In this document: piece by piece, positions 1 through 64,000 of the stretch
Layout of the letters: the number at the start of each line of letters is the position of its first letter
Position numbering within the stretch: position 1 is the stretch's first letter
Assembly (NCBI RefSeq): GCF_030341905.1
Contig: NZ_JATAAF010000012.1
Location: 17,406 to 81,405, forward strand
Length of the DNA: 64,000 nt
Source: Porticoccus sp. W117
GTDB lineage: Bacteria; Pseudomonadota; Gammaproteobacteria; Pseudomonadales; Porticoccaceae
Direction: 5' to 3'
Notes under the pieces: model-generated
Told to the model about the DNA's origin: nothing
Seen by the model: the letters and a program-made list of their open reading frames with translations, nothing else
Databases searched by the model: none
Translations under genes and position numbers: made by a program

Positions 1-1177
1 CACTGACAACATTATCCACTTGGTGCTGGCGCGCACCCCGGATGCACCGGAAGGGGTGAAAGGCATTTCCCTGTTTATCGTGCCGAAAAACCTCCACGAT
101 GAAAATGGCGCTACTACAGCAGCCAATGACCTCTATCCGGTTTCGGTGGAACACAAAATGGGCATCCATGCCAGCCCAACCTGTGTACTGAGTTACGGTG
201 ATGAAGGCGGCGCAGTGGGTTACTTGGTGGGCGAAGAGAATCAAGGCCTCAAGTATATGTTCGCGATGATGAACCACGCCCGAATGTCGGTGGGTTTGCA
301 GGGGGTGTCACTGGGTGAGCGCGCCTACCAGCAGGCTCGCGATTACGCTCGCGACCGCGTTCAAGGCGAGATGATCGGTGTGGATGGCCGAGTGCCCATT
401 ATCAAACACCCGGATGTGCGCCGTATGCTGATGCTGATGCGCAGCCAGATCGAAGCAGGTCGTGTGTTGGCCTATGAGGCGGCGGCCCATGTGGATAAAT
501 CCCTACATAATCCGGATGAAAAACAGGCGGCTTTCCATCAGCGTCGCGTAGACCTGTTGACGCCATTGGTGAAAGGCTGGTGTACGGAAATGGCTCAGGA
601 AGTCACTTATCTGGGTGTGCAGATTCACGGCGGCATGGGTTTTGTGGAAGAAACCGGCGCTGCACAACACCAGCGCGATGCTCGTATTCTGCCTATTTAT
701 GAAGGTACCAACGGCATTCAGGCGTTGGATTTAATTGGCCGCAAACTGCTGAAGGATCAAGGTAAATCTTTGCAAGAGTTGGCTGCAGAATTCCAGAAAA
801 CCCTTGCCCAAGTAGAGGCTGCCGGCAAACCCCTGCGGGAAATTCACAAAGGCCTTGGGCAGGCGTTGTATGCCAGTGACAAAGCCATTCGCCATATTTT
901 CACCAACGTGATGGCGGACTGGAGTTTCCCTGGCGCGGTGTCCTTTAACCTGCTGATGCTGTTGGGTACTACGGCAGCGGGTTCACTGCTGGCGCAATCC
1001 GCCTTGGCAGCGCAGGCGAAACTGGACGCCGGTGACGGCGATGCCCAGTTCTACAAGAACAAATTGATTACAGCACGCTTCTTTGCTGAACAAGTATTGC
1101 CCCGTACTCTGGGCTATATGCAGGCGATTATTTCTGGTCACGAAGCCACGATGGAGTTGGCTGAAGATCAGTTTTAG
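1..1177 (+). CDS. acyl-CoA dehydrogenase family protein, C-terminal part (5' end lies outside the window)
   Basis: ORF 20..1177 runs in frame from the window edge. It has ACAD C-terminal helical-domain motifs (IYEGTNGIQALDLIGRKL) and the C-terminal extension typical of long ACADs. Confidence 0.8.
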   Translation, partial: TDNIIHLVLARTPDAPEGVKGISLFIVPKNLHDENGATTAANDLYPVSVEHKMGIHASPTCVLSYGDEGGAVGYLVGEENQGLKYMFAMMNHARMSVGLQGVSLGERAYQQARDYARDRVQGEMIGVDGRVPIIKHPDVRRMLMLMRSQIEAGRVLAYEAAAHVDKSLHNPDEKQAAFHQRRVDLLTPLVKGWCTEMAQEVTYLGVQIHGGMGFVEETGAAQHQRDARILPIYEGTNGIQALDLIGRKLLKDQGKSLQELAAEFQKTLAQVEAAGKPLREIHKGLGQALYASDKAIRHIFTNVMADWSFPGAVSFNLLMLLGTTAAGSLLAQSALAAQAKLDAGDGDAQFYKNKLITARFFAEQVLPRTLGYMQAIISGHEATMELAEDQF

Positions 1178-1225
1178 TTCGGCTGCGAGCGGCGGGCTTC
1201 GGGCAGCGAGCAGATTGGTGGTATC

Positions 1226-1302
1226 CCGTCATTCTGAGCGTAGCGAAGAATCTCACATCTATCCGCTTGTAAAGAGATCCTTCGCTGCGCTCAGGATGAC
1301 AA
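1226..1302. repeat. REP-like palindromic element, family C copy 1 (gtcattctgagcg...cgctcaggatgac)
   Basis: Imperfect inverted repeat. A second copy lies at 38146..38208. The small ORFs 1083..1352 fall inside it. Confidence 0.7.
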
Positions 1303-1323
1303 TTTCGCTCAGTCTGCTCGTAG

Positions 1324-2193
1324 CTAGCAGCCCGTAGCCCGAAGCATCTCAATTAACGCCCTGGCCGCATTGGACAGGGTTTTTTCTTTGTGGTGGATAT
1401 ACCCTAACTGCCGTTCCAATTTCAGGTCGTTTGCGGGCAGGGCGGTCACCGTGTTGTCGAGCATGCTCAGCGGCAACAGACTCCAACCCATGCCAATAGC
1501 CACCATACCCTTGATGGTTTCCAAATAGTTGGTGGTCATGGTGGTATTGAGCTTTAAATGCTGCGCCGCAAACAGCTCTGTAACAATTTGACTGGTGTGG
1601 GTGTTGAGCTCCGGCAAAATGGCCGGGTAGTTTTGCAGCTGCTCTACTGCAAATGGCGTTTCCGTCAGAGGGTGATCTGGCGCCACCACAAACGCCAGCT
1701 CATCTGGCCAGATACTCTGGGCGATGACTTTTGGGTGAGGCTTGGGTGACAGAGTAATAATTGCCAACTCAAAATGGCCATGAAGGATATTGTCGTAGGC
1801 GCTCTCGGAATCCATAAACGCCATATCGATAGACACATCCGGGAATTCCCGGGTAAAACGCTTCAATACTTTTGGTAATCGTCGCAGGCCAATATGATGG
1901 CTGATAGCCAGACGCAATGTGCCGCTTACCGAACCACTAAGATCGGCAATGGCTTGGCGAGTGGCTTGCAGTTCTCCAAGAATACTCCGTGCTCTGGGCA
2001 GCAATTCACGGCCACTGCTGGTTAAGCTCACCGTGCGGGCGATGCGGTCAAACAGGCGGCAATCCAGCTGTTGTTCCAGCAAGGCAATACGCTTGCTGAC
2101 CGCGGATTGAGTCAGGTGCAAGCGATCCGCCGCCACAGAAAAAGATTCCGCTTCTGCCACCACAACAAAGGCCTCTAACAGCGACGTATCCAT
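1324..2193 (-). CDS. LysR-family transcriptional regulator, divergent from leuC
   Basis: N-terminal HTH (FSVAADRLHLTQSAVSKRIALLEQQL) and a LysR substrate-binding domain. 289 aa. Confidence 0.9.
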   Translation of the reverse strand: MDTSLLEAFVVVAEAESFSVAADRLHLTQSAVSKRIALLEQQLDCRLFDRIARTVSLTSSGRELLPRARSILGELQATRQAIADLSGSVSGTLRLAISHHIGLRRLPKVLKRFTREFPDVSIDMAFMDSESAYDNILHGHFELAIITLSPKPHPKVIAQSIWPDELAFVVAPDHPLTETPFAVEQLQNYPAILPELNTHTSQIVTELFAAQHLKLNTTMTTNYLETIKGMVAIGMGWSLLPLSMLDNTVTALPANDLKLERQLGYIHHKEKTLSNAARALIEMLRATGC

Positions 2194-2221
2194 CTCTCAT
2201 CTCCCGTCTTTCGTCTCACAC

Positions 2222-2246
2222 ATTGAATTCCTTTTGGGAATCCAAT
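2222..2246. promoter_or_regulatory. candidate LysR-type binding site (imperfect palindrome ATTGAATTCC-N5-GGAATCCAAT, T-N11-A type) in the lysR/leuC divergent intergenic region
   Basis: Dyad symmetry read directly. Its position between divergent genes is typical for LTTR autoregulation. Confidence 0.35.
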
Positions 2247-2347
2247 GTATTAAAAAGATGAATTTATTTTATTGCAAGAGCAGATTAGAATGCCGGTCAC
2301 TTATCCCTCGCGAGCCACGCTCTATAACCCATTCAGGAGATTAGCCA

Positions 2348-3775
2348 ATGGCGGGTAAAACCCTTTACGACAAGTTGTGGGATGCACACTTGGTCAAGCA
2401 GCGCGACGACGGTACTGCGCTGATCTATATCGATCGGCAATTGCTGCACGAAGTCACCTCGCCCCAAGCCTTTGAAGGCTTGCGTTTAGCGAATCGCCAG
2501 CCTTGGCGAGTAGACGCCAATCTGGCCACCCCGGACCACAATGTACCCACCACCAGTGCCGAGCGCCTGGCGGGTGTGGATGGCATTGAAGACGAAACTT
2601 CTCGGATTCAGGTAAAAACTCTGGACGAAAACTGCGACGAATTCGGTATTGTTGAGCACGGCATCAATGACCCTGGCCAGGGCATTGTTCACGTAGTGGG
2701 CCCGGAGCAGGGCGCTACCTTGCCGGGAATGACCGTAGTTTGTGGCGATTCTCATACCTCCACCCATGGTGCTTTGGGTGCCCTGGCTCACGGTATTGGT
2801 ACTTCTGAAGTGGAGCACGTACTGGCGACCCAGTGCCTGATTCAGCGCAAAATGAAAAATATGCTGGTGCGTGTGGACGGCACACTGGGCGCAGGTGTTA
2901 CGCCCAAAGATGTGGTGCTGGCCATTATTGGCAAAATTGGCACTGCGGGTGGTAACGGTTGCGCTATCGAATTCGGTGGCCAGGTGTTCCGAGATATGTC
3001 GATGGAAGGGCGCCTGACAGTGTGCAATATGTCCATTGAGGCGGGTGCTCGCGCCGGTATGGTGGCTGTGGACGATACCACCATCGAATATGTCAAAGGC
3101 CGCGAGTACGCTCCCAAAGGAGACGATTGGGGCAAGGCAGTGGCCTATTGGAACACTTTACATAGCGATGCGGACGCCGAGTTCGATATTGTGGTGGAGC
3201 TGGACGGTACTGACATCAAGCCTCAGGTGTCCTGGGGTACCTCGCCAGAGATGGTATTGCCAGTGGACGCCACCGTACCTAACCCTGCAGACGAAAGCGA
3301 CCCGGTGAAAAGCAATGGCATCAGCCGCGCCCTGGAGTACATGGGCCTGGAAGCGGGGCAGGATATCAGCAGTATCCCGGTAGATCGGGTGTTTATCGGT
3401 TCTTGCACTAACTCTCGCTTGGAAGATCTGCGGGAAGCTGCGGCGGTGGCCAAAGGGCGTAAAGTAGCGGATTCCGTTAAACAAGTGCTGATTGTGCCTG
3501 GCTCACAAGCGGTGAAAGCCAAAGCAGAGGCAGAGGGGCTGGATAAAGTCTTTACCGATGCCGGTATGGAGTGGCGCGAACCCGGTTGCTCCATGTGCCT
3601 GGCCATGAATGCGGACAAGCTGGGTAACGGTGAGCATTGCGCTTCCACCAGTAACCGTAACTTTGAGGGCCGTCAGGGCTTTGGCGGTCGAACTCATCTG
3701 GTGAGTCCCGCTATGGCGGCGGCCGCGGCTATTGCCGGCCACTTCACCGATGTTCGCCAGATGATGGAGGCGTAA
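2348..3775 (+). CDS. leuC: 3-isopropylmalate dehydratase large subunit
   Basis: [17 protein letters not shown]-terminus and aconitase-family Cys motifs ([15 protein letters not shown]). 475 aa. Confidence 0.97.
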
Positions 3776-3777
3776 CC

Positions 3778-4425
3778 ATGGAAAAATTCACCGTTCTGCA
3801 AGGTATCGCTGCGCCCATGGATCGCGCCAATGTGGATACCGATATGATTATCCCCAAGCAGTTCCTCAAATCCATTAAGCGCACCGGCTTTGGTGTGAAT
3901 TTGTTTGATGAATTGCGTTATCTGGACGAAGGCTATCCGGGGCAGGATTGCAGTGTGCGCCCGATCAACGAAGATTTTGCCTTGAATAAGCCCCGCTATA
4001 ATGGCGCTTCCATTCTGCTGGCGCGGGAAAACTTTGGTTGCGGTTCCAGCCGCGAACACGCCCCCTGGGCACTGGTGGATTACGGTTTTCGCGCCATTCT
4101 TGCTCCCAGTTATGCGGATATTTTCTTTAATAACAGCTTTAAGAATGGCCTCTTACCCATTGTTTTAGAAGAAAATATAGTTGACGATTTATTTAAATCG
4201 ACGGAAGCCAACGACGGCTATCAGTTGACCATTGATCTGGACGCCCAGCTGATCAAGCGCCCGGACGGTGACGACATTCCCTTCGACGTAGACCCGTTCC
4301 GCAAACACTGTTTACTCAATGGCCTGGACGATATCGGTTTGACCTTGCAAGACGCAGACGCCATTCGTGAGTTTGAAGGTGGTTGGAAACAGCAATGCCC
4401 TTGGTTGTTTGGGGCGATTAAGTAA
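3778..4425 (+). CDS. leuD: 3-isopropylmalate dehydratase small subunit
   Basis: 215 aa, immediately after leuC (3-bp gap). LeuD-like sequence. Confidence 0.96.
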
Positions 4426-4433
4426 AAAGACTT

Positions 4434-4604
4434 GGGTCGCACGTCGCATGCTTGACGTCGCACGCTAAAAACACATCTTCGATGTAGGTCGGGCTTTAGC
4501 CCGACAACATTGTTCACCTAAGACACCGAGGGTGTCGACCTGAAGGTCGACCTACAAAAGGTGCTTGGTTTTAGCGTGCGACATGCGACGTCTGACGTGC
4601 GACC
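4434..4604. repeat. REP-like composite palindromic element, family A copy 1 (gtcgcacgtcgcacgctaaaac ... tgtaggtcgggctttagcccg ... gttttagcgtgcgacg)
   Basis: About 170-bp composite inverted repeat. Copies also at 22380, 32546 and 36581. Confidence 0.85.
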
Positions 4605-4630
4605 AATAAAAGCGAAGTGAGAGATAAAAG

Positions 4631-5713
4631 ATGACGAAGAAGGTTCTTATTTTACCCGGCGACGGTATCGGCCCGGAAATTGTCACCGAAGCGGAGCGCG
4701 TTCTGCGTGCTGCGGATGAAAAATTTAACCTGGGACTGGAGATTGATCACGGCCTGTTGGGTGGTTCAGCCATTGATCAACACGGTGCACCTTACCCGGA
4801 AGAAACCTCCGCCAAGGCTAAAGCGGCAGACGCCATTTTGCTGGGCGCTGTGGGTGGCCCCAAGTGGGACAATATCGAGCGCAGCATTCGCCCGGAGCGT
4901 GGCCTGCTGGGTATTCGCTCTGAGTTGGAGCTGTTTGGCAACCTGCGCCCTGCGATTCTCTATCCGCAGCTGGCGGATGCGTCTTCCCTGAAGCCAGAGG
5001 TGGTATCCGGTCTAGATATTCTGATTGTGCGTGAGCTGACCGGTGGCATTTACTTTGGCACTCCGCGGGGTATTCGCGAGCTGGAGAACGGCGAGCGCGA
5101 AGGCTACAACACTTACAAATACAGCGAGTCGGAGATTCGCCGCATTGGCGTGGTGGCCTTTGAATCCGCTCGCAAGCGCAATGGCCGGGTTTGCTCCGTA
5201 GACAAAGCCAATGTGCTGGAAGCCACTATTCTGTGGCGCGAAATTATGGAAGAAGTGGCCAAAGACTACCCGGACGTGGAATTGAGCCATATGTACGTGG
5301 ACAACGCCGCCATGCAGCTGGTGCGCGCGCCCAAGCAGTTCGATGTGATGGTGACCGGCAATATGTTTGGCGATATTCTGTCTGATGCCGCTGCGATGCT
5401 TACGGGTTCTATTGGTATGCTGCCTTCGGCCTCTCTGGATGCCAGCGGCAAGGGCATGTACGAACCCTGTCACGGCTCTGCCCCGGATATTGCCGGGCAG
5501 GGCATTGCCAACCCGCTGGCGACCATTCTTTCTGCTGCCATGATGTTGCGTTACTCGCTGGATATGAGTGCGGCGGCGGATGCCATTGAAAGTGCGGTTG
5601 ACACCGTGCTGGATAAAGGTCTGCGCACCGCCGATATTTACACCGATGGCGATGTCAAAGTCTCCACCAGTGAAATGGGTGCCGCAGTTGTTGAGGCGTT
5701 GGCTGCCCAGTAA
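4631..5713 (+). CDS. leuB: 3-isopropylmalate dehydrogenase
   Basis: 360 aa. Isocitrate/isopropylmalate dehydrogenase motifs ([23 protein letters not shown]). Confidence 0.97.
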
Positions 5714-5739
5714 CGCTTGCTAGAGTAAGGTCGAATAGT

Positions 5740-5777
5740 GGCAGGGGGTGCGTTACACTTCCTGCCCTGTTTTTTTA
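5740..5777 (+). terminator. intrinsic terminator after leuB
   Basis: Hairpin ggcagg...cctgcc followed by a T7 run. Confidence 0.6.
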
Positions 5778-5821
5778 GGCGGTCAACAGATCGCCATTGA
5801 GATGTAATAAAGAGAAGTGCG

Positions 5822-6925
5822 ATGAAACGAGTAGGTCTAGTAGGTTGGCGCGGCATGGTGGGCTCCGTATTGATGGAACGCATGCGTGCCGAGAACGATT
5901 TTGCCGATATCGAACCGGTATTTTTTACCACCTCCCAGGTAGGGCAGGAAGGCCCGGCAGAGGCGACTGAAACCCTCAAGGACGCTACCGACATTAGCGA
6001 ACTCAGCGCTATGGATATTATCGTTACCTGTCAGGGTGGCGATTACACCAAGGCGGTGTACCCGCAACTGCGTGAATCCGGCTGGAACGGCTACTGGATT
6101 GACGCTGCCTCGGCACTGCGTATGGACGACAGCGCCTTGATCGTACTGGATCCGGTGAATCTGGACGTGATCAAGAACGGCATCGCGGGCGGTGTGAAAA
6201 ACTTTATTGGCGGTAACTGCACCGTCAGCCTGATGCTGATGGCCATGGGCGGTCTGTTCAGAAATGGCGTGGTGGATTGGGTCAGTGCCATGACGTACCA
6301 GGCGGCTTCCGGGGCCGGTGCCCGCAATATGCGCGAGCTGATCAGCCAGATGGGTGTGCTGCGCGATAACGTCGCTGTGGAGCTGGATAATCCGGCGTCT
6401 GCCATTTTGGATATCGATCGCAAGGTGGCCAATACCATGCGCAGCGACAGTTTCCCCACCGACAATTTTGGCGCGCCACTGGCCGGTAGTCTGCTGCCCT
6501 GGATTGATGTAGAGCTGGAAAGCGGTCAATCCAAAGAAGAGTGGAAAGCCCAGGTGGAGACCAACAAAATTCTGCAAGGTCACAAAACTATTCCGGTGGA
6601 CGGGGTTTGTGTCCGCATTGGCGCCATGCGCTGCCACAGCCAGGCGCTGACGGTAAAACTCAACCGCGATGTGCCCATGGACGAAGTGGAATCGATGCTG
6701 GCCGAGGCCAATGACTGGGTGCAGGTAGTGCCCAATCACCGCGATGATACCCTGCGCGACCTCACCCCAACGGCGGTCACTGGCCACTTGCATATCCCGG
6801 TTGGGCGTTTGCGCAAAATGCATATGGGTGGTGAATACTTGTCGGCCTTTACGGTGGGTGACCAGCTGCTGTGGGGTGCCGCCGAGCCGCTGCGCCGTAT
6901 GCTTCGCATCCTGTTGGAATCTTAA
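5822..6925 (+). CDS. asd: aspartate-semialdehyde dehydrogenase
   Basis: [22 protein letters not shown]-terminus. Active-site Cys in GGNCTVSLM. 367 aa. Confidence 0.95.
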
Positions 6926-7957
6926 ATGGGCGAATTTACGAACTGCTACGACGTTGCCGTCGTCGGTGCTACTGGCGCTGTTGGCGAGGCAATTCTGGAG
7001 CTTCTGGCAGAGCGGGAATTTCCGATTGGTGAAATTTACGCGCTGGCCAGCGAACGCTCCGCTGGTGAAACTGTGTTGTTCAACAAACGCCCGGTGCTGG
7101 TGGAAAATCTGGCGGAATTTGACTTCTCCAAAGTGCAGATTGCGCTGTTCTCTGCCGGCGGTTCCGTGTCCGCGCAATACGCCCCTGTGGCGGCGGATGC
7201 CGGTTGTGTGGTGATCGATAACACGTCTGAATTTCGCTACGACGACGATGTGCCTCTGGTGGTGCCGGAGGTCAATCCCGATGCTCTGGGTGACTACAGC
7301 GCTCGTAATATCATTGCCAACCCCAATTGTTCCACCATTCAAATGTTGGTGGCGTTAAAGCCCATTCACGATGAGGTGGGCATTGAACGCATTAACGTGT
7401 GTACTTATCAGTCTGTCTCAGGCAGTGGTCGCAAAGGCGTCAATGAGCTGGCCGGGCAAACTGCCAAGCTGCTCAATGGGCTGCCTGCTGAAGAAGAAAT
7501 CTATCCAAAGCAAATTGCCTTCAATGTGCTGCCTCATATTGACGACTTCCAGGACAACGGCTACACCCGGGAAGAGATGAAGATGGTCTGGGAAACCCAG
7601 AAAATCTTTGCCGACAGCAGCATTCGGGTAAACCCCACTTGTGTGAGGGTGCCGGTGTTTTATGGCCACGCTGAGGCAGTGCACCTTGAAACCCGAGTGC
7701 CCATCAGTGAAGACGAAGTGCGTGCGCTGATGGTGGATGCCGCTGGTGTAGAGTTGCTGGATGAGCGCCAGTCCGGGGGCTATCCAACTCCGGTAGGAGA
7801 TGCTGCTGGCAAGGATGCGGTTTACGTGGGACGCATTCGCGAAGACATATCCCACGCCAATGGTATCAATCTGTGGATTGTGTCGGATAATGTCCGGAAA
7901 GGGGCCGCACTTAACAGTGTACAAATCGCGGAATTGCTGATAGAAACGTACCTGTAA
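6926..7957 (+). CDS. aspartate-semialdehyde dehydrogenase paralog (usg-like, second Asd-family protein)
   Basis: 343 aa. NAD-binding N-terminus (VAVVGATGAVG) and NPNCSTIQ active-site motif. Abuts asd with no gap, as in the Pseudomonas leuB-asd-asd2-fimV arrangement. Confidence 0.85.
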   Translation: MGEFTNCYDVAVVGATGAVGEAILELLAEREFPIGEIYALASERSAGETVLFNKRPVLVENLAEFDFSKVQIALFSAGGSVSAQYAPVAADAGCVVIDNTSEFRYDDDVPLVVPEVNPDALGDYSARNIIANPNCSTIQMLVALKPIHDEVGIERINVCTYQSVSGSGRKGVNELAGQTAKLLNGLPAEEEIYPKQIAFNVLPHIDDFQDNGYTREEMKMVWETQKIFADSSIRVNPTCVRVPVFYGHAEAVHLETRVPISEDEVRALMVDAAGVELLDERQSGGYPTPVGDAAGKDAVYVGRIREDISHANGINLWIVSDNVRKGAALNSVQIAELLIETYL

Positions 7958-8022
7958 AAATGCGCCCCACGCCCGCAATGGCCGGGGCGCCAACACAATA
8001 ATGTAGATAGGACTATCACATC

Positions 8023-10077
8023 ATGGCTTTCCCAAAGGTCAAAGCTCTCAGCGCTGCGTTGGCGCTTTTGGTTTCTCAAGCTGCATCGGCAGTGGGTTTA
8101 GGTGAGATCAAACTGAACTCCGCTCTCAATGAGCCGCTGAATGCGGAAATTGAACTGCTGAGTGTGGGGGATTTGGACGAATTGGAATTGTTCGTCAATC
8201 TCGCCAGCCGCAAGGACTTTGAACGTGCCGGTGTGCCTCGTGACTACTTTCTCAGTGGTTTGCGGTTTGAAGTTGACCTGTCCGGCTCGCGCCCCAAAGT
8301 CATTGTGAAATCCGAGAAGCCGGTGCGAGAGCCCTTCCTGGATTTTCTGGTGGAGATGCAGTGGCCCAGCGGTCGCCTGCTGCGCAACTACACCTTGCTG
8401 GTTGACCTGCCAGTCTACTCTGACGAAAAAGCCAAGCCCAAAGCGGTTGAGAGCAGTTCTTCCGGCAGCTCCAGTGCCAAGCCAGCCACTGCTCCCCGGC
8501 CGGCCCCAGCACCTCAGCCAGCGGCCAGTAGCAATCTGGAAGCCGGTGGCGATTACCAAGTGGCCCGTGGCGATACCTTGTGGGGCATCGCGAAACGCTC
8601 CCGTCCTCAAGGTGCCAGCATCCATCAGACCATGGTAGCCATTCACGAGTTAAACCCCCGTGCTTTTGTGCGTGGTGATATCAACCTGTTGAAAAGCGGT
8701 GAAATTCTGCGCCTGCCAGCGGGCTCACAAATCAACAGCAGCCACAGCGATGCAGTGGCAGACATCAGCCAGCAGACCCAAAGCGGTGCCCTGATCGATG
8801 CAGCAGACACACCGTCGCCGTCATCAAACGACCAACAGTCTTCCGATGGCCGCCTTAAACTGTCTGCGGCCACTGAGGATGCGGCCAGTGCGGAGGAAGA
8901 TTACTCAGTATCCGAATACGATGGCAGTGAGGCTGGTGGCGCTGGAAACAGCGAACGCCTTTCCAATGACTTGACCATCGCTCAGGAAGAACTGCTTCGC
9001 AAAGACCGGGAACTGGAAGAAGCCCGCGAGCGTATTGCGCTGCTTGAACAGCAGGTGGCCACCAACGACCGCATTGTAGAGATACAAAACAGCACTCTGG
9101 GAGAGGCGCAACAGGCGCAGGCCCAGAATCAACAAGCAGCGGCTGAAGCCGCACAACAAACACAAAAAACTGCCGAGGAAAGTGCAGAACAAGTACCCGC
9201 AGAGCCAGTGGCGGCAGAGTCTGAGCAGGGATTTTTGGCGCAGTACAAATACTACCTGATGGCGGGAATCGGCCTGTTGCTTGCCCTGTTGGTGGCTCTG
9301 GGTTTGCGTCGCAAAAAAGACGATGACGCCGATGAGTTTACCTTTGACGAGGCTCCGGAGCCGACCTTCGAGGAGCCGGAACCCGCTGCCGCCATTGCTG
9401 AGCTGAATGAAACCGAACCGGAAGAACAGGAGCCCGAACCTGCCGCGCTGGTATCTGAGCCGGAACCAGAGGAGGAGCCTCAGGAAGAGGTTGTCGATTT
9501 GTCTGATGAAGATCAGCTGTTCGACTTTGAAGAAGAGGATGAATCTCTGGAAGAGGATGAGCCGTCCGATAAAGAACAGGATGAAGAGTTGGACGAAATA
9601 CTCACCCGCTTTGATGAAGCGGATGAGGAAGCTGAACAAGACGCTGATGACGATCTGGACTTTGACGTTGAGCTGGATCTGGACGATGAGCCTCAGGACG
9701 AAGATGGCGAGACAGATGACAGTAGCGAAGAAGATTCTGCCGAAGATGAGCCTGAAGCTGTTGAGGAAGAAGCCGCAGATTCAGAAGACGCCGATGAGGC
9801 CGATGCTCAACAAGACGATGAGCCCGAGGAAGAGGTAGCAGAAGAGGCGACTGCCACGGAAGAAGAGAGTGAGCCTGAAGTGGTAGTGGAAGACGCCGAC
9901 GATGACTTCGATCTGGATATGGAAGGCGACGAAATCGGTACCAAGCTGGATTTGGCCAAAGCCTACAGCGATGTGGGTGATACCGATGGCGCTCGTGAAA
10001 TGCTCGAAGAAGTGATTGAAGAGGGCAGCGACGAGCAAAAAGCCGAGGCCAAAAAGCTGCTCGACGACTTGGAATAA
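8023..10077 (+). CDS. fimV: FimV-like peptidoglycan-binding protein (LysM domain, one TM segment, long acidic region, FimV C-terminal motif)
   Basis: Signal peptide, LysM (YQVARGDTLWGIAKR), TM helix (YYLMAGIGLLLALLVALGL). About 300 aa of D/E-rich low complexity. C-terminal LDLAKAYSDVGDTDGAREMLEEVI motif. Synteny with truA. Confidence 0.85.
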   Translation: MAFPKVKALSAALALLVSQAASAVGLGEIKLNSALNEPLNAEIELLSVGDLDELELFVNLASRKDFERAGVPRDYFLSGLRFEVDLSGSRPKVIVKSEKPVREPFLDFLVEMQWPSGRLLRNYTLLVDLPVYSDEKAKPKAVESSSSGSSSAKPATAPRPAPAPQPAASSNLEAGGDYQVARGDTLWGIAKRSRPQGASIHQTMVAIHELNPRAFVRGDINLLKSGEILRLPAGSQINSSHSDAVADISQQTQSGALIDAADTPSPSSNDQQSSDGRLKLSAATEDAASAEEDYSVSEYDGSEAGGAGNSERLSNDLTIAQEELLRKDRELEEARERIALLEQQVATNDRIVEIQNSTLGEAQQAQAQNQQAAAEAAQQTQKTAEESAEQVPAEPVAAESEQGFLAQYKYYLMAGIGLLLALLVALGLRRKKDDDADEFTFDEAPEPTFEEPEPAAAIAELNETEPEEQEPEPAALVSEPEPEEEPQEEVVDLSDEDQLFDFEEEDESLEEDEPSDKEQDEELDEILTRFDEADEEAEQDADDDLDFDVELDLDDEPQDEDGETDDSSEEDSAEDEPEAVEEEAADSEDADEADAQQDDEPEEEVAEEATATEEESEPEVVVEDADDDFDLDMEGDEIGTKLDLAKAYSDVGDTDGAREMLEEVIEEGSDEQKAEAKKLLDDLE

Positions 10078-10085
10078 TCCTGTGT

Positions 10086-10174
10086 CCGTCATCGCGAGCG
10101 CAGCGCGGCGATCCAGCGTCTTTGTTTTTAAATCACTAGATTGCCGCGTCGCCTGCAGCTCCTCGCAATGACGA
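10086..10174. repeat. REP-like palindromic element, family B copy 1 (cgtcatcgcgagcg...cgcaatgacg)
   Basis: Inverted repeat. Family B copies also at 34871, 35630 and 42790. Confidence 0.75.
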
Positions 10175-10184
10175 TGATTTCTAT

Positions 10185-11081
10185 ATGTCAGAAGCCCCCA
10201 AGGGGTATCAACGCAATATGCTGTTGAGCCCCGAAGACAAAATGCCAGAAGGCATGCAACGCATAGCTGCCGTCGTTGAATACGACGGCAGTGCTTTTTG
10301 TGGCTGGCAACGGCAGAGCCACAGCCCCAGCGTTCAGGCGGAAGTGGAACGGGCGCTGTCAAAAGTGGCAGCAGAACCCATTACTGTTGCCTGCGCTGGT
10401 CGCACAGATACTGGCGTCCACGGCACCAACCAGGTAATTCACTTCGATACCCTGGCACAAAGGGAAGCGCGCAACTGGATTCTCGGTGCCAACGCCAACC
10501 TGCCAGACAGTATCCGTGTACACTGGGCCTCGCCAGTTTCCCCACAGTTTCACGCCCGCTTTAGTGCAACCGCACGCACCTATCGCTATGTGATCAGCAA
10601 CCAGCCCTATCGACCTGCATTGGGTCACAGCGGTTTGACCTGGCAGCGCTTGCCGTTAGATGAAAAAGCCATGCAGCAGGGTGCTAACTACCTGCTAGGT
10701 GAACGGGATTTTTCCTCATTTCGTGGCGCCGGCTGTCAATCGAAAACCCCCAATCGCAACATGCATTATGTGGATGTATGGCGTCAGGGGGAACTGGTAA
10801 TCATCGAACTGCGTGCCAACGCTTTTGTATTGCATATGTGTCGCAATATTGCCGGAGCTTTGATAGCGGTTGGTGCCGGTGAAAAAAAACCGGAGTGGAT
10901 CGACGAGCTGATGGCGGTGCGGGATCGCAATCAGGCGGGCATTACCGCGCCCCCGCAGGGGTTGTATTTGGTGAATGTCAGTTATCCTGCCGAGTTTGAA
11001 TTTCCCCAATTGCCACCTGGCCCTCATTGTGTTGCTGAGCCATTGAGGCGGCTGCCTTGTGAGCACCGAATACCTTTATAG
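10185..11081 (+). CDS. truA: tRNA pseudouridine(38-40) synthase
   Basis: RIAAVVEYDGSAFCGWQRQ and RTDTGVHG catalytic Asp motif. The true start is possibly the internal ATG at 10254. Confidence 0.9.
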   Translation: MSEAPKGYQRNMLLSPEDKMPEGMQRIAAVVEYDGSAFCGWQRQSHSPSVQAEVERALSKVAAEPITVACAGRTDTGVHGTNQVIHFDTLAQREARNWILGANANLPDSIRVHWASPVSPQFHARFSATARTYRYVISNQPYRPALGHSGLTWQRLPLDEKAMQQGANYLLGERDFSSFRGAGCQSKTPNRNMHYVDVWRQGELVIIELRANAFVLHMCRNIAGALIAVGAGEKKPEWIDELMAVRDRNQAGITAPPQGLYLVNVSYPAEFEFPQLPPGPHCVAEPLRRLPCEHRIPL

Positions 11082-11179
11082 GCGTTGCTCAAAACTATTG
11101 ACCTAACAACAATTTGCATAGCTGCCATTAGACGACTTTGCTAAAATCCGCTGCTTTGCAACCGGTACTCTGAACAGCT

Positions 11180-11794
11180 GTGTCGACTCGCGTAAAAATC
11201 TGTGGCATTACTTCTGTGGAAGACGCTCGCCATGCTTTACAAGCAGGTGCAGATGCCATTGGCTTGGTGTTTTACGACAAGAGCCCCAGATTTGTAGAAA
11301 CAGATGTTGCCCGGCAAATTTCCGCTGCCGTTGGCCCTTTTGTCACTCTGGTAGGGTTGTTTGTGAATGCCTCTGCCGAGCAGGTGAATAAGGTGTTGGG
11401 TACGGTTCCCCTGCAGGTTTTGCAGTTTCATGGGGATGAAAGCAGCGACTTTTGCCGGCAATTTGGCCGCCCCTGGTACAAAGCCATTCGTATGGCGCCG
11501 GATTTGGGTGTGGCGGAGCAGGTGCAGGCTTTTGGTGATTCCCACGGCTTGTTGTTCGATGCCTGGCAGGCAGATAAATACGGCGGGACTGGGGCAACCT
11601 TTGAGTGGCAGCGGATACCGGCGATGAATAAACCGGTTATTTTGGCCGGTGGGTTGACCCCGGAAAATGTGGTCGAAGCGGTAAAGACCGTGCGCCCTTA
11701 CGCCGTGGATATCAGCGGTGGTGTCGAAAGTTCCCCCGGTAAAAAGTGCCCGCAAAAAATGCAGCAGTTTATTGAGCGCGCTAAAAGCGCGTAA
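11180..11794 (+). CDS. trpF: N-(5'-phosphoribosyl)anthranilate isomerase
   Basis: VKICGITSVEDA N-terminus, GTG start. 204 aa. Confidence 0.92.
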   Translation: MSTRVKICGITSVEDARHALQAGADAIGLVFYDKSPRFVETDVARQISAAVGPFVTLVGLFVNASAEQVNKVLGTVPLQVLQFHGDESSDFCRQFGRPWYKAIRMAPDLGVAEQVQAFGDSHGLLFDAWQADKYGGTGATFEWQRIPAMNKPVILAGGLTPENVVEAVKTVRPYAVDISGGVESSPGKKCPQKMQQFIERAKSA

Positions 11795-13018
11795 TTGGAG
11801 ATCGCAGTGAGTTCAACGATTGATTTCAACCAGTACCCTGACAATAGCGGCCACTTTGGCCCCTACGGCGGTCGTTTTGTGTCGGAAACCCTGATGCATG
11901 CTCTGGATGAGCTTGAGGCCAACTACGCTCGGCTTAAGGCTGACCCGGAATTGCAGGCGGAGTTTGACCGCGACCTGGCCCATTATGTGGGCAGGCCATC
12001 ACCGCTGTACCACGCCGAGCGCTGGTCCCGGGAAACCGGTGGCGCGCAAATCTACCTGAAGCGGGAAGACCTCAATCACACCGGCGCTCACAAAATTAAC
12101 AACACCATAGGTCAGGCGCTGTTGGCTAAATACAGCGGCAAAACCCGGATTATTGCCGAAACCGGGGCAGGGCAGCATGGTGTTGCCAGTGCCACTGTGT
12201 GTGCCCGTCTGGGTTTGGAATGTCATGTCTATATGGGTGAAGAAGACGTGCGCCGTCAGGCACTCAACGTCTACCGCATGAAATTGCTGGGGGCTACGGT
12301 GCACCCGGTGAGCTCCGGCTCCCGCACCCTCAAGGATGCCATGAACGAGGCCATGCGCGACTGGGTTACCAATGTCGACAACACCTTTTACATCATCGGC
12401 ACCTGTGCCGGGCCTCACCCGTACCCGGAGTTGGTGCGCAACTTTCAGTCGGTGATCGGTCGCGAGGCTCGCACTCAATGTTTGGAAATGACCGGCAAAC
12501 TGCCGGACGCGCTGGTGGCCTGTGTGGGTGGCGGCTCCAATGCCATCGGCTTGTTTCACCCTATGCTGGGTGACGAATCCGTGGCCATGTACGGTGTGGA
12601 AGCGGGTGGCCACGGGGTGGAAACCGGCGAACACGCAGCCCCGCTCACTGTGGGCGTGCCTGGCGTATTGCACGGCAATCGCACCTACCTGATGGAGGAT
12701 GAAGATGGCCAGATTATCGAAACCCACTCGGTATCCGCAGGCCTCGACTATCCCGGTGTTGGCCCGGAACACGCCTGGCTCAAGGATCAGGGAAGGGTGG
12801 AATACGTCACCATCGACGACGATGAAGCACTGGTGGCGTTCCGCAAACTGACCCAGATAGAGGGCATTATGCCCGCCCTGGAATCCAGCCATGCCTTGGC
12901 CTATGCGGAAAAACTGGCGGCGACCATGAGCCCGGAGCAAATTGTGCTGGTGAACCTGTCAGGCCGCGGTGACAAGGACATTCTTACAGTGGCGGAAATC
13001 GACGGTATTACGGTATAG
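11795..13018 (+). CDS. trpB: tryptophan synthase beta chain
   Basis: [11 protein letters not shown] and HTGAHKINN (PLP lysine) motifs. The start may be the GTG at 11807. Confidence 0.95.
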
Positions 13019-13020
13019 CT

Positions 13021-13827
13021 ATGAATCGTATTGGCAAAAAACTCCAGGCATTAAAAGACGATGGCCGCAAGGCGCTGGTGACTTATATCGTTGCCGGTGA
13101 CCCTACCCCGGAAACCACCGTACCCGCCATGCACGCACTGGTGGCAGCGGGGGCGGATATTCTGGAAATCGGCGTACCGTTTTCTGACCCCATGGCGGAA
13201 GGTCCGGTTATTCAGCTGGCCCACGAACGGGCGTTGAAACACGGCACCAGCCTGCGGGATACCCTGAATATGGTGGCAGAATTCCGCCAGCAAGACGCTG
13301 ATACGCCGGTTATTTTGATGGGCTACGCCAACCCCATTGAAAAAATGGGTTACGACGGCTTTGCTACAGCAGCCAAGTCGGCAGGTGTGGACGGAGTACT
13401 TACCGTTGATTTGCCACCGGAAGAAGCCAGTGAATTTACCGATGTGCTCAGGGCACAGCAGTTGGAGAATATCTTCCTGATCGCACCCACTACTACTATT
13501 GAGCGCCAGCGCGCGATTGCCAGTCAGGCCGGGGGCTTTATTTACTATGTTTCCCTGAAGGGAGTTACTGGTGCCGGGCACCTGGATATCGCTTCGGTGG
13601 AACAGAAATTGACGGAGATTCGCTCGCTTACCGAGCTGCCTATCTGCGTCGGTTTTGGCATTAAAGATGGCGCCACTGCAAAGGCCGCCTCGGCCCCTGC
13701 CAGTGGCGCGGTGGTGGGTAGCGCCATTGTTTCTGCCATGGCGAACGCAGAAGACGGGAAATATGACTCAATTCCCACTATTATCAGTGATATAGTGAGC
13801 GAAATTCGTGCATCACTTGATTCCTAA
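13021..13827 (+). CDS. trpA: tryptophan synthase alpha chain
   Basis: 268 aa. GADILEIGVPFSDPMAEGPVIQ motif. 2-bp gap after trpB. Confidence 0.95.
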   Translation: MNRIGKKLQALKDDGRKALVTYIVAGDPTPETTVPAMHALVAAGADILEIGVPFSDPMAEGPVIQLAHERALKHGTSLRDTLNMVAEFRQQDADTPVILMGYANPIEKMGYDGFATAAKSAGVDGVLTVDLPPEEASEFTDVLRAQQLENIFLIAPTTTIERQRAIASQAGGFIYYVSLKGVTGAGHLDIASVEQKLTEIRSLTELPICVGFGIKDGATAKAASAPASGAVVGSAIVSAMANAEDGKYDSIPTIISDIVSEIRASLDS

Positions 13828-13854
13828 TAAAGTAAAAGTACACAGGTTTATGCA

Positions 13855-14760
13855 ATGAGCTGGCTTGAGAAAATCAAACCCCAAGGGTTGACTACCCAGA
13901 AGAAAGATCGCACCCAGAACGTCCCGGAAGGCCTCTGGAAAAAATGCCCCAAGTGCAGTGCGCCGCTCTATCGTCCAGAGCTGGAACGCAATATGGACGT
14001 GTGCCCTAAGTGCTCTCACCACATGCGTATAGGTGCCCGCCGCCGCCTGGATGTTTTTCTGGATCATAATGGTCGCGAGGAAATCTGCACCGACGTAGAG
14101 CCTATCGATCGGCTGAAATTCAAGGACATCAAGAAATACAAAGACCGCCTTAGCGAGGCCCAGAAAAAAACCGGCGAGAAAGACGCGGTGGTTGCCATGC
14201 GCGGCACCCTTAAAGGCTTGCCCATCGTGGTGGTGGCTTTTGAGTTCGCCTTCCACGGCGGTTCCATGGGTTATGTGGTGGGTGAAAAATTCACCCGCGC
14301 CGCGAAATTGGCGCTGGAAGAAAATATTCCCCTGATCTGCTTCCCGGCCACCGGTGGTGCGCGAATGCAGGAAGCGTTGATCTCGCTGATGCAAATGGCT
14401 AAGACCAGCGCCATTGTGGAAAAGCTCAAGCAGCAGGGCACGCCGTATTTCTCGATTATGACTGACCCGGTTTACGGCGGCGTTTCTGCCAGTCTGGCGC
14501 TGTTGGGTGATATCAATGCCGCCGAACCCGGTGCGCGAGCGGGCTTTGCCGGCCCCAATATCATTGAGCAGACCATCCGCCAGAAACTGCCCGCAGGTTT
14601 CCAGCGCGCCGAGTTTTTGTTGGATCACGGTGCCATCGACATGATTATTCCGCGCCCGGAAATGCGCGATACGGTTGCCCGTCTGCTGGCCAAGTTCACC
14701 GGCAAGCCGGAATTCCCCGAAGCTCCTCAAGAGGAAGCAGAGGCTGAGGAAGTTTCGTAA
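13855..14760 (+). CDS. accD: acetyl-CoA carboxylase carboxyltransferase beta subunit
   Basis: N-terminal zinc ribbon (CPKCSAPLY...CPKCSHH) and carboxyltransferase domain. 301 aa. Confidence 0.95.
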
Positions 14761-14769
14761 CAGACTCCG

Positions 14770-15990
14770 TTGCACAAGTTGAATTCTCTTCACGATTGGT
14801 TGGCGTTACTGGAAAGTCGCCATCCCACGGAAATTGATCTGGGCCTGGATCGCATCGCCGAGGTGTATAAACGCCTCGGCGATACTGTTTTGGCGGGCAG
14901 GGCGCTGGCAGAGCGAGTCGTTTCTGTGGCCGGCACCAATGGCAAAGGTTCCTGTGTGGCCACCCTGGCGGCACTGTTGCAAGGCAACGGACTCAAAGTC
15001 GCCACCTACACCTCTCCCCATCTTTTGCGTTTTAATGAGCGTATCGCCATTAATGATGAGCCGGTATCCGATGCTCAGCTGATCGACGCCTTTGAAAAAG
15101 TGGAGCAGGCGCGCGCTGATGTTTCCCTGACCTATTTCGAATTCACCACTCTGGCGGCTTTTGTGGTGATGGCTCAACAGCCGCTGGATATGGCTATTCT
15201 GGAAGTGGGGCTTGGTGGGCGCCTGGATGCGGTGAATATCATTGATGCGGACATCTCGGTGGTCACCAGTATCGACCTGGATCACCAGGAGTACCTGGGC
15301 AATACCCGCGAATCAGTTGCCACCGAAAAGCTGGGTATCGCTCGGCCTGACAGGCCATTGTTGTGCGGCGAGATGAATCTGCCCGGAAATTTTGTCGCCG
15401 AAGCGCAACAATACGGTTGTCGAGACCTGTATTTGGGCAAAGATTTTACTCTGGCCCCAGAGTTGGTTCCCAACCACCTGCCATACCCCAGTGCTGCCTG
15501 TGCAGTGCAGGCAGCGCAATTGTTGGGGGTGGAGTTGACGGCCGAGGAGCTGGCCGAGCAGCTGCCTCAAGTCAATTTACCTGGCCGCTTCCAGCGCATT
15601 GCCATGGGTGATCGCCAGTTGATTCTGGATGTGGCACACAATCCAGCCGCTGCACAATTGCTGGCCGAGCGCTTGCCAAAAGAACGCCAGTGTCAGGCGG
15701 TATTGGCGATGATGGCGGACAAGGACTTGGCTGAGGTCATCGCTCCTTTTGGCGGTTTGGTAGAGCACTGGTTCTTGCCGCCGCTGGTGGATAACCCTCG
15801 TGCGGCGCAACCCTCAGAGCTGGGTCAACTGTTGTACAATGGCGGCCACTCAAATACCGAGTCCAGCAGTGTTGGTAGTGCGATTGAGCAGGCTCTGGCA
15901 AAAGCCGGAGCTGGTGGCACGGTGGTGGTATTTGGGTCTTTCTTTACCGTGGCTGCCGCGTTGCAGTGGCACAGGGGTGACAAACAGTGA
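14770..15990 (+). CDS. folC: bifunctional dihydrofolate synthase / folylpolyglutamate synthase
   Basis: Mur-ligase P-loop VAGTNGKGS. 406 aa. Sits directly after accD. Confidence 0.93.
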   Translation: MHKLNSLHDWLALLESRHPTEIDLGLDRIAEVYKRLGDTVLAGRALAERVVSVAGTNGKGSCVATLAALLQGNGLKVATYTSPHLLRFNERIAINDEPVSDAQLIDAFEKVEQARADVSLTYFEFTTLAAFVVMAQQPLDMAILEVGLGGRLDAVNIIDADISVVTSIDLDHQEYLGNTRESVATEKLGIARPDRPLLCGEMNLPGNFVAEAQQYGCRDLYLGKDFTLAPELVPNHLPYPSAACAVQAAQLLGVELTAEELAEQLPQVNLPGRFQRIAMGDRQLILDVAHNPAAAQLLAERLPKERQCQAVLAMMADKDLAEVIAPFGGLVEHWFLPPLVDNPRAAQPSELGQLLYNGGHSNTESSSVGSAIEQALAKAGAGGTVVVFGSFFTVAAALQWHRGDKQ

Positions 15991-16544
15991 ATGACGGTCT
16001 GAAACAACGGGTAGTGGGCGCTTTCGTACTGGCGGCGCTGGCGATTATTTTTCTGCCCATGTTGTTTGATTTCAGTGGTGAGCGTTACATTGACCGCAAC
16101 TCGTATATTCCCTCACGGCCCGATATTTCCAGCCGACCTTTTGAAGAGCCTGCGCGCCCGGATAACATTCAGTACCCGAAACCCGCAGAACGCATCTTCC
16201 AACCCGACGACAGCGAGCCGCTTGTAGAGCAACCAGAATCTGACACCGAAGAGCCAGCGGTTGCGGTGGAGGAAACAACGCCGGCTCCGGGCTTGAATGA
16301 GCAGGGTATGCTCGCCGCCTGGGTGATCCAGGTGGGAGCCTTTAGTGACAAACAGCGGGCAGCAAAGCTCGAGCAATCCCTGCTGGCGGACGGCTACAAG
16401 GCCTACCTGCGAGAAAATCCCAGCCGAGGTCTGTTTTTTGTCTATGTGGGCCCGGATGCAGACAAGCAAACACTGCAGCGGGTGCAGAAAAAAGTTGACA
16501 GTAAATACCGACTCAAATCAAAAATTCTTTCTTTTGAGCCCTGA
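15987..16544 (+). CDS. SPOR-domain cell-division protein (DedD-like)
   Basis: N-terminal TM helix, Pro/Glu-rich linker and C-terminal SPOR domain (WVIQVGAFSDKQRAAKLEQSL). Overlaps the folC stop. Confidence 0.8.
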   Translation: MNDGLKQRVVGAFVLAALAIIFLPMLFDFSGERYIDRNSYIPSRPDISSRPFEEPARPDNIQYPKPAERIFQPDDSEPLVEQPESDTEEPAVAVEETTPAPGLNEQGMLAAWVIQVGAFSDKQRAAKLEQSLLADGYKAYLRENPSRGLFFVYVGPDADKQTLQRVQKKVDSKYRLKSKILSFEP

Positions 16545-16599
16545 TGTTGAACAAGGTCTCTGTTAGAATCGCGCCACCTACTGCGAGTGGATACAAGCA

Positions 16600-17151
16600 A
16601 TGAATTGGGCTGACTGGGCGATTATCGCTATTGTCGCACTCTCCGCGCTGATCAGTCTGGTGCGGGGCTTTGTTCGTGAGGCGCTTTCGCTGGCTGTGTG
16701 GGTGGCCGCTGTGATTATTGCCGCCAACTTCTACCAATCCCTTGCCAGCCAGTTTACCAACCTGATCGAAACCCCATCCCTGCAATTGATTGTTGCCTGG
16801 GTAGTACTGTTTTTGGCCACCTTGTTGGTGGGCATGCTGGTGACCTATGTTATCGGGCAACTGGTAAAGGCCACTGGTCTTAGTGGTACCGATCGGCTGA
16901 TTGGCTCACTATTTGGCATCGCCCGCGGTCTGGTGTTGGTGCTGATTGTTCTGGTGCTGGTGCCCAAAGCTTTGCCGGTGGATGAAGACCCCTGGTGGCA
17001 ACAGTCGCGCTTGATTCCTCAATTCCTCAAATTTGAACAGTGGGCCGCTGAAATGGGTGGTTCACTGTACGAATCTGGCAAGCAATTGCTCAGCCCTGAC
17101 CTCAACCCCAACCCTGAACAGCAAACTCAAACTTCTTTTCCAGGTAGCTAA
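16600..17151 (+). CDS. cvpA: colicin V production membrane protein
   Basis: 183 aa, four predicted TM helices. Conserved position before purF. Confidence 0.85.
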
Positions 17152-17155
17152 CAGT

Positions 17156-18682
17156 ATGTGTGGCATAGTCGGTATTTTTGGTAACGGTGACGTCAATCTT
17201 GAACTCTATGACGCCCTTACCATGTTGCAACATCGGGGGCAGGACGCGGCGGGAATTACCACCTGTGAAAATGGCTTGTTTCACCAGCGCAAAGACAACG
17301 GTCTGGTGAAGGATGTTTTCCACACCCGCCATATGAAACATCTGGTGGGTAATGTGGGCATTGGCCATGTGCGCTACCCCACAGCGGGCAGCTCCAGCCC
17401 GGCGCTGGCGCAGCCGTTTTATGTGAATTCCCCCTACGGTATTTGCATGGCCCACAATGGCAATCTGACCAATTCGGCCCAGTTGCATGAGCATATTTTC
17501 AAATCGGATATGCGCCATGTGAACACCGATTCGGATTCCGAATTGCTGCTCAATGTGTTTGCCAACGAACTGCAATCTCAAGGCAAGCTGAAGCCCGGCG
17601 CCGACGATATTTTTGCCGCTATTGAGCGCCTCCACGGTCGCTGCACTGGTGCCTATGCGGTAGTTGGGTTGATCGCCAACTACGGTCTGTTCGCGTTTCG
17701 TGACCCGCTGGGCATTCGCCCGCTGGTGTATGGTAAGCGCGAAGGCACTGGCGGTACCGAGTATATGATCGCCTCCGAGAGCGTTGCCCTGGATACCATG
17801 GGTTATGAACTGGTGCGCAGCGTTTACCCCGGTGAAGCTTTGTTTATTGATATGGATGGCAAACTTCACAGCCGCCAGTGTGCGGACAACCCCAAGCTGG
17901 TACCCTGCATTTTTGAGCACGTGTACTTTGCCCGCCCGGACTCCATGATCGATGATGTGTCGGTGTACAAATGCCGCCTGCGCCAGGGCGAAAAACTGGC
18001 GGAGAAAATTCTTCGGGAAATGCCTGACCATGACATTGACGTGGTGATTCCTATTCCCGATACCAGCCGTGTGGCTGCCCAGAGTATTGCCGAGCGCCTT
18101 GGTTTGAAACTGCGTGAAGGCTTTATGAAAAACCGCTACATCGGCCGCACTTTTATTATGCCGGGGCAAAAACAGCGCAAGAAATCTGTGCGCCAGAAGC
18201 TCAACCCCAACAAGCTGGAATTCCAGGGCAAGAACGTCTTGTTGGTGGATGACTCTATCGTGCGCGGTACCACCAGCGGAGAAATTATCCAAATGGCTCG
18301 CGATGCCGGTGCCAGCAAGGTGTACATTGCATCCGCAGCGCCGGAGGTGAAATTCCCCAATGTGTACGGCATCGACATGCCGTCGGCGGAAGAGCTGATT
18401 GCCCACGGCCGCACAGTGGAAGAGATCGCCGAGCAGATTGGCGCCGATAAGCTGATTTATCAGGACTTGGACGATCTGATCGAATCTGCCAAAGAGGGCA
18501 ACAGTGATATCAACCACTTTGATTGCTCGGTGTTTAACGGTGAATACGTCACCGGCGATGTGGATCAAGCCTATCTGGATGCCCTCAACGCCGCCCGCAA
18601 CGACAATGCCAAAGATGGCAAAGGCGAGGGGCCGGAATCTTCCGATTTGATCGGTATTCACAACGCCTCGGCGGCACGCTAA
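17156..18682 (+). CDS. purF: amidophosphoribosyltransferase
   Basis: Start MCGIVGIFG (N-terminal Cys nucleophile) at 17156. The ORF-track ORF 17033.. is an upstream in-frame extension overlapping cvpA. Confidence 0.95.
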
Positions 18683-18693
18683 TCTAAGCAGAA

Positions 18694-18788
18694 CGTCATC
18701 CCCGCGCAGGCGGGGATCCATCTTGAAGGCGGCACTAAAGTCTGTAAATGCTGTGGCTTATGGATTCCCGCCTGCGCGGGAATGACGA
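18694..18788. repeat. REP-like palindromic element, family E copy 1 (gtcatccccgcgcaggcggggatcc ... ggattcccgcctgcgcgggaatgacg)
   Basis: Pair of inverted hairpins. Related copies at 22428 (nested) and 39570. Confidence 0.75.
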
Positions 18789-18843
18789 GATTTTTCTTTA
18801 CTGGCTCTAAGGTGGCCAGAACGTATTTTTCAGGTAATCAATT

Positions 18844-20028
18844 GTGAACAAAGACAACAAAAAGCTGGGCCTCGATACGCTGGCCATTCGCGGCGGCATT
18901 TCCCGCAGCCATGAGCAGGAGCACTCCGAAGCGCTGTTCCTCACTTCAAGCTATGTGTTTGATAACGCCGAACAGGCGGCCCTTACCTTTGCCAATGAGC
19001 GCGACGGCAATGTCTACAGCCGCTACACCAACCCTACCGTGCGGGTGTTTGAAGAGCGCATCGCCGCCATGGAAGGAGCGGAAGAGGGTATAGGTACTGC
19101 CTCAGGTATGGCGGCGATTCTCTGTACCTGCATGGCACTGTTTAACGCGGGCGATCACATTATTTGCTCCAAGGATGTGTTTGGCGCCACCATTTCTCTG
19201 TTCACCAAACACCTGAGCCGTTTTGGTCTGGAAGTGTCCTATGTGGCACTGGATGATCTGGATGCCTGGCGGGCTGCCATCCAGCCCAACACCAAAGGTC
19301 TGTTTATCGAAAGCCCTTCCAACCCCCGTGCAGTGGTTGGCGATATTCGCGCGTTGGCTGATCTGGCCCACGAACATGAAGCACTGCTATTGGTAGATAA
19401 CTGCTTCTGTACCCCGGCACTGCAAAAGCCCATCGAGTTTGGAGCGGACATTGTGATTCACTCCGCCACTAAGTACATCGATGGTCAGGGTCGTGCTCTG
19501 GGTGGTGCGGTAGTGGGCAGCAAAGAACATATCGACGCGGTGCGCATGTTTATACGCGCTGCCGGCCCCTATATGAGCCCCTTTAATGCCTGGGTGTTCC
19601 TCAAAGGTCTGGAAACCCTGCGCCTGCGCGTGGAGGCGCACTCTGCCGGTGCCATGGCGCTGGCTCTGTGGTTGAATGAACATCCTAAAGTGGCCAAAGT
19701 GTATTACGCGGGCCTGCCGGATCACCCTGGCCATGAACTGGCCAAAGCCCAGCAAAAGGCCTTTGGTGGTGTGGTGGCTTTTGAAATTCACGGCGGTCGT
19801 GAGCAGGCCTGGAAAGTGATCGACAGCACCCAGCTGCTGTCACTCACCGCCAATTTGGGTGATGCCAAAACCACCATCGTTCACCCAGCCACTACTACTC
19901 ATGGCAGCCTTACGGATGAGCAGCGAGAGCAGGCTGGAATTCGCGACAGCCTGATTCGCGTGGCGGTGGGGCTGGAGGATATTGAGGATATAAAAGCAGA
20001 CTTGGAGCTGGGCTTTAGCGCTATTTAA
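18844..20028 (+). CDS. metZ: O-succinylhomoserine sulfhydrylase
   Basis: Cys/Met-metabolism PLP enzyme (SATKYIDGQG PLP-Lys motif). 394 aa. Position after purF as in Pseudomonas. Confidence 0.9.
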   Translation: MNKDNKKLGLDTLAIRGGISRSHEQEHSEALFLTSSYVFDNAEQAALTFANERDGNVYSRYTNPTVRVFEERIAAMEGAEEGIGTASGMAAILCTCMALFNAGDHIICSKDVFGATISLFTKHLSRFGLEVSYVALDDLDAWRAAIQPNTKGLFIESPSNPRAVVGDIRALADLAHEHEALLLVDNCFCTPALQKPIEFGADIVIHSATKYIDGQGRALGGAVVGSKEHIDAVRMFIRAAGPYMSPFNAWVFLKGLETLRLRVEAHSAGAMALALWLNEHPKVAKVYYAGLPDHPGHELAKAQQKAFGGVVAFEIHGGREQAWKVIDSTQLLSLTANLGDAKTTIVHPATTTHGSLTDEQREQAGIRDSLIRVAVGLEDIEDIKADLELGFSAI

Positions 20029-20043
20029 ACTACCCCGTCATTG

Positions 20044-20122
20044 CCGTAGGGCGGATTAGCACAGCGTAATCCGCCGCCTCCTGAGTCATTGGTGGATTAC
20101 GCTTCGCTAATCCACCCTACGT
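20044..20122. repeat. REP-like palindromic element, family D copy 1 (ggattagcgaagcgtaatcc)
   Basis: Inverted repeat. Copies also at 26806 and 35758. Confidence 0.75.
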
Positions 20123-20157
20123 GTGGTTTCCATTACTGATCACAAGGGGAAAGAACC

Positions 20158-20685
20158 ATGAAATTTCTAAAAGGTTTGTTAGTGATTGTACTGTTGCTGG
20201 TAGTGGTTGGCTTTGTGCTGCCGGGCAGTACCCATGTGGAACGTTCGACGGTGATTAATGCCCCTCAAACCCAGGTTTTTGCCTACCTGAATGACTTTCA
20301 AAAATTCAATCTTTGGTCACCTTGGGCGAAAAAAGACCCCAATACACGCTACCAATTCAGCGGCCCCGCTACGGGCGTTGGTAGCAAAATGTCCTGGCAA
20401 AGCGATCACAAAGAAGTGGGCTCCGGGTCACAGGAAATTACAGCTTCCCAGCCCAGCGATCACCTGGAAACCTTTCTCGACTTTGGTGATCACGGCACCG
20501 CCAAAGCGCACTATCGGTTGAGTAATACCAACGGTATGACCCAAATTACCTGGGGCTTTGATACGGATCACGGCTGGAATTTATTGAGTCGCTATTTTGG
20601 TTTGATGATGGACGATATGGTGGGTGCGGATTTTGAGGCTGGGTTGGCAAATTTGAAGCAGGTTGTAGAGGGGCAGGAGACTTAA
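20158..20685 (+). CDS. SRPBCC-superfamily (polyketide-cyclase-like) protein with N-terminal membrane anchor
   Basis: 175 aa. N-terminal hydrophobic helix, then a START/Bet-v1-like pattern. Function unknown. Confidence 0.6.
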   Translation: MKFLKGLLVIVLLLVVVGFVLPGSTHVERSTVINAPQTQVFAYLNDFQKFNLWSPWAKKDPNTRYQFSGPATGVGSKMSWQSDHKEVGSGSQEITASQPSDHLETFLDFGDHGTAKAHYRLSNTNGMTQITWGFDTDHGWNLLSRYFGLMMDDMVGADFEAGLANLKQVVEGQET

Positions 20686-20715
20686 AAAAAACAGCACTTG
20701 TGAGTACGCAAAGCC

Positions 20716-21048
20716 ATGAATTGCGAAGTAACAATAGACGGTTCGAATATACGTGACTGGGATTCATTTCATAATGAATTTCAAGAGAAAATGGGCTTCT
20801 TTGATGGCTACGGTAGAAACCTGGATGCATGGCTGGATTGCATGACTGATATATTTACAAGGGGGCAGTATGAAAGCCTTTGCAAGTTTAATTTAAATCA
20901 AGATGACTCCTTTACGATGAAGATAATAAATGGAGAGAAATGGATGTCTCAGAGCAAAGAAACATTGTTGGCATTCATGGACTGTTATGAACCGTTGCGT
21001 GAATCCAAAGATGGTCACTATGGGCTTAGTATTTCGCGGGGTATTTAA
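20716..21048 (+). CDS. barstar-family ribonuclease inhibitor (orphan immunity-like gene)
   Basis: IDGSNIRDWDSFHNEF...YGRNLDAWLDCMT aligns to barstar IRSISDLHQTL...YGENLDALWDCLT, including the D35/D39 equivalents. Noticeably AT-rich compared with neighbours. Confidence 0.75.
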   Translation: MNCEVTIDGSNIRDWDSFHNEFQEKMGFFDGYGRNLDAWLDCMTDIFTRGQYESLCKFNLNQDDSFTMKIINGEKWMSQSKETLLAFMDCYEPLRESKDGHYGLSISRGI

Positions 21049-21094
21049 CAGATTTGCGGCGCAGCGAGAGATCGCTGCTTCTCTGCAAGACAGG

Positions 21095-22309
21095 TTAAGC
21101 TGCCACCTTCAATCGATTCCGCCCACTTCTTTTAGCCCCATAAAGCGCATTGTCCGCCGCTTTCATTACTCGCTCAAAAGCACCATCCGCCACTGAGCTA
21201 TCCGCCAATCCCATACTGACGGTAATGCGAATATTGCTTTTGCGGGGGGTGGCACCGCGTTTTTTGATACCGTTTTTCTGCCGCCGTGGGCGGCTGTGTT
21301 TGTCACGCATTACCATGTCGTATTCGGCGATAGTCTGGCGCAGTTTTTCCAGTTCTTCTTCGGTTTGCTCGGCGTTTTTGCCGTTGAACAACAGGCAAAA
21401 TTCTTCACCACCGTAGCGGAATACTTTACCTCCGCTGCCCACTTGGCGAAGTTTTCCGGCCACTACTTTCAGAACCTGATCCCCCAGGTCGTGGCCGTGT
21501 TTGTCATTGATTTTTTTAAAGTGGTCGATGTCCACCATGGCCAGGCTGTAATTGCTGCGCAATTCTTTGGCGGCTTTGTGCAGAGCGCGGCGGTTGGCGA
21601 TCTGGGTGAGTTCGTCCCGGTAGCCGATATGCAGGAAGCTCAATACCTGGTTGATCAGCAGCACCAGACCGATGGTGGCAAACAGTACGGCAGAAATATT
21701 GGCCAGTTGGAACCAGCCAAGGGTAATGCCAGTCAGCAGGGCACAGCCCAGCAGGCTGCTGTCGGCGTAGTTATTGCGCCACAGCAACCGGAAAACTGCC
21801 AGCAGTGAGACGCCAATAAACAGGAAGGCGGCCAGTGTGGGGAGCTTCAATCCGTGAAAGCTGGTAGCCAGCAAGGCGCTGGCTTGGTCGCCGAACCACA
21901 GCGGGTTAATAGCGAACAGGCCACTCATTAACAGTGCGGTCAGAGGTGCCGCCAGTACTGCGATAATGCCACTTGGGTGGCGCCAACTGGTGTCTGGCAA
22001 TAGCAACAGTGCGCCTATGGCGATGGGCAGCCAAAGGGCCAACAGGGAGAATATCTGCCCCGCAGGCTGGGTGGATAGTGCCGCTTGCAGGTGGTTGCGA
22101 ATTAACCAGTAGCAGAGTATTGCCAACAGTGCTGTGGCCAGCTCTCTTCCCTGATGAGCGATCAGGGCAATCAGCGCCGCAAGGGCGCAGATAACATAGG
22201 GCAATGAGGCGAGTTGTTCACCGGGAACGTCGGATGCGTGGGGAAGGGCGACCAGCGCTGCTACCAGGCATAGCAGTGGCGTAAGAAAGCGAGCGAGTAT
22301 CGGCACCAT
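21095..22309 (-). CDS. membrane-anchored GGDEF-domain diguanylate cyclase
   Basis: Multi-TM N-terminal half and a C-terminal GGDEF domain (RYGGEEFCLLF). The likely start is MVPILARF at 22309, because the longer ORF start lies inside REP A2. Confidence 0.85.
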   Translation of the reverse strand: MVPILARFLTPLLCLVAALVALPHASDVPGEQLASLPYVICALAALIALIAHQGRELATALLAILCYWLIRNHLQAALSTQPAGQIFSLLALWLPIAIGALLLLPDTSWRHPSGIIAVLAAPLTALLMSGLFAINPLWFGDQASALLATSFHGLKLPTLAAFLFIGVSLLAVFRLLWRNNYADSSLLGCALLTGITLGWFQLANISAVLFATIGLVLLINQVLSFLHIGYRDELTQIANRRALHKAAKELRSNYSLAMVDIDHFKKINDKHGHDLGDQVLKVVAGKLRQVGSGGKVFRYGGEEFCLLFNGKNAEQTEEELEKLRQTIAEYDMVMRDKHSRPRRQKNGIKKRGATPRKSNIRITVSMGLADSSVADGAFERVMKAADNALYGAKRSGRNRLKVAA

Positions 22310-22379
22310 ACGGCAGTGAGTGGTTGTTGTGCTTATGGTGACAAGTGTAGGGGTTTGCGTGGATTGGGTAAAGGCGTTG

Positions 22380-22556
22380 GCCGCACGTCGCACGTCTGAC
22401 GTCGCACGCTAAAACCAACGTGGTTTTGTCATTCCCGCGGAAGCGGGAATCCATTTGGCTGCTTCGTGCGATCCATGGATCCCCGCCTACGCGGGGATGA
22501 CGTGTTTTTTTGGGCAGCGTGCTTGGTTTTAGCGTGCGACGTCAGACGTGCGACCG
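22380..22556. repeat. REP-like composite element, family A copy 2, carrying a nested family-E element
   Basis: Family A arms at both ends. Family E hairpins (gtcattcccgcggaagcgggaatcc / ggatccccgcctacgcggggatgacg) sit in the centre. Confidence 0.8.
22428..22503. repeat. REP-like element, family E copy 2, nested inside family A copy 2
   Basis: The same hairpin pair as at 18694..18788. Confidence 0.7.
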
Positions 22557-22560
22557 CTAC

Positions 22561-22586
22561 AAAAAAAGCCGCCCAAACTGGACGGC
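22561..22586 (-). terminator. intrinsic terminator of gltA (minus strand; A-run on plus strand = T-run on minus)
   Basis: aaaaaaa + gccgcccaaactggacggc hairpin. Located 28 bp after the gltA stop. Confidence 0.6.
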
Positions 22587-22613
22587 TTTATAGAATTCAC
22601 TAACAGGGCGCTA

Positions 22614-23888
22614 CTAGCCAGGATAATCCCGCTTGGGAGCACCGGTATACAGCTGCCGGGGGCGGCCGATTTTGTAGGCGTTGCTGAGCATTTCGTTCCA
22701 GTGGGCGATCCAGCCCACGGTGCGGCCGGTGGCAAAAATAACGGTAAACATTTCCACCGGAATGCCCATGGCCTTGAGGATGATGCCAGAGTAGAAATCC
22801 ACGTTGGGGTACAGCTTCTTCTGGATAAAGTATTCGTCTTCCAGGGCGATTTGCTCCAGGCGCTTGGCGATTTTCAGCAGGGGGTCTTCCACGCCCAGGG
22901 CTTCCAGCACTTCGTCGCAGGTCTGCTTCATAATGGTGGCGCGGGGGTCGAAGTTTTTGTACACCCGGTGGCCGAAGCCCATCAGGCGGAACGGGTCGTT
23001 CTTGTCCTTGGCGCGGGCGACAAACTCGTCGATGCGGCTCTCATCGCCAATCTGTTCCAGCATGGTCAGTACCGCTTCGTTGGCACCACCGTGTGCTGGT
23101 CCCCACAGGGCGGCAATACCGGCGGCGATACAGGCGAACGGGTTGGCACCGGAGGAGCCTGCGAGGCGCACGGTGGAGGTGGAGGCGTTTTGCTCGTGGT
23201 CGGCGTGCAGCAGGAAGATGCGGTCCATAGCGCGGGCCAGGATGGGGTTCACTTCTTTGTGTTCACAGGGGGTGTTGAACATCATGTGAAGGAAGTTTTC
23301 CGAATAACTCAGGGAGTTGTCCGGGTAGATATAGGGCTGGCCGATGTAGTGTTTGTAACACATGGCTGCCAGGGTCGGCATTTTGGCGATCAGGCGGTGG
23401 GCGGAAATCATCCGGTGTTCCGGGTTAGAGATGTCCAGTGAGTCGTGATAGAAGCTGGACATGGCGCCAACGGAGCCGCACATAATGGCCATCGGGTGGG
23501 CGTCGTAACGGAAACCGTTAAGGAACAGTTCGATAGAGCGGCTCACCATGGTGTGGTAGGTGATGGTGTTGTAGAACTGCTTCTTTTCCTCTGCATCGGG
23601 CAGTTCGCCATTCAGCAGCAGGAAGCAGGTTTCCAAAAAGTCAGATTTTTCAGCCAACTGCTCGATAGGGTAACCCCGGTGCAGCAGAACCCCGTTGGCG
23701 CCGTCGATATAGGTGATTTTTGATTCGCAGGAGGCGGTGGCAGTAAAGCCGGGGTCGAAGGTAAACAGGTTGTTTGATGCCATCGGAGCAATGTTGACCA
23801 CGTCCTGGCCGGCGGTGCCACTGTATACGGGCAGCTCAATGGCTGCGTCGCTACCTTCAAGTGTGAGAAACGCTTTTCTGTCAGACAT
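22614..23888 (-). CDS. gltA: type II citrate synthase
   Basis: [34 protein letters not shown]-terminus and catalytic His/Asp motifs. 424 aa. Confidence 0.97.
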
Positions 23889-24166
23889 AGAAACTCCATT
23901 CGAACACCTATACCACTATCGGGATAGGCGTATGAGAAAATAACAAGCCAGAAATCGGGGAAACCCTTAAAAACTGGATGAAGAACCGTTGGGAAAGCTA
24001 TCGTTTGGCGGGATTTATGTCAACTCATATTGTTGTTTTGTAACTGTTTTACACGCTTGACGCCGACTTTTGGGTAGAGAACGAAACAAAAGTCTAAAAC
24101 CTGAGGTAGTGAAGGCGGGAGGAATTTGTAATGGCTCTGTAACGATCCTATAATCAGCCGGCTTTT

Positions 24167-24190
24167 GAAGGGGTTACGCCCCTTTTTATT
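24167..24190 (+). terminator. terminator-like hairpin (gaagggg ttacg cccctt + T-run) in the gltA-sdhA intergenic region
   Basis: 6-bp GC stem followed by tttttatt. Preceded by a GGAGG plus an ATG-GCT-CTG-TAA mini-ORF at 24131. Confidence 0.45.
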
Positions 24191-24305
24191 GATAACAAAA
24201 GAACTACTGCGGCACGCTTTGAATTTGCGCCAATCCATCTGGGTGCGAAGGTGCCAGACCAAATATTCTGCACAATTTGACAGCATACAAGGGGATACAT
24301 AGCCC

Positions 24306-26078
24306 ATGGCTGATATAAGAACGATTGAATTTGACGGTATTGTTGTAGGGGGTGGAGGTGCCGGCATGCGCGCAGCGCTGCAAATGGCACAATCCGGCTT
24401 TAATACTGCCGTGATCACCAAAGTATTTCCCACTCGTTCTCACACCGTATCCGCCCAGGGCGGCATTACCTGTTCCATTGCCAGTGCCGACCCCAACGAT
24501 GATTGGCGTTGGCACATGTACGATACAGTGAAAGGTTCTGACTATATCGGCGACCAGGACGCTATTGAGTACATGTGTCAGGTAGGCCCGGAAACGATTT
24601 TTGAATTGGAGCATATGGGCCTGCCGTTCTCCCGCACCGAAGAAGGCCGCATCTACCAGCGCCCCTTTGGTGGCCAGTCCAAAGAATTTGGTGAAGGCGG
24701 TCAGGCGGCCCGTACCTGCGCTGCCGCTGACCGTACCGGTCACGCGCTGCTGCACGCCCTGTACCAAAGCAATCTGAAAAATAATACGACGTTCCTCAAC
24801 GAGTGGTTTGCCGTTGACCTGGTGAAAAACAGCTCCGGTGCTGTAGTGGGCGTTATCGCCATCAACATCGAAGACGGCGAAGTGGTGTACGTGAAATCCA
24901 AAGCCACGGTATTTGCCACTGGCGGTGCTGGCCGTATCTACGCCTCCACCACCAATGCCCACATCAACACCGGTGACGGTATTGGTATGGCCTTGCGCGC
25001 TGGCTTCCCCATGCAGGACATGGAAATGTGGCAGTTCCACCCCACCGGCATTGCCGGTGCTGGCGTGCTGGTTACCGAAGGTTGCCGTGGTGAAGGTGGC
25101 TACCTGATCAACAAAGACGGCGAGCGCTTTATGGAGCGTTATGCCCCCAACGCCAAAGACCTGGCAGGTCGCGACGTAGTAGCCCGTTCTATGGTTCTGG
25201 AAATTCTCGACGGCCGTGGCTGTGGCGAGAATGGCGATCACGTGTACCTGAAGCTGGATCACCTGGGTGAGGAAGTTCTCAACAGCCGCCTGCCCGGCAT
25301 TATGGAACTGGCCAAAACCTTCGCCCACACCGACCCGGCCAAAGACCCGATTCCGGTAGTGCCTACCTGCCACTACATGATGGGTGGCATTCCCACCAAC
25401 GTGAATGGCCAGGCACTGACTCAGGATGAAGATGGCAATGACGTGGTCATCCCCGGCTTCTACGCCTGTGGTGAGGCGGCCTGTGTGTCTGTGCACGGTG
25501 CCAACCGCCTGGGCGGTAACTCACTGCTCGATCTGGTGGTATTTGGCCGTGCCTCTGGCTTGTTCATTGAGAAGCAGCTGCGCGAAGGCATTGAGCTGGA
25601 CGACGCCAGCGACGCCGACATTGAAGCGGCCATGGCGCGTCTCAATCGCGTTAACAACACCAACGATGGTGAAGGTGCTGCGGAGCTGCGCACCGAGCTG
25701 CAGAGCATCATGCAAAACCACTTCGGTGTATTCCGTCGCGGTGACTTTATGAAAGAAGGCATCGAGAAACTGGCCGACCTGCGCAAGCGCATCGAAAATG
25801 TTCGTCTGGATGACAAGAGCGCCGCCTTCAACACCGCTCGTATCGAAGCGCTGGAACTGCAAAACCTGCTGGAAGTGGCGGAAGCCACTGCAGTGGCGGC
25901 GGAAGAGCGTAAGGAATCCCGTGGCGCCCATGCCCGCGAGGATTTCCAGGAGCGCGATGACGAAAACTGGCTGTGCCACTCCTTGTACTTCCCGCAAGAC
26001 AAGCGAGTCGACAAACGCGATGTCAATTTCACGCCCAGCACCGTCGATACCTTCAAACCCAAAGCGCGTACTTATTAA
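24306..26078 (+). CDS. sdhA: succinate dehydrogenase flavoprotein subunit
   Basis: FAD motif [12 protein letters not shown], covalent-FAD His ([10 protein letters not shown]). High identity to E. coli SdhA over its whole length. Confidence 0.97.
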
Positions 26079-26093
26079 GAGAGGGGCTGTACC

Positions 26094-26798
26094 ATGTTGA
26101 ATGTTGAGATTTATCGCTACAACCCGGAAACGGACAGCGCTCCCTACATGAAGAGCTACCAGGTAGATACCAAGGGTCGTGACCTGATGGTGCTGGACGT
26201 GCTGGAATTGCTTAAAGCGCAGGACGCCAGCCTGGCCTACCGTCGTTCCTGTCGGGAAGGCGTATGCGGCTCTGATGGCATGAATATGAACGGCAAGAAC
26301 GGTTTGGCTTGCATCAAGCCATTGTCAGAAGTAGCTCCCAACGGCAAGCTGGTGCTGCGCCCACTGCCTGGCCTGCCGGTGATCCGCGACCTGGTTGTGG
26401 ATATGAGCCAGTTCTACGCCCAGTACAAGAAGGTGGAGCCCTACCTGCAGAACGACACGCCGGTGGAAGGCATCGAGCGCAAACAATCTCCGGAGGATCG
26501 CGAGAAGCTGGACGGCTTGTACGAATGTATCCTGTGCGCTTGCTGCTCCACGTCTTGCCCGTCTTTCTGGTGGAACCCGGACAAATTTATCGGCCCCGCT
26601 GGCCTGTTGCAGTCCTACCGTTTCCTGGCGGACAGTCGTGACGAGGCCACCGAAAAGCGCCTGGAAAATCTCAGCGACCCGTTTAGCGTGTTCCGCTGTC
26701 ATACCATCCAGAACTGTGTGGCGGTGTGTCCAAAAGGGCTGAACCCGACCAAGGCTATTGGCCATATCCGCCATATGCTGCTGTCCAGTAAAGGCTGA
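26094..26798 (+). CDS. sdhB: succinate dehydrogenase iron-sulfur subunit
   Basis: Three Cys clusters (CREGVCGSDGMNMNG, CILCACCSTSC, CHTIQNCVAVCPKG). Confidence 0.97.
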   Translation: MLNVEIYRYNPETDSAPYMKSYQVDTKGRDLMVLDVLELLKAQDASLAYRRSCREGVCGSDGMNMNGKNGLACIKPLSEVAPNGKLVLRPLPGLPVIRDLVVDMSQFYAQYKKVEPYLQNDTPVEGIERKQSPEDREKLDGLYECILCACCSTSCPSFWWNPDKFIGPAGLLQSYRFLADSRDEATEKRLENLSDPFSVFRCHTIQNCVAVCPKGLNPTKAIGHIRHMLLSSKG

Positions 26799-26805
26799 CT
26801 CCGAG

Positions 26806-26886
26806 CGGTGGATTACGCTTCGCTAATCCACCCTACGGTTTCGAAAATATTTTTGTAGGGTGGATTAGCGAAGCGTAATCCACCTT
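26806..26886. repeat. REP-like palindromic element, family D copy 2
   Basis: ggtggattacgcttcgctaatccaccctac ... gtagggtggattagcgaagcgtaatccacc. Confidence 0.75.
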
Positions 26887-26905
26887 TCTTGAGGAAACGA
26901 TAGCG

Positions 26906-29737
26906 ATGCCAGAAAGCATCACCGAGCAGTTTATTCGCAGCAGCCATTTCTCCGGTGGCAACGCTGATTATGTAGAAGCGCTCTACGAAAACTACTTACA
27001 CGATCCAAATGGCGTGCCAGACGAATGGCGCGCCTTTTTTGATTCTCTACCTCGCGTCAATGGCGGCGGCCCGGATACTTCCCACGCCACCATCCAGCAG
27101 CACTTTGAATTGCTTGGACGACGCAAGGCGCGCAAAGGCCCGGCGCCCGGTTCCGGTGGCGTCAATATCGAGCACGAGCGCAAGCAGGTTAAAGTCCTGC
27201 AACTGATCAGTGCCTATCGCTCTCGCGGCCACCTCAAGGCAAAACTGGACCCTCTGGGTTTGGCGCAGCGCCCCGGTTCGCCGGATCTGGATTTGCACTT
27301 TCACGGCCTCAACAGTGCCGACCTGGATACTACTTTCCAAACCGGTTCACTGTTTATTGGCAAAGACGAAACGACCTTGCGGGAAATCGTTCAGTCACTG
27401 GAAGAAACCTACTGCGGCAGCGTTGGCCCGGAAGTGGGCTATATCACCGATCTGTCTGAGAAGCGCTGGCTTCAGCAACGGGTGGAGAGTGTGCATTCCC
27501 GCCCCAATTACGACAGCAGCGCCCGTATTGATGTGTTGCAGCGCCTGACCGCTGCCGAAGGTCTGGAAAAACACCTGGATTCCAAATACCCCGGCACCAA
27601 ACGCTTTGGTCTGGAAGGGGGCGAAAGCCTGATTCCTATGCTCGACGGCCTGATTCGTCGCGGCGGTGAATACGGTGCCAAGGAAATGGTATTGGGTATG
27701 GCTCACCGAGGCCGGCTTAATGTACTGGTGAACGTACTGGGTAAAAACCCGGCAGAGCTGTTTGAAGAGTTTGAAGGCAAAAAGCTGGTTAACACCTCCG
27801 GCGACGTGAAATACCACCAGGGCTTCTCGTCCAATGTGATGACCCCTGGTGGCGAAGTGCATTTGGCGCTGGCCTTTAATCCGTCGCACCTGGAGATTGC
27901 CTGCCCAGTGGTAGAGGGTTCCTGCCGCGCCCGGATGGATCGTCGTGACGACCCGGAGGGCAGTAAGGTAGTGCCCATCCTGATTCACGGTGATGCCGCA
28001 TTTGCCGGCCAGGGCGTGGTGATGGAAACCTTCCAGATGTCACAAACCCGGGCTTACAAAACTGGCGGCTCTATCCATATTGTGCTCAACAACCAGGTGG
28101 GCTTTACCACCAGCCGCAAAGAGGATGCTCGCTCTACCGAGTATTCCACTGAAATTGCCAAAATGGTTCAGGCTCCGATTATTCATGTGAATGGTGATGA
28201 CCCGGATGCGGTGATGTTTGCCACCATGTTGGCCATGGATTACCGCTACGAGTTCAAGAAAGACATCGTTCTCGACCTGGTGTGCTACCGCCGTCGCGGC
28301 CACAACGAAACCGATGAACCCTCGGCCACCCAGCCGTTGATGTACAAAAAAATCCGCAGCCACAAAACCACTCGTGCCCTGTACGCGGAGCAGTTGGTGA
28401 AGGAAGGGGTGATTTCCGATGCTCAGGGTACTCAGTTCCTCAATGACTACCGTTCGGCGTTGGATAATGGCGAAGACGTTACTCACAACCTGGTGCCAGA
28501 GCCCAAGGAAGTCATGCACTTCGATTGGAGCCCTTATCTGGGCCATGACTGGCTGGTGCCCGGCAATACCGGTTACGACCTGCACAAACTGCAGGATGTG
28601 GCCAAACGCATCAGCACCGTACCCGATGGTGTTGTGATTCAGCGCCAGGTGAACAAAATCTACGATGACCGCCGCAAAATGGCCGGCGGTGCGCTGCCGT
28701 TGAACTGGGGTATGGCGGAACTGCTGGCCTACGCCACGTTGCTGGAAGAGGGCTATCAGGTACGTATGACCGGTCAGGACATTGGCCGCGGCACCTTCTC
28801 TCACCGTCACGCCGTGGTGCACAACCAGAAAGACGGCGAAGCCTACGTACCACTGCAAAACCTGTCGGCGGGTCAGCCTCGCTTTGATATTTACGACTCC
28901 TACCTGTCGGAAGAAGCGGTACTGGCCTTTGAATACGGCTATGCCACTACCCACCCCAACGGCTTGACCATCTGGGAAGCGCAGTTCGGTGACTTTGCCA
29001 ACGGCGCCCAGGTAGTGATCGATCAGTTTATTACCAGTGGTGAGCACAAGTGGGGTCGTCTCTGCGGCCTGACCATGCTGTTGCCTCACGGTTACGAAGG
29101 GCAGGGGCCTGAGCACTCCTCAGCGCGCCTGGAACGCTACCTGCAATTGTGTGCAGAACACAATATTCAGGTGTGCATTCCCACCACCCCGGCCCAAGTA
29201 TTCCACATGTTGCGTCGTCAGGCGGTGCGTCCCATGCGTCGCCCATTGGTGGTGATGAGTCCGAAATGGATTCTGCGTCACAAGCTGGCTACCTCGTCTC
29301 TGGAAGACCTGGCCAACGGCAGCTTCCACTCGGTGATTGGTGACAATCAGGTAGACCCAGCCAAGGTAACCCGCTTGGTGATGTGCAGTGGCAAGGTGTA
29401 CTACCACCTGCTGGAAGAGCGTATTGAACGCGGCATCGAAGATGTTGCTCTGGTGCGTCTGGAGCAGCTGTACCCGTTCCCGGATGATGAGCTTTCAGCG
29501 GTGATCGACCAGTTTAAAAATCTGACATCTGTGGTCTGGTGTCAGGAAGAACCAGTGAACCAGGGTGCTTGGTACAGCAGTCAGCATCATATGCGCCGTA
29601 TCCTGCACAAATTCTACCCGGATGTTTACCTGGATTACGTGGGCCGCGAGGCCTCTGCTGCGCCAGCGGCGGGCTATATGTCCACTCACCTGGAAGAACA
29701 GCAACGCTTTGTACGTGCAGCGCTAACCACCTCCTAG
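26906..29737 (+). CDS. sucA: 2-oxoglutarate dehydrogenase E1 component
   Basis: 943 aa. ThDP enzyme with typical SucA N-terminus (FIRSSHFSGGNADYVEALYE). Confidence 0.96.
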   Translation: MPESITEQFIRSSHFSGGNADYVEALYENYLHDPNGVPDEWRAFFDSLPRVNGGGPDTSHATIQQHFELLGRRKARKGPAPGSGGVNIEHERKQVKVLQLISAYRSRGHLKAKLDPLGLAQRPGSPDLDLHFHGLNSADLDTTFQTGSLFIGKDETTLREIVQSLEETYCGSVGPEVGYITDLSEKRWLQQRVESVHSRPNYDSSARIDVLQRLTAAEGLEKHLDSKYPGTKRFGLEGGESLIPMLDGLIRRGGEYGAKEMVLGMAHRGRLNVLVNVLGKNPAELFEEFEGKKLVNTSGDVKYHQGFSSNVMTPGGEVHLALAFNPSHLEIACPVVEGSCRARMDRRDDPEGSKVVPILIHGDAAFAGQGVVMETFQMSQTRAYKTGGSIHIVLNNQVGFTTSRKEDARSTEYSTEIAKMVQAPIIHVNGDDPDAVMFATMLAMDYRYEFKKDIVLDLVCYRRRGHNETDEPSATQPLMYKKIRSHKTTRALYAEQLVKEGVISDAQGTQFLNDYRSALDNGEDVTHNLVPEPKEVMHFDWSPYLGHDWLVPGNTGYDLHKLQDVAKRISTVPDGVVIQRQVNKIYDDRRKMAGGALPLNWGMAELLAYATLLEEGYQVRMTGQDIGRGTFSHRHAVVHNQKDGEAYVPLQNLSAGQPRFDIYDSYLSEEAVLAFEYGYATTHPNGLTIWEAQFGDFANGAQVVIDQFITSGEHKWGRLCGLTMLLPHGYEGQGPEHSSARLERYLQLCAEHNIQVCIPTTPAQVFHMLRRQAVRPMRRPLVVMSPKWILRHKLATSSLEDLANGSFHSVIGDNQVDPAKVTRLVMCSGKVYYHLLEERIERGIEDVALVRLEQLYPFPDDELSAVIDQFKNLTSVVWCQEEPVNQGAWYSSQHHMRRILHKFYPDVYLDYVGREASAAPAAGYMSTHLEEQQRFVRAALTTS

Positions 29738-29786
29738 GTGATGGCTGTAACCAATAATTAACTGAAAAAAACCAAGGAACAAAACA

Positions 29787-30983
29787 ATGTCAGTCGAAAT
29801 CAAGGCCCCGACATTTCCAGAATCAGTTCAAGAGGGTTCCATTGCCACCTGGCACAAGCAACCGGGCGAAGCGGTAAGCCGCGATGACCTGCTGGTGGAT
29901 ATCGAAACCGATAAAGTGGTGCTGGAAGTTGTCGCTCCTCAAGATGGTGTGTTGCAGGAAATCCTCAAAGGCGAGGGCGATACGGTTCTCAGTAACGAGG
30001 TGATTGCCCGTATTGAGGCTGGCGCAGCCGCCGCTGCCAGTGCCGCACCGGCTGCAGACGCTGCACCTCAGGCGGAAGCGCCTGCCGCTGATGGCGAGAA
30101 GCCGGTTGCCCCAGCTGCTCGCAAATTGGCAGAAGAACGCGGTATCGACCCGCAACAAGTTACTGGTACCGGCAAGAATGGCCTGGTAACCAAAGAAGAC
30201 GTGGTGGCTCACAAGGGTGCTGCCGCCCCAGCTGCCCCAGCTGCTCCCGCTGCTGCAGAGCCGGCAGTCATCCCCGGTGAACGGGTTGAAAAACGTGTGC
30301 CCATGAACCGTATGCGCGCCCGTATTGCCGAGCGCCTGCTGGACGTCACCCAGAGCACTGCCATGCTGACCACTTTTAACGAGGTGGATATGCACCGGGT
30401 GATGGATCTGCGCGCCCAGTTCAAAGACGCCTTCATAAAAGCCCACGATGGCACCAAGCTGGGCTTTATGGGCTTTTTTGTGCGCGCCGCGGTAGAGGCT
30501 CTGAAACGCTTCCCGTCAGTCAACGCTTCTATCGATGGCAAAGACATCGTTTACCACGGTTATCAGGATGTGAGTGTTGCAGTGTCCACTGAACGCGGCC
30601 TGGTGGTACCCGTATTGCGCGATGCAGACCAAATGAGCATTGCCAACATCGAAGCCAAAATTGCCGAATTGGGTGGCAAAGCTCGCGATGGCAAACTGAC
30701 TATTGATGAAATGACTGGTGGCACCTTCACCATCACTAATGGCGGTGTGTTCGGTTCGCTGCTGTCTACACCGATTATCAACTCACCGCAGACCGCCATT
30801 CTGGGCATGCACAGCATTCAGCAACGCCCTGTAGCTGAGAACGGTGAAGTGGTGATTCGTCCGATGATGTACCTGGCTCTGTCCTACGATCACCGCCTGA
30901 TCGACGGCAAAGAAGCGGTGCAATTCCTGGTAGCGATTAAAGAAATGATTGAGAATCCGGCCAAGATCCTTTTGGAGATTTAA
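29787..30983 (+). CDS. sucB: dihydrolipoyllysine-residue succinyltransferase (E2o)
   Basis: Lipoyl domain ([10 protein letters not shown]), Ala/Pro linker, E3-binding domain, catalytic DHRLIDG. Confidence 0.96.
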
Positions 30984-31052
30984 TGGTCGCCTTCGCGGGA
31001 ATGACAAAGTAAAGATTTAACTTTAACTTATCGATATAAATTATTGATTTAG

Positions 31053-32498
<1,446 letters not shown>

Positions 32499-32545
32499 GT
32501 ATTGTAGTGCGGTGTGCGCTTAGGCTGGGCACGCTGAATATAGTG

Positions 32546-32710
32546 GTCGCACGCTTCACGTCGCACGTCGCACGCTTTTATCCGAACCCATGTAGGTCGG
32601 CCTTTAGGCCGTCAAAATTCGACACTACGTAGTGCCTTTATTGACGGGCTAAAGCCCGACCTACAGAGTGCTTGGTTTTAGCGTGCGACGTCAGACGTGC
32701 GACGTGCGAC
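32546..32710. repeat. REP-like composite element, family A copy 3
   Basis: gtcgcacgtcgcacgc ... tgtaggtcggcctttaggccgtc ... gacgggctaaagcccgacctaca ... ttttagcgtgcgacgtcagacgtgcgacg. Confidence 0.8.
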
Positions 32711-32739
32711 AAAAAATATCCATCCAGAGATTAGAAGTT

Positions 32740-33906
32740 ATGAACTTACACGAATATCAAGGGAAGCAGCTGTTCGCCGAATACGGCCTGCCGGTTTCTG
32801 CTGGCATCGCCTGCGAAACCGCATCTGAAGCGGTAGCGGCTGCAAAAGAAATTGGTGGCGACACCTGGGTTGTTAAAGCCCAGGTGCACGCTGGTGGCCG
32901 CGGTAAAGCGGGTGGCGTAAAGCTGGTAAATAACTACGAAGACGTAGAGGCATTTGCCAAGCAATGGCTGGGCAAAAACCTGGTGACTTACCAGACAGAC
33001 GCCAACGGCCAACCTGTGAGTCGTATCCTGGTGGAAACTTGCACCGATATCGCCAACGAGCTGTACCTGGGTGCAGTTGTTGACCGCTCCACTCGCCGTA
33101 TTGTTTTCATGGCCTCTACCGAAGGCGGTGTTGAAATCGAGAAGGTGGCGGAAGAAACCCCTGAGAAAATCCTCAAAGCGGAAGTTGACCCGCTGGTAGG
33201 TGCTCAGCCTTACCAAGGCCGCGACCTGGCGTTCCGCCTGGGTCTGGAAGGTGTTCAGGTGAAGCAATTCACCCAAATCTTCCTGGGCCTGGCAAAAATG
33301 TTCCAGGAAAAAGACCTGGCGCTGCTGGAAATTAACCCGCTGGTAATCACTGACGAAGGCAACCTGCACTGCCTGGACGCCAAAGTCGTCATCGACTCCA
33401 ACGCGCTGTATCGTCAAAAAGCCGTTAAGGAAATGCACGATCCCTCTCAGGAAGACGCTCGCGAAGCGCACGCTGCCCAGTGGGACCTGAACTACGTGGC
33501 TTTGGACGGCAACATCGGTTGCATGGTGAACGGTGCTGGTCTGGCCATGGGCACCATGGACATCGTTAAGCTGCACGGCGGCCAGCCCGCCAACTTCCTC
33601 GACGTGGGTGGTGGCGCTACCAAAGAGCGCGTGATTGAAGCCTTCAAGATCATTCTCTCCGACGACAGTGTGGAAGCGGTACTGATCAATATCTTCGGTG
33701 GCATCGTGCGCTGTGACCTGATTGCCGAAGGTGTAATCGGTGCGGTTGAAGAAGTGGGCGTACAAGTGCCTGTGGTGGTTCGCCTGGAAGGCAACAACGC
33801 CGAAGTGGGTGCCAAGGTATTGGCCGACAGTGGCCTCAACATCATCGCCGCGACCAGCCTGACCGATGCTGCACAGCAAGCGGTAAAAGCCGCTGCTGGC
33901 AACTGA
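32740..33906 (+). CDS. sucC: succinyl-CoA ligase (ADP-forming) beta subunit
   Basis: Start [19 protein letters not shown] at 32740. The ORF-track start 32668 is an in-frame extension through the REP. Confidence 0.96.
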
Positions 33907-33921
33907 GTGGAGAAGTAGACC

Positions 33922-34794
33922 ATGAGTATTTTGATTAACAAAGACACCAAAGTAATCTGCCAGGGCTTTACTGGCGCCCAGGGCACTTTCCACTCCGAGC
34001 AAGCCATTGAATACGGCACAAATATGGTGGGTGGTGTAACCCCCGGCAAAGGTGGCCAACAACACTTGGGCCTGCCCGTATTTAACACCGTTGCCGATGC
34101 GGTTGCAGCAACTGGCGCGGAAGCGTCCGTTATCTACGTGCCCGCGCCGTTCTGTAAGGACTCCATTCTGGAAGCGGCCAACGCCGGCATCCAGCTGATC
34201 GTGTGCATTACCGAAGGCATCCCGACTCTGGATATGCTGGAAGCCAAGGTTAAGTGTGACGAACTGGGTGCACGCCTGATCGGCCCCAACTGCCCCGGCG
34301 TGATCACTCCCGGCGAGTGCAAGATCGGCATTATGCCCGGTCATATTCACCAGCCCGGTAAAGTGGGCATCGTTTCCCGCTCCGGTACTCTGACCTACGA
34401 AGCGGTTAAACAAACCACTGACTTCGGTTTTGGCCAGTCCACTTGTGTGGGCATTGGTGGTGACCCGATTCCCGGCTCCAACTTTATCGACATTCTGGAA
34501 ATGTTTGAAAAAGACCCAGCCACCGAAGCCATCGTCATGATCGGTGAAATCGGCGGTACTGCTGAGGAAGAAGCGGCGGCTTACATTAAAGAGAATGTCA
34601 GCAAGCCCGTGGTTTCTTACATCGCTGGTGTTACCGCACCTCCCGGAAAGCGCATGGGCCACGCCGGGGCCATCATCTCCGGTGGTAAAGGCACTGCCGA
34701 CGAGAAGTTTGCCGCTCTTCAGGATGCCGGTGTAAAAACCGTTCGCAGCCTGGCGGATATTGGCGAAGGACTGAAGGAAATTACCGGTTGGTAA
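33922..34794 (+). CDS. sucD: succinyl-CoA ligase alpha subunit
   Basis: [28 protein letters not shown]. Phosphohistidine loop GHAGAII. Confidence 0.96.
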
Positions 34795-34838
34795 TTTCCT
34801 GGTCGGAAGTCTGACGTCTGAGGTCGGACGCTTCAAAA

Positions 34839-34866
34839 AGGCAGCCGGAGGGCTGCCTTTTTGTAT
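34839..34866 (+). terminator. intrinsic terminator after sucD
   Basis: gcagccggagggctgcc hairpin followed by tttttgt. Confidence 0.7.
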
Positions 34867-34870
34867 TCTT

Positions 34871-34966
34871 CGTCATTGCGAGGAGCGAAGCGACGCGGCA
34901 ATCTAGTGGCTTTAATGCCAAGACTCTGGATCGCCGCGCTTCGCTCGCGATGACAACTTTGAGTAA
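34871..34966. repeat. REP-like palindromic element, family B copy 2
   Basis: cgtcattgcgaggagcgaagcgacgcggcaatctag ... gatcgccgcgcttcgctcgcgatgac. Confidence 0.75.
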
Positions 34967-34975
34967 GGAATACCC

Positions 34976-35647
34976 GTGCAAGACTTGCAATACATTCAAA
35001 TAGAAACCGCCCCCAGCCCAACAGCTGCCGTAATCTGGCTTCATGGCCTGGGCGCCAATGGCCACGACTTTGAGCCGGTTATTCCAGAGTTAAAGCTGCC
35101 CAGTGATCTGGTGGTACGGTTTATTTTCCCCCATGCACCGGAAATGCCGGTCACCATCAACGGCGGCTACGTGATGCCGGCTTGGTACGATATTTTGGAA
35201 ATGAATATCGACCGCAAGGTGGACGCTGTGCAATTGCGTGCTTCGGCGGACGCTGTAGAAAAGCTGGTTGAGCAACAGATAGAACAGGGCATCGATAGTC
35301 AGAATATTATTCTTGCCGGATTTTCCCAAGGTGGAGCGGTGGCCTACGAATTGGCGTTGCGATATGGAAAGCCTCTGGGAGGTTTGCTGGCGCTATCTAC
35401 GTACTTTGCCACTGCCGACGATATTGAATTTTCTGAGGCCAATAAGAGTTTGCCTATCCAAATAATGCACGGCACTCGCGATCCGGTAGTGCCGGAAGTG
35501 CTGGGGCAAAAAGCCAATCAGTTGTTGCGTGGCAAAGATTATGATGTGGACTACAAAACCTACCCCATTGAGCACAATGTTAGCTTGCCGGAAATTTTGG
35601 ATATTGGGGTGTGGCTGACAAAAAGCCTCCGTCATTGCGAGGAGTAA
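34976..35647 (+). CDS. carboxylesterase/phospholipase-family alpha/beta hydrolase
   Basis: 223 aa. GFSQGG nucleophile elbow, Asp and His downstream. Last 5 codons and stop lie inside REP B3. Confidence 0.85.
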   Translation: MQDLQYIQIETAPSPTAAVIWLHGLGANGHDFEPVIPELKLPSDLVVRFIFPHAPEMPVTINGGYVMPAWYDILEMNIDRKVDAVQLRASADAVEKLVEQQIEQGIDSQNIILAGFSQGGAVAYELALRYGKPLGGLLALSTYFATADDIEFSEANKSLPIQIMHGTRDPVVPEVLGQKANQLLRGKDYDVDYKTYPIEHNVSLPEILDIGVWLTKSLRHCEE

Positions 35648-35724
35648 AACGACGCGGCAATCTCGTGACTTTTGCGCGTTGTAGATGGAGATCGCCGCAG
35701 TCGCTACGCTCCTTCGCGATGACG
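35630..35724. repeat. REP-like palindromic element, family B copy 3 (overlaps esterase 3' end)
   Basis: cgtcattgcgaggagtaaaacgacgcggcaatct ... tcgctacgctccttcgcgatgacg. Confidence 0.75.
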
Positions 35725-35757
35725 AAATATGTTTGATTTGGGAGAGGGAAATAACAG

Positions 35758-35846
35758 TTTGTAGGGTGGATTAGCGGAGCGTAATCCACCGTTTAGTTCG
35801 CAGTAATAGAAAAGGCGGATTACGCTACGCTAATCCGCCCTACGTC
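35758..35846. repeat. REP-like palindromic element, family D copy 3
   Basis: gtagggtggattagcggagcgtaatccacc ... ggcggattacgctacgctaatccgccctac. Confidence 0.75.
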
Positions 35847-35863
35847 ATTTTTTACCGAATTTT

Positions 35864-36508
35864 TTAACCCGCATCCGGCTGATTTTCTGGCAATGCTTTT
35901 TCAAACGCTTCCAGCGTATTGCAGTGCTCCCAAATGGATTTCAGGGTTGGGTGTTGTTCCATATCCACACTAAACCGCAATGCGTTGTAAATTTGCGGAA
36001 TCAGTACCACATCTGCCAAGGTCACCTGACCGCCAAATAAAAATTTGCCGTTGCTGCCATATTTATTTGCCTGTATTTCCAGTGCAGAAAAGCCTTTGTT
36101 TATCCAATTGTGAATCCACTGCACTTTTTGTTCTTCGCTGGCCCCCAGCTCACCGGTGATGTGTTTCAGCACTCGCAGGTTACAGATGGGATGAATATCG
36201 CAGGCGATATCGTTGGCCAGGGCGAGCACCTGGGCGCGCGCGGCGGTGTCTATAGGAAACAGGGAAGGCTGCGGGAATTTATTCTCGATGTAATCGAGAA
36301 TGGCCATGGACTGGTTTAACACCAGCTCACCATCCACCAGTGTTGGTACCAGTTGCGCCGGGTTCATGGCGGTGTAGTTGTCACTGAATTGCTGACCGCC
36401 GTCTTTCACCAGATGCACAGACTCTTGATCGTAGTCCACACCTTTCAGGTTAAGGGCGATGCGGCAGCGATAAGCGGCGGAGGAGCGCCAGTAGCCGTAG
36501 AGTTTCAT
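35864..36508 (-). CDS. maiA: maleylacetoacetate isomerase (zeta-class GST)
   Basis: Start MKLYGYWRSSAAYRCRIALNLKG at 36508. The longer track ORF runs into REP A4. Confidence 0.9.
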   Translation of the reverse strand: MKLYGYWRSSAAYRCRIALNLKGVDYDQESVHLVKDGGQQFSDNYTAMNPAQLVPTLVDGELVLNQSMAILDYIENKFPQPSLFPIDTAARAQVLALANDIACDIHPICNLRVLKHITGELGASEEQKVQWIHNWINKGFSALEIQANKYGSNGKFLFGGQVTLADVVLIPQIYNALRFSVDMEQHPTLKSIWEHCNTLEAFEKALPENQPDAG

Positions 36509-36580
36509 GTTTGTGTCCTGTTGTTTGGTGCCACTAAGACAATATAGATGAGTTGGTGACAAAACTATTCTTAACAACAG

Positions 36581-36744
36581 GTCACACGTCGCACGTCGCA
36601 CGTCGCACGCTTTGGCCAGTACCCTGTAGGTCGGCCTTCAGGCCGTCAAAGTCTGCACTACGTAGCGCGAGTCCTGACGGGCTAAAGCCCGACCTACAAA
36701 GTGCTTGGTTTTAGCGTGCGACGTGCGACGTCAGACGTGCGACC
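36581..36744. repeat. REP-like composite element, family A copy 4
   Basis: Triple gtcgcacgtcgcacg head, central tgtaggtcggccttcaggccgtc / gacgggctaaagcccgacctaca, and a mirrored tail. Confidence 0.8.
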
Positions 36745-36803
36745 AAATCAATTACAAAAAAGCCCCGCACAAGCAGGGCTTTCCTTGCTAACTAACGAAG
36801 CAC

Positions 36804-38117
36804 TTACACCAACGCTGGCAGCACAGTGCCAACCACTTCGCCAAAACCAATACGCACCGCACCATCGCGCTCACAGTAGCCGCGCATAATCACGCTGTCG
36901 CCGTCGTTCAGGAAGGTGCGTTGCTCGCCGTTGGGCAGTGTGATGGCTTGTTTGCCACCGCGGCTTAGTTCCAGCAGGGAGCCTGCTTCTTCGTGCTCCG
37001 GGCCGGATTGGGTGCCGGAGCCCAGCAGGTCGCCGGGCTGCATGGCGCAGCCATTCACCGTGTGGTGGGCCACCATTTGTGCCACGGTCCAGTAGCTGTG
37101 TTTAAAGCTGGATTCCGACAATTTGGCAGGTGCTTCGCCAGCGTTACGCATTTGTTCGGTTTCGATCAGGCATTCCAGCTGAATGTCCATGCTGCCGTTT
37201 TCATTATTGAAGTCACTGGTCAAGTAGGGCAGTGGCTGCGGATCGCTCTCCGGGCGGGTAAATGCGCTGCGGAATGGCGCCAGAGCTTCGGTGGTGATGA
37301 TCCACGGGGAAACGGTAGAGGCAAAGTTCTTAGCCAGGAACGGCCCCAGGGGTTGGTATTCCCAGGCTTGCAGGTCGCGGGCAGACCAGTCGTTGAAAAG
37401 GCACAGGCCGAACACGTGGTCTTCGGCGTTTTCAATATCCACTCGCTCGCCCAAGGCGTTGCCTTCGCCGATGTAGATGCCCATTTCCAGTTCGTAGTCC
37501 ATGCGCTTGCAGGGGCCGAAGCTGGGTTCGGCGGCGTCCGGCGCTTTGGTTTGACCGACCGGGCGGGGGAAGCTCTGGCCGGATACGTCAACGGTAGAGG
37601 CACGGCCGTGGTAGCCGATGGGTACCCACTTGTAGTTGGGCAGCAGGGGGTTGTCCGGGCGGAACAGAGAGCCTACCGCAGTGGCGTGGTGGATGGAGGT
37701 GTAGAAGTCGGTGTAATCACCAATCACGCAGGGCAGGTCGTATTCCACCTCGGCCATGGCAACCAGGCATTTTTCCACCTCGGCCTGCTGTTCAGAGCCA
37801 GTGCGCAGAGCGCGGGATAGCGCCAGGCGCAGAGCGGAGTTGGCGTCTTTGCCCATGCTCATCAGCATATTGAGGATAGGTTCACCGGCGGCTTCACAGG
37901 CTTCCTGAGCGGCATCGTCAAGGATGTCGGCAGCGGCCAGCGCTTGCATATCGATTACCTGGTCACCGATGGCAACGCCACCGCGGAATTCTTCGTCACT
38001 GCCGGCGCGGCGGAATACCGAAAACGGCAGATTCTGGATGGGGAAGTCGCTGCCTTGGGCTGATTCGACCCAACTGGTGAGGGCGGGGTCGTGGGTTTCG
38101 TTTAACAGAGTGGTCAT
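36804..38117 (-). CDS. fahA: fumarylacetoacetase
   Basis: 437 aa. N-terminal Fah domain (FPIQNLPFSVFRR) and FAH catalytic fold. Sits between hmgA and maiA. Confidence 0.9.
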   Translation of the reverse strand: MTTLLNETHDPALTSWVESAQGSDFPIQNLPFSVFRRAGSDEEFRGGVAIGDQVIDMQALAAADILDDAAQEACEAAGEPILNMLMSMGKDANSALRLALSRALRTGSEQQAEVEKCLVAMAEVEYDLPCVIGDYTDFYTSIHHATAVGSLFRPDNPLLPNYKWVPIGYHGRASTVDVSGQSFPRPVGQTKAPDAAEPSFGPCKRMDYELEMGIYIGEGNALGERVDIENAEDHVFGLCLFNDWSARDLQAWEYQPLGPFLAKNFASTVSPWIITTEALAPFRSAFTRPESDPQPLPYLTSDFNNENGSMDIQLECLIETEQMRNAGEAPAKLSESSFKHSYWTVAQMVAHHTVNGCAMQPGDLLGSGTQSGPEHEEAGSLLELSRGGKQAITLPNGEQRTFLNDGDSVIMRGYCERDGAVRIGFGEVVGTVLPALV

Positions 38118-38145
38118 TGTGTATTCTCGATTATTGTCATTCTGA

Positions 38146-38208
38146 GCGCAGCGAAGAATCTCTTTGCATGAGTTAGCTGTGAGATCCTTCGCTGCGCTCA
38201 GGATGACA
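38146..38208. repeat. REP-like palindromic element, family C copy 2
   Basis: gtcattctgagcgcagcgaagaatctc ... gatccttcgctgcgctcaggatgac. Confidence 0.7.
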
Positions 38209-38217
38209 TGTTGTCAG

Positions 38218-39525
38218 TTATGGCTCGCCAGTAAAGTGCTTATTCAGCCCGTTCCAGCAATCCAAATAATCCTGCTGCCGCTGTTCGCTTTCCAGTGCGT
38301 ATTTGGTGGGCTGTATCACGTAGCGGGACTCGAACATAAAGGCCATTGTAGCCTCTTGTTTTTCCGGCAGCAGTTCGCAGTTGCTGGCTTTTTCGAATAC
38401 TGCTGCTTCCGGGCCGTGGGGCGACATGCAGTTGTGCAGGCTGGAACCGCCGGGCACAAAGCCTTCTTCCTTGGCGTCGTACACGCCGTAAATCAGGCCC
38501 ATGTATTCGCTCATGATATTGCGATGGTACCAGGGGGGGCGGAAGGTGTTTTCGCCTACCATCCAGCGGGGCGGGAAGATGACGAAGTCCAGATTGGCCA
38601 CACCTTCCGTATCCGAGGGCGACGACAGCACGGTAAAGATGGACGGATCCGGGTGGTCGTAGCTGATGGTGCCCATGGTGTTAAAGCGTTCCAGGTCGTA
38701 TTTGTACGGCGCGGAATTGCCCACCCAGGCCACTACATCCAACGGGGAGTGGTCGATGTCGCAGGTAAATAGATTGCCGCCGAATTTGCACGCCAGCTGG
38801 AAATTGCCTTCCCGGTCTTCGTAGGCAGCGACCGGGTATTTGAAGTCCCGGTCGTTGGCGTAGCCATCGGAGCCCACCGGGCCGCGCTCTGGCAACACCA
38901 TGGGGGCGCCGTAGTTTTCGCAGAGGTAGCCGCGGGCTTGTTCGTCCAGCAGTTCAACGCGGAATTTGATACCCCGGGGAATCACAGCAATTTCACCGGC
39001 TTTAATAGCCAAGATACCGCATTCGGTGTGCAGCGCCAGGGCGCCCATTTGTGGCACAAACAGCAGCTCGCCATCGGCGTTATAGAAGTAGCGGTCTTCC
39101 ATGGAGCGGTTGATGCGGTAGTGGTGAATGCCAATACCCGCTTGCGCGCCCAGGTCACCGTTGGCGGCCATGGTTACCAGGCCATCCACAAAGTCGGTGG
39201 GCTCTGCGGGAACCGGCAGCGGGTTCCAGCGGTACATGGTGGGCGGCGTCACCACTTCAGTAATAGGCGCGCTGCGCACCAGCCCCTGGTCGATCTGGCG
39301 ATAGTCGCCTTGGGCTACGGATGGGCGAATGCGGTAGAACCAGGTGCGGCGGTTTTGATGGCGCGGCGCGGTAAAGGCAGTGCTGGTGAATTTTTCAGCG
39401 TACAGGCCGTAGGCCACTTTCTGCGGCGAAAACCTGCCTTGGGGCAGTGCACCGGGCAGAGCTTCGGTTTCGTGTTCGTTGTTAAAACCGGAGAGGTATT
39501 GTAGGTCGTCGTATTTGTTTGGCAT
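38218..39525 (-). CDS. hmgA: homogentisate 1,2-dioxygenase
   Basis: [29 protein letters not shown]-terminus. The start MPNKYDD at 39525 has an AGGA RBS. The ORF-track start 39570 is an extension into REP E3. Confidence 0.92.
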
Positions 39526-39569
39526 ACGAGGATTCCTTGTTGTTTCAAGGGTGCGCCCAGCGGCGCGCA

Positions 39570-39597
39570 TGGATCCCCGCCTGCGCGGGGATGACGG
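39570..39597. repeat. REP-like element, family E copy 3 (single hairpin ggatccccgcctgcgcggggatgacg)
   Basis: Half-element identical to the second hairpin of E1/E2. Confidence 0.65.
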
Positions 39598-39609
39598 ACG
39601 TATTAATTG

Positions 39610-40689
39610 TTAGTCCAGAACGCCGCGGCGAATCTGGTCTTCTTCGATGGACTCAAACAGTGCCTGGAAGTTGCCTTCGCCGAAGCCGTCGTTGCCTTTG
39701 CGTTGGATGATTTCAAAGAACACAGGGCCGATTACTGTCTGGGTGAAGATTTGCAGCAGCAGGCCAGAGGATTCCGGGTCGCCGTCGATCAGGATTTGCA
39801 GTTCGCGCATTTCGTCCACGTTTTCCTTGTGGCCCTGCACTCGACTATCTACTTTCTCGTAGTAAGTGTCTGGAGTAGGCATAAAGTCCATGCCTTTGGC
39901 GCGCAGGTTGCGAACGGTCTGGTAGATGTCTTCAGTAGACAGGGCGATATGCTGAATGCCTTCGCCGTTGTATTCGCGCAGGTATTCGGCGATCTGTGAC
40001 TTGTCGTCAGAGGATTCATTCAGAGGAATGCGGATCTTGCCGCAGGGGGCAGTCATGGCCTTGGATACCAGGCCGGTTTTCTTGCCGGTGATATCAAAGA
40101 AGCGGATTTCACGGAAATTGCCGATATTCTCGTAGAAGCTGGCCCAGGTTTCCATGTTGCCGGTGTGTACGTTGTGGGTCAGGTGGTCCAGGTCTTTAAG
40201 GCCGCCTTCGTTGGCTGCTACGGTCTCTCTCCAGCCGTCGTAGAACTTGAAGTCCACATCGTAGATTTCGCCATTGCTGCCGTAGCGGTCTACAAAGTAC
40301 AGGGTGCTGTTGCCAATGCCGTAGACGGCGGGAATGTGCAGCTCCATGGCGCCCACGTCGGATTTAAATAGCTCGGCTCCCTGGGACAGGGCGTAAGCGT
40401 GTGCTTTGGCGGCGTCTTCTACGCGGAAAGCCATACCGCAGACACTGTGACCGTGCTTCTCGGCAAATGCAGCCGCCTGGGAGGAGGGCTCGGCGTTGAT
40501 GATAAAGTTGATGTCGCCCTGCTTGAACAGCCAGGCTTCCTTGCTGCGGTGTTTGGCCACTTCAGAAAAGCCCAGCAGCTTGAACAACTCTTTCAGCTCG
40601 GCAATGCCTTCGGCGGTTGGGGCGGTGTATTCAACAAATTCAAAACCGTCGGTTCCAAGGGGGTTTTCGGTGGCGAGTTGTACGCTCAT
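39610..40689 (-). CDS. hpd: 4-hydroxyphenylpyruvate dioxygenase
   Basis: Start MSVQLATENPLGTDGFEFVEY at 40689. Two VOC domains and Fe-binding His/Glu residues. 359 aa. Confidence 0.93.
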   Translation of the reverse strand: MSVQLATENPLGTDGFEFVEYTAPTAEGIAELKELFKLLGFSEVAKHRSKEAWLFKQGDINFIINAEPSSQAAAFAEKHGHSVCGMAFRVEDAAKAHAYALSQGAELFKSDVGAMELHIPAVYGIGNSTLYFVDRYGSNGEIYDVDFKFYDGWRETVAANEGGLKDLDHLTHNVHTGNMETWASFYENIGNFREIRFFDITGKKTGLVSKAMTAPCGKIRIPLNESSDDKSQIAEYLREYNGEGIQHIALSTEDIYQTVRNLRAKGMDFMPTPDTYYEKVDSRVQGHKENVDEMRELQILIDGDPESSGLLLQIFTQTVIGPVFFEIIQRKGNDGFGEGNFQALFESIEEDQIRRGVLD

Positions 40690-40804
40690 GTGCGGGCCTC
40701 TGGGTAATTCACTGGTGATATGAGAAAGCCGGGATTTTCTCAAAATGGGCTTTTCTCTGCCTAGTAAAGAGGCCCTGAAAACGGGCTTGATAAGTTTTGA
40801 ATTT

Positions 40805-40822
40805 TGTAAATATAAATTTACG
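40805..40822. promoter_or_regulatory. strong TyrR box (TGTAAA-N6-TTTACg) upstream of hpd and downstream of phhR
   Basis: tgtaaatataaatttacg read directly. Matches the TGTAAA-N6-TTTACA consensus at 11 of 12 positions. Confidence 0.7.
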
Positions 40823-40839
40823 GACGACTCTGGAAAGGC

Positions 40840-42363
40840 TTATTTGAGCGACTTTTTCCCTATACCATAGTCGCGCAGCTTGTTAGCAATGGCGGTATGG
40901 GAAATGCCCAGCCGTTGCGCCAGTTTGCGAGAAGAGGGATAGGCGGGGTAGAGGCGTTGCAGCAGTTCGGATTCAAAGCCCTTGATGGCGGCATCCAGGG
41001 TGGTGACGTGTTCCCGGTTTACCAAGCCCCACTCCTCGGCGTAGCCGGGCAGTTGGAAGTTCTCCGGTTCAATCACCACCCCCTGCGCCACCGATGCCGC
41101 TTGTTGCACGGCGCTTTGCAGCTGGCGCACATTGCCGGGCCAGGAGTAACCTTCCAGTACCGTGCGTGACAGTTCTGAAAGATGCAGTCGACTGCGGCTG
41201 GCTGCGTTGTACTGGCGCAGGAAATGGCGCGCCAGCGGCATGATGTCTTCGTGGCGCTCCCGCAGGGGCGGAATGTCCAGGCTGAGGGCGTTGAGGCGAT
41301 AGAGCAAATCGTCTCTAAACTGCCCTTGTTCGCAGAGTGCGTGCAGGTCTTTTTGTGTGGAACAGATGACTCTGGCTTCACTGTGTAACTCCTGCTCGCT
41401 GCCCACCCGGCGATAACTGCCATCCTGCAACAGGCGCAAAAATTTGGCCTGCAGGCTTTGTGGTAGCTCGGCCACTTCCTGCATAAACACAGTGCCGCCG
41501 TCGGCTATCTCAAACACCCCTTTGTGAACCGTGCCGTCTGGGTCTTGTTGGCCGAACAGTTCGCTCTCGGCGGCGTCTTCAGGCAAGCCGGCACAGTTGA
41601 TGGTGAGGAACGGCTGCTCGTTGCGCAGGCTGTTCTGGTGGCAGGCTCTGGCCAGCAATTCTTTGCCGGTGCCGGTTTCCCCGGTGATCAACAACGGCGC
41701 GTCGAATTCGGTGATGCGCTTGGCCTGGCGCAGCAGGCGCTTCATGCGCGGGCTTTTCGCCTGAATAAATTCAAAGTGGCCACTGTGCTTGTTCCAGGCG
41801 GCGATCTGGCGCCCCAGTTGGGCGGCATTTTTGAACACCACCACGCCACCGGCAAAGGTGTTGTCGTTGCTCACCGTAATAGGGTTGATGTTGGCCAGGT
41901 AGGGGTAGCCGGCAAATTCCAGCTGACAATTGACTTCGCTGGGGCTATTGAGCCACTGGGCCAGGTTAAAGCCTTTTAGCCACTGCTTGAGATGCTTACC
42001 CCGGGCTTCCTCCATATCCAGCTTCAGCAGGCTCAGGGCGGCACCGTTGGCAACGCTGATGTTGCCCTCCTGATCCATGGAGATAACCGGGTCTGGCAGG
42101 GTGTGGAGCAAGGTGTGAATTTCGCTCTGCTCCCGCTCCAGAGGCATGTAGGGCACCCGCACTACGTCTTTTACATCGCTGATGCGGCGGATTTCCGGCA
42201 TCAGCTTTTGCAGTGCGTCGAAATCCAGGTTCTGAAAGCGCAGGAATACCTGGCCATCTTTGCTGACTTCAATGCCGCGCAGGTCGATGTTATGGCGAGA
42301 CAGGGTGTCGAGTATTTCCAGGGCAATGCCAGGGCGGTTTTTGCAGCTGACCAGTAGGCGCAT
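40840..42363 (-). CDS. phhR: sigma-54-dependent transcriptional activator of aromatic amino-acid catabolism (PhhR/TyrR family)
   Basis: ACT domain, PAS, AAA+ sigma-54 interaction domain (GETGTGKE, GAFTGA-like, ESELFG) and C-terminal HTH. 507 aa. Confidence 0.9.
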   Translation of the reverse strand: MRLLVSCKNRPGIALEILDTLSRHNIDLRGIEVSKDGQVFLRFQNLDFDALQKLMPEIRRISDVKDVVRVPYMPLEREQSEIHTLLHTLPDPVISMDQEGNISVANGAALSLLKLDMEEARGKHLKQWLKGFNLAQWLNSPSEVNCQLEFAGYPYLANINPITVSNDNTFAGGVVVFKNAAQLGRQIAAWNKHSGHFEFIQAKSPRMKRLLRQAKRITEFDAPLLITGETGTGKELLARACHQNSLRNEQPFLTINCAGLPEDAAESELFGQQDPDGTVHKGVFEIADGGTVFMQEVAELPQSLQAKFLRLLQDGSYRRVGSEQELHSEARVICSTQKDLHALCEQGQFRDDLLYRLNALSLDIPPLRERHEDIMPLARHFLRQYNAASRSRLHLSELSRTVLEGYSWPGNVRQLQSAVQQAASVAQGVVIEPENFQLPGYAEEWGLVNREHVTTLDAAIKGFESELLQRLYPAYPSSRKLAQRLGISHTAIANKLRDYGIGKKSLK

Positions 42364-42407
42364 AAAGGTAATCAGTAGGTGGGTTTGCTTGGATTGTAAC
42401 GATTGGT

Positions 42408-42758
42408 TTACGGCAGGGCCAGCTCATCTGTGCGCGCTGCCAGAATAAAATCATTGCGGTGCAGGCCGCGGATGGTGTGAGTCCACCAGCTCACGGTGAC
42501 TTTGCCCCATTCCACCAAAAGGACGGGGTGGTGATTGACGCTTTCTGCCACTTCGCCAATCTGATTGGCAAAATTCATTGCGTCGCGAAAGTTGCTGAAC
42601 GTAAATGTTCGTTGTAATTGCTTAATGCCATTGATATCGACGATTTGCCAGTCTGGAAGCTGAGTGAGGAGAGTCGCCGATTCTGAATCGCTAACCTGGG
42701 GGGAGCCTGGCCGGCAGGCTTCACAGGTTTCTTGTGCCAGTGACATGGTGGCCTCCAT
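42408..42758 (-). CDS. phhB: pterin-4a-carbinolamine dehydratase
   Basis: PCD/DCoH fold motif (EVAESVNHHPVLLVEWGKVTVSWWTH). 116 aa. Confidence 0.88.
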   Translation of the reverse strand: MEATMSLAQETCEACRPGSPQVSDSESATLLTQLPDWQIVDINGIKQLQRTFTFSNFRDAMNFANQIGEVAESVNHHPVLLVEWGKVTVSWWTHTIRGLHRNDFILAARTDELALP

Positions 42759-42789
42759 TGTTGCGGGGTTACACGCAAAACTCTCAAAT

Positions 42790-42886
42790 TGTCATTGCGA
42801 GCGCAGCGAAGCAATCTAGTGTCTTTTTAACACACTGACATATAAACAAAGCCACTGGATCGCCGCGCTTCGCTCGCGATGACAAT
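42790..42886. repeat. REP-like palindromic element, family B copy 4
   Basis: gtcattgcgagcgcagcgaagcaatctag ... gatcgccgcgcttcgctcgcgatgac. Confidence 0.75.
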
Positions 42887-42912
42887 TTTTAAGTCTCGCT
42901 GCCATTAACCAG

Positions 42913-43224
42913 TTACAGGCATCCTTCCGGCTTGGGCAGTCCGGCAATTTTGCTGGCGATTTTTGCCGGGTTTGGTGGGAATAACCGGGTCAGGTAAATG
43001 CTTTTTCCCTTGTCCGGCCCCAGGTGTTGAGTCACGTATTTGACCAGCGGGCGCATGGGCGGGGAAATATCAAACTGCTGCTGAAATTGGCGCAACAGGT
43101 GGAGAATTTCCCAGTGTTGTTCACTCAGCTCAATGTTTTCCGCTTTGGCCAGAGTGGTGGCAACATCTTCTGACCAGTCATTGAGATCGGTCAAAAACCC
43201 CTCTTTGTCGGTAGCGAATGACAT
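42913..43224 (-). CDS. tusE: sulfurtransferase TusE (DsrC family)
   Basis: 103 aa. DsrC-like with a C-terminal Cys. Sits downstream of tusBCD. Confidence 0.8.
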   Translation of the reverse strand: MSFATDKEGFLTDLNDWSEDVATTLAKAENIELSEQHWEILHLLRQFQQQFDISPPMRPLVKYVTQHLGPDKGKSIYLTRLFPPNPAKIASKIAGLPKPEGCL

Positions 43225-43505
43225 CAGTACCAGCTCTGTACGGCACTGGCCTCACAGGCCAGCTGCACAAATTCCGGGTAGTCCACCACCGTAACCTGTG
43301 GTGGCACTTTGCTACCCAAACCACGGGCAGCAATATCACCCTTCAGGGCAAATACTTTGTTGTTGGGTAACTCTTCTTCCAGCGCAAGTACCCCGTAGAC
43401 ACCATCTTCCAGCAAGAGAACCACATCATCAGCGCCCAGGTTGCGGAGGCAACTGTCGTAAGCCTGATTGTTAAAAGGGGATTTGTTAACGGTGTGCAGA
43501 ATCAT
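43224..43505 (-). CDS. tusB: sulfurtransferase complex subunit TusB (DsrH)
   Basis: 93 aa. 1-bp overlap with its neighbours. Confidence 0.8.
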   Translation of the reverse strand: MILHTVNKSPFNNQAYDSCLRNLGADDVVLLLEDGVYGVLALEEELPNNKVFALKGDIAARGLGSKVPPQVTVVDYPEFVQLACEASAVQSWY

Positions 43506-43879
43506 CAGAAGCTCACAATATGGCGGTGGCCTGCCATCAGTTTTTGCACAGCATCGCTATTCAACACGGTAAAACCCCGATCGATATTTTCCGCGGACAG
43601 TTTGCGGTTGTTCAGTGAATGCTCATCTACGTAGCGCTGCTCAATGTCGTACATGGGCAGTGCTGCAGCCATGGCGCTGTTGTTTTTCTGGCCGATGTGC
43701 GCCGGTTGTTGGTCGTTAACCAGTTGGAAAACCCCATCGTCCATAAATAGCACGGATACACTTTGCCCCAAGGAAGCAGCGGCGAGAGCGGCTTCTAATC
43801 CTTCCCGTGCCAGGCAGGAACCGTAGGGTGCGGTGCGCAGAATAAATAACAAGCTGTTATCAGCCATTTCAGCGACCAA
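43505..43879 (-). CDS. tusC: sulfurtransferase complex subunit TusC (DsrF)
   Basis: 124 aa, DsrE/F fold. Confidence 0.8.
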   Translation of the reverse strand: MVAEMADNSLLFILRTAPYGSCLAREGLEAALAAASLGQSVSVLFMDDGVFQLVNDQQPAHIGQKNNSAMAAALPMYDIEQRYVDEHSLNNRKLSAENIDRGFTVLNSDAVQKLMAGHRHIVSF

Positions 43880-44264
43880 AGGTGATCAGTCTGTCGGACT
43901 GCAAGGCGGCATCTGCCAGCTCCCCCAGTCCCTGCAACTTGAAGTTCGGCTCGTCCAGATTGCCGCTGTTGTAATCGTAGCGTTCGGCTTCTTCGCTATC
44001 GACAATGCCGCGCCGCAGGGCGGAGGCGATACACACGGTCATGCGTGTGCCATGCTTTTCCCCAAGGGACTTCCAGGCTTCCCGGATATTGTCTTCGCCC
44101 TGTGGTGGTGTCAGCAGTTGTGATCCGTTGTGGACACCATCGTTATAGAAAAACACCCGATAAATCTGGTGCCCGCTTTCAAGTGCTGCATTGGCAAAAC
44201 GCAGGGCGGATGATGCAGCCTGGTGGCTGCCGGGGGCGCCGAGAACGATCAGGGAAAATTTCAT
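43869..44264 (-). CDS. tusD: sulfurtransferase complex subunit TusD (DsrE)
   Basis: MKFSLIVLGAPGSHQAASSALRFANAA. Conserved Cys in VCIASALRRG. Confidence 0.85.
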   Translation of the reverse strand: MKFSLIVLGAPGSHQAASSALRFANAALESGHQIYRVFFYNDGVHNGSQLLTPPQGEDNIREAWKSLGEKHGTRMTVCIASALRRGIVDSEEAERYDYNSGNLDEPNFKLQGLGELADAALQSDRLITFGR

Positions 44265-44284
44265 GGTCTGGAGAAAGGGGAATT

Positions 44285-44313
44285 AAAAAAGCCCGGCGAA
44301 CCGGGCTTTTTTG
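44285..44313. terminator. bidirectional intrinsic terminator (aaaaaa-gcccggcgaaccgggc-tttttt) between tusD and the BI-1 gene
   Basis: Perfect 6-bp GC stem flanked by an A-run and a T-run. Confidence 0.75.
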
Positions 44314-44314
44314 A

Positions 44315-45022
44315 TCAGTCGTCAGCAAAGCCGATTAAGTGTAATAGATTGGTAAACAGAATATGAATATCAAGGTAGAGCTGGGTAGTAGCCATAATGT
44401 AGTTGCGTTCACCACCATTAACAATGCGGCTGGTGTCAAAAAGAATAAAGCCAGAGAATACAAGTGCCGACAATGCATTGACAGCTAAAAAGGCTCCACT
44501 TAATTGAACGCCAAAAAGGCTTGCAACGGCTAAACCAATAGAAGACAGAAAAACAATGATAAAGCCAGTAAATAAAAAGCCTTTCAAAAATGTAAAGTCT
44601 TTCTTGGTATTAATAACGTAGGCGGAGAGTATTAAAAATACTGCAGCCGTACTACCTAGTGCTTGCATTACAACGCTTGAGCCATTTGGCATGGACAGGT
44701 AGTGATTGAGGATCGGCCCAAGAGAGAAACCGAGCAGGCCGGTAAACAGGAATACAACGGGCAAGCCGGCGGCAGAATTGGCGGTACGTGGCAATACAAA
44801 CCAGACTACAACGATAGCGGCTATGCTGGCACCTAGCGCGAGTCCGTGGCCCACTTCCATAGTAGTAGAAAGCCACGCTGCTGCGGCACTGAATAGCAGC
44901 GTCATGGAAAGTAAAAGATAGGTATTCTTGAGAACCTTATTGATCTCGACCGCTGACTCAATCCCGCGAGGGGCGGTGGTTGCAGCGGCTTTGGTTGAAA
45001 CAGAATAATGTTGTTCAGCCAT
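44315..45022 (-). CDS. Bax-inhibitor-1/YccA-family membrane protein
   Basis: Seven predicted TM helices, a family-like N-terminal region. Start MAEQHYSV at 45022 with a GGAG RBS. Confidence 0.8.
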   Translation of the reverse strand: MAEQHYSVSTKAAATTAPRGIESAVEINKVLKNTYLLLSMTLLFSAAAAWLSTTMEVGHGLALGASIAAIVVVWFVLPRTANSAAGLPVVFLFTGLLGFSLGPILNHYLSMPNGSSVVMQALGSTAAVFLILSAYVINTKKDFTFLKGFLFTGFIIVFLSSIGLAVASLFGVQLSGAFLAVNALSALVFSGFILFDTSRIVNGGERNYIMATTQLYLDIHILFTNLLHLIGFADD

Positions 45023-45216
45023 TTCAGACTCCATTGAGTAAATATCTAGGCTAATCATACAAACCCATTGGGCTAAATCAAGAGAAATTAACCTAGATTT
45101 ACCTGACCAGAAATTACTTGCGAGTGCTGAGATATGCAGGTACAACAATAAGTGGGCAGCGGAGCAGGGTAGTTTCGCAAACCCTTACGGAGAGTACTTG
45201 TTTATCGGGGTAAGTT

Positions 45217-46707
45217 ATGGGGATGGCAGTTGATCGCGCCGAATTTACGGATAGCGACTATAAAAATTTCAGTAAAAAACTCAATCGTAATCTCACAGCA
45301 CTAAAACATGTATTGGCACAGCCGGGGTTTGGCGAAGGGGAGGCCTCTCTGGGAGCGGAGATGGAGGTCTACCTGGTAGACCCGGAAGGCAGGCCATTGC
45401 ACCGCAACCGGGAAATCCTCAAAGCCTTTGACGACCCGCTGCTTACCCTGGAACTCAACCGTTACAACCTGGAATACAACTTCAAGCCCATGCCTGCTCG
45501 CGGCACGCCGTTTAGCACCATTGAGCGGGACGCCAGGGATGCACTCAACAAGCTCGACAAAATTGCCAGGGATTTTAATGGCCGGGTGCTGCCCATAGGC
45601 ATTCTGCCCACTCTGCGGGAAACAGACTTTGGCGCCGATGCCATGACCGACGAACCCCGCTATCACGCCCTGGTGGATATGCTGAAGCGGGTACACAAAC
45701 CCGATGCCTCTACCTTCGGTTTGGAAATCAACGGCGCTGACCCACTGAATCTGAGCGACGCTCATATCACCATGGAAGGGGCTTGCACCTCGTTCCAGTT
45801 GCACTACCGGGTGCAGCCGGCAGAATTTGCCAGTGCCTGGAACGCCATTCAGCTGGTGTCCCCGGTAGTACTTGGCCTGGCGGCCAATTCGCCGTTTATG
45901 CTCGGCCACCGTTTGTGGCACGAAACCCGCATTCCTCTGTTCCAGCAATCTTTGGAGGGAATACCTAACCAAAACCTGGAATGGCGCTTGCCCCGTAGAG
46001 TCTGCTTTGGGCTCGGCTGGGCACGCCACAGCGCCGCAGAACTGTTCGAGCAGATGGCGCGGCTTTACCCACCACTGATTCCGCAATGCCATGAAGAAGA
46101 CCCGCTGGACATGGTGGATAACCGCCTGCCAGAGCTGCACGAACTGTTAATGCACACCAGCACCGTGTGGTCATGGAACCGGGCGATCTACAGTACCGGC
46201 GACAATGGCCACCTGCGTATAGAAATGCGCTCGCTACCGGCGGGCCCAACTGGTGTTGATATGGCAGCCAATGCGGCGTTTTTTGTCGGGCTGGCAGCGG
46301 GCATGCGCGAGCAGGCGGATAAAATGGCGACCCTGTTGCCGTTCGAATACGCGGAATACAATTTTTACCGGGCGGCGCGGGATGGCATTGATGCCAGGGT
46401 AATCTGGCCAACCAAGCGCAATATCGGCCTCGACGAAATAAACATCACCGACCTGGCGGAATCCCTGTTGCCCACCGCAGAAGCGGGGCTGGCACGCCTC
46501 GGTGTGGACTACAGTGAAGTGCAGCGCTTTTTGTCCGTAATCTCTGAACGCATAGACTGCCACCGCAACGGTGCCAGCTGGCAGCTGGGCCAGTTTAATC
46601 GCCTGCACAAAAGCCTGGATCGGGAGCAAGCCCTGTCGCGCATGGTGACGCTCTATCGGGAACGGGCCAAAAGCAACATTCCTGTGGCCCAGTGGAATTA
46701 CGAGTAA
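45217..46707 (+). CDS. GCS2-family carboxylate-amine ligase (glutamate--cysteine ligase-like)
   Basis: 496 aa. Pattern resembles the GCS2/YbdK-type ligase fold (RVLPIGILPT, HYRVQP). Exact substrate unknown. Confidence 0.6.
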   Translation: MGMAVDRAEFTDSDYKNFSKKLNRNLTALKHVLAQPGFGEGEASLGAEMEVYLVDPEGRPLHRNREILKAFDDPLLTLELNRYNLEYNFKPMPARGTPFSTIERDARDALNKLDKIARDFNGRVLPIGILPTLRETDFGADAMTDEPRYHALVDMLKRVHKPDASTFGLEINGADPLNLSDAHITMEGACTSFQLHYRVQPAEFASAWNAIQLVSPVVLGLAANSPFMLGHRLWHETRIPLFQQSLEGIPNQNLEWRLPRRVCFGLGWARHSAAELFEQMARLYPPLIPQCHEEDPLDMVDNRLPELHELLMHTSTVWSWNRAIYSTGDNGHLRIEMRSLPAGPTGVDMAANAAFFVGLAAGMREQADKMATLLPFEYAEYNFYRAARDGIDARVIWPTKRNIGLDEINITDLAESLLPTAEAGLARLGVDYSEVQRFLSVISERIDCHRNGASWQLGQFNRLHKSLDREQALSRMVTLYRERAKSNIPVAQWNYE

Positions 46708-46756
46708 CTTATGTTGTATGAAGCGTTGAGTACAGAGATTGGGTAAAGAAAAAACC

Positions 46757-47779
46757 ATGGGACAAGCGGAGCCGTTGTGGAATACCTGGGAAGCGCCTGC
46801 TCCCAATGAGATACCCGAAAACCTGGAAGAATTCTTATGCCACCTGAGCGGCCCCACGGTAATTAGTTTGCCTGGTGCTGACCCGTCCACTACACGAGTA
46901 GCGGTTACGCTGTTGCACGGCAACGAACCCTCTGGCGCCAAAGCCATTCACCGCCTGCTACGGGAAGGTTTCCAGCCTGCTACAAATACATTACTGGTAT
47001 TGGCGTGCATCGCTACCGCGCTGACAGAGCCACTGTTCAGCCACCGGCTGTTGCCGGGCTGCCGGGACATGAACCGCTGCTTTAAGCCGCCATTTGATGA
47101 CTATCAGGGCCAGCTCGCCAAAAGCCTGATTGATACCCTGGCCGGCCTGCAGCCGGAAGCCATTGTCGACCTGCACAACACCTCCGGCGATGGCCCGGCG
47201 TTTGCAGTTACCAGCCAATTTGGTGTTGAGCATATGTCCCTGGCCAACCTGTTTACATCGCGCCTGGTGTATACGGATCTGAGCCTGGGCTCGTTGATGG
47301 AAATAACCGAACCGGGTTGCCCCGTCGTTACCATTGAATGTGGCGGTGCCCGGCAGGCAGAGTCCGATGATGTGGCTTACCAGGGGTTACAGGAATACCT
47401 GCTGCGCCCCCACCTGTTTAAAAATGCCGCTGCCGTACAACTGGATTTGTATCGTCATCCTATGCGCCTGGAACTGAAGGAAGGGTTCCAAATTGATTGC
47501 AGCAGCCAGCCCACGGATGCGGATGTTACCTTGCAGCGCGGTGTTCAAAATTTGAATTTTGGCGAAGTGGAAACTGGCCAACAACTGGCCTGGCTGGGTG
47601 AGCAGGGCATGGCGGCGCTGCAGGTGAAAGACGGTGAGGGCGGCAATCGCCTCGACGAGTTTTTTGAGCAGCGGGAAGGGATGTTGTGTACCCGGCAGCC
47701 GCTGAAACTATTTATGGTGACGGAAAACCCGCATATTGCAGCGACGGATTGTTTGTTTTACTTGGTGGGGGTGGAGTGA
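46757..47779 (+). CDS. succinylglutamate desuccinylase/aspartoacylase (AstE/AspA) family zinc hydrolase
   Basis: Family zinc-ligand motifs VTLLHGNEPSG and DLHNTSGDG, consistent with this family. First ATG at 46757 (the track ORF starts at an upstream TTG). Confidence 0.7.
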   Translation: MGQAEPLWNTWEAPAPNEIPENLEEFLCHLSGPTVISLPGADPSTTRVAVTLLHGNEPSGAKAIHRLLREGFQPATNTLLVLACIATALTEPLFSHRLLPGCRDMNRCFKPPFDDYQGQLAKSLIDTLAGLQPEAIVDLHNTSGDGPAFAVTSQFGVEHMSLANLFTSRLVYTDLSLGSLMEITEPGCPVVTIECGGARQAESDDVAYQGLQEYLLRPHLFKNAAAVQLDLYRHPMRLELKEGFQIDCSSQPTDADVTLQRGVQNLNFGEVETGQQLAWLGEQGMAALQVKDGEGGNRLDEFFEQREGMLCTRQPLKLFMVTENPHIAATDCLFYLVGVE

Positions 47780-47941
47780 GCTGGGTTTCACCCCGTCATA
47801 GCGAGTAGTGACGCTGCATCTAGAGAATTGGAGGCCTTGATGTTTTATCCGATTTACCTGGACTATTCAGAATGTATTCTCATCATCACCATTTTATGAT
47901 TATGATGACGAACTATAAACACTGAGGGATAAAAACTACAC

Positions 47942-49081
47942 ATGCAGGACGCTTATATCACCGGAGTTGGCCGCTTCTTACCTGGCCCGACTATCAGCAA
48001 TAAAGAAGTAGAAGATTATATTGGCTGTATTCATGGTCAGCCCTCTGCTTTCAGAGCAGCCACTCTTCGCAAAAACGGCATCAAGACTCGCCACTACGCT
48101 GTCGATATTGAAGGTAATCACCTTTATACCAATGCTCAAATGGCTGCCGAAGCGATACGTGCAGCAGCGGCGAACGCCAAGCACGATGTAGCCTCTTTGC
48201 AACTACTGGCTACCAGTACAACTCAGGGTGATTTATTGGTGCCTGGGTTTGCCAGTGCTGTGCATGGTGAATTGGGCATACCGCCGCTAGAGCTAGCATC
48301 CTTCCAAAGTGTATGCGCTAGTAGCATGATGGCTATTAAAAACGCTTACCTGAATATCAGGTCTGGCGATAAACAAACAGCCGCTGCTTGTGGCAGTGAG
48401 TTTTCAAGCCGCTGGTTTCGCCCTGGCTTTTATGAATCTTGTGTTGCAGAGGAAGAGGCTCGCAAGCCGCCCATCGATCTGGATTTCTTGCGCTGGACAT
48501 TGTCCGATGGTGCTGGTGCTTTATTTATAGAGCCCAACCCCAAATCGGATGGAGTGTCCTTACGCTGTGACTGGATTGACCTTCAATCGTTTGCTGATCG
48601 CTTCGATCCTTGTATGTACGCTGGCTCCAGTAGCAATGTGCCAGGGGAAAATTTACCTTGGAGCCATTATGCCTCACCGCAGGAAGCTTACCAAGCAGGC
48701 GCGATGGCACTGAGACAGGATTTTGAATTGCTCTATAAAATGTTCCCGGTGTGGCTTGGGTACTACCTGAGTCTGATGGACAAACACGGCTTTAATCCAG
48801 AAAGCATTGACTATTACTTACCTCATTACTCGGCCAAATCCTTGGGCGAAGAGATGAAAAAACTGATGAAGAGCGCTGGGGCTATGATTCCGGAGGAGCG
48901 TTGGTTTAATAATCTAACCACTGTAGGTAATACCGGCTCGGCTTCGATTTTTTTGATGTTGGAAGAACTCTTGCGCGAACAAGATCTACAGCCGGGTCAG
49001 ACTATTCTTTGTTTCGTGCCAGAAAGCGGCCGTTGTATAGCCTCATTTATGCACCTCACTGTTGTCACCAACAAGGACTAA
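47942..49081 (+). CDS. 3-oxoacyl-ACP synthase III (FabH)-like condensing enzyme / acyltransferase
   Basis: N-terminal ITGVGRFLPGPTISNKE, candidate Cys-His-Asn triad (QSVCASSMMA, HYSAK, VGNTGSASI). AT-richer than upstream genes. Confidence 0.75.
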   Translation: MQDAYITGVGRFLPGPTISNKEVEDYIGCIHGQPSAFRAATLRKNGIKTRHYAVDIEGNHLYTNAQMAAEAIRAAAANAKHDVASLQLLATSTTQGDLLVPGFASAVHGELGIPPLELASFQSVCASSMMAIKNAYLNIRSGDKQTAAACGSEFSSRWFRPGFYESCVAEEEARKPPIDLDFLRWTLSDGAGALFIEPNPKSDGVSLRCDWIDLQSFADRFDPCMYAGSSSNVPGENLPWSHYASPQEAYQAGAMALRQDFELLYKMFPVWLGYYLSLMDKHGFNPESIDYYLPHYSAKSLGEEMKKLMKSAGAMIPEERWFNNLTTVGNTGSASIFLMLEELLREQDLQPGQTILCFVPESGRCIASFMHLTVVTNKD

Positions 49082-49087
49082 CCAGAT

Positions 49088-49774
49088 ATGGAAATGAAAT
49101 CCTCTAAAACAGCGGCACAAGCTGTAATGCGTCAACTCATAATCACATGGACCGATTTTGAAAGTCGCCTCCTGAAAGTGCCTATTATCGAGCGCATTAT
49201 GCGCGATCAATTACAGCTGGAAGATTATCGCCAAATCCTGCTAAACCATCGTCAGCAGGTTATAGAAGGCAGTCGTTGGATCGCCCGAGCCTCCTCTTCT
49301 ATTGATAATCGCTACCCGGAACTACGCTCTACTTTTATTCGTCATGCCAATACTGAGCATCGCGATTATCAGATGTTGGACGCAAATTACTTGTCAGTAG
49401 GTGGCGACGTAGAGACGTTGGCCAACAGTGAAAAGAATATAGGTAGTGAAGCCTTGTCTGCGTGGATGTTTCACCAAGCCAGTCAGCCCAATCCATTCGA
49501 CCTGTTAGGCGCAATGTTCATTATCGAGGGATTGGGAAAACAGTTTGCCCGCACCTTCGCTCAGAAAATTCAGAAACAATTGAGACTGAGCGATGATCAA
49601 GTGAGTTTCTACCTATACCATGCTGATCACGACGAAGAGCATATTGGTGAACTGGAAGATGCGCTGCAAAGCGGTATTCTCAGCGATGATGGCTTAGCCG
49701 GCCGCATTGCCAAGACCGCGCGGGTAACCGCCAGGCTTTATCTGTTGCAGTTGGAAGAACTGGGGAACTACTGA
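49088..49774 (+). CDS. heme-oxygenase-like fold protein, probable diiron oxidase (CADD/PqqC/TenA superfamily)
   Basis: 228 aa. Candidate metal ligands E...H (ANTEHRDYQ), E (IIEGLGKQF) and H-x3-D-x2-H (YHADHDEEH) spaced as in CADD-type enzymes. AAGGA RBS 6 nt after the KAS-III stop. Confidence 0.6.
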   Translation: MEMKSSKTAAQAVMRQLIITWTDFESRLLKVPIIERIMRDQLQLEDYRQILLNHRQQVIEGSRWIARASSSIDNRYPELRSTFIRHANTEHRDYQMLDANYLSVGGDVETLANSEKNIGSEALSAWMFHQASQPNPFDLLGAMFIIEGLGKQFARTFAQKIQKQLRLSDDQVSFYLYHADHDEEHIGELEDALQSGILSDDGLAGRIAKTARVTARLYLLQLEELGNY

Positions 49775-50634
49775 TGAGTTGGTCTGACGATTTCGACAAT
49801 CAAACCATCAATACAAAAGACCCTAATCCTTGGCTGGCACTCTATCTGGATGGCAGTTTGCCTATGCACGATCCTGCCAAGCAGGCGCTGCTGCGTGGTC
49901 ACAATACTTGGACCCGACGACTGCTTCTGCCCATTGTTCGTCCGCTTGCGCGGCTAAATATTATTTTGGTGCAACTTCTTCGAGTCATTTTGCCCGAGCG
50001 TTGTAGTTCTTCGCGGATATTGCACAAAACCATCTATTGGGGATTGAAAACTTTCGTCCGAAACGATGCCAATTACCTAATTTTGAGGCACTTCCATATC
50101 GGCACGGAGATACTGGGTTTTATTGCTGATAACGCCAAGGTCACCATCGAGAGTACCGAACCCCTGCGTCCCAATAATTTGGAAGGTTTAATCGAGGATA
50201 CCTTCCTGATTCACGATCTGAATATATTCAACTTTATTTTGGAGTTAAATCACAAGCTGAAGGAAGAGGGGCGGGATCTGACAGCTCCCGAACACCTTAA
50301 TTTGGGTTCTATTACCGATGGCGAGTTTGATATTGAGTTACCTAAAGAGAAGGCATTCAATGTGTTGGACTTACAGACAGCTATTGAAATGTATACGCCT
50401 TTGTACGCGCTGTTTCTATCCGATCGAGACTTCTGGCGTGCTAGTAATTCTTTACAGCTGGATGAAACGATTGCCATTTACATCGGTAAAATACTGAATG
50501 ATGCCATACCATTGGGTTTGGTGAATAATCGGCATCCGTCAGTACCTGTGTCGACTTTACAGGCGGGATTTCGGTTGATGCTGCATGGCTTGGATGCAGA
50601 GATTCTGCATGGATACCTGAGGAGTTTGAAATAA
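49774..50634 (+). CDS. hypothetical protein (286 aa), translationally coupled to the upstream gene (TGATG overlap)
   Basis: Stop/start overlap with the diiron-oxidase gene. No motif I recognise. Confidence 0.55.
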   Translation: MSWSDDFDNQTINTKDPNPWLALYLDGSLPMHDPAKQALLRGHNTWTRRLLLPIVRPLARLNIILVQLLRVILPERCSSSRILHKTIYWGLKTFVRNDANYLILRHFHIGTEILGFIADNAKVTIESTEPLRPNNLEGLIEDTFLIHDLNIFNFILELNHKLKEEGRDLTAPEHLNLGSITDGEFDIELPKEKAFNVLDLQTAIEMYTPLYALFLSDRDFWRASNSLQLDETIAIYIGKILNDAIPLGLVNNRHPSVPVSTLQAGFRLMLHGLDAEILHGYLRSLK

Positions 50635-50685
50635 CTGCTTATGTCTCAGCGGGTGAGTTATCAAATCTACCCCCACAGGTATCTA

Positions 50686-51312
50686 CTAGTCTCCCCCACA
50701 GCTACCACATGAGCTGCTGCAACCTCCACCACAGCGACCGTCTTTACCACCACCTTTACCACCGAAGCTGGCAAACAAAAATCGCAGAGCCAAAAAGCCC
50801 ACGACACACCAAAACCCTATTTCTAACCAACTGGTGCTTTGATCCCCACTTTCTGCAAAGGCAGTCGCTACGGTTCCTGCTAACGCTGCGGGTACAAACC
50901 ACTTCAGTATGTGACTCTTATTATTTGGCTTTGAATTCCATACTAATTGTGGCGGCTCTTTGCCAAATTCGGCTCGATAAAGGGCAAGGGTTTTCTCGAA
51001 TTGCATTTGCATCTGAGTATCTGAGGGAGTGTGATGCAGCTCGGCTCCAAGTATTTCTGAGCAAAACCGACCCCAGTAGGATTTAGTGAATGTCAGGTGT
51101 AAATGCCATACAAGATCAATCGCAGGGGAGGGTGAAACCATACCTTGCTGCAAGGTGGCCAGATAGCAAAATCGCTTGTATTCATCTACTACCTCTAGAC
51201 AGTGATTATGCTTCCAGCCAGTTTCTTGCTTTAGCTTGGTGATAAATAAATCATATTGCCGATCAGCAATTTTGTGATTACGAAGCCGATTCCATAGTTC
51301 TTGATTTGTCAT
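50686..51312 (-). CDS. DUF1399-like domain membrane protein with C-terminal Gly/Cys-rich tail
   Basis: 208 aa. N-terminal ~140-aa domain with IDLVWHLHLTFTKSYWGRFC (reminiscent of the plant/bacterial glycine-rich-domain protein family). One TM helix (WLEIGFWCVVGFLALRFLFASF). Tail GGKGGGKDGRCGGGCSSSCGSCGGD. ATGA start/stop overlap with the upstream NTase gene. Confidence 0.6.
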   Translation of the reverse strand: MTNQELWNRLRNHKIADRQYDLFITKLKQETGWKHNHCLEVVDEYKRFCYLATLQQGMVSPSPAIDLVWHLHLTFTKSYWGRFCSEILGAELHHTPSDTQMQMQFEKTLALYRAEFGKEPPQLVWNSKPNNKSHILKWFVPAALAGTVATAFAESGDQSTSWLEIGFWCVVGFLALRFLFASFGGKGGGKDGRCGGGCSSSCGSCGGD

Positions 51313-52106
51313 GCTACCCCCAATACTGAATGAAACAACTCGTTCAAATCTGACATATCAGGCCTAAGCATTGCCTTATCCAAATCAAGGTTGCTCAAAC
51401 GCTCAATCTCCGATTCCACATAATCATTGAGCGCCTTGATGGCGGGTACAAGCTCTTTTTCGGTGCTGGCTTGTTTGCGTTTCAAAAGAGCAGTTATCTC
51501 CCGATCAAGTTCTGATCCGTCAGGCACTAGCTTGCGCAGCCGATCAAATTCGATGGGCGGAGGTTCGCGGTACTCTTCTAACCAGCGGACAGAGAGCAGG
51601 GGGCGCAGCACATAGAAGTACTTTTTCAGGGGTACGATTTCTGCTTGCAAGTAACCACGGTAGTTGGTTTTGGCCATACTGCGATAATGATAGATGCCTT
51701 TTTCAACAGAGTATCCCCGGCTAAGCAAACTTCTGGCTTGTTCAGCAAAGTGGCCATCATCTACGTACACAATAGGTGATTGGAGCCACTCCACAAACGA
51801 GGGGTTAGACTTGCTGAAAAGCCTCAGTGCTTTGCGAACATCCCAGCCATTGATGTCTATTTCGTCGACTATCTCGTATTCGATCACATCCCGTTTATCT
51901 TCCAGATCTACAGCCACATACCAATCTTTTGGGTGCGCGTAGATAAAGCGAACATCAAAGTCGCTGTTTTGTGAGGCGAACCCCCAGGCTCTGCTGCCGG
52001 ATTCCACAGCGTACAGAATTTTGACGCTGTGTTCTTTTTCGGCGGCGCGTATTCGTCGCAGGATTTCTGCTCGGGTTTCTTTAGGTATCACATGTTCCAT
52101 CATCAT
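51309..52106 (-). CDS. Pol-beta-superfamily nucleotidyltransferase (RlaP/PF10127-like)
   Basis: GS-x9-DxD NTase motif in ILYAVESGSRAWGFASQNSDFDVRFIY. 265 aa. Confidence 0.7.
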   Translation of the reverse strand: MMMEHVIPKETRAEILRRIRAAEKEHSVKILYAVESGSRAWGFASQNSDFDVRFIYAHPKDWYVAVDLEDKRDVIEYEIVDEIDINGWDVRKALRLFSKSNPSFVEWLQSPIVYVDDGHFAEQARSLLSRGYSVEKGIYHYRSMAKTNYRGYLQAEIVPLKKYFYVLRPLLSVRWLEEYREPPPIEFDRLRKLVPDGSELDREITALLKRKQASTEKELVPAIKALNDYVESEIERLSNLDLDKAMLRPDMSDLNELFHSVLGVA

Positions 52107-52163
52107 GATGTCACCTATCAGTGAAAGCCATCTATTCGCCGCAATAGCAAATAGATGGCGGGT

Positions 52164-53312
52164 TTAGCTGTTGGGAGACAACTTGACCATATCATTCAGC
52201 ACGCTATCGAGACCACCGTAAACGGAGATCTTGTCGATGCGGCCGGTGACACGCTCCAGTGCTTCCAGTTCTTTCAAACGCAGCAGCATTGGGTTGTTTT
52301 CCATCAGCTTGGCGGTGTTATGCAGGGAGCGCATCGCCTGAGTCTCCTCGCGACGCTTGATCAGGTTGGCTTCAGACTCTTTTTGAGCCTCTACAACCTG
52401 ATTCAGAATTTCCTTCATATCACCGGGCAAGATAATGTCTTTTACACCAACGCTTGCCAGTTCAATTCCGTACTCGGTCAGCTTGCTGCGAATACCGTCT
52501 GCAATGGCGACGTTCAAGCTGTCTTTGTCTTCCAGCAAGTTATCCAGCGTCTGGGTTCCTACCGCTTCGCGAAGGTGCAGTTGCAGCTCGCGATAGACAA
52601 AGTTGGCGAAGTCGTTCAGCTTGAGTGCAACGATCTTGGGGTCGATCACCCGGTAGCTACCGCTTAGGTTTACCCGCAAGCTGACACGGTCTTTGGTCAG
52701 GATTTCCTGGCCGCTGACTTCGATCGCTTGCAAGCGCAAATCCAGCAGTTTGACGGCTACTGAGCGGTTGTACCTCCAGTAACCGTAGCTTCCTGGCTGC
52801 AGCAGCTCCTGAAACTTGCCATTAACGGTCAGAAGACCCACGTGCTCGTCGGGTACCTCCACATAGTTGATGGCGTTGGAGGCGTTGCGGCTTTTGCCAA
52901 TGGCCAAACCGCGGCCCAGCAACTTCAGCAGTTTGCTATCAATGGCAAACTTTTCGCTGATATCGATCACATCAATACGCACGTCTTCGATTCCCTTCCA
53001 TACGGCAAGGAAGGTGCCTGGTGCAAGAATATCCACCAGGTGACCATCGCGGTAGAACAGGCCTACCTGCATATCGGTCAGCTCAAAGCGGTCAATAAAA
53101 CCATTCAGCTTTTCGGCCTGAGTATTGAGCAGGAACTTGGCTTTGGCGTGGTCAAAAACAATGTTAGTGGCATCGTATTTTTCCAGGCGAGTTTTGCCAG
53201 CCAATGCGTTAATGCGATGGCGGCCGGGCTCAAGTACTCGGTCCAGCCGGTTGCGCCGGTACAGTAATGCCCGCTCGTTATCGGCGATATCTACAGTATT
53301 CCATAACATCAT
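52164..53312 (-). CDS. SPFH/band-7 (stomatin/prohibitin/flotillin-like) domain protein
   Basis: 382 aa. SPFH-like core (ILTKDRVSLRVNLSGSYRVIDPKIVALKLND) and a coiled-coil C-terminal region. No NfeD partner gene adjacent. Confidence 0.7.
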   Translation of the reverse strand: MMLWNTVDIADNERALLYRRNRLDRVLEPGRHRINALAGKTRLEKYDATNIVFDHAKAKFLLNTQAEKLNGFIDRFELTDMQVGLFYRDGHLVDILAPGTFLAVWKGIEDVRIDVIDISEKFAIDSKLLKLLGRGLAIGKSRNASNAINYVEVPDEHVGLLTVNGKFQELLQPGSYGYWRYNRSVAVKLLDLRLQAIEVSGQEILTKDRVSLRVNLSGSYRVIDPKIVALKLNDFANFVYRELQLHLREAVGTQTLDNLLEDKDSLNVAIADGIRSKLTEYGIELASVGVKDIILPGDMKEILNQVVEAQKESEANLIKRREETQAMRSLHNTAKLMENNPMLLRLKELEALERVTGRIDKISVYGGLDSVLNDMVKLSPNS

Positions 53313-53640
53313 TTTTCTCTCCTTTCTCTTGTTGTTCTTTAGGTTACAAATAAAGCGAGGCTCACCCGAAAACCCTGGGGCTGACAGCTTGATCTGCAGT
53401 GGGTGGCGGGTCAGTGGTTTGCGAATATCTGGTTCATTGCGCCTTTGTGTTAACTACTGCGCGCGTAAAACCCGTATTCAGCAAACTTGACCAGACACCG
53501 TCTACAAACTCCCCTGATAGCGGCAGTGAGATCGGCGTTCCAGTTTGTCAATTCTCTCGTTTGATCCAAAATTCGAATCAAACGATTGATGTCAAACATT
53601 CCAGAACCATGAGCCTCTGGTAGATTTATTTAGCAAGGAC

Positions 53641-53690
53641 CTGAACCTTGTGGGGACTCGAACCCCGGGCCTCTCGGCCTTACCTTTTTG
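53641..53690 (-). other. tRNA 3'-fragment-like element (variable-arm-like hairpin GGCCGAGAGGCC + T-arm-like GGGGTTCGAGTCCCC) immediately 3' of tRNA-Met
   Basis: Minus-strand reading. There is no 5' half. Possible att remnant or degenerate tRNA. Confidence 0.35.
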
Positions 53691-53706
53691 TCGTGTTTCA
53701 GACGAC

Positions 53707-53782
53707 TGGTACTTTGGCAGGATTCGAACCTGCGCCCGATCGATTATGAGTCGATTGCTCTACCCAACTGAGCTACAAAGTC
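53707..53782 (-). tRNA. tRNA with CAU anticodon (Met elongator or Ile2-lysidine type)
   Basis: Cloverleaf with D-arm GCTCAGTTGGGTAGAGC, anticodon loop CTCATAA, T-arm GCAGGTTCGAATCCTGC. By my reading the 1:72 pair is G:A and CCA is not cleanly encoded. Confidence 0.65.
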
Positions 53783-53912
53783 GGTGTTTAGGCCGGTTAT
53801 CAAATTGGTACACAACACATGAAGCATGCTTGTGCCAGGCCGATAATCAGAATCGGCTCCGCTAATTTGAATAACAGTTCCCAAACCTTGTTGTGACAGA
53901 CCGCTTATTGCA

Positions 53913-54476
53913 TTAAGCAGCCTGCCAGCATCTTTGCCCGGTAAACCGAGCTTGCAGGTACTCCATTTGATCGCCGCGAATGCGACGGTTTGCCAAGTAC
54001 ATAAACTCAAATACATTTGGCTCAAAGGGAATAGCCAGCAATTCCATACCTGCCTGCTCCGGTGTGCGGCCACCTTTGTGGCTATTGCAACGGGCGCAGG
54101 CGGCAACCACGTTTACCCAGACATCCGGGCCTCCTTGCACACGGGGCACAATGTGATCTCGGGTCAGTACCCGATCATCAAACTGCTGTCCGCAGTACAT
54201 ACAGCGGTGGCCGTCGCGGCGAAACAGCAGGCGATTGCTCAATGCCGGTATAAAGGCTCTTTTCCCTATGTCACCCTCGCAGGCAATAATGGGGGCAAGC
54301 AGCAAAGACGAGCGCTCACCATGGCTATTGATGCCACCGTTAATACGGTAGTGGTCTTCGCCCAGGCTCCACAGCACTTGCTCTTTCACATACAGAACCA
54401 CAGCCTCTTCAGGGGTAACCCATGATTGAGGCAGACCTGTTTTGTTCAGCCTTAGAATGCTGTTTTGCATTGCCAT
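53913..54476 (-). CDS. HNH endonuclease
   Basis: HNH motif HRCMYCGQQF...TRDHIVPRVQGG...AACARCNSHKG. Start MAMQNS at 54476 with a GGAGAAGGAGA RBS. Embedded in the tRNA array. Confidence 0.8.
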   Translation of the reverse strand: MAMQNSILRLNKTGLPQSWVTPEEAVVLYVKEQVLWSLGEDHYRINGGINSHGERSSLLLAPIIACEGDIGKRAFIPALSNRLLFRRDGHRCMYCGQQFDDRVLTRDHIVPRVQGGPDVWVNVVAACARCNSHKGGRTPEQAGMELLAIPFEPNVFEFMYLANRRIRGDQMEYLQARFTGQRCWQAA

Positions 54477-54518
54477 TTTTCTCTCCTTCTCCAATATCGT
54501 GCTCGGCATTGAGCACTA

Positions 54519-54600
54519 ACACCCGATGCAGGAATCGAACCTGCCACCTTCAGCGCCGCTGACCAAAGTTCCACTCCTGTAGAGCTTTTTAATCAGCTGG
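54519..54600 (-). other. degenerate tRNA-like region (good T-arm GCAGGTTCGATTCCTGC but no complete cloverleaf)
   Basis: Several short hairpins and T-arm-like motifs on both strands. Possible pseudo-tRNA. Confidence 0.3.
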
Positions 54601-54614
54601 ACTGGTCGAGTCCG

Positions 54615-54689
54615 TGGTTGGGGCAGTGGGAGTCGAACCCACCTATGCCGGCTTAAAAGGCCGGTGCACAACCGCTATGCCATACCCCA
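54615..54689 (-). tRNA. tRNA with UUU anticodon (nominally Lys) on a Gln-like body
   Basis: TGGGGTATGGCATAGCGG...CACCGG-CCTTTTAAG-CCGGCAT...GGTTCGACTCC...TGCCCCA-A-CCA. Body matches tRNA-Gln conventions (U1:A72, G2-G4), but loop CUUUUAA and discriminator A73 are Lys-type. Confidence 0.6.
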
Positions 54690-54704
54690 AAAAATCATTA
54701 ACAT

Positions 54705-54778
54705 TGGCTGCGGTGCCTGGAATCGAACCAGGGATATCGGAGTCAAAGTCCGATGCGTTACCATTACGCTACACCGCA
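54705..54778 (-). tRNA. tRNA-Gln (UUG)
   Basis: TGCGGTGTAGCGTAATGGTAACGCATCGGACTTTGACTCCGA...CCTGGTTCGATTCCAGG. U1:A72, anticodon loop CUUUGAC. Confidence 0.8.
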
Positions 54779-54793
54779 TATTTCCTGTGCATT

Positions 54794-54867
54794 TGGGGTG
54801 GCGCCGGGGATCGAACCCTGGTCTCCTGGTTCACAGCCAGGCACTCTGCCACTGAGCTAACACCACC
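54794..54867 (-). tRNA. tRNA-His (GUG) with extra 5' G
   Basis: GGTGGTGTTAGCTCAGTGGCAGAGTGCCTGGCTGTGAACCAGG...GGTTCGATCCCCGGCGCCACCCCA. Confidence 0.85.
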
Positions 54868-54889
54868 GTAGCAACACTTATTTCTAAAT

Positions 54890-55037
54890 TGGTGCCCCAT
54901 CTTGGAGTGACTCGAGCCATCCATGGCTCTCGGGCTGCGCCCGCCTGCGGCGCCCAAATTTGCTCTCCTGCAAATTTGTCGAACCAAGAACCTCCAGAAT
55001 CTAAATCTGGCGCCTCTTCCAATTGGGCCAATGGGGC
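54890..55037 (-). ncRNA. aberrant 148-nt tRNA-like gene: tRNA-type acceptor (GCCCCAT...ATGGGGC-A-CCA), D-arm and anticodon arm (loop TTTAGAT, anticodon UAG) but about 90 nt of extra hairpins where the T-arm should be
   Basis: Read from the minus strand. The termini pair perfectly and end in ACCA. The interior has three hairpins (AAATTTGC/GCAAATTT, a GC-rich stem, GAGCC/GGCTC) instead of a canonical T-arm. Confidence 0.4.
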
Positions 55038-55052
55038 AAATAATTAATTATT

Positions 55053-55127
55053 TGGCTGGCCTGGCAGGACTCGAACCTGCGATATTCCGGTTAACAGCCG
55101 GACGCTTTACCACTCAGCTACAGGCCA
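55053..55127 (-). tRNA. tRNA-Asn (GUU)
   Basis: TGGCCTGTAGCTGAGTGGTAAAGCGTCCGGCTGTTAACCGGA...GCAGGTTCGAGTCCTGCCAGGCCAGCCA. Confidence 0.85.
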
Positions 55128-55140
55128 ACAGCTTTTAAAA

Positions 55141-55183
55141 ACACTAAAAAATAAAACCCCGACTGGGGCTGCCAGACGGGGTT
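55141..55183 (-). terminator. intrinsic terminator (minus-strand sense) insulating the tRNA array from rtcBA readthrough
   Basis: aaccccg...cggggtt hairpin. On the minus strand it is followed by TTTTATTTTTTAGTGTTTTT. Confidence 0.6.
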
Positions 55184-55798
55184 TCGAAATTGCTTTCTAC
55201 TGATCCGAATGGCGTAGCCATTCGGAACTTCCGAAGACTACTTCATTGTTGTTTCTCCTGACCTTCTGCCATTGAGTGAGCCAGAAAATTACGTTGTTTA
55301 TGAGAGAAGAGGGGGCTTACATAGTTTTTGGGCGCATCTTCCCTCTGCCCACTTATCTGCGGGCACAGTTCATTAAAATTCGAAAGTTGTTCTGTCCAAT
55401 TACTCAGCAAGCTATTCTCCTCACTGTTCTCATCATTTTCTTTCGGGTACTAAAAAGCCCGGATCAGTTACCTCGTAAAGAGGTGGCCTGCCGGGCTTTA
55501 CAATAAAATATCATTTCATTGTAAACCTGAAAGGCCAGTTAGCCTTCCAGGTTGAAAGCTAACTAATACGCTACGTTCAGGTGTTCACGATCTAACCCAG
55601 CACACATTGGCTGGCTATTTTTAAATTGCACTATATTTTGGTCGCAACTATCCTGGCACAGTATCGAGCTGTGCTTGGGAAGTGTGTTGTAGATAAAGTC
55701 TATCTTCATTGCGACGATTAAAAATTCAAAAAATATAATTTGGTTGGCAATAATAATCTTCAAAAATATTATGTCAATCAATTTCCGAATTTTAAAAA

Positions 55799-56815
55799 CT
55801 ATTTATCGACAAAAACTTCCCAGTAATCTTTTTTCAGCTCTTTAAGCGAGATGTTTACTCCTGTCATTTGTTTAATCACATCAATATTTGTCAGCAAGTG
55901 CTGACTTGGTTGTAGAGTACGAAAGCATCCTCCATTACCTAATGCCATAGGCAATACCAGTTGATCGGCCAAGTGCTCACCCACTGGTACATCTGCTTCC
56001 AGATAACGCTTCATATCCTTCATCGCTCGCCCGGCAACTCGCTCTGCACTGACATGCCGTTCGCCAACAGATTCAAACACTTCCGTAACTGCTTCTGATG
56101 CAACTTGCAACGATAGTAAGTTGCCAGGGCCTGCGGAGTTAACCAGTTTTTGCGTCAACTCTGATTCGCTCCAGTAGCATTTCTTTTGCACTTGAGCCAA
56201 CTCGCGTTCTGTCACATGCTCTGGCACGCGCGCAGATATGGCGACAGCTTTTCGCTTAATAATTTCGCCTCGCTTGACCAAATCCAGAGACTTGACTCCC
56301 TTGGTTGGTTGTATTCGGGCTTTCCAAAATCCGCCGCCTGCCGGGTAAAAACCGTATCGCTCTAGTTCCACCTCAACATGGCAACCCATTTTATTTATGA
56401 TTGGTAAAAAGCACCGTTCAATAAACTCGAAGCTCGGTGCCATACCGTTATGGGTTCCACCCTCCAGAGTTAATTCGCTAATATCATCAGCAAGAAGCAG
56501 GGGTAGTAGCACCGTCTGGAATACCAACGTCGTACTGCCCGCCGAGCCAATCGCAAAATGGTAGCTGCCTGATTTAACCTTTCCGGGTTCAAACGTCACC
56601 CTGGATGATCCCATTGCATCACCACTGACCTGAGCATTGCAAATGCCCTGAGCAGCCCGCAAGCAGGTTAAATGCTGGCGCAATAATCCCGGCTTGTTTC
56701 TGCCTGCCCGAATATTCTCAATGCAGACCGACTTGCCAAGGCACATGGCCAGGGTCAACGAGGTTCTGAATATTTGCCCTCCACCTTCGCCTTGAGAGCC
56801 GTCGATAGTGATCAT
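55799..56815 (-). CDS. rtcA: RNA 3'-terminal phosphate cyclase
   Basis: MITIDGSQGEGGGQIFRTSLTLAMCLGKSVCIENIRAGRNKPGLLRQHLT aligns with E. coli RtcA. 338 aa. Confidence 0.93.
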   Translation of the reverse strand: MITIDGSQGEGGGQIFRTSLTLAMCLGKSVCIENIRAGRNKPGLLRQHLTCLRAAQGICNAQVSGDAMGSSRVTFEPGKVKSGSYHFAIGSAGSTTLVFQTVLLPLLLADDISELTLEGGTHNGMAPSFEFIERCFLPIINKMGCHVEVELERYGFYPAGGGFWKARIQPTKGVKSLDLVKRGEIIKRKAVAISARVPEHVTERELAQVQKKCYWSESELTQKLVNSAGPGNLLSLQVASEAVTEVFESVGERHVSAERVAGRAMKDMKRYLEADVPVGEHLADQLVLPMALGNGGCFRTLQPSQHLLTNIDVIKQMTGVNISLKELKKDYWEVFVDK

Positions 56816-56910
56816 TCTTCTTTCTCTTTAGCTTGTTTATTCACAACTAGCCGCAAGCGTCCGTCAAAAACGGTCGCCATCCCCTGGCGTAAAAACATCC
56901 CTGTAAACCG

Positions 56911-58137
56911 TTAACCTTTCACGCAGACGACTTGCTTCAGCGTGTAAACCACTTCTACCAAGTCCTTTTGCGCTGCCATCACTTTTTCGATGGGCTTGTA
57001 CGCAGAAGGGGTCTCATCGATTACACCTTGGTCCTTACGGCATTCCACATCCGCTGTGGCCAAGCAATGCTCTTCCAGTGAAACCAGTTTCTTGGCTTGT
57101 GTACGAGACATCACTCGTCCGGCGCCGTGGCTGCAGCTGCAAAAGCTCTCTTCGTTACCCAGGCCGCGAACTATGAAAGACTTTGCTCCCATGCTGCCGG
57201 GAATAATGCCCATCTCACCTTCGCGGGCTCGTACCGCGCCTTTGCGAGTGACCAATACGTTTTTGCCGTAGTGGTTTTCGCGGGAGACGTAGTTATGGTG
57301 GCAGTTCACTGCTTCCATACGCGCCTCAAAGTTGATTTTCATGGTATCGCGCACGGCTTTAATGACTCGGGCCATCATTACCTCGCGGTTCAGCCGGGCA
57401 AATTCCTGCGCCCATTCCACCGCTTCCACATACTGATCAAAGTGCTCAGTGCCTTCCGGCAGGTAAGCCAGATCAGAATCCGGCAGATGGATATGCCAGC
57501 GTTCCATGTCTTTTTTAGCCATCTCGATAAAGTGCGTACCAATACGGTTACCCACTCCGCGAGAGCCGCTATGGAGCATTAACCAAACTGCATCGTGCTC
57601 GTCCAGACACATCTCAATAAAGTGATTGCCGGTACCCAACGTACCCAGGTGGTTCAGGTTATTGGTGTTTTTCAGCACACGGTGCTTTTCTTGCAGCACA
57701 TCGAACTGGCCTGCCAGTTGTGCCCAGGCAGTCATTACGTCGTCCGGCGCATTAGTCCAGGCACCTTTATCCCGGTTGCCTCGGGCGCGAGCAGAACGAC
57801 CGTGAGGTACAGCTTTCTCAATCGCTGAGCGAATACCCGCCAGGTTATCCGGCAGCTGGGAAGCGGTAAGGCTGGTGCGAACCGCCATCATTCCGCAACC
57901 AATATCCACACCCACTGCAGCGGGGATTACTGCGCCCAATGTGGGCACTACGCTACCGATAGTCGCGCCTTTACCCAGGTGCACATCGGGCATGGCCGCT
58001 ACCCACCTATGAATAAAGGGCATACGGGAAATGTTTTTCAGCTGATCTTTGGCCTTATCTTCAAAAGGTACGCCCACAGTCCAGGACTTGATAGGTACGC
58101 CACCATCCTGCATCACTTCGTAAGTTTGTTCATTCAT
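56911..58137 (-). CDS. rtcB: RNA-splicing ligase RtcB
   Basis: 408 aa, near-full-length identity to E. coli RtcB (MPDVHLGKGATIGSV, GTGNHFIE, C-terminal HGAGRVMSRT...VVCVKG). Confidence 0.95.
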   Translation of the reverse strand: MNEQTYEVMQDGGVPIKSWTVGVPFEDKAKDQLKNISRMPFIHRWVAAMPDVHLGKGATIGSVVPTLGAVIPAAVGVDIGCGMMAVRTSLTASQLPDNLAGIRSAIEKAVPHGRSARARGNRDKGAWTNAPDDVMTAWAQLAGQFDVLQEKHRVLKNTNNLNHLGTLGTGNHFIEMCLDEHDAVWLMLHSGSRGVGNRIGTHFIEMAKKDMERWHIHLPDSDLAYLPEGTEHFDQYVEAVEWAQEFARLNREVMMARVIKAVRDTMKINFEARMEAVNCHHNYVSRENHYGKNVLVTRKGAVRAREGEMGIIPGSMGAKSFIVRGLGNEESFCSCSHGAGRVMSRTQAKKLVSLEEHCLATADVECRKDQGVIDETPSAYKPIEKVMAAQKDLVEVVYTLKQVVCVKG

Positions 58138-58185
58138 TTTTCAATTCCTGTAAATAGCTGTTCTCGTTTTTCTTGTTATGGGTAT

Positions 58186-58202
58186 AGCAAGGCGGGGGCC
58201 AA
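58186..58202 (-). promoter_or_regulatory. sigma-54 promoter of rtcBA (TTGGCCCCCGCCTTGCT = TGGC-N7-TTGC)
   Basis: GG and GC elements at the exact consensus spacing. About 45 bp upstream of the rtcB start. Divergent from rtcR. Confidence 0.75.
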
Positions 58203-58346
58203 CTTTTGTAGTGAGGTGAAAATATTTCTTAAGTTGCTGAAAATAAAAGAATAAATATTTTTATTATGCTGAGGCTAGTGATTGCAGCAAAAAATTAAGT
58301 TAAATTTAACTATCAAAATAGATATAAAAATAATATATTCGATATT

Positions 58347-59942
58347 ATGAGAACAGTAGCGATCAGTATTCTTGGGACTATCCTGGACCGGCGCGGCAAG
58401 AGAGAAAAGCGCTGGGACAAGTGGCGTCCCACCGTTTCCATGTGCCAACACGAAGATATGGTTATCGACCGGCTGGAGTTGTTATTTGATAACCACTCAA
58501 AACGCCTCGCTGAGCAAGTTACCGAAGATGTGGCCAGGGTATCGCCGGAAACTGAGGTGGTTCATCACCTGGTTAACTTTAATGACCCCTGGGATTTTGA
58601 GACGGTTTACAGCACTTTGCTGGATTTCACTCGTGGCTATGATTTTCAGACCAGTGAAGAGCAGTACCTCACGCATATCACCACCGGTACGCACGTGGCA
58701 CAGATATGCCTGTATCTGCTGACTGAAGCTGGCTATCTGCCAGGAAAGCTGTTGCAAACATCGCCTGCTAAGCGTGGCAGCAATGCACCAGGGCAATATC
58801 AAATTATTGACCTGGACCTGTCGAAGTACGACCAAATAGCCTCGCGCTTTCAGAAAGAGCACCAAGAGGGCACCAGTTACTTGAAAGGTGGCATAGAGAC
58901 CAATAATACCGCCTTTAATAAAATGATTGCCCAGCTTGAGCAAGTGTCTATCCGTTCCAGTGAGCCTATATTGATTACCGGGCCAACGGGTGCCGGCAAG
59001 TCATGGCTTGCGCAGCGGGTTTATGATCTTCGTAAGCAGCGGGGTAAATTATTTGGTCCTTTGGTGGCCGTGAACTGCGCCACGTTACGTGGTGAAAATG
59101 CCATGTCAGCATTGTTTGGCCATAAGAAAGGCGCATTTACCGGTGCTACAGCGGACCGTCCTGGTTTGTTGATGGAGGCCAATAATGGATTGCTGTTTCT
59201 GGATGAGATCGGAGAGCTCGGGCTGGATGAGCAAGCTATGTTGCTCAGGGCTGTCGAAGACAGGCGCTTTATGCCGTTTGGCTCCGATAAAGAGGTCAGT
59301 AGCGACTTTCAGCTGATTGCGGGTACCAATAAAGATCTTATCCAACAGTGCCAGAAAGGGGCGTTTCGGGAAGATCTTCTTGCCCGCATTGACCTCTGGA
59401 CCTATCGACTGCCATCTCTGAACGAGCGAAAAGAGGATATAGAACCCAACCTGGAATACGAGTTGGAAAAATTCTCCACGAAATCGGGTTATCTGGTTAA
59501 GTTCAACAAAGCGGCCCGAGATAGATACCTATCATTTAGTCATTCTGCCGAAGCAGTTTGGTCGGCCAATTTTCGAGACCTCAACGCCAGTATTACCCGT
59601 ATGGGAACATTGGCTGATGGTGGTCGAGTTACTGTCGATCTGGTGGATGAGGAAATCATGCGCCTCAAGCGCAAGTGGCAGGTGGGAGCTCAAGATAGAG
59701 AAGGGCATGTTGAGATGATTGATAGCGTCTTGGGTGCTGGGTATGCCGCTACTATGGATTATTATGAGCAAATTCAGCTGGCAGCTCTTATCGAGGTGTG
59801 TAGATCATCCAGGTCAATGGCGGATGCTGGCAGAAAGCTCTTTAATGTAAGTAGGGCGGCTAAAAAATCTAGTAATGACTCCCACCGGGTCAAACAGCTG
59901 CTGGGAAAATACGATTTGGAGTTTGCTAACCTTGAATTGTAA
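58347..59942 (+). CDS. rtcR: sigma-54-dependent transcriptional regulator RtcR (CARF-like N-terminal domain + AAA+ + HTH)
   Basis: Colinear with E. coli RtcR: N-terminal VAISILGTILD...RWDKWRPTV...HITTGTHVAQIC, then GPTGAGKS and GAFTGA. Confidence 0.93.
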   Translation: MRTVAISILGTILDRRGKREKRWDKWRPTVSMCQHEDMVIDRLELLFDNHSKRLAEQVTEDVARVSPETEVVHHLVNFNDPWDFETVYSTLLDFTRGYDFQTSEEQYLTHITTGTHVAQICLYLLTEAGYLPGKLLQTSPAKRGSNAPGQYQIIDLDLSKYDQIASRFQKEHQEGTSYLKGGIETNNTAFNKMIAQLEQVSIRSSEPILITGPTGAGKSWLAQRVYDLRKQRGKLFGPLVAVNCATLRGENAMSALFGHKKGAFTGATADRPGLLMEANNGLLFLDEIGELGLDEQAMLLRAVEDRRFMPFGSDKEVSSDFQLIAGTNKDLIQQCQKGAFREDLLARIDLWTYRLPSLNERKEDIEPNLEYELEKFSTKSGYLVKFNKAARDRYLSFSHSAEAVWSANFRDLNASITRMGTLADGGRVTVDLVDEEIMRLKRKWQVGAQDREGHVEMIDSVLGAGYAATMDYYEQIQLAALIEVCRSSRSMADAGRKLFNVSRAAKKSSNDSHRVKQLLGKYDLEFANLEL

Positions 59943-60083
59943 TTCTGATTTTAAATCGCCTCTTCAACTTTGAGTGATGTTAAGAGTGCTGCTTTTATCG
60001 GTAGAAGGGGATAGATTAGGCAGCATGGCGGGGAAGTGGTTTATACTCCCAGCCTTTATAAGGATATTTGGACTTCCTGCCTC

Positions 60084-61427
60084 ATGAACCATACCTGTTG
60101 TCCTCGCTTTACTCTCACTCGATTTCTTGCGCTGACGTTACTGTCTTTATGTGTGTTGCAAGCAAACACGGCGGCTCAGGAGCCTGAGCCTGCTGATACG
60201 GTTTATTACCAAACTATTCTGTACCTGATCAAAGAGCCTGCTAACCTGGGCAAGTTGATGCAGCACGAAGTTCCTGGGTTTACCAAGGCGGAAGAGTGGC
60301 CTGATAAGGTCACTAGCCCCATATACCGGTTGGAACAGTTTAGAGACCTGAAAAATCAACTGCCGCCGCCAGATATGCAAACACTGTCCTATTTTGGCCG
60401 AGGCTTGTCCCGCCAGGAGGCAGAAGAGCTGCAGCAGGCTGAGCTGGCCATTGTGTTGACCGCAGCCTATCCCATTGAACAAAACATCAAGCACCTGAAG
60501 GCACTAAACAACTTCAGCCATCGACTGGCTACAGAGAACGGCGGTTACCTGTGGGACTCAGAAACTCGTGAGCTTTTCACTCCTGATGTCTGGAAGGTTC
60601 AACGATTGGACGCTTGGCACGGTGACATTCCACTTGCTCACCAACATACCGTGATACACGCTTATCAAGACACAGACTACGTGCGGGCTATCACCTTGGG
60701 CATGGCGAAGTTTGGGTTGCCTGATATCGTGGTGAACAAGTTTTCTTGGTCTTCTAATCGCTCAATGGGCAATCTGATTAATATCGTCGCTCAGTCTCTG
60801 GCCGAAGGAGTTGTGCCCGAAGCAGATGGCCGGCTGACACTCAACATCGATCAATTGGCTGATACGCCTTTTAAGAAAGAAATGCTGGAAAGCTTACTCG
60901 ACAATGCTGAACGTCAAGTTACCCTGAGTATTGCATCAGGCAAATGGGAAGAAGGCGATCCACAGAACATCCTGTTGGAGCTGACTTTCCACGATATAGA
61001 GGGAAGAGACCTGCACGCCAAACAGGAAGCTTTATTATCGCGCTTGTTTGGCTGGGAAGACTCCATCGTCTACGTAGAACAAAACAAACAGATAGAGGCC
61101 GCCAGCAATAGGGCCAAAGAAAAACTGTCTTTATTGAAAGAAGCTTTCAATAAAGGCCTTAACCCCGGCGAGTACATTCTACTAAAAGCTCCTTTCGAGA
61201 CTCCAGATGGTGGTACTGAATGGATGTGGGTGGAGGTAATCACCTGGCGCGATGACAGCATTAAGGGGCTTCTGAAAAACGAACCCTTCAAAATACCCGA
61301 CCTCCATGGCGGTGCTGAGGTCACAGTGAGCCAGAAAGACATTTTTGACTATATCTGGAACCGTGCTGATGGCAGCCGGGAAGGTAACGAGACAGGTGAA
61401 TTGATACAGAAATACCAAAATCAGTAA
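60084..61427 (+). CDS. secreted hypothetical protein (signal peptide; C-terminal region of unknown function)
   Basis: Signal peptide RFTLTRFLALTLLSLCVLQA after MNHTCCP. The ORF-track start 60036 would be a GTG with no RBS. Confidence 0.55.
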   Translation: MNHTCCPRFTLTRFLALTLLSLCVLQANTAAQEPEPADTVYYQTILYLIKEPANLGKLMQHEVPGFTKAEEWPDKVTSPIYRLEQFRDLKNQLPPPDMQTLSYFGRGLSRQEAEELQQAELAIVLTAAYPIEQNIKHLKALNNFSHRLATENGGYLWDSETRELFTPDVWKVQRLDAWHGDIPLAHQHTVIHAYQDTDYVRAITLGMAKFGLPDIVVNKFSWSSNRSMGNLINIVAQSLAEGVVPEADGRLTLNIDQLADTPFKKEMLESLLDNAERQVTLSIASGKWEEGDPQNILLELTFHDIEGRDLHAKQEALLSRLFGWEDSIVYVEQNKQIEAASNRAKEKLSLLKEAFNKGLNPGEYILLKAPFETPDGGTEWMWVEVITWRDDSIKGLLKNEPFKIPDLHGGAEVTVSQKDIFDYIWNRADGSREGNETGELIQKYQNQ

Positions 61428-61486
61428 TGAGTCGCAGGAGCGTGCTCTAGTAAATAGGCATTAAATCAATTTGAAGTGGTGGATAA

Positions 61487-62122
61487 ATGCAAATGAAATT
61501 TAGTGTATTGGCTTTAGCAGGATTATTGCTCTTTGGTTTTGGGTATGACTTTTCGGAGGAAGACCAAATTTTACTGGCGTCTAATAATATTGAGGCCAAT
61601 GCTCTTGGCTCGATATCAGCGATTAAAGGGGTAGAACAGCTTCATACCTATGACGATGATTACAATCAAGTAAAAGCAAAGGGGGTTTTGCTGAAAGTGA
61701 AGCCAAATTCAGGCTGGAATGTAGTTAAGACTCTTAGGAAAAACCTCTCTGATAGTCCTTATCAGGCCTATTTTTACGATAACAACTTTGGCTATGGTGA
61801 TGATGAAGTCGCAGTTGTGCCCACTAAAGACTCTATTCAGTACCTGAAGACAGTTAAAACCAACGGCTTGAACTACGACCTCACAGCGGATGATGTACTC
61901 AAAAAATATATCGAGTGGAATGATAGGTTTGATCTCAGGCTGCTAGGAGCTGGCATGGATTGGCTTCAGGCGGATGTAACGAAAGATGGTATTGATTGGC
62001 GGCAGTTCGCAAAAGAGGTGTATGAATTCTGCCCAGATGTGGTGGATCAAGGGACTGGCACTGTTGAAGCCCTTGAGTCTGAAATGAGGAAATCAAAAAC
62101 ACTGTATTTATGGTGGGATTGA
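61487..62122 (+). CDS. secreted hypothetical protein (211 aa)
   Basis: Signal peptide MQMKFSVLALAGLLLFGFG. AT-rich. Ends ...LYLWWD. Confidence 0.5.
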   Translation: MQMKFSVLALAGLLLFGFGYDFSEEDQILLASNNIEANALGSISAIKGVEQLHTYDDDYNQVKAKGVLLKVKPNSGWNVVKTLRKNLSDSPYQAYFYDNNFGYGDDEVAVVPTKDSIQYLKTVKTNGLNYDLTADDVLKKYIEWNDRFDLRLLGAGMDWLQADVTKDGIDWRQFAKEVYEFCPDVVDQGTGTVEALESEMRKSKTLYLWWD

Positions 62123-62178
62123 TGGAAGTCAGAGCTCGGAGACTGAATCTTGCTCCCTATTTATCAAAGGAGAAAGTA

Positions 62179-62697
62179 ATGAAATGCTTTATAGGCGCTA
62201 TGTTGTTATCCCTCTGTTTTTATTCTTACGCAGATAATATTGAAGAGATACAAAGCCTTGGAAATAGCTTGACTGAAGCGGTCAAATCTAAATCCTATGT
62301 GAAGCTTAAATCATTCTCAAATACAAAAGAAATCAAAAAATTCTTAAGTAAGAATAAATGTCCGGGATACAAGTATCGAGCTTATGTCTTGGCTGATAAA
62401 AATAAATTCTATCTGGTGGCTTCAAAAGGTAAAGGTGTCGTAATTGGTAGACACTTTGTTGGCAATATTAACGATAATACTGTTGATATTGACTCTCTCT
62501 CTAGTTCTACCAAGGGTTGTATAAACCTAGGACCTACGCAAAAAGACTCAGCTGCAAAATTTGTTACTCATTTAAAACCCGAACCGAGTGAATTTCACGT
62601 TCTACAGAGTAACTTAGCGAATATTGCTCTTTTTGTAAGTACAAAGGGCGGCTTATATTCAGTTTCTGAAGGAAATGTGAAAAAAATAAAGGATTAG
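62179..62697 (+). CDS. secreted hypothetical protein (172 aa)
   Basis: AGGAGA RBS, signal peptide MKCFIGAMLLSLCFYSYA. Very AT-rich, Lys-rich. Confidence 0.5.
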   Translation: MKCFIGAMLLSLCFYSYADNIEEIQSLGNSLTEAVKSKSYVKLKSFSNTKEIKKFLSKNKCPGYKYRAYVLADKNKFYLVASKGKGVVIGRHFVGNINDNTVDIDSLSSSTKGCINLGPTQKDSAAKFVTHLKPEPSEFHVLQSNLANIALFVSTKGGLYSVSEGNVKKIKD

Positions 62698-62789
62698 TGC
62701 ATAGCCAGATCGGGCGTAACCGCTGTCGCGATTTTCTGGTTGTTGTGCGGTTCATCAGCATCAAAAGCTTTATATAAAGGATATATAAG

Positions 62790-63515
62790 ATGAAGATTTT
62801 TTTATTGATATTGTGCGTGGCTTTGAGCGCGACTGCGAAAGCAACTAACTGGGGCGAGACTGAAGTTGATGATCCTATCTTTAAAGGGGAGAAATGCTCG
62901 GTTCACGAGCCTATTAGCTACGGGAGTTATATTTATTTTTGGCCATCGAAGTATGATCAGGTATTTTGGCCTCTGACAGATCAATATGGCATATGGTTCT
63001 GTGAAAAGTCAGGTTTCACTGCATTCATAGGTGACTTTTCAGGATTGACCCCCAATGAGAGAGAGGAAATTAAAAACTATCTGCTTAAAAATCCTCCAAA
63101 GGATGCAAGTACTCAAACAAAACTTAATCTACTAGAAAATATCTACTCATTAAGACAAAAAGATAATACATTTAATAATCAGCTATTAAGGGTCCTGGCT
63201 AGGTGGTACCAAAGTATTGGAGATCATGAGAGGGCAAATAATTACCGGAAAAAAGCGCTCTCTGAGATTGTAAAGAATTTGGAAGGAGATCTAGATGAAA
63301 TTCAAAAACTGGAATATCTGTATTTGGCTGTTAACTATTATAGGCAGCTCGGAGAGATTGAAATCAGTGAGAAGTACATTTCAAAACTTATCTTATCTTT
63401 AGATGCTGTTAAAGATGAAGGTAGCAAAGACTACGCAATGTATCTAAAAGAGCTATATCCTGAGAGCATGTATATTGAAGCGGGTGATAGTCTCGATCCT
63501 AAATTGCCAGAGTAG
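62790..63515 (+). CDS. secreted hypothetical protein with TPR-like C-terminal helices (241 aa)
   Basis: Signal peptide MKIFLLILCVALSATAKA. C-terminal helical repeats (YLYLAVNYYRQLGEIEISEKY). Very AT-rich. Confidence 0.5.
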   Translation: MKIFLLILCVALSATAKATNWGETEVDDPIFKGEKCSVHEPISYGSYIYFWPSKYDQVFWPLTDQYGIWFCEKSGFTAFIGDFSGLTPNEREEIKNYLLKNPPKDASTQTKLNLLENIYSLRQKDNTFNNQLLRVLARWYQSIGDHERANNYRKKALSEIVKNLEGDLDEIQKLEYLYLAVNYYRQLGEIEISEKYISKLILSLDAVKDEGSKDYAMYLKELYPESMYIEAGDSLDPKLPE

Positions 63516-63576
63516 TTCATGTTTGAGCATGTGATTTAGCAGGCCGACCTTGTGTTTAACTATCTTGCCGTTAGTA

Positions 63577-63652
63577 TGAAGCATGAGGGTTACCTTTTGG
63601 TTTTGATTGATTTCAGGTTTAGTCACCTTCAATCAAAATCGGTAACCCTCTC
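63577..63652. repeat. long near-perfect inverted repeat (gagggttacc-ttttggttttgattga ... tcaatcaaaa-tcggtaaccctctc)
   Basis: About 25-bp arms around a short spacer. Could be a terminator, a MITE-like element or an IS end. Near the window end. Confidence 0.5.
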
Positions 63653-63669
63653 TTTTTCAAGAGGATGTG

Positions 63670-63948
63670 TCAGATTTGGTCTGAACTACTCCAGCTGATA
63701 TCCAGCTTGGCATTCGCAATTTCATCATCGGTAAATATAGGCTTCATATTGCATTGTTGACGATACCGTCGAAGTGCTTCATGTGCGCCATTCAAGTATT
63801 GAAAGGAGACTATGAATCGCCAGTGTACGTGGCAGTGGTAGCTGCGTAGAAGACCTGGGGATTTGACTCGAGCTGACCTTTCCCCAGCTTTAGTACCACA
63901 GCTTCGATGAGACTTGCCCAATCTATGCCGCCTGATTTGCAAAAGCAA
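63670..63948 (-). CDS. hypothetical ORF (92 aa), possibly a mobile-element remnant; weak
   Basis: ORF-track only. The composition shifts and the C-terminus reads MKPIFTDDEIANAKLD. No recognisable domain. Confidence 0.2.
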   Translation of the reverse strand: MLLQIRRHRLGKSHRSCGTKAGERSARVKSPGLLRSYHCHVHWRFIVSFQYLNGAHEALRRYRQQCNMKPIFTDDEIANAKLDISWSSSDQI

Positions 63949-64000
63949 CGGGCGGCAGATAATTCAATGAACTATGTGGCCGAACGTGATTGTAGTGTTG

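Follow-up and report, generated by a model that had tools for sequence, protein, structure and literature searches.

The barstar of B. amyloliquefaciens (PF01337; 1BRS, 1A19) is an acidic protein of 89 residues with a β-α-α-β-α-α-β fold. Besides Asp35 and Asp39, its contacts with the RNase barnase are made by Tyr29, Asn33, Trp38, Thr42, Glu76, and Glu80, and mutagenesis work has identified Asp39 as the main energetic hot spot for binding. Proteins with an α/β fold of the same family serve as immunity proteins in polymorphic toxin systems, where this Imm-Barstar family has DxxxD as its signature and is specifically paired with Tox-Barnase, while also being listed for Ntox21 (Zhang et al. 2012, PMC3482391).

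Linkage to an adjacent barnase-type RNase gene is typical of the barstar family but is not needed for membership, as E. coli K-12 YhcO (“putative barnase inhibitor,” b3239) illustrates. The gene for this 90-residue protein is solitary and lies on the same strand just downstream of an unrelated operon (aaeB), and the function of YhcO, like that of the barstar-like Salmonella protein STM3363, is unknown or orphan. Acquired interbacterial defense islands are usually arrays of immunity genes accompanied by recombinases or carried by mobile elements, and competition assays have confirmed their function. Their concept, as described for Bacteroidales and other bacteria (PMC10470768, PMC12247911), is that of a horizontally acquired immunity gene that lacks its effector and guards against non-self toxins.

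We analyzed a barstar-like gene within a stretch of 64,000 nucleotides from the genome of Porticoccus sp. W117, hereafter the window, which is only part of one 81-kb contig. The features of the locus are collected in Table 1. The original prediction had placed a 110-residue ORF on the plus strand, with a convincing alignment to barstar that includes the barnase-contacting Asp pair, and both statements hold: the ORF is located exactly, and its product is matched by Pfam profile PF01337 (Barstar) at 54.8 bits (E = 9.8e-15), where the gathering cutoff is 23.4. This match extends over residues 5 to 47 of the protein and positions 4 to 46 of the 96 profile positions, which is the N-terminal half only. 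A phmmer search with the protein against all PDB sequences returned barstar chains only (best E = 0.005), with residues 5 to 45 aligned without gaps and the sequence NLDAWLDCMT opposite barstar NLDALWDCLT. No NCBIfam model matched the protein. Like barstar, it is acidic (pI 4.6).

Table 1. Coordinates of features at the barstar-family locus of Porticoccus sp. W117, numbered from the first nucleotide of the window
Feature	Position	Strand	Basis and remarks
SRPBCC/Polyketide_cyc2 protein, upstream neighbor	20158..20685	+	Pfam PF10604, E = 2.6e-14; kept in relatives
Spacer from SRPBCC stop to barstar-like start, 30 nt	20686..20715	+	Sequence
DNA in W117 but absent from the slot in relatives	~20686..21057		L085–L087 synteny, tblastn, intergenic alignment
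Barstar-family CDS	20716..21048	+	ORF from ATG to TAA, 110 residues; PF01337; predicted barstar fold; WP_289154283.1
Loop and helix 2, codons 27–45 (GFFDGYGRNLDAWLDCMTD)	20794..20850	+	Counterpart of the barstar RNase-binding surface, by alignment
D37 codon	20824–20826	+	Counterpart of barstar Asp35
D41 codon	20836–20838	+	Counterpart of barstar Asp39
Long loop from helix 2 to strand 2, codons 46–64	20851..20907	+	Model secondary structure; gapped versus barstar
Hairpin between convergent barstar-like and GGDEF genes	21053..21089		Fold of 21046–21100
Membrane GGDEF diguanylate cyclase, convergent downstream neighbor	21095..22393	−	PF00990, E = 1.4e-30; TIGR00254; kept in relatives

The W117 protein is 100% identical to WP_289154283.1/MDM3871678.1, which NCBI names “barstar family protein [Porticoccus sp. 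W117]” and which forms a singleton cluster at 90% identity. Thus, the family assignment is already part of the public annotation. The gene is of a kind already known, and the observation is correct but ordinary, with the interpretation attached to it supported in part. The unusualness that it implied was overrated, given that NCBI already annotates the gene and that solitary barstars are common, examples being E. coli yhcO and nearly the whole subfamily described below.

Since the sequence match ends at residue 47, the remaining half of the protein was checked by structure prediction. An AlphaFold2 model, calculated from an alignment of close homologs (pLDDT 79.3, pTM 0.71), predicts three parallel strands and four helices in the order β1-α1-α2-long loop-β2-α3-α4-β3. 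When the model was compared with the PDB by using Foldseek, the best 30 matches were all barstars, including B. amyloliquefaciens barstar as well as 2CX6 and 5F4C, the E. coli-type and Salmonella entries that we take to be the products of yhcO and STM3363. Target-normalized TM scores for these matches ranged from 0.63 to 0.86, with a best rmsd of 2.0 Å, and the matches that follow the barstars, ORC/Cdc6 proteins, are orders of magnitude weaker. The whole W117 protein accordingly has a predicted barstar fold, with the model providing the assignment for the C-terminal half, which is unrecognizable by sequence when compared with B. amyloliquefaciens barstar (overall identity ~15%). By HMM match, predicted fold, and DxxxD motif, the ORF encodes a barstar-family protein.

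The W117 protein shares with barstar the signature YG-N-D-A--DC-T, and its DxxxD motif, D37-A-W-L-D41, is aligned with D35-A-L-W-D39 of barstar. Asn33 and Thr42 of barstar are kept as N35 and T44. Tyr29 is replaced by Gly31, and Trp38 corresponds to Leu40, with a Trp residue out of register at position 39; Glu76 and Glu80 have no reliable alignment to the W117 protein. The most distinctive part of the protein is the loop formed by residues 46 to 64, which is ~17 to 18 residues longer than its barstar equivalent and is modeled with lower confidence (pLDDT 63–71). This loop, which is absent from YhcO (~22% identity to the W117 protein), is the defining feature of what we call the long-loop subfamily. 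Its position beside the binding helix is such that the longer loop could change the target.

To survey this subfamily, we searched 1.84 billion cluster representatives with a profile built from the ten closest sequences. The search recovered 580 proteins (clusters at 50% identity) at E ≤ 1e-3, 194 of them at E ≤ 1e-10. Most of the 580 are 105 to 115 residues long and are matched over their full length, which indicates that the long-loop form is a real subfamily. Among 67 subfamily sequences, residues I12, W15, F18, H19, Y32, G33, N35, A38, W39, D41, C42, and M43 (W117 numbering) are invariant or nearly so. The most conserved block is encoded by codons 27 to 45, where D41, N35, G33, A38, W39, C42, and M43 are invariant in the same 67 sequences. 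Position 37, equivalent to barstar Asp35, is Asp in 43 of the 67 and Asn in the other 24, and 61 of the 67 have Thr or Ser at the position of barstar Thr42. The position of barstar Tyr29 is Phe in most members and Gly in the clade to which W117 belongs. Some of these conserved residues are also fold determinants common to all barstars.

The surroundings of the barstar-like gene encode ordinary metabolism. Upstream are leuCD, leuB, asd, truA, trpFBA, accD, folC, a gene for a SPOR protein, cvpA, purF, and metZ, and downstream are gltA, sdh, sucAB, lpd, and sucCD, followed by homogentisate-pathway genes and genes for DsrE/DsrH/DsrC-family proteins. Farther away, the window also includes a separate Imm34 (DUF2314) cluster, 39 kb from the barstar-like gene, and an RNA-repair island at 49.8 to 59.9 kb, which begins ~29 kb from it. 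The immediate neighbors are an SRPBCC gene and a GGDEF gene, and neither is an RNase gene, as had been predicted.

Scans of the plus strand of the 20686–20715 spacer revealed neither a promoter nor a terminator, and no clear Shine-Dalgarno sequence was seen in these 30 nt before the barstar-like start codon. Because the gene begins on the same strand so soon after the SRPBCC stop codon, read-through transcription from the SRPBCC gene is the simplest expectation, and the barstar-like gene is probably transcribed in this way. On its other side, the region 21046–21100 folds with ΔG = −20.2 kcal/mol (z = −2.4) to give a hairpin that may be a bidirectional terminator or a REP remnant. The hairpin sequence is common to Porticoccus sp. 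GXU_MW_L64 (L086) and is ancestral intergenic DNA.

The original prediction described the gene as markedly AT-richer than its surroundings, and this is borne out by its GC content of 38.7%, compared with a mean of 52.7% (SD 5.0) for the other 56 long ORFs of the window (z = −2.8). Its GC3 is 41% versus 59%, and only 2.6% of 333-bp windows are equally AT-rich. A comparison with related strains, which had been proposed as a check, showed that the corresponding locus is without the gene in the three closest relatives: a metagenome-assembled genome (L085), Porticoccus sp. GXU_MW_L64 (L086), and bacterium SCSIO 12696 (L087). On the contigs of all three, the gene order folC-(SPOR)-cvpA-purF-metZ-SRPBCC-GGDEF-gltA-sdhA is kept, and the nearest orthologs of the SRPBCC neighbor are 88%, 73%, and 70% identical. 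The SRPBCC-GGDEF spacer of L085 (182 bp) and that of L086 (112 bp) are without a gene, and the slot in L087 is filled by a different AT-rich ORF of 193 residues with no Pfam match. No barstar remnant was found by tblastn in any of the three.

Alignment of the spacers reveals ~370 extra bases in W117, whereas the stretch of ~40 nt that leads up to the GGDEF stop codon, hairpin included, is ancestral. The fact that the relatives keep synteny but are without the gene points to a single-gene insertion of ~370 bp, and, given the foreign composition, one gain in the lineage of W117 is a more economical explanation than loss on three occasions. The nearest homologs of the protein, at 55 to 62% identity, belong to other lineages. 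The most parsimonious reading of these sequence comparisons is therefore that Porticoccus sp. W117 acquired the gene horizontally, as a single gene between the SRPBCC and GGDEF genes.

As to how the insert might have arrived, we found no flanking direct or inverted repeats around it and no recombinase nearby, the gene standing alone amid housekeeping genes. The sequence ATTTAAC...GTTAAGC resembles an attC site; we rejected an origin as a mobile element or integron cassette, because the right-hand ~40 nt are ancestral, are common to L086, and overlap the GGDEF stop codon, and flanking repeats are lacking as well. A link to phages or known defense systems was likewise rejected, on the basis that the W117 protein has no relatives in IMG/VR or among GenBank phages and that the gene has no PADLOC match, with only a weak match to a PHROG of unknown function.

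A recent insert of this kind might simply be a nonfunctional passenger, silent or decaying. The lack of a promoter and of a clear Shine-Dalgarno sequence, the singleton status of the protein at 90% identity, and a composition that is unadjusted to the host would all fit. We nevertheless consider this very unlikely, given that the reading frame is unbroken over its full length, with a start codon aligned with those of homologs, that all residues invariant in the subfamily are kept, and that a conserved gene on the same strand ends 30 nt upstream with no terminator between.

We then looked for the RNase that a barstar would be expected to inhibit. The 57 long ORFs of the window were taken as likely genes, and a Pfam scan of 53 of the 56 ORFs other than the barstar-like gene, all except three at 46.7 to 49.8 kb, revealed no RNase or toxin domain. 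A profile for barnase, binase, and RNase Sa was also run over all stop-to-stop ORFs of the window, the three remaining ORFs included, without a match. The same search gives a clear match at a Salmonella locus described below, which serves as a positive control. No upstream toxin, immunity array, or Rhs, VgrG, or CDI context surrounds the gene anywhere in the window, in which respect it differs from the Imm-Barstar genes of polymorphic toxin systems. Thus, as originally proposed, the barstar-like gene has no recognizable barnase partner and is solitary within the window, which extends 20 kb upstream and 43 kb downstream of it.

Solitude proved to be no peculiarity of W117. We examined ~165 loci of the long-loop subfamily, some of them redundant, of which 80 were from species-representative genomes (a set to which W117 itself does not belong) and 80 were from metagenomes. 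These represent Gamma-, Beta-, and Alphaproteobacteria, Bacteroidota, Planctomycetota, Acidobacteriota, Verrucomicrobiota, Chloroflexota, and others. There was no barnase-type gene within ~6 kb at any of these ~165 loci. Clustering of neighbors by BLAST at 83 loci (the 80 genome loci and three homolog contigs) yielded no family present at more than four. By phmmer, 30 tightly linked upstream ORFs were mutually unrelated, with the exception of three pairs. A sample of ten upstream genes included seven with ordinary functions (gyrB, gltX, moaA, exbD, and genes for a BCAA permease, a Cys/Met PLP enzyme, and an alpha/beta hydrolase), the other three having no Pfam match. A batch Pfam scan of 150 immediate neighbors, in which long proteins were represented by their C-terminal 300 residues, identified 121 families with at most four members each, and no RNase or toxin family had two or more members among them. 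As none of these four approaches shows a recurrent neighbor, the existence of a conserved partner across the subfamily was rejected. We conclude that solitude is the rule for the long-loop branch.

Two further leads to a partner were also dismissed. A marginal RNase Sa match at one locus (L038; E = 0.003) falls in an alternative frame of low complexity that lies within a real gene of 460 codons on the opposite strand. Some subfamily members carry fused domains (N-terminal glyoxalase, HEAT, or unknown domains), and these are not RNases.

Other attributes of the W117 locus recur in the survey. A same-strand ORF ends no more than 60 nt upstream, as in W117, at 37 of 82 loci. The subfamily gene is AT-richer than its flanks at 57 of 62 loci (median difference −6.7 points, Wilcoxon p = 3e-11), which may be due in part to the abundance of D, N, F, K, and M in the proteins. 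Solitary “barstar family protein” genes are also carried by annotated plasmid records.

The single toxin-linked relative found in the survey is the positive control mentioned above, a Salmonella record of 2.7 kb (NZ_CP030199.1; L089) that may be an assembly fragment. It carries a long-loop barstar-family gene whose product has the same length as the W117 protein, 110 residues, and is 32% identical to it (E = 3e-12). This gene begins 3 nt past an ORF for an Rhs tip. The product of the upstream ORF resembles the end of Rhs cores at residues 6 to 146 (E = 1.8e-51 for 7Q97), and the match at its residues 172 to 255 is to members of the RNase Sa family, with E = 4e-12 to 1e-10 for 1PY3 and RNase Sa entries. 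Judged by these matches, the arrangement is that of a classical Rhs-toxin/immunity pair. The pair indicates that a long-loop barstar can serve as the cognate inhibitor of an injected RNase of the barnase type, and it supports an orphan-immunity reading of the W117 gene. The kind of toxin first proposed for W117, an exogenous RNase toxin domain, thus has a counterpart in this one relative, which lies behind an Rhs-borne domain resembling RNase Sa.

The W117 protein might instead be the cognate intracellular inhibitor of an endogenous barnase-family RNase, secreted or toxin-borne, that is encoded elsewhere in the genome, beyond the 64-kb window and unlinked to the barstar-like gene. The window is only a portion of its contig, and so strongly conserved an interface motif would fit a dedicated partner. 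We regard such an arrangement as unlikely: barnase-barstar pairs are described as adjacent toxin-immunity genes (PMC3482391), which is also the arrangement on the Salmonella record, whereas the W117 gene came as a single-gene insert of 370 bp, and none of the ~165 subfamily loci has a barnase-type gene within ~6 kb.

A different type of neighbor was found in two unrelated lineages. In Chryseolinea sp. (Cytophagales; L021), the gene order is Band_7, barstar-like, RtcB, a 148-residue ORF, and a HEAT protein, with an RlaP homolog ~5 kb further on; a short contig of a metagenome-assembled genome (L031) carries the same Band_7, barstar-like, RtcB, and RlaP genes. In two Phycisphaeraceae (L028 and L125), the barstar-like gene is located directly before a complete Pnkp gene, with kinase, phosphatase, and ligase domains. 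The Band_7, RlaP, and RtcB proteins of L021 are homologous to those of the W117 RNA-repair island, with 39%, 48%, and 32% identity, respectively, over the aligned regions. Adjacency to an RNA-repair ligase in two independent lineages among ~300 neighbor slots exceeds expectation, with a rough p of ~0.01, a value that depends on an assumed ligase frequency of ~1 in 4,000 genes. This adjacency fits a role in coping with RNase damage, and we consider it suggestive, not conclusive. Within the collection of papers searched, we found none that links barstar to RtcB or that mentions YhcO.

The same contexts raise the possibility that the barstar fold has been recruited elsewhere, to bind another nucleic-acid enzyme or to act as an accessory of RNA repair or stress responses, with no inhibition of an RNase toxin. 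Such a role would fit a subfamily whose genes stand alone nearly without exception, as well as the extended loop next to the binding helix, the replacement of Tyr29, the fusions to other domains, and the genes embedded in RtcB or Pnkp operons. Moreover, deletion of the Salmonella barstar-like gene STM3363 altered swarming (PMC4534456). Recruitment appears to us unlikely, a little less probable still than a partner encoded at a distance. A long-loop relative is paired with an Rhs toxin resembling RNase Sa, and the RNA-repair context fits defense against RNases equally well. In addition, the residue equivalent to Asp39, the most important one for barnase binding, is invariant in the subfamily.

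Because no RNase is encoded nearby and the gene appears to have arrived alone, we find the best reading to be orphan immunity, in which the protein would counter RNase toxin domains that other bacteria deliver; we favor this reading with restrained confidence. W117 would have gained a long-loop barstar-family gene horizontally, as a single insert between convergent SRPBCC and GGDEF genes, and the gene would be transcribed by read-through. In its product, by analogy with barstar, the acidic face of helix 2 (D37, D41, N35, and T44) and the loop next to it would block the cleft that holds the active site of an RNase to form a 1:1 complex, perhaps with the extra loop extending or retuning the interface. 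The expected mechanism, in which a Tox-Barnase domain is blocked, would be that of Imm-Barstar, and a probable type of target is a guanyl-specific RNase with a BECR fold, similar to barnase or RNase Sa. In this manner, cytoplasmic RNA would be shielded when competitors inject RNase toxin domains such as those of Rhs/T6SS or CDI effectors.

Several observations count against orphan immunity. Sequence similarity is limited to residues 5 to 47, Tyr29 is replaced by Gly, Trp38 is out of register, Asp35 is replaced by Asn in about one-third of the subfamily, and the gene has neither a promoter nor a clear ribosome-binding site. Moreover, there is no immunity array and no recombinase nearby, and the toxin-linked relative is only 32% identical. 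Orphan immunity genes may be recognized by homology to a toxin-paired immunity protein, by horizontal acquisition, and by location among an array of immunity genes or within a mobile element; here, we find the first in the relationship to the Salmonella protein and the second in the insert, but not the third. In this respect, the W117 gene differs from acquired defense islands, being a single gene without a mobility signature. It also differs from yhcO, which is likewise solitary and gammaproteobacterial but is a conserved core gene of its species, whereas the W117 gene is a strain-specific and compositionally foreign insert.

The survey permits a broader proposal, which we put forward tentatively and consider doubtful as a whole. 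Long-loop barstars may be a widespread class of stand-alone anti-ribotoxin genes that move singly between genomes and are expressed by borrowing the transcription of housekeeping operons. They would supply the inhibitors of a defense in two layers, the second being RNA repair. The spread behind this proposal is that of at least 580 clusters in Pseudomonadota, Bacteroidota, Planctomycetota, Acidobacteriota, Verrucomicrobiota, and others. The second layer is suggested by the two unrelated lineages in which the gene lies directly upstream of the gene for RtcB (with Band_7 and RlaP nearby) or Pnkp. The targets might be broader than classical barnase and include, for example, several BECR-fold toxin tips.

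For the W117 genome, the finding carries little weight, as it concerns one accessory gene that is already correctly annotated. The gene probably gives this marine, hydrocarbon-associated gammaproteobacterium resistance to the RNase toxins of its neighbors. What the survey adds is mildly new: genes of the long-loop branch stand alone almost everywhere, have a foreign composition at most loci, and are placed behind housekeeping genes, with occasional embedding in RNA-repair operons and a single instance of toxin pairing, with an Rhs RNase tip. If long-loop genes do broadly protect their hosts, they would offer a simple, commonly occurring means of pre-emptive immunity in the warfare between bacteria, and long-loop barstars would be a convenient test case for it, as barstar-type inhibition is easy to assay.

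RNA-repair ligase genes lie directly 3′ of the barstar-like gene in four loci of the long-loop subfamily, two from Cytophagales (L021 from a Chryseolinea sp. and L031 from a MAG contig) and two from Phycisphaeraceae (L028 and L125). The Cytophagales order is Band_7, barstar-like gene and RtcB, with RlaP further downstream, and in the Phycisphaeraceae the downstream gene encodes a complete Pnkp, comprising kinase, phosphatase, and ligase. Among the papers searched, none describes a barstar-RtcB connection. Homologues of the Chryseolinea Band_7, RlaP, and RtcB proteins flanking the barstar-like gene are encoded in an RNA-repair island of W117, located at 49774-59942 of the window.

Between the Band_7/HNH and rtcA genes, this island carries five tRNA genes on the minus strand (53708-55127). 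Anticodon nucleases, such as PrrC, gamma-toxin, and colicin E5, classically attack the tRNAs for Lys, Gln, His, and Asn. This tRNA set, which adjoins the RNA ligase operon, could be a candidate spare-tRNA/repair module.

A second AT-rich gene cluster of the window (60036-63708) adjoins rtcR. It encodes a DUF2314 protein, the Imm34 of Zhang et al. 2012, a family that occurs in “heterogeneous polyimmunity loci” (PMC3482391). PADLOC returned zero matches for this cluster, in which solitary genes of the immunity type may form a small island.

Features of the W117 window and of barstar-like/RNA-repair loci in other genomes
Feature	Position	Strand	Locus or remark
REP/MITE-like elements	18674-18787		purF/metZ
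REP/MITE-like elements	20045-20121		metZ/SRPBCC
REP/MITE-like elements	22387-22554		GGDEF/gltA
DUF6999	49774-50634		RNA-repair island
GRDP-like, weak match	50686-51312	-	RNA-repair island
RlaP	51309-52106	-	RNA-repair island
Band_7/SPFH	52164-53312	-	RNA-repair island
tRNA Met-CAU	53708-53782	-	RNA-repair island
HNH endonuclease	53913-54509	-	RNA-repair island
tRNAs Lys-UUU, Gln-UUG, His-GUG	54615-54867	-	RNA-repair island
tRNA Asn-GUU	55053-55127	-	RNA-repair island
rtcA	55799-56815	-	RNA-repair island
rtcB	56911-58137	-	RNA-repair island
rtcR	58347-59942	+	RNA-repair island, divergent
DUF2314 protein, 463 aa, weak DUF4261 match	within 60036-63708		AT-rich cluster
DUF4253	61487-62122		AT-rich cluster, GC 42%
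195-aa ORF, no Pfam match	62110-62697		AT-rich cluster, GC 35.5%
DUF2225	62790-63515		AT-rich cluster, GC 37.6%
Barstar-like/RNA-repair loci, Cytophagales	L021 4728-9886 and 11223-11990; L031 whole, 2.9 kb
Barstar-like/RNA-repair loci, Phycisphaeraceae	L028 5863-9072; L125

A toxin-linked relative is found on the Salmonella record NZ_CP030199.1 (L089, 1-1115), where a long-loop barstar-family gene comes after the C-terminal tip of an Rhs protein, which bears an RNase Sa-like toxin domain, and a SymE toxin gene is convergent to the barstar-family gene. The tip spans the record start and is absent from the PLSDB gene table. The 2,729-bp “plasmid” of this record may not be a true plasmid but a fragment of an Rhs locus produced by the assembly. 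Elsewhere in the subfamily, the barstar-like domain is the C-terminal part of some fused proteins, including P0023 (after a glyoxalase/bleomycin-resistance domain), P0078 (after HEAT repeats), and other 230-350-aa profile matches, whose N-terminal domains of 120-150 aa have no Pfam match.

The GGDEF protein encoded downstream of the W117 barstar-like gene (21095-22393, minus strand) has a GGDEF domain that Pfam detects as two stretches, which a short, very basic insert (...RDKHSRPRRQKNGIKKRGATPRKSN...) appears to separate. Three intergenic regions nearby contain REP/MITE-like palindromic elements, examples of which are a perfect 32-nt inverted repeat (22387-22418/22523-22554) and copies of CGTCATCCCCGCGCAGGCGGGGATCCAT. 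Such palindromes give rise to spurious ORFs starting MDPRLRGDD or MDSRFRGND, and related palindromes fill the SRPBCC-GGDEF spacer of two close relatives, a MAG (L085) and Porticoccus sp. GXU_MW_L64 (L086). The same slot in bacterium SCSIO 12696 (L087) holds a different AT-rich ORF (5660-6241; GC 40% versus 51%), whose 193-aa product has no Pfam match and looks like a membrane protein. Because this slot is occupied by a different AT-rich ORF, the convergent SRPBCC-GGDEF intergenic site seems to be an insertion hot spot for single genes.

Follow-up and report, generated by a model that had tools for sequence, protein, structure and literature searches.

The region of interest lies in a window of 64 kb (the whole stretch of Porticoccus sp. 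W117 DNA that was analysed) and comprises the citrate synthase gene gltA and, divergent from it, a cluster of TCA cycle genes in the order sdhA, sdhB, sucA, sucB, lpdA, sucC and sucD (Table 1). The initial annotation, made from the sequence alone, had named these genes and described sdhA as following gltA after about 420 bp; Pfam matched each of the genes, and the gap was measured at exactly 417 bp. Both the FAD-binding and the C-terminal domains were matched in the SdhA translation, in which the RSHT motif was also found; the protein is 100% identical to the SdhA that NCBI lists for Porticoccus sp. W117. The order sucA-sucB-lpdA-sucC-sucD was identical in every relative compared. The longest open reading frame of sucC starts with GTG and codes for 412 aa, with the ATP-grasp domain beginning at residue 26, and the relatives' proteins have 388–389 aa; translation therefore probably begins some 24 codons after the GTG.

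Table 1. Features of the gltA/sdh-suc region and of other loci in the Porticoccus sp. W117 window (positions are those of the window).
Feature	Position	Strand	Description
Barstar ORF	20716-21048	+	110 aa; Barstar (barnase inhibitor) domain, E 9.8e-15
gltA	22614-23888	-	citrate synthase, 424 aa; PF00285, E 2e-141
gltA-sdhA gap	23889-24305		417 bp
gltA promoter (putative)	23995-24023	-	TTGACA (24023-24018), 17 nt, TAGCTT (24000-23995); hexamers read from the sequence
GGGAGG	24117-24122	+	includes GGAGG at 24118-24122
sdh promoter (predicted)	24126-24154	+	TTGTAA-N17-TATAAT; 10/12 consensus match; orthologous to relatives' sdhC promoter
Mini-ORF	24131-24142	+	ATG-GCT-CTG-TAA; inside the 17-nt promoter spacer
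sdhA 5'UTR (predicted)	24155-24305	+	about 145 nt, mostly unconserved; ribosome-binding site AAGGGGA at 24289-24295
Terminator-like hairpin and T-run	24167-24190	+	stem-loop 24167-24185, 8-bp stem, 3-nt loop; T-run to 24190
sdhA	24306-26078	+	flavoprotein, 590 aa; PF00890 2.8e-120, PF02910 1.6e-46
sdhB	26094-26798	+	iron-sulfur protein, 234 aa; PF13085 and 4Fe-4S domains; E. coli-type
sucA	26906-29737	+	Pfam match
sucB	29787-30983	+	Pfam match
lpdA	31062-32498	+	Pfam match
sucC	32668-33906	+	Pfam match
sucD	33922-34794	+	Pfam match
Homogentisate pathway block	35864-42758	-	complete; just downstream of the TCA cluster
TusBCD/TusE-like ORFs	42913-44264	-	four small adjoining ORFs
Five tRNA genes	53708-55127	-	Met-CAT, Lys-TTT, Gln-TTG, His-GTG, Asn-GTT

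The membrane anchor genes sdhC and sdhD are missing from this otherwise canonical cluster, as had been claimed from the open reading frames. The gap is too small to hold both anchors and contains no ORF longer than 45 aa on its plus strand. When the 64-kb window was searched by tblastn with SdhC and SdhD of two relatives, no match was obtained (best E-value 0.83), and the same was true of profile HMMs built from 133 SdhC and 143 SdhD sequences and run with filters off against all six-frame segments of at least 30 aa (best E-value 1.3), which scored the positive controls L006 and L097 at 1e-46 to 1e-58. No SdhC/SdhD-like reading frame is thus present in any of the six frames, and neither the 23 kb upstream nor the 38 kb downstream of the locus contains a copy of either gene. 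Sdh_cyt coding sequence was likewise absent from 17.7 kb of Porticoccus sp. GXU_MW_L64 and from the metagenomic contigs of the clade described below. In a hydropathy screen of the ORFs of 70–260 aa in the 64 kb, the sole small ORF with several transmembrane segments in a plausible coding frame (16600–17151) was CvpA-like, and its counterpart in GXU_MW_L64 carries the Colicin_V (CvpA) family. An ORF pair at 43505–44264 was considered, on account of its size, as a candidate for the anchor genes and rejected, its translations reading as TusBCD/DsrEFH-like. The four small ORFs that adjoin one another in this part of the window resemble, as judged from their translations, a TusBCD/TusE (DsrEFH/DsrC-like) sulfur-relay set.

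The junction lacking sdhCD is common to five independent assemblies, namely W117, Porticoccus sp. GXU_MW_L64 (L001; SdhA 97% identical to that of W117, gap of 449 bp), an ENA metagenome contig (L008; SdhA 92% identical, gap of 502 bp) and two Logan contigs from different runs (L091 and L092; SdhA 92% identical, gap of 481 bp). In every other relative examined (L097, L006/L007, L093, L095/L096, L009/L010, L002/L003, L094 and Microbulbifer L004/L005), gltA is followed by sdhC (124 aa), sdhD (122 aa) and sdhA; the SdhA proteins of these canonical relatives are 86–91.5% identical, and in L093 the 3' end of sdhD abuts sdhA. Neighbour-joining trees of SdhA and SdhB, calculated with or without SucA (its first 378 residues), grouped the taxa without sdhCD as monophyletic (94–97% bootstrap) and placed the sdhCDAB-bearing L097 as their sister (91–96% bootstrap). 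Since the taxa without sdhCD are monophyletic and have a sister that bears sdhCDAB, one loss of sdhCD on the stem of the clade is the most economical reading. A census of genome and metagenome collections by way of SdhD gave 160 sdhD-bearing loci, in 154 of which sdhA stands immediately after sdhD; five loci were too short to tell and one was frameshifted. A literature search for Porticoccus succinate dehydrogenase or anchor-less sdhAB gave nothing specific, and no report of such an arrangement in Cellvibrionales or Porticoccus was retrieved. On the L008 contig, which is named '..._2x_l' and has several broken frames, a frameshift interrupts sdhB close to the 3' end and sucA lies in fragments (7791–11041); these breaks look like assembly errors rather than pseudogenes.

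Judged by its sequence, the gap is the ancestral gltA–sdhC divergent-promoter region, in which sdhA now occupies the position of sdhC. The gaps of the clade (417–502 bp) fall within the range of the relatives' gltA–sdhC spacers (308–647 bp), and the hexamers and 17-nt spacing of the sdh promoter are kept in W117, L001, L008 and L092, with a distance to sdhA of about 150–190 nt. The same promoter is found upstream of sdhC in five outgroups (L006, L009, L002, L095 and L005), with a -35 hexamer varying to TTGTGT. A consensus scan found one promoter-like site in the gap, with 1.1 expected in shuffled sequences; among the small features of the gap, conservation backs the promoter only. On the gltA side, TTGTCAA and GGAAAnCTAT blocks are kept in all clade members and outgroups, and we infer that this conserved island is the gltA promoter. 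Its hexamers were read by eye from a site that the consensus scan did not report, and its equivalents in the outgroups have the form TTGACA-16/17-TATAGT or TAAGTT. The gltA-proximal 190 bp of the gap (within 23889–24125) are more than 90% identical between W117 and GXU_MW_L64, the sdhA 5'UTR being far less conserved, and a block CTGGAT..AAC..GGAAAGCTATCGTTTG in this part of the gap is common even to L006. Besides the putative gltA promoter, the conserved stretch could contain the binding site of a regulator.

A trace of the deleted genes was found in L092: the last 40 nt ahead of sdhA (...ATCG-TATTCTG-GGGGAA...) correspond to the sdhD 3' end of L097, L095 and L009, with a score of 13 (null mean 2.7) that none of 500 shuffles reached. 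The right edge of the deletion therefore lies inside the end of sdhD. The GGGGA of the sdhD Trp-Gly-Ile codons persists as the ribosome-binding site of sdhA. In W117 itself, what may be an eroded remnant of the 3' end of sdhD (ATATTCTG..AATTTGA, 24268–24288) was not significant, its score being reached by 107 of 500 shuffles. Local alignment of the UTR interiors of the clade with the whole sdhC–sdhD region of the relatives gave no significant similarity, as is expected of non-coding DNA at a dS above 1, so that the left edge of the deletion can be placed only approximately.

The catalytic subunits are strongly constrained. Between W117 and GXU_MW_L64, dN/dS was 0.023 for sdhA (dS 0.66) and 0.027 for sdhB (dS 0.92), lower than for the comparison genes gltA (0.052) and sucA (0.042), and across the deeper split to L092 the values for sdhA and sdhB were 0.04–0.05 (dS 1.2–1.6; the selection analysis was run without L008 sdhB). 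Because dN/dS stays low across both splits, strong purifying selection must have acted on the catalytic dimer ever since the loss of sdhCD, and no rate acceleration was seen on the SdhAB stem branch of the clade. The best solved relative of W117 SdhB is chain B of the E. coli enzyme (1NEK, E-value 6.6e-113). In W117 and GXU_MW_L64, the 2Fe-2S, 4Fe-4S and 3Fe-4S motifs with their cluster ligands and the quinone-site Pro, Trp and His (E. coli P160, W164 and H207; CPSFWW and FRCH kept) are intact, and the C-terminal membrane-facing helix of SdhB is nearly unchanged. By these signs SdhA and SdhB should still constitute a working enzyme. The residue equivalent to H207 is His in W117, GXU_MW_L64 and all outgroups and is replaced by Gln (FRCQG) in L092 (3641–4351) and L008 (7791–8552). 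In other organisms, changes at this His are associated with altered behaviour of the quinone site and towards carboxin.

Compared with known systems, the W117 locus is a derivative of the classical gltA/sdhCDAB-sucABCD cluster. It shares with the type C cluster of E. coli the divergent gltA, the succession of sdhA and sdhB followed by sucAB and sucCD, the intergenic sigma-70 promoter and, as seen above for chain B, the type of its SdhB. It differs in that sdhC and sdhD are lacking, so that the old sdhC promoter and UTR abut sdhA, and in that lpdA is inserted after sucB and ahead of sucC, a position it has in every Cellvibrionales relative compared. SdhA and SdhB thus have the features of a type C complex II, and the operon-level feature, two PF01127 heme-b anchors upstream of sdhA, is missing from the W117 window. 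In E. coli, one promoter upstream of sdhC drives an operon mRNA of about 10 kb, and in enterobacteria sdhC is subject to control by small RNAs (PMC6393394). W117 has no counterpart of the stretch of sdhC mRNA on which RyhB, Spot42 and RybB act in E. coli. The canonical loci of Porticoccaceae and Cellvibrionales (L097, L006, L009, L002 and Microbulbifer L005) have orthologous gltA, promoter, sdhA, sdhB and sucA onward and differ from W117 in keeping sdhC and sdhD, the latter ending 4–5 nt before sdhA. The type E SdhABE/MFR enzymes of Wolinella and Campylobacter are encoded by sdhA and sdhB without heme-b anchor genes of the sdhC/sdhD type (PMC2680327). The W117 locus resembles them in this respect. 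The type E enzymes, however, form a separate lineage of SdhA and SdhB, and the gene of their anchor, SdhE, is adjacent. An assignment of the locus to type E was rejected, because its neighbours are gltA and sucA, no SdhE gene is adjacent and SdhB is closest to that of E. coli type C. In some reduced genomes, such as those of Rickettsiales, the sdh gene sets are unlinked, with catalytic and anchor genes that lie apart and contribute to one enzyme. Porticoccus differs from these in being a free-living marine heterotroph, and no unlinked anchor genes were located for W117 in the searches described below.

Anchor genes were sought outside the window through SdhD. When SdhD of L006, the nearest outgroup, was compared with a database of 5.8 billion proteins, no protein named as W117 or GXU_MW_L64 was among the at least 120 matches listed, down to 62% identity, while the SdhA proteins of both strains are present under their names in the same database. 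Since SdhD of L097 and L006 are 81% identical, a vertically inherited SdhD of the clade would be expected at about 75–80% identity. The unnamed matches of 75–81% identity that could be placed were in canonical gltA/sdhCDAB contexts. A scan of a genome collection with L006 SdhD yielded 80 Cellvibrionales loci, none from W117 or GXU_MW_L64; this negative carries little weight, as the scan used exact 8-residue patterns, which may miss SdhD proteins of 60–75% identity and did miss known Porticoccus sdhD genes. A metagenome scan with L097 SdhD returned nothing above 66% identity, neither close relatives nor a stand-alone sdhCD pair, and its loci entered only the adjacency census given above. Some database proteins of 208–248 aa (P0121–P0124; L094:8001–8627) are presented as fused SdhC–SdhD. 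They were rejected as genuine fusions; each looks like neighbouring sdhC and sdhD genes read through by way of a frameshift, from E. coli-like sources (presumably the case for P0122 and P0124) and from metagenomic long-read contigs, P0121 being from a metagenome contig.

Taken as a whole, these data are best explained by an ancient, clean deletion of sdhCD, re-use of the sdhC promoter and supply of the anchor from elsewhere, to which we assign a probability of about 0.58. Its parts differ in strength. The deletion is almost certain from the comparison of the loci. The ancestor of a small Porticoccus subclade (W117, GXU_MW_L64 and the three metagenomic contigs) would have lost a segment of about 0.7 kb in a single event, reaching from approximately the start of sdhC to within the last 40 nt or so of sdhD. 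Re-use of the promoter is highly probable, in that the former sdhC promoter and a 5'UTR of about 145 nt now directly precede sdhA. By analogy with E. coli, transcription from this promoter would cover sdhAB and continue into sucAB-lpdA-sucCD; the terminator-like hairpin just downstream of the predicted start in W117 counts against such read-through. It is likely that an anchor, of whatever origin, is encoded in trans. The selection on SdhAB and the intact quinone-site residues of SdhB lead us to expect a membrane anchor elsewhere, and SdhAB would accordingly still be attached to a quinone-reducing anchor encoded outside the 64-kb window. An SdhC/SdhD pair that is divergent or was acquired horizontally is a likelier source of this anchor than the native genes at a new location.

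It is unlikely that the clade has no SdhC/SdhD-type anchor at all, with SdhAB either acting as a soluble or peripheral dimer on another acceptor or bound to a non-homologous membrane partner. Such a state would agree with the lack of Sdh_cyt sequence in all three sources searched (W117, 64 kb; GXU_MW_L64, 17.7 kb; and the metagenomic contigs) and with the lack of a W117- or GXU-named SdhD both among the at least 120 matches listed and in the genome scan; moreover, Gln at the SdhB H207 site in two metagenomic members hints at a changed quinone site. The strong selection on sdhAB nonetheless shows that the enzyme does something. However, W117 and GXU_MW_L64 keep all quinone-site and membrane-facing motifs of SdhB, the SdhAB stem branch shows no acceleration, and both SdhD searches are limited in sensitivity and in the matches listed. 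In addition, it is established biochemistry that succinate:quinone activity is required by aerobic heterotrophs whose suc cluster is complete. It is likewise unlikely that a free-living aerobic marine Porticoccus clade has maintained a complex II without an SdhC/SdhD-type anchor over a dS above 1; the route would in that case be a non-homologous membrane partner or an anchor-independent path for the electrons, and the SdhB His-to-Gln replacement in two members would be its trace.

Alternatively, the native sdhCD pair could have moved elsewhere in the chromosome, the operon being split and otherwise unchanged, which is distinctly improbable. Relocation is the simplest way of keeping a working complex II and fits both the unchanged interface residues of SdhB and the fact that the genome scan was limited by its patterns. 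An inherited SdhD of about 75–80% identity would nevertheless rank among the top ten matches in the protein database, and its lack among those listed, together with the canonical contexts of the 75–81% matches and the lack of a copy within 23 kb upstream or 38 kb downstream, disfavours a simple native relocation.

The initial annotation had also suggested that a small transcript or leader occupies the place of sdhCD in the gap. The GGAGG (as part of GGGAGG), the ATG-GCT-CTG-TAA and the hairpin with its T-run are present in W117 as it described them, and the two codon changes in the L001 mini-ORF are synonymous. The proposal itself did not hold up, and it is very improbable that a Shine-Dalgarno sequence, a 3-codon ORF and an intrinsic terminator form a small transcript, leader peptide or attenuator regulating sdhA. 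The ATG of the mini-ORF overlaps the last base of the -35 hexamer and the whole ORF lies in the promoter spacer. Two of the four aligned clade members, L008 (ATCAAAACTCAAG) and L092 (ATCGACTATCAAC), have no such ATG, and the closest strain, L001, lacks the upstream GGAGG. Such a reading frame is evidently a chance reading within the promoter spacer rather than a gene. The predicted sdhA 5'UTR opens with the hairpin, about 6 nt past the predicted transcription start. The first 45 nt of the W117 UTR, which include it, fold with -12.2 kcal/mol (z = -2.66), and the fold of the UTR as a whole is unremarkable compared with shuffled sequences (z = -0.88). The hairpin sequence is W117-specific, being kept neither in L001, despite its 97% identical SdhA, nor in L008 or L092; the other UTRs of the clade open with different, unremarkable hairpins. 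A scan found one terminator-like site, with 1.0 expected in shuffled sequences. The covariance models of Rfam 15 run against positions 23700–24500 gave only chance-level matches (E-value of at least 0.15, far below the gathering scores), and an Rfam search of the whole window at the gathering scores returned five tRNAs and nothing else. The hairpin is thus at most a strain-specific 5' stem-loop, and both it and the mini-ORF are by-products of the promoter and UTR sequence with no demonstrated role.

Finally, the unusual layout might by itself suggest an assembly artefact or decaying sdhAB pseudogenes, a negligible possibility: a misassembly at the junction is excluded because the same junction occurs in five assemblies from different projects, and sdhA and sdhB are intact, with dN/dS of 0.02–0.05.

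The gltA/sdhCDAB-suc cluster is among the most stable gene arrangements in Gammaproteobacteria, as the position of sdhA right after sdhD in the census illustrates. Loss of the anchor genes alone, ancient, scar-free and clade-wide, with the catalytic genes still under selection, is a natural experiment in the genetic uncoupling of complex II. If the anchor is indeed supplied in trans, the locus would show a free-living bacterium in which an operon was split and its promoter re-used, and would warn annotators against scoring complex II as incomplete from locus context alone. Absence of any SdhCD-type anchor, if true, would mean a new wiring of succinate oxidation to the respiratory chain. The case also illustrates that what looks like a Shine-Dalgarno, mini-ORF or terminator motif between genes may belong to a promoter and UTR and have been taken out of its context.

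Several other loci in the window were noted. The Barstar ORF lies between a Polyketide_cyc2 gene and a GGDEF gene; the syntenic position in GXU_MW_L64 has no called gene, and no barnase-like partner was noticed nearby. Long ORFs are few in the segment that contains the tRNA genes. The homogentisate pathway block includes genes coding for a GST-like protein (maleylacetoacetate isomerase-type), fumarylacetoacetase, homogentisate 1,2-dioxygenase and 4-hydroxyphenylpyruvate dioxygenase, and, as read from the translations, extends further to ORFs for a TyrR-like sigma-54 activator and a protein resembling pterin-4a-carbinolamine dehydratase.

What the first reader, a model, noticed from the sequence alone, without database searches (positions are those of the whole stretch)
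47942..50634. Translationally coupled operon: FabH-like condensing enzyme + heme-oxygenase-like diiron oxidase (CADD-type H-x3-D-x2-H motif) + unknown 286-aa protein
Three plus-strand genes with 6-bp and -1-bp junctions. A good AAGGA RBS precedes gene 2, and TGATG overlaps genes 2 and 3. The region is AT-richer than the upstream ligase/deacylase genes. Gene 1 has a candidate Cys-His-Asn KAS-III triad. Gene 2 has E/H ligand spacing reminiscent of heme-oxygenase-like diiron enzymes (the UndA, BesC, SznF, CADD class). These enzymes do oxidative decarboxylation, N-oxygenation or C-C cleavage on fatty-acid or amino-acid substrates. A KAS-III partner suggests a small acyl-derived product such as an alkene or an oxidised acyl metabolite. 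I do not recognise the combination as a described pathway.
Basis: partly seen in the sequence, partly recalled or inferred. Interest (0 to 1): 0.72.

Follow-up and report, generated by a model that had tools for sequence, protein, structure and literature searches.

The report
Widespread ketosynthase–diiron oxidase–DUF6999 lipid cassette
This is a real three-gene operon, found unchanged in hundreds of bacterial species from about ten phyla. It pairs a ring-forming fatty-acid condensing enzyme with an oxygen-activating two-metal enzyme and a protein of unknown fold, and probably makes an uncharacterised oxidised lipid-like metabolite.

Summary
Three coupled plus-strand genes lie at 47942-50634 in Porticoccus sp. 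W117.

- **Gene 1** is not a generic FabH. It belongs to a sister clade of the StlD/DarB head-to-head condensing ketosynthases, which build carboxy-cyclohexanediones. Its Cys/His/Asn triad and the StlD Glu154 equivalent are invariant.
- **Gene 2** is a confident heme-oxygenase-like dimetal enzyme (TM about 0.8 to CADD). Five of the six canonical ligands sit at the canonical positions, and seven His/Asp/Glu residues are invariant.
- **Gene 3** is a full-length DUF6999. It has no fold match in the PDB, and three His plus four carboxylates stay invariant down to 23% identity.

The trio occurs in the same order in 76 of 76 informative loci across about ten phyla, and at least 567 genomes carry DUF6999. 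The ketosynthase and oxidase are fused in 39 of 76 loci. Lipid desaturase or hydroxylase genes sometimes join the operon. The canonical partner, the DarA/StlC aromatase, is absent and unrelated to either partner.

Best reading: a DarA-independent route in which the ketosynthase makes the ring and the dimetal enzyme oxidatively decarboxylates or aromatises it. DUF6999 would be a second metal-dependent step. I found no publication describing this. It is a new variant of a known pathway type, and its product is unknown.

The parts
47877..47906 (+). Weak sigma-70-like promoter candidate (TTCTCA-18-TATGAT) in the 162-nt gap upstream of gene 1
   Evidence: Consensus scan, 9 of 12 matches. This is a pattern match only and no evidence of function.
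47924..47929 (+). Shine-Dalgarno-like GAGGGA, 12 nt before the gene 1 ATG
   Evidence: Read directly from the sequence.
47942..49081 (+). Gene 1: StlD/DarB-like beta-ketosynthase of the cassette-specific sister clade, 379 aa. Catalytic residues C125, E153, H295, N330.
   Evidence: NCBIfam NF005293 gives 391 bits, below the cutoff of 450. The match to StlD (PDB 5gk0) is 280 bits over the full length. The four residues are invariant in 71/71 homologs.
49073..49077 (+). AAGGA ribosome-binding site for gene 2, inside the 3' end of gene 1
   Evidence: Read directly from the sequence.
49088..49774 (+). Gene 2: heme-oxygenase-like dimetal oxidase/oxygenase (HDO, PF14518), 228 aa. Putative ligands E90, E147, H178, D182, H185, plus H86 and D93.
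   Evidence: Pfam PF14518 gives 42.9 bits against a cutoff of 28.9. The AF2 model has pLDDT 93. Foldseek gives TM 0.81-0.85 to 3DDE and CADD. The residues are invariant in 78/78.
49774..50634 (+). Gene 3: DUF6999 (PF22523), 286 aa, all-alpha, with no known fold relative. Deeply invariant residues are R105-H106, H147-D148, D199, D230, H271 and E276.

Best explanation
The three genes form a self-contained, horizontally mobile biosynthetic cassette. It is a DarA-independent version of the bacterial head-to-head fatty-acyl condensation pathway.

Step 1 (inferred from family membership and conserved catalytic residues). The ketosynthase takes two fatty-acid-synthase-derived thioesters, a 3-oxoacyl and a 2-enoyl species. 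No dedicated ACP or ligase is encoded. As StlD, DarB and BrtD do, it joins them by Michael addition and Claisen cyclisation into a dialkyl carboxy-cyclohexanedione.

Step 2 (inferred from the fusion, fold and ligands). The heme-oxygenase-like dimetal enzyme (Fe/Fe or Fe/Mn) receives this product directly. It is physically fused to the ketosynthase in half of the lineages. It uses O2 to oxidise the product, most probably by the oxidative decarboxylation and aromatisation to a dialkylresorcinol that the flavodoxin-like aromatase DarA/StlC performs in canonical clusters. This chemistry is analogous to the carboxylate-triggered decarboxylations of UndA and BesC.

Step 3 (weakest). DUF6999 is a new-fold helical protein with an invariant constellation of three His and four carboxylates. 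It would be a second, probably metal-dependent, tailoring or processing enzyme acting on the same hydrophobic intermediate.

In some lineages membrane desaturase, hydroxylase or quinone-reductase-like genes add further tailoring. The end product is an unidentified oxidised dialkyl-ring lipid.
For: Shown:
- The trio is conserved in order and strand in 76/76 informative loci. These span Gamma-, Alpha- and Betaproteobacteria, Acidobacteriota, Myxococcota, Paenibacillaceae, Rhodothermales, Verrucomicrobia and Planctomycetes. It is also conserved in 6 of 7 deeply divergent contexts.
- The ketosynthase and HDO are fused in 39/76 loci.
- No other neighbour is conserved.
- The ketosynthase matches StlD over its full length, with C125/E153/H295/N330 invariant.
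- No DarA/StlC homolog exists in the window or in any of the 80 loci. The DarA identity of the comparator was verified. DarA/StlC is unrelated to DUF6999, with hhalign probability 0.4%.
- Accessory lipid-tailoring genes sit inside the operon. FA_desaturase occurs in 15 loci. FA_hydroxylase and an MDR quinone-reductase-like gene each occur once.

From the literature:
- DarB and BrtD make carboxy-cyclohexanediones from FAS-derived thioesters.
- DarA, BrtC and StlC aromatise with decarboxylation.
- DarA-less DarB homologs have unknown products (PMC6836626; PMC10088813).
- HDOs such as UndA and BesC use the substrate carboxylate as a seventh ligand for oxidative decarboxylation (PMC13133933 and PMC7848743).
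Against: - No product, activity or metal content is known for any member of the trio.
- The ketosynthase scores below NCBI's StlD/DarB cutoff (391 against 450 bits) and forms its own clade at about 40% identity. Its chemistry could therefore differ.
- The canonical core-helix-1 His ligand is not at an aligned position.
- One divergent contig (L088) has the ketosynthase followed directly by DUF6999, with no HDO. This hints that DUF6999, not the HDO, may be the ketosynthase's essential partner.
- DUF6999 is the most conserved of the three, which suits a central role better than a peripheral one.
Confidence: 0.4

Rival explanations
1. The pathway is the same but the roles are swapped. DUF6999 is the true functional replacement of the DarA aromatase and works directly on the ketosynthase product. 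The HDO carries out a different, additional oxidation, for example ring or chain hydroxylation leading to a hydroxyquinol or quinone.
For: - DUF6999 is the most conserved component. It stays at 52-56% identity where the HDO drops to 30-35%.
- Locus L088 has an StlD/DarB-threshold-passing ketosynthase (459 bits) followed directly by DUF6999, with no HDO.
- DUF6999 keeps three His and four carboxylates at 23-32% identity.
- A PIG3-type quinone-reductase-like gene is translationally coupled after DUF6999 in L089.
Against: - The ketosynthase is fused to the HDO in 39/76 loci and never to DUF6999. The census found no DUF6999 fusions. This argues that the HDO acts first on the ketosynthase product.
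- L088 is a 2.4-kb contig, so an HDO gene could lie elsewhere.
- The quinone-reductase link rests on a single locus.
Confidence: 0.22
2. The ketosynthase acts as a FabH- or PqsD-like condensing enzyme and makes a linear beta-keto or fatty acyl product. The HDO acts like UndA or BesC to give a terminal alkene, a methyl ketone or another chain-oxidised small metabolite. No ring is formed.
For: - UndA is among the structural neighbours of gene 2, with TM 0.6-0.7.
- The ketosynthase falls below the StlD/DarB family cutoff.
- The cassette ketosynthases form their own clade.
Against: - The ketosynthase aligns end to end with StlD at 280 bits, against 50 bits or less for FabH structures.
- It scores 391 bits on the StlD/DarB model against 85 bits on FabH models.
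- It keeps the StlD Glu154 equivalent in 71/71 sequences.
- CADD and 3DDE are closer to gene 2 than UndA is.
Confidence: 0.13
3. The cassette is not a specialised-metabolite pathway. It would instead be a lipid-remodelling, catabolic or detoxification module. DUF6999 would then be a non-catalytic membrane-associated scaffold, carrier or immunity protein.
For: - The cassette always stands alone, with no transporter, regulator or ACP.
- DUF6999 has a hydrophobic, Arg-studded helix at residues 50-72, with a Kyte-Doolittle 19-residue mean of 1.64.
- Neighbouring desaturase and hydroxylase genes act on membrane lipids.
Against: - All characterised relatives of this ketosynthase family are biosynthetic (PMC6836626).
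- Ten invariant residues, dominated by His, Asp and Glu, across 23% identity point to catalysis rather than scaffolding.
Confidence: 0.1
4. It is an ordinary, already known darABC or stlCDE dialkylresorcinol or stilbene cluster.
For: The best family hit for gene 1 is StlD/DarB. From memory and not run here: antiSMASH's resorcinol rule keys on DarB-like ketosynthases and might flag this cassette.
Against: - There is no DarA/StlC homolog and no ACP in the cassette or in the 64-kb window.
- The DarA/StlC profile is unrelated to DUF6999.
- The ketosynthase lies outside the StlD/DarB clade and below the cutoff.
Confidence: 0.02

Closest known systems
DarB/DarA(/DarC), StlD/StlC and BrtD/BrtC: dialkylresorcinol, bacterial stilbene and bartoloside pathways
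   Same: Gene 1 is a full-length homolog of StlD (280 bits, about 40% identity). It has the same Cys-His-Asn triad and the Glu154 equivalent. As in the brt cluster, there is no dedicated ACP, which implies substrates drawn from primary fatty-acid synthesis (PMC6836626). An oxidative partner is encoded next to the ketosynthase.
   Different: The flavodoxin-like aromatase DarA/StlC is absent. Two unrelated proteins, an HDO and DUF6999, take its place. The ketosynthase forms a separate clade below the curated family cutoff. It is often fused to the HDO. The product is unknown.
Heme-oxygenase-like dimetal oxidases/oxygenases (HDOs): CADD, UndA, BesC, SznF, RohS
   Same: Gene 2 is in PF14518 and has the seven-helix HO-like fold. 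It has the bridging Glu on core helix 1, the Glu on core helix 2 and HxxxDxxH on core helix 3. Five of CADD's six ligands align with invariant residues. A carboxylate-bearing substrate would fit the substrate-triggered UndA/BesC mode (PMC13133933).
   Different: Identity to any characterised HDO is 18% or less. The core-helix-1 His is not at the CADD (+7), UndA (+3) or SznF/RohS (+10) position. Instead H86 (-4) and D93 (+3) are invariant. CADD's Lys152 aligns with F157. No characterised HDO is fused to, or partnered with, a ketosynthase in the literature I could search.
PDB 3DDE (Sden_3740, Shewanella denitrificans): uncharacterised protein with a heme-oxygenase-like fold
   Same: It is the closest solved structure to gene 2 by both sequence (profile E 5e-9) and fold (TM 0.81-0.83).
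   Different: Identity is 17-18%. At the position of D93 it has His, giving an E-x2-H arrangement. It has no known function, so it adds nothing about the chemistry.

Membership tests
StlD/DarB family beta-ketosynthase (NCBIfam NF005293) | Whole-protein score at or above the curated cutoff of 450 bits | tested here: not met
   The score is 391.2 bits. A genuine DarB next to DarA and an ACP scores 599.8 bits. A second cassette ketosynthase scores 372 bits.
StlD/DarB family beta-ketosynthase (NCBIfam NF005293) | KAS-III thiolase fold with a Cys-His-Asn triad, plus the Glu corresponding to StlD Glu154 | tested here: met
   C125, H295, N330 and E153 align with StlD C126, H302, the GNTG Asn and E154. 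PDB chain numbering is offset by +20. All four are invariant in 71/71 homologs. The catalytic role of Glu154 is recalled from Mori et al. 2016, which was not held in the library.
StlD/DarB family beta-ketosynthase (NCBIfam NF005293) | Groups phylogenetically with the characterised StlD and DarB | tested here: not met
   In the neighbour-joining tree all cassette ketosynthases form one clade. StlD, DarB and the Bacteroidota ketosynthases form another. Identity between the two is about 40%. The tree is distance-based and has no support values.
StlD/DarB family beta-ketosynthase (NCBIfam NF005293) | Forms a carboxy-cyclohexanedione from a 3-oxoacyl and a 2-enoyl thioester | not testable with these tools
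   This needs an enzyme assay. The chemistry is defined in PMC6836626 and PMC10088813.
dar/stl dialkylresorcinol or stilbene gene cluster | An adjacent DarA/StlC aromatase gene | tested here: not met
   tblastn with two DarA proteins finds nothing in the window or in the 80 cassette loci. The comparator was verified as DarA/StlC. DarA profile against DUF6999 profile gives probability 0.4%.
Heme-oxygenase-like dimetal oxidase/oxygenase superfamily (HDO, Pfam PF14518) | Pfam PF14518 match above the gathering score | tested here: met
   The score is 42.9 bits against a cutoff of 28.9, with E 6e-11.
Heme-oxygenase-like dimetal oxidase/oxygenase superfamily (HDO, Pfam PF14518) | Seven-helix heme-oxygenase-like fold | tested here: met
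   The AF2 model has pLDDT 93 and pTM 0.89. Foldseek probability is 1.00, with TM 0.81-0.85 to 3DDE and CADD. TenA, UndA and heme oxygenases follow.
Heme-oxygenase-like dimetal oxidase/oxygenase superfamily (HDO, Pfam PF14518) | Core helix 3 motif HxxxDxxH, core helix 2 Glu and core helix 1 bridging Glu | tested here: met
   H178, D182, H185, E147 and E90 align with CADD H174, D178, H181, E142 and E81. All are invariant in 78/78 sequences. The motif definition is in PMC13133933.
Heme-oxygenase-like dimetal oxidase/oxygenase superfamily (HDO, Pfam PF14518) | Core helix 1 His, the sixth conserved ligand | tested here: inconclusive
   CADD H88 falls in a 4-residue gap of the alignment. The family instead has invariant H86 (-4 from E90) and D93 (+3, the UndA His position). 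Which of them binds metal cannot be decided without coordinates or an experiment.
Heme-oxygenase-like dimetal oxidase/oxygenase superfamily (HDO, Pfam PF14518) | Extra carboxylate ligand on auxiliary helix 2, the N-oxygenase subgroup marker | tested here: inconclusive
   The helix preceding core helix 1 (residues 44-70) is uninterrupted in the model, as in UndA. Position 60 is E or D in 74/78 sequences and Q in 4. The criterion comes from PMC7848743.
Heme-oxygenase-like dimetal oxidase/oxygenase superfamily (HDO, Pfam PF14518) | Binds two metal ions and activates O2 | not testable with these tools
   This needs metal analysis and O2-consumption assays.
   Gene 2 contains no cysteine at all (translation) and carries the HDO ligand set. 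TenA structures are more distant fold matches, with TM 0.66-0.74. The requirement for a catalytic Cys is recalled from the TenA literature and was not re-read here.
CADD-type self-sacrificing p-aminobenzoate synthase | Protein-derived substrate residues (CADD Tyr27 and Lys152) | tested here: not met
   In the alignment, CADD K152 pairs with F157. Tyr27 lies just outside the aligned region and would fall at I34. The roles of these residues are recalled from the CADD papers listed in PMC13133933.
DUF6999 (Pfam PF22523) | Full-length match above the gathering score | tested here: met
   The score is 379.7 bits over profile positions 2-275 of 275, against a cutoff of 27.

The most novel reading that the evidence does not exclude
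DUF6999 would be the founding member of a new structural class of helical metal-dependent enzymes, possibly dinuclear and O2-dependent. Together with a ketosynthase-fused HDO it would make a previously unrecognised class of oxidised dialkyl-ring lipids, such as hydroxylated dialkylresorcinols or quinones. Hundreds of environmental bacterial species from about ten phyla would produce these, with a general physiological role such as membrane protection, redox function or signalling. This would also explain the 'DarA-less DarB' clusters noted in reviews.
Probability: 0.3. Interest if true: 0.82.

Novelty: new variant of a known kind. Interest (0 to 1): 0.66.

Why it matters
Reviews of alkylresorcinol biosynthesis explicitly leave open what DarB-type ketosynthases do when no DarA aromatase is present. 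This cassette is a large, phylogenetically broad and very uniform answer candidate. It has at least 567 genomes, thousands of database sequences and a frequent ketosynthase-HDO fusion.

If it is characterised, three things would follow:
- a new reaction, and the first ketosynthase-coupled member, for the fast-growing HDO enzyme superfamily;
- a function, and probably a new metalloenzyme fold, for DUF6999;
- a new, easily expressed 2.7-kb route to dialkyl-cyclohexanedione or resorcinol-type lipids, a compound class with signalling, antibiotic and herbicide-like (HPPD-inhibitor) activities.

The cassette is small enough to test directly by heterologous expression.

Tried and rejected
1. DUF6999 as a cryptic DarA/StlC. 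Rejected. hhalign gives 0.1% against a single sequence and 0.4% profile against profile.
3. Any other Pfam family for DUF6999 at relaxed thresholds. Nothing consistent turned up.
5. A fold search against AFDB50. The library was not available.
6. The StlD structure paper (Mori et al. 2016). It is not held in the library, so the role of Glu154 rests on memory.
7. Literature searches for DUF6999, PF14518, and StlD or DarB together with HDO or heme-oxygenase-like. No paper describes this cassette. The listianol preprint turned out to describe a canonical DarA/DarB cluster.
8. Other conserved neighbours, such as an ACP, ligase, transporter or regulator. None was found beyond closely related genomes.
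9. Rfam families or a terminator in or after the operon. Only unrelated tRNAs downstream were found, and there is no convincing terminator.
10. My crude ORF clustering merged the ketosynthase and HO genes into one cluster and also kept some spurious overlapping ORFs in high-GC loci. I used it only to show the absence of further conserved neighbours.
Full report
**Source and observation.** The window comes from Porticoccus sp. W117: genes 2 and 3 match its proteins at 100% identity. The three ORFs are exactly as described, at 47942-49081 (379 aa), 49088-49774 (228 aa) and 49774-50634 (286 aa), all on the + strand. Genes 1 and 2 are separated by 6 nt, and AAGGA lies 10 nt upstream of the gene 2 ATG. 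Genes 2 and 3 share TGATG, a 1-nt overlap. GAGGGA precedes gene 1 by 12 nt. The cassette is compositionally distinct from the upstream genes: GC is 47.3% against 54.7%, and GC3 is 48-50% against 62-67%. The lower GC continues downstream to the end of the window. A weak sigma-70-like site lies about 36 nt upstream of gene 1, and there is no clear terminator.

**Gene 1.** Pfam sees only generic KAS-III domains. NCBIfam places the protein with the StlD/DarB family of beta-ketosynthases at 391 bits, against 85 bits for FabH models. That is still below the curated cutoff of 450. The best solved relative is StlD (5gk0), at 280 bits and aligned end to end. FabH structures reach 50 bits or less. In that alignment C125, H295 and N330 match the StlD Cys-His-Asn triad, and E153 matches StlD Glu154. 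All four residues are invariant in 71/71 homologs from other genomes. A genuine DarB lies next to a verified DarA and an ACP on a Burkholderia pseudomallei plasmid, and it scores 600 bits. In a neighbour-joining tree, every ketosynthase that sits next to an HO-like gene and DUF6999 falls in one clade. That clade is separate from the StlD/DarB/Bacteroidota clade and about 40% identical to it. According to the literature, DarB, BrtD and StlD condense a 3-oxoacyl and a 2-enoyl thioester head to head into a carboxy-cyclohexanedione. DarA, BrtC or StlC then aromatises this with decarboxylation. DarB homologs that lack DarA are known but unexplained (PMC6836626; PMC10088813).

**Gene 2.** The protein matches Pfam PF14518, the family now recognised as the heme-oxygenase-like dimetal oxidases/oxygenases, or HDOs (PMC13133933). 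An AlphaFold2 model built from 25 homologs is confident, with pLDDT 93. Its closest solved structures are the uncharacterised 3DDE and the Fe/Mn enzyme CADD, at TM 0.81-0.85. TenA proteins, UndA and true heme oxygenases follow. In the profile alignment, five of CADD's six metal ligands pair with residues that are invariant in 78/78 family members: E81/E90, E142/E147, H174/H178, D178/D182 and H181/H185. CADD H88 falls in a gap. The family instead has invariant H86 (four residues before E90) and D93 (three residues after, the position of the UndA His). CADD's sacrificial Lys152 aligns with a Phe. The helix preceding core helix 1 is uninterrupted, as in UndA. Whether position 60 (E or D in 74/78 sequences) is a seventh ligand remains open.

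**Conservation of the trio.** A scan of one genome per species found at least 567 DUF6999 loci. Among the best 80, every locus with enough upstream sequence (76 of 76) has ketosynthase, HO-like gene and DUF6999 in that order on one strand. These loci come from Gamma-, Alpha- and Betaproteobacteria, Acidobacteriota, Myxococcota, Paenibacillaceae, Rhodothermales, Verrucomicrobia and Planctomycetes. No other neighbour is conserved. The window's own neighbours do not recur elsewhere. Together with the GC shift and a ketosynthase tree that mixes phyla, this indicates a self-contained, horizontally mobile module. In 39 of the 76 loci the ketosynthase and the HO-like protein are one polypeptide of about 630-650 aa. 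This fusion argues strongly that the HO-like enzyme acts on the ketosynthase product. In 15 loci a Delta9-type membrane fatty-acid desaturase joins the operon, in 13 of them between the fusion and DUF6999. Divergent cassettes add a fatty-acid hydroxylase or a quinone-reductase-like MDR gene. Among seven deeply divergent DUF6999 contexts, six keep the HO-like domain. One short contig (L088) has the ketosynthase followed directly by DUF6999. A Nostoc plasmid carries a decayed copy of the cassette.

**DarA is absent.** The 318-aa protein upstream of the Burkholderia DarB is 58% identical to P. chlororaphis 'aromatase DarA' and 55% identical to Photorhabdus 'aromatase StlC'. It is homologous to the protein next to a Streptomyces ketosynthase and shows weak flavodoxin/FMN-reductase similarity. 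Nothing like it exists in the window or in the 80 cassette loci.

**Interpretation.** The shown facts are as follows:
- The operon is coupled.
- The trio is conserved across phyla.
- The ketosynthase and HDO are fused in half of the loci.
- The catalytic residues of an StlD-like ketosynthase are conserved.
- Gene 2 has an HDO fold with a near-complete ligand set.
- Gene 3 is a new-fold protein with a conserved His/carboxylate set.
- DarA is absent.

From these I infer a DarA-independent head-to-head condensation pathway:
1. The ketosynthase builds a dialkyl carboxy-cyclohexanedione from fatty-acid-synthase intermediates.
2. The dimetal enzyme oxidises it with O2, most plausibly by oxidative decarboxylation and aromatisation, in analogy to carboxylate-triggered HDOs.
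3. DUF6999 is a second, probably metal-dependent, step.

I give this specific assignment a probability of about 0.4. The main rival, at 0.22, swaps the roles of the HDO and DUF6999. It draws support from DUF6999's stronger conservation and from locus L088. A linear-product, UndA-like reading (0.13) and a non-biosynthetic reading (0.10) are less likely. A canonical dar cluster is essentially excluded.

**Novelty and verdict.** Both enzyme superfamilies are known, and the pathway logic resembles DarAB. This partner set, the fusion and the DUF6999 fold are not described in any paper I could search. I class the finding as a new variant of a known kind, with interest 0.66. It is a well-defined, widespread and directly testable biosynthetic cassette. 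It bears on an acknowledged open question, the function of DarA-less DarB homologs, and would assign function to a DUF with an apparently new fold.

Noticed in passing
window 50686-59942: Immediately downstream lies an RNA-repair neighbourhood on lower-GC DNA. It contains an RlaP nucleotidyltransferase (51309-52106, -), an SPFH/Band-7 protein (52164-53312, -) and an HNH endonuclease (53913-54509, -). It also contains five tRNA genes (Met, Lys, Gln, His, Asn; 53708-55127, -), RtcA (55799-56815, -), RtcB (56911-58137, -) and the sigma-54 activator RtcR (58347-59942, +). The GC/GC3 break at about 47.8 kb suggests that the cassette and this region may belong to one acquired segment.
   Followed up: partly
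window 45217-47779: Just upstream are two closely spaced + strand genes with a 31-nt gap. One is a 496-aa GCS2/YbdK-like carboxylate-amine ligase and the other a 346-aa AstE/AspA-like deacylase. Both score far below any equivalog cutoff. They have host-like GC3 and are not conserved next to the cassette elsewhere. This looks like an uncharacterised ligase/deacylase pair.
   Followed up: no
window 50686-51312 (-): A 208-aa protein with a weak GRDP-like match ends in a Gly/Cys-rich tail (GGKGGGKDGRCGGGCSSSCGSCGGD) that follows a hydrophobic segment. It converges on the 3' end of the cassette. Its function is unknown.
   Followed up: no
window 39610-42758: Going by their translations, these look like a 4-hydroxyphenylpyruvate dioxygenase-like gene (39610-40743, -), a TyrR/PhhR-like sigma-54 regulator (40840-42363, -) and a pterin-4a-carbinolamine dehydratase-like gene (42408-42758, -) (no family search was run). 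They lie about 5-8 kb upstream of the cassette. From memory, cyclohexanedione-type compounds are classic HPPD inhibitors. The proximity is probably coincidental and I did not examine it.
   Followed up: no
L084 5001-7617 (Nostoc flagelliforme plasmid pNFSY08): This is a decayed copy of the cassette. The ketosynthase reading frame is intact (43% identity), but the HO-like and DUF6999 genes survive only as fragments and are not annotated.
   Followed up: partly
L007 (contig binned as Acaryochloris sp. MAG): A contig assigned to a cyanobacterial MAG carries a cassette very close to the gammaproteobacterial ones. Its ketosynthase is 63% and its DUF6999 67% identical to the window's, and it groups with the window in the ketosynthase tree. 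This reflects either recent transfer or a binning error. The alkylresorcinol review mentions DarA-less DarB homologs in Acaryochloris.
   Followed up: no
L081 3436-8544 (Pseudoalteromonas sp. THAF3 plasmid pTHAF3_a): In this deep variant of the cassette, DUF6999 is only 26% identical to the window's. It is flanked on the same strand by a 185-aa protein with no family match upstream and a 634-aa protein downstream. These may be lineage-specific additions.
   Followed up: partly
database annotations of gene 2 homologs: Several stand-alone HO-like homologs are named '3-oxoacyl-[acyl-carrier-protein] synthase-3' by JGI, NCBI and UniRef. This is probably an annotation carried over from the ketosynthase-HO fusion proteins, and it is misleading.
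   Followed up: partly

What the first reader, a model, noticed from the sequence alone, without database searches (positions are those of the whole stretch)
53641..55183. Minus-strand tRNA array with phage-array-like architecture beside the RtcB repair locus
About 1.5 kb holds tRNA-Met(CAU), tRNA-Lys-like(UUU), tRNA-Gln(UUG), tRNA-His(GUG) and tRNA-Asn(GUU). It also holds a degenerate tRNA-like stretch, a 148-nt aberrant tRNA-like gene and a tRNA 3' fragment. An HNH endonuclease gene sits inside the array, as homing HNH genes do in phage tRNA clusters. The isoacceptors are textbook targets of anticodon nucleases (PrrC/RloC-Lys, zymocin-type Lys/Gln, colicin E5-type His/Asn, VapC-type Met). 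The array is insulated by a terminator from rtcBA-rtcR, whose products heal and seal cleaved tRNAs. RtcR's CARF domain is known to respond to RNA-end signals. Spare tRNAs plus a ligase may be a counter-defence or tRNA-damage-tolerance island.
Basis: partly seen in the sequence, partly recalled or inferred. Interest (0 to 1): 0.62.

Follow-up and report, generated by a model that had tools for sequence, protein, structure and literature searches.

The report
Spare tRNAs inside an RNA-repair operon
This 1.5-kb stretch holds a short set of accessory tRNA genes with their usual HNH nuclease, followed by a tRNA-shaped non-coding RNA, and all of it lies inside a bacterial RNA-repair gene cluster (RtcB ligase, Band-7 protein, RlaP), joining two poorly understood systems in one locus.

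Summary
There are five minus-strand tRNA genes, an HNH gene, three tRNA-like leftovers, a terminator, and rtcBA/rtcR.

The segment is not one array beside the repair locus. It is two RNA modules inside an RtcR-type repair island: rtcR<>rtcB-rtcA ... Band-7-RlaP.

Module 1 is a reduced accessory array: Asn, a tRNA(UAG) split by a 71-nt T-loop insert, His, Gln, Lys and a T-arm remnant. It ends in an HNH protein of the family found beside the Anabaena trn operon, a Methylibium megaplasmid array and jumbo-phage tRNA clusters.

[quoted passage not shown] Here it is the middle of a ~310-nt composite ncRNA with covariation support. In 27 loci Band-7 always follows it, and 12 of the 27 anticodon loops are non-canonical, so it is probably not a decoder.

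Arrays of three or more tRNAs occur only where the HNH gene is present.

The "damage-tolerance island" idea is plausible and has a cyanobacterial precedent. The nuclease-target list and the "Met" reading are not supported. Expression, charging and redundancy of these tRNAs are untested. I rate it a new variant of known kinds, of moderate interest.

The parts
58347..59942 (+). rtcR, a sigma-54 activator with an RtcR/CARF-type N-terminal domain
   Evidence: Pfam RtcR 1.8e-84 plus Sigma54_activat. NCBIfam RNA_repair_RtcR equivalog, 778.9 bits against a cut-off of 650.
58186..58201 (-). sigma-54 promoter-like site TGGCCCCCGCCTTGCT, about 50 nt upstream of rtcB
   Evidence: One mismatch to TGGCAC-N5-TTGCW. 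The position fits RtcR control. Function is inferred.
56911..58137 (-). rtcB RNA ligase
   Evidence: Pfam RtcB 6.5e-133.
55799..56815 (-). rtcA RNA 3'-phosphate cyclase
   Evidence: Pfam RTC 1.1e-78. NCBIfam equivalog, 427 bits against a cut-off of 352.
55447..55777 (-). sRNA-like unit 1: conserved sigma-70-type promoter (TTGACA-16-TATTAT, 55750-55777), conserved hairpin TGGAAGGC..GCCTT(T/C)CAG, and terminator T1 (~55447-55497)
   Evidence: Best promoter match in the region, 11 of 12. Promoter, hairpin and terminator align in all 7 rtc-linked loci, including 3 without tRNAs (A4). No Rfam family.
   Evidence: Terminator scan. Conserved in the 7 loci.
55053..55127 (-). accessory tRNA-Asn(GUU), with G73 and encoded CCA
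   Evidence: ARAGORN and Rfam, 74.8 bits. 89-91% identical to orthologues in L001, L002 and L004, but 71% to E. coli asnT.
54890..55037 (-). tRNA(UAG), Leu-type with a short variable loop, interrupted in the T-loop (after position 59) by a 71-nt three-hairpin insert at 54907-54977
   Evidence: In-silico excision gives a 77-nt cloverleaf that ARAGORN calls tRNA-Leu(tag). Best match is the 77-nt Leu(UAG) of the Agarilytica array, 45 of 60 over the best local alignment. The insert is unique in the window. No exact match to the exon-insert-exon pattern in metagenomes.
54795..54867 (-). accessory tRNA-His(GUG), with G-1 and C73 and encoded CCA
   Evidence: 89% identical to L002 and L004, 73% to E. 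coli hisR.
54705..54778 (-). accessory tRNA-Gln(UUG), with U1:A72, G73 and CCA
   Evidence: 95% identical to L001, 76% to E. coli glnU.
54615..54689 (-). accessory tRNA-Lys(UUU), with A73 and CCA; its body looks Gln-like
   Evidence: 97% identical to L001, 88% to L021, 78% to the Nostoc trn-operon Lys, 70% to E. coli lysT and 71% to glnU.
54510..54600 (-). tRNA remnant: only a T-arm (54528-54544) followed by a hairpin
   Evidence: Sequence. No tRNA model hit at E<=10. Not conserved in relatives.
53913..54476 (-). tRNA-array-associated HNH endonuclease, 187 aa: an N-terminal beta-rich domain plus an IscB/Cas9-type HNH domain
53786..53886 (-). structured 5' domain of the Band-7-associated ncRNA
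   Evidence: A8 alifold gives 36 pairs, 16 with compensatory changes. Model R2 finds it in two loci not used to build it: L136 (97.7 bits, a locus with no HNH gene) and L021 (91.3 bits).
   Evidence: One orthologous scaffold with variable anticodon loops (A1 and A7). Always just upstream of Band-7. Matches the b7a-tRNA prediction as cited in bioRxiv 10.1101/312249.
   Evidence: 19 pairs, 91.9% paired, 8 pairs with double changes, 0 of 500 shuffles reach the observed covariation. Model R1 scores 110 bits here. It finds the element in 3 of 3 new Band-7 loci and in 15 metagenome loci (excluding L148). No Rfam family.
52164..53312 (-). Band-7/SPFH (slipin) protein, 382 aa
   Evidence: Pfam Band_7 7e-33. 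Homologues are named slipin family protein.
51309..52106 (-). RlaP nucleotidyltransferase (RNA-ligase-associated Pol-beta)
   Evidence: Pfam RlaP 2.3e-86. Biochemistry described in PMC12776372.
50686..51312 (-). 208-aa protein of unknown function; its stop overlaps the RlaP start
   Evidence: No Pfam or NCBIfam hit above cut-off; weak GRDP-like hit, E 0.0035. Its place in the operon is inferred from the 4-nt overlap.

Best explanation
The segment is a composite of two RNA modules nested in a horizontally acquired RNA-repair island under RtcR/sigma-54 control. The window matches Porticoccus sp. W117.

Module 1 is a reduced accessory tRNA array of the 'L-array' kind, together with its characteristic HNH endonuclease. 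It holds Asn, an interrupted tRNA(UAG), His, Gln, Lys and a remnant.

Module 2 is the Band-7-associated tRNA-like ncRNA. It has a structured 5' domain, the b7a-tRNA and a second tRNA-like element. It precedes the Band-7/SPFH gene and the RlaP nucleotidyltransferase gene.

Proposed working, all inferred: when anticodon nucleases or translational stress cut tRNAs, the 2',3'-cyclic-phosphate fragments activate RtcR, and RtcA/RtcB heal and seal the breaks. By analogy with Y RNA and Ro, the b7a ncRNA acts as an RNA cofactor or scaffold, or as a nuclease decoy, for Band-7, RlaP and RtcB. The four intact array tRNAs keep the main identity elements and an encoded CCA. They would supply divergent replacement or decoy tRNAs for the species most often targeted.

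The HNH enzyme most likely acts on DNA and keeps or moves the array cassette. Arrays are seen only where it is present.
For: Shown:
- Gene identities.
- The five tRNAs.
- The order rtcR<>rtcBA-sRNA units-[tRNAs]-HNH-b7a-Band-7 recurs in L001, L002 and L004, from three other families.
- The base state, rtcBA-b7a ncRNA-Band-7 with neither HNH nor array, occurs in Marinobacterium L136 and six metagenome loci.
- Expanded states carry 3-26 tRNAs plus HNH: Agarilytica L137 has 26, L021 has 13, L237 has 16.
- Arrays of three or more tRNAs occur in 12 of 20 HNH-containing b7a loci and 0 of 7 without HNH. In the independently sampled metagenome set the counts are 5 of 9 against 0 of 6.
- The HNH family sits next to arrays in Nostoc pCC7120delta, the Methylibium megaplasmid, Salicola phage SCTP-2, and 11 of 12 IMG/VR contigs checked.
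- The relative order Asn<Leu(UAG)<Gln<Cys<Pro<Lys is shared by L137, L171, L004, L001 and the window where those genes are present (L021 shares Asn<Gln<Cys<Pro<Lys but has no Leu(UAG)). This fits descent from a long array by deletion.
- The array tRNAs are 89-97% identical between families but only 70-76% to E. coli cognates. They keep G73 (Asn, Gln), G-1/C73 (His), A73 (Lys) and CCA.
- The b7a ncRNA structure has covariation support, and both models find it in loci they were not built from.
- GC drops from about 0.55 to 0.39-0.55 from 48 kb onward.

From the literature:
- RtcR is activated by tRNA fragments ending in a cyclic phosphate (PMC7790460).
- The Anabaena trn array, its HNH gene all8564, rtcB and a slipin gene are co-regulated by TrcR under translational stress (PMC8421152, PMC10272220).
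- b7a-tRNA and Band-7 have been predicted to be RtcB cofactors (Burroughs & Aravind 2016, as cited in 10.1101/312249).
- RlaP adds nucleotides to cleaved tRNA ends (PMC12776372).
Against: - Two terminator-like hairpins and a separate sigma-70-type promoter lie between rtcA and the array. I found no promoter directly upstream of tRNA-Asn. Co-expression with rtcBA is therefore not shown.
- No whole-genome tRNA census was possible, so redundancy of these tRNAs in this genome is inferred from relatives only.
- Of the six tRNA-derived sequences upstream of the HNH gene, one is interrupted and one is a remnant, so the array may be decaying rather than in use.
- 72 of the 80 closest genomic HNH relatives have no tRNA nearby, so the protein is not strictly tied to arrays.
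- Array content varies widely, which argues against a fixed set of nuclease targets.
- No anticodon nuclease or known defence system was found among the eight flanking proteins screened.
- The paper that defines b7a-tRNA could not be read.
Confidence: 0.6

Rival explanations
1. The array plus HNH gene is a selfish mobile cassette that is now decaying. It happened to land next to the tRNA-like b7a gene, perhaps because the HNH enzyme homes to tRNA-like DNA. It contributes nothing to RNA repair.
For: - An interrupted tRNA, a T-arm remnant, a His 5' fragment in L001 and an aberrant Tyr-like element in L004.
- Strongly variable composition.
- The HNH domain is of the DNA-nicking IscB/Cas9/group-II-intron type.
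- The family is common in phages and plasmids.
- The surrounding region has lower GC.
Against: - The array+HNH cassette co-occurs with rtcB and/or Band-7 in distant lineages and in different arrangements (L036, L137, L202, L237).
- In Anabaena the unlinked genes are co-regulated (PMC10272220).
- The intact tRNAs are 89-97% conserved across families and keep their identity elements.
- The HNH protein is 60-82% conserved across genera, which is unlike typical homing endonucleases.
Confidence: 0.2
2. The tRNAs and the b7a ncRNA are baits rather than spares. Nucleases cleave them, and the cyclic-phosphate fragments switch on RtcR, or the RNAs soak up the nuclease. The variable b7a anticodon loop would track whichever nucleases a lineage meets.
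For: - The b7a anticodon loop varies in sequence and length on an otherwise conserved scaffold.
- RtcR senses tRNA fragments, and a decoy role has been proposed for YrlA (PMC7790460).
- A sponge role has been suggested for the Anabaena array tRNAs (PMC8421152).
Against: - Relaxed selection on a loop that has no role explains the variability equally well.
- There is no evidence of cleavage.
- In Salmonella, YrlA was not cleaved by the nuclease (PMC7790460).
Confidence: 0.12
3. This is an ordinary housekeeping tRNA operon, holding the genome's only copies, that happens to lie near rtcBA.
For: - All four intact array tRNAs have good cloverleaves, identity elements and CCA.
- No census of the genome was possible.
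Against: - Relatives with the same synteny lack Gln and Lys (L002), lack an intact His (L001), or have no tRNAs at all (L007, L011, L018).
- Identity to E. coli cognates is only 70-76%.
- Pseudo-tRNAs lie inside the array.
- The HNH family is typical of accessory arrays.
Confidence: 0.03
4. This is a prophage remnant whose tRNA cluster served phage codon usage.
For: The HNH protein matches phrog_16726 over residues 4-159, and full-length relatives lie in jumbo-phage tRNA clusters.
Against: - No phage structural or replication genes flank it. The neighbours are rtcBA, Band-7, RlaP and biosynthetic genes.
- The same layout is chromosomal in several families.
Confidence: 0.05

Closest known systems
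Cyanobacterial long tRNA arrays ('L-arrays', the Anabaena PCC 7120 trn operon) with the conserved HNH gene all8564 and co-regulated rtcB (Santamaria-Gomez et al. 2021, PMC8421152; TrcR regulon, PMC10272220)
   Same: - Same HNH protein family (35% identity, E 2e-17), placed directly next to the array.
- Accessory, divergent tRNAs.
- An association with rtcB and with a slipin/Band-7 gene.
- Related Cellvibrionales loci carry full-size arrays (26 tRNAs in L137).
   Different: - This array has only four intact tRNAs plus one interrupted gene, below the 20-gene definition of an array unit.
- It is chromosomal and physically inside the rtc cluster, not on a plasmid.
- The regulator here would be RtcR/sigma-54, not the TrcR repressor.
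- The HNH gene lies at the 3' end of the array rather than upstream of it.
RtcB / Band-7 (SPFH) / b7a-tRNA / RlaP RNA-repair systems predicted by Burroughs & Aravind 2016 (NAR 44:8525; known to me through 10.1101/312249 and from memory of the abstract)
   Same: RtcB, RtcA, RtcR, a Band-7 protein, a tRNA-like gene immediately upstream of Band-7, and RlaP are all present in this order.
   Different: - Here the tRNA-like gene is the middle of a longer composite RNA (5' domain + tRNA + second tRNA-like element).
- An HNH gene and an accessory tRNA array are inserted upstream of it.
- I could not check whether the original paper already described these extras.
Salmonella rsr-yrlBA-rtcBA operon (Ro60/Rsr with the tRNA-like Y RNA YrlA)
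   Same: An RtcR-controlled rtcBA operon that also encodes tRNA-mimicking ncRNAs, which are proposed to be cofactors or decoys.
   Different: - No YrlA match: 16 bits against a gathering score of 69.
- No Y RNA at gathering threshold anywhere in the window.
- No Rsr among the genes annotated.
- Band-7 takes the place of Ro.
Phage and plasmid tRNA clusters that counter tRNA-targeting defences (jumbo-phage arrays; mycobacterial tRNA array units regarded as putative anti-defence, PMC12803027)
   Same: Dense clusters of divergent tRNAs with embedded HNH genes. The proposed logic is the same: replace or out-compete cleaved host tRNAs.
   Different: The cluster sits in a cellular chromosome next to repair enzymes, so it would protect the cell rather than an invader. 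No nuclease resistance has been shown.

Membership tests
tRNA array unit / L-array | At least 20 tRNA genes at a density of at least 2 per kb (Tran et al. 2016 definition, PMC4758250 abstract) | tested here: not met
   There are 4 intact tRNAs plus one interrupted gene in about 0.55 kb. The density criterion is met but the count is not. Relatives L137 (26 tRNAs) and L237 (16) are much larger.
tRNA array unit / L-array | A conserved HNH endonuclease gene adjacent to the array (PMC8421152) | tested here: met
   The window HNH protein aligns over 81% of its length at 35% identity (E 2e-17) with the HNH gene 200 nt from the Nostoc PCC 7120 trn operon.
tRNA array unit / L-array | The tRNAs are accessory, that is, additional to a housekeeping set | not testable with these tools
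   Only 64 kb of the genome is available. Indirect support comes from presence/absence differences among syntenic relatives and 70-76% identity to E. coli cognates.
tRNA array unit / L-array | Silent under normal conditions and induced by translational stress | not testable with these tools
   This needs expression data.
RtcB / Band-7 / b7a-tRNA repair system (Burroughs & Aravind 2016) | An RtcB ligase gene in the same cluster as a Band-7/SPFH gene | tested here: met
   The pairing recurs in 18 of the 27 b7a loci.
RtcB / Band-7 / b7a-tRNA repair system (Burroughs & Aravind 2016) | A tRNA-like ncRNA gene immediately upstream of the Band-7 gene | tested here: met
   The tRNA at 53708-53782 and the TLE at 53603-53708 lie upstream of Band-7 (53312). 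The same arrangement holds in all 27 loci examined.
RtcB / Band-7 / b7a-tRNA repair system (Burroughs & Aravind 2016) | An associated RlaP nucleotidyltransferase | tested here: met
   Pfam RlaP 2.3e-86, directly downstream of Band-7. The same pairing is seen in L236 and in the Citrobacter locus L139.
RtcR-regulated rtcBA operon | A divergent rtcR gene and a sigma-54 promoter upstream of rtcB | tested here: met
   RtcR equivalog. TGGCCCCCGCCTTGCT lies 50 nt upstream of rtcB. Promoter activity was not tested.
RtcR-regulated rtcBA operon | The tRNA array and the Band-7 module are transcribed from the RtcR-dependent promoter | tested here: inconclusive
   They are on the same strand with no opposing genes, but two terminator-like hairpins and a sigma-70-like promoter intervene. 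In Marinobacterium and Citrobacter the b7a/Band-7 module follows the promoter or rtcA directly.
Y RNA (YrlA) / Rsr module | A match to the YrlA covariance model and an adjacent Ro60/Rsr gene | tested here: not met
   Best YrlA hit is 16 bits against a gathering score of 69, E=9. No Rsr among the annotated neighbours.
Decoding elongator or initiator tRNA-Met (for 53708-53782) | A conserved CAU anticodon in a canonical 7-nt loop with U33, a paired acceptor stem and a CCA end | tested here: not met
   Orthologues carry CAU (7), AAU (4), CAG (2), GAU (1), AUU (1) and 12 loops that lack U33 or have 5-6 nt. The window copy has a G1/A72 mismatch and no proper CCA.
Homing HNH endonuclease of phage tRNA clusters | Full-length homologues embedded in phage tRNA clusters | tested here: met
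   Salicola phage SCTP-2 (43% identity, 94% coverage) and 11 of 12 IMG/VR contigs checked have tRNAs, and in some cases a tmRNA, within 6 kb.
Homing HNH endonuclease of phage tRNA clusters | Sporadic, selfish distribution and DNA cleavage at a cognate empty site | tested here: inconclusive
   The family is 59-82% conserved across genera and is solo in 72 of 80 genomic loci. That pattern is unlike classic homing genes. Nuclease activity cannot be tested here.

The most novel reading that the evidence does not exclude
The Band-7-associated composite ncRNA (5' domain, tRNA body and second tRNA-like element) is a sentinel or decoy for anticodon nucleases. Its anticodon loop evolves quickly to match or absorb whichever nucleases a lineage meets. 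The HNH-linked tRNA arrays are mobile upgrade cassettes that plug in next to it. Together with RtcB, RtcA, RlaP and Band-7 they would form one transferable tRNA-damage immunity island that senses, buffers, repairs and replaces. This would unite the cyanobacterial L-array regulon and the Burroughs-Aravind Band-7 system in a single mechanism.
Probability: 0.12. Interest if true: 0.8.

Novelty: new variant of a known kind. Interest (0 to 1): 0.5.

Why it matters
Two puzzles in bacterial RNA biology have been studied apart. One is why some genomes carry extra tRNA arrays with a conserved HNH gene. The other is what the Band-7/tRNA-like-RNA partners of the RtcB ligase do.

This locus and its relatives place both in one gene cluster, in culturable marine gammaproteobacteria such as Microbulbifer, Agarilytica and Marinobacterium. 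Natural variants range from no array to 26 tRNAs.

That gives a direct genetic test bed for whether accessory tRNAs belong to a tRNA-damage response. It also gives a defined ~310-nt RNA, with covariance models, for testing the unvalidated b7a-tRNA prediction.

Tried and rejected
- Y RNA/YrlA reading of the tRNA-like pieces. Rejected: no significant Rfam match and no Rsr gene.
- The 148-nt element as a class-II tRNA with a long variable arm. Rejected: the extra 71 nt sit in the T-loop, and removing them restores a 77-nt cloverleaf.
- The 71-nt insert as a repeat or MITE. No second copy in the window and no exact match to the exon-insert-exon pattern in metagenomes. A bulge-helix-bulge reading of the junctions, done by eye only, is imperfect. 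I leave the insert unexplained.
- A second sigma-54 promoter upstream of the b7a-tRNA (TGGCACAAGCATGCTT). Rejected: the spacing is one base short, and the conserved bases fit an RNA helix with covariation instead.
- An anticodon nuclease or defence system nearby. PADLOC gave only domain-level HNH hits (PtuB, Cas9) and nothing for the neighbours.
- Whole-genome tRNA census.
- Reading Burroughs & Aravind 2016 directly. The paper is not held.
- Band-7 in phages. No match.

Full report
**1. What is in the sequence**

ARAGORN finds five tRNA genes in the 64-kb window. All are on the minus strand between 53708 and 55127: Met-CAU, Lys-UUU, Gln-UUG, His-GUG and Asn-GUU. Rfam at gathering threshold finds the same five and nothing else.

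The ORF between them (53913-54509) is an HNH endonuclease. Its likely start is 54476, behind a GGAGAAGGAGAG ribosome-binding site.

Upstream on the same strand lie rtcB and rtcA, with a divergent rtcR. A sigma-54-type promoter, TGGCCCCCGCCTTGCT, sits 50 nt before rtcB.

They are a Band-7/SPFH protein, an RlaP nucleotidyltransferase and a 208-aa unknown. The tRNA segment therefore lies inside an RNA-repair cluster.

The HNH protein is 100% identical to one from Porticoccus sp. W117. GC content falls from about 0.55 to 0.39-0.55 from 48 kb onward, which suggests an acquired region.

**2. The odd pieces**

- *The 148-nt gene (54890-55037).* It has a normal acceptor stem, D arm, anticodon arm (UAG) and CCA. 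A 71-nt three-hairpin insert (54907-54977) sits in the T-loop after position 59. Deleting it in silico gives a 77-nt cloverleaf that ARAGORN calls tRNA-Leu(tag). Its best match is the uninterrupted 77-nt Leu(UAG) of the Agarilytica array. The insert occurs once in the window, and the exon-insert-exon pattern has no exact match in the metagenome collection.
- *The "degenerate stretch".* This is only a T-arm remnant.
- *The "3' fragment".* This belongs to a conserved structured RNA, described in section 5.

**3. Synteny**

The HNH protein has 287 relatives among species-representative genomes. Most of the best 80 sit alone in unrelated contexts.

- Three other Cellvibrionales lineages share the window's layout, rtcR<>rtcB-rtcA-spacer-[tRNAs]-HNH-tRNA-Band-7. 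They are a Cellvibrionaceae MAG (L001), Microbulbifer (L002) and a Spongiibacteraceae MAG (L004).
- Their tRNAs are orthologous to the window's at 89-97% identity.
- Their content differs. L001 has Asn, a His fragment, Gly, Gln, Pro and Lys. L002 has Asn, His and Gly. L004 has Asn, an aberrant Tyr-like element, His, Gln, Cys, Pro, Lys and Leu(UAG).
- Three further loci (L007, L011, L018) have rtcBA-spacer-HNH with no tRNAs.

Because Gln and Lys genes are missing from the Microbulbifer array, these cannot be that lineage's only copies. The window tRNAs are also just 70-76% identical to their E. coli cognates. They do retain G73 (Asn, Gln), G-1/C73 (His), A73 (Lys) and an encoded CCA, so they look chargeable.

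**4. The HNH family marks accessory tRNA arrays**

By tblastn, the window protein matches the following:
- The HNH gene next to the 24-26-gene trn operon on Nostoc/Anabaena PCC 7120 plasmid delta (35% identity, E 2e-17).
- An HNH gene at the end of a 27-tRNA array on the Methylibium PM1 megaplasmid.
- A gene inside the tRNA region of Salicola jumbo phage SCTP-2.

In IMG/VR, 11 of 12 contigs checked that carry relatives have tRNA clusters within 6 kb, and some have a tmRNA.

The literature already notes that an HNH gene is conserved next to cyanobacterial "L-arrays". It also notes that rtcB is a frequent neighbour and is co-induced by translational stress (PMC8421152). The TrcR regulon contains the trn operon, the HNH gene all8564, rtcB and a slipin (Band-7) gene (PMC10272220).

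The HNH domain is of the IscB/Cas9/group-II-intron type. A DNA substrate is therefore more likely than RNA. The N-terminal domain gave no informative match.

**5. The "tRNA-Met" is the Band-7-associated tRNA**

The tRNA just after the HNH gene is one orthologous scaffold in all related loci. Its D arm, anticodon stem and T arm are near-invariant. Its anticodon loop varies between loci: CAU, AAU, AGU, CUU, GUU, AAA.

The YrlA structure preprint (10.1101/312249) cites Burroughs & Aravind 2016. [quoted passage not shown] The window gene fits it.

I find that this gene is the centre of a larger RNA.

- *Downstream element.* A 105-nt tRNA-like element lies at 53603-53708. It consists of a hairpin, a GG linker, a tetraloop hairpin, an invariant T-arm and a final hairpin. 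Of its cells, 91.9% are paired, 8 of 19 pairs show double changes, and 0 of 500 shuffles reach the observed covariation.
- *Upstream domain.* A ~100-nt multi-helix domain lies at ~53786-53886, with 36 pairs, 16 of them compensatory.
- *Tests on loci not used to build the models.* Model R1 recovered the downstream element in 3 of 3 newly fetched Band-7 loci: Marinobacterium, Agarilytica and an Alteromonadaceae genome. Model R2 recovered the upstream domain in L136 and L021.
- *More distant relatives.* A Granulosicoccus locus shows the same architecture with different sequence. Burkholderia and Subdoligranulum loci show tRNA-like signals upstream of Band-7, and the Citrobacter spacer shows only a degenerate T-arm-like stretch seen by eye, with no ARAGORN call and an insignificant R1 hit.
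- *Metagenome scan.* Scanning with two invariant motifs returned 16 genuine loci, one of them a duplicate of L001. All have Band-7 downstream, and 11 also have rtcB or rtcA.

Across 27 non-redundant loci the anticodon loops are CAU 7, AAU 4, CAG 2, GAU 1, AUU 1, and 12 that lack U33 or have only 5-6 nt. This RNA is very unlikely to decode. No Rfam family covers its flanking domains.

**6. How the two modules relate**

The base architecture is rtcR<>rtcBA-b7a ncRNA-Band-7(-RlaP). It occurs in Marinobacterium and six metagenome loci. Citrobacter has rtcR<>ncRNA-Band-7-RlaP.

The expanded architecture adds an HNH gene and 3-26 tRNAs, usually immediately upstream of the ncRNA.

- Arrays of three or more tRNAs occur in 12 of 20 HNH-containing b7a loci and in 0 of 7 loci without HNH.
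- In the metagenome set, which was not selected through HNH, the counts are 5 of 9 against 0 of 6.
- The relative order Asn<Leu(UAG)<Gln<Cys<Pro<Lys is shared by the window, L001, L004, L137 and L171 where those genes are present (L021 shares the order but has no Leu(UAG)).

The window array looks like a deletion-reduced version of a long array. Its interrupted and remnant genes fit that reading.

**7. Between rtcA and the array**

The 670-nt spacer is conserved in architecture in all seven rtc-HNH loci. It contains:
- a strong sigma-70-type promoter directly after rtcA;
- a conserved hairpin followed by terminator T1;
- a second conserved block followed by terminator T2.

These look like two small RNA genes. 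No promoter is evident between T2 and tRNA-Asn. How the array is transcribed, and whether RtcR controls it, remains open.

**8. Interpretation**

*Shown:* the composition of the segment, its conservation, the family links, and RNA structure supported by covariation.

*Inferred:* the island responds to tRNA damage. RtcR senses cyclic-phosphate tRNA fragments (PMC7790460), RtcA and RtcB repair the breaks, and RlaP may rebuild trimmed ends (PMC12776372). The b7a ncRNA with Band-7 would act as cofactor or decoy, and the accessory tRNAs would replace or buffer cleaved species.

*Main rival:* the array plus HNH is a decaying mobile cassette with no role in repair.

Its specific target list and its reading of the "Met" gene do not hold.

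**9. Novelty**

Both modules belong to kinds already described or predicted. The features I could not find described are:
- their physical fusion under an RtcR-type operon in Cellvibrionales;
- the restriction of arrays to loci that contain the HNH gene;
- the composite structure of the b7a RNA and its variable anticodon loop;
- the two sRNA-like units;
- the T-loop-interrupted tRNA.

One caveat applies. I could not read Burroughs & Aravind 2016, which may already cover some of this.

Noticed in passing
window 54907-54977 (-), inside the tRNA(UAG) gene at 54890-55037: A 71-nt three-hairpin insert sits exactly between T-loop positions 59 and 60, and removing it restores a canonical tRNA. That position is a common site of non-canonical archaeal tRNA introns, and the gene lies 2 kb from rtcB, the archaeal splicing ligase. 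By eye the junctions form only an imperfect bulge-helix-bulge. The insert is absent from the orthologous Leu(UAG) genes of relatives.
   Followed up: partly
window 55146-55777 (-): Two conserved sRNA-like units lie between rtcA and the array. They comprise a sigma-70 promoter TTGACA-16-TATTAT, a hairpin TGGAAGGC..GCCTTTCAG with terminator T1, and a second conserved block with terminator T2. They are shared by 7 rtc-HNH loci, including 3 without tRNAs, and have no Rfam family.
   Followed up: partly
window 53786-53886 (-) and 53603-53708 (-): The b7a-tRNA is flanked by a structured 5' domain and a second tRNA-like element. Both have covariation support, and covariance models R1 and R2 find them in loci they were not built from. 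Neither is in Rfam.
   Followed up: yes
L012, L013, L015, L136, L036, and metagenome loci L192, L194, L197, L202, L206, L237, L249: In these loci the b7a-tRNA anticodon loop lacks U33 or has only 5-6 nt, while the rest of the scaffold is conserved. The loop is either unconstrained or diversifying.
   Followed up: yes
L135 (Halieaceae chromosome), 8298-8744: In Halieaceae the HNH-b7a-Band-7 module has no rtc genes within 10 kb. It sits two genes downstream of a tadA-like tRNA adenosine deaminase gene. One Halieaceae b7a loop and the L001/L002 loops carry A34.
   Followed up: no
L139 (Citrobacter freundii plasmid), 4954-8907: An enterobacterial variant: rtcR is divergent from a sigma-54 promoter that drives a degenerate tRNA-like leader, Band-7 and RlaP, with no rtcBA in the operon.
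   Followed up: partly
L001 17061-18209, L002 14450-15562, L007 18009-19154, L011 13554-14708: A second, distant RtcB paralogue (24-26% identity) lies 4-8 kb downstream of the HNH gene in several relatives. It may be the PrfH-associated type. If so, the neighbourhood is a larger cluster of RNA-repair genes.
   Followed up: no
window 54615-54689 (-): The tRNA-Lys(UUU) has a body about as similar to E. coli tRNA-Gln (71%) as to tRNA-Lys (70%). It is 78% identical to the Lys gene of the Nostoc trn operon. This hints at shared ancestry of array tRNAs across phyla, or at an anticodon switch.
   Followed up: partly
window 47942-50634 (+): A DarB/StlD-type ketosynthase, a haem-oxygenase-like protein and a DUF6999 protein form a small biosynthetic cluster, possibly for a dialkylresorcinol. 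It abuts the repair island at the point where GC drops.
   Followed up: no
L093, L094, L105, L107 (IMG/VR jumbo-phage contigs): Phage tRNA clusters that carry this HNH family also encode a tmRNA directly upstream of the HNH gene.
   Followed up: no
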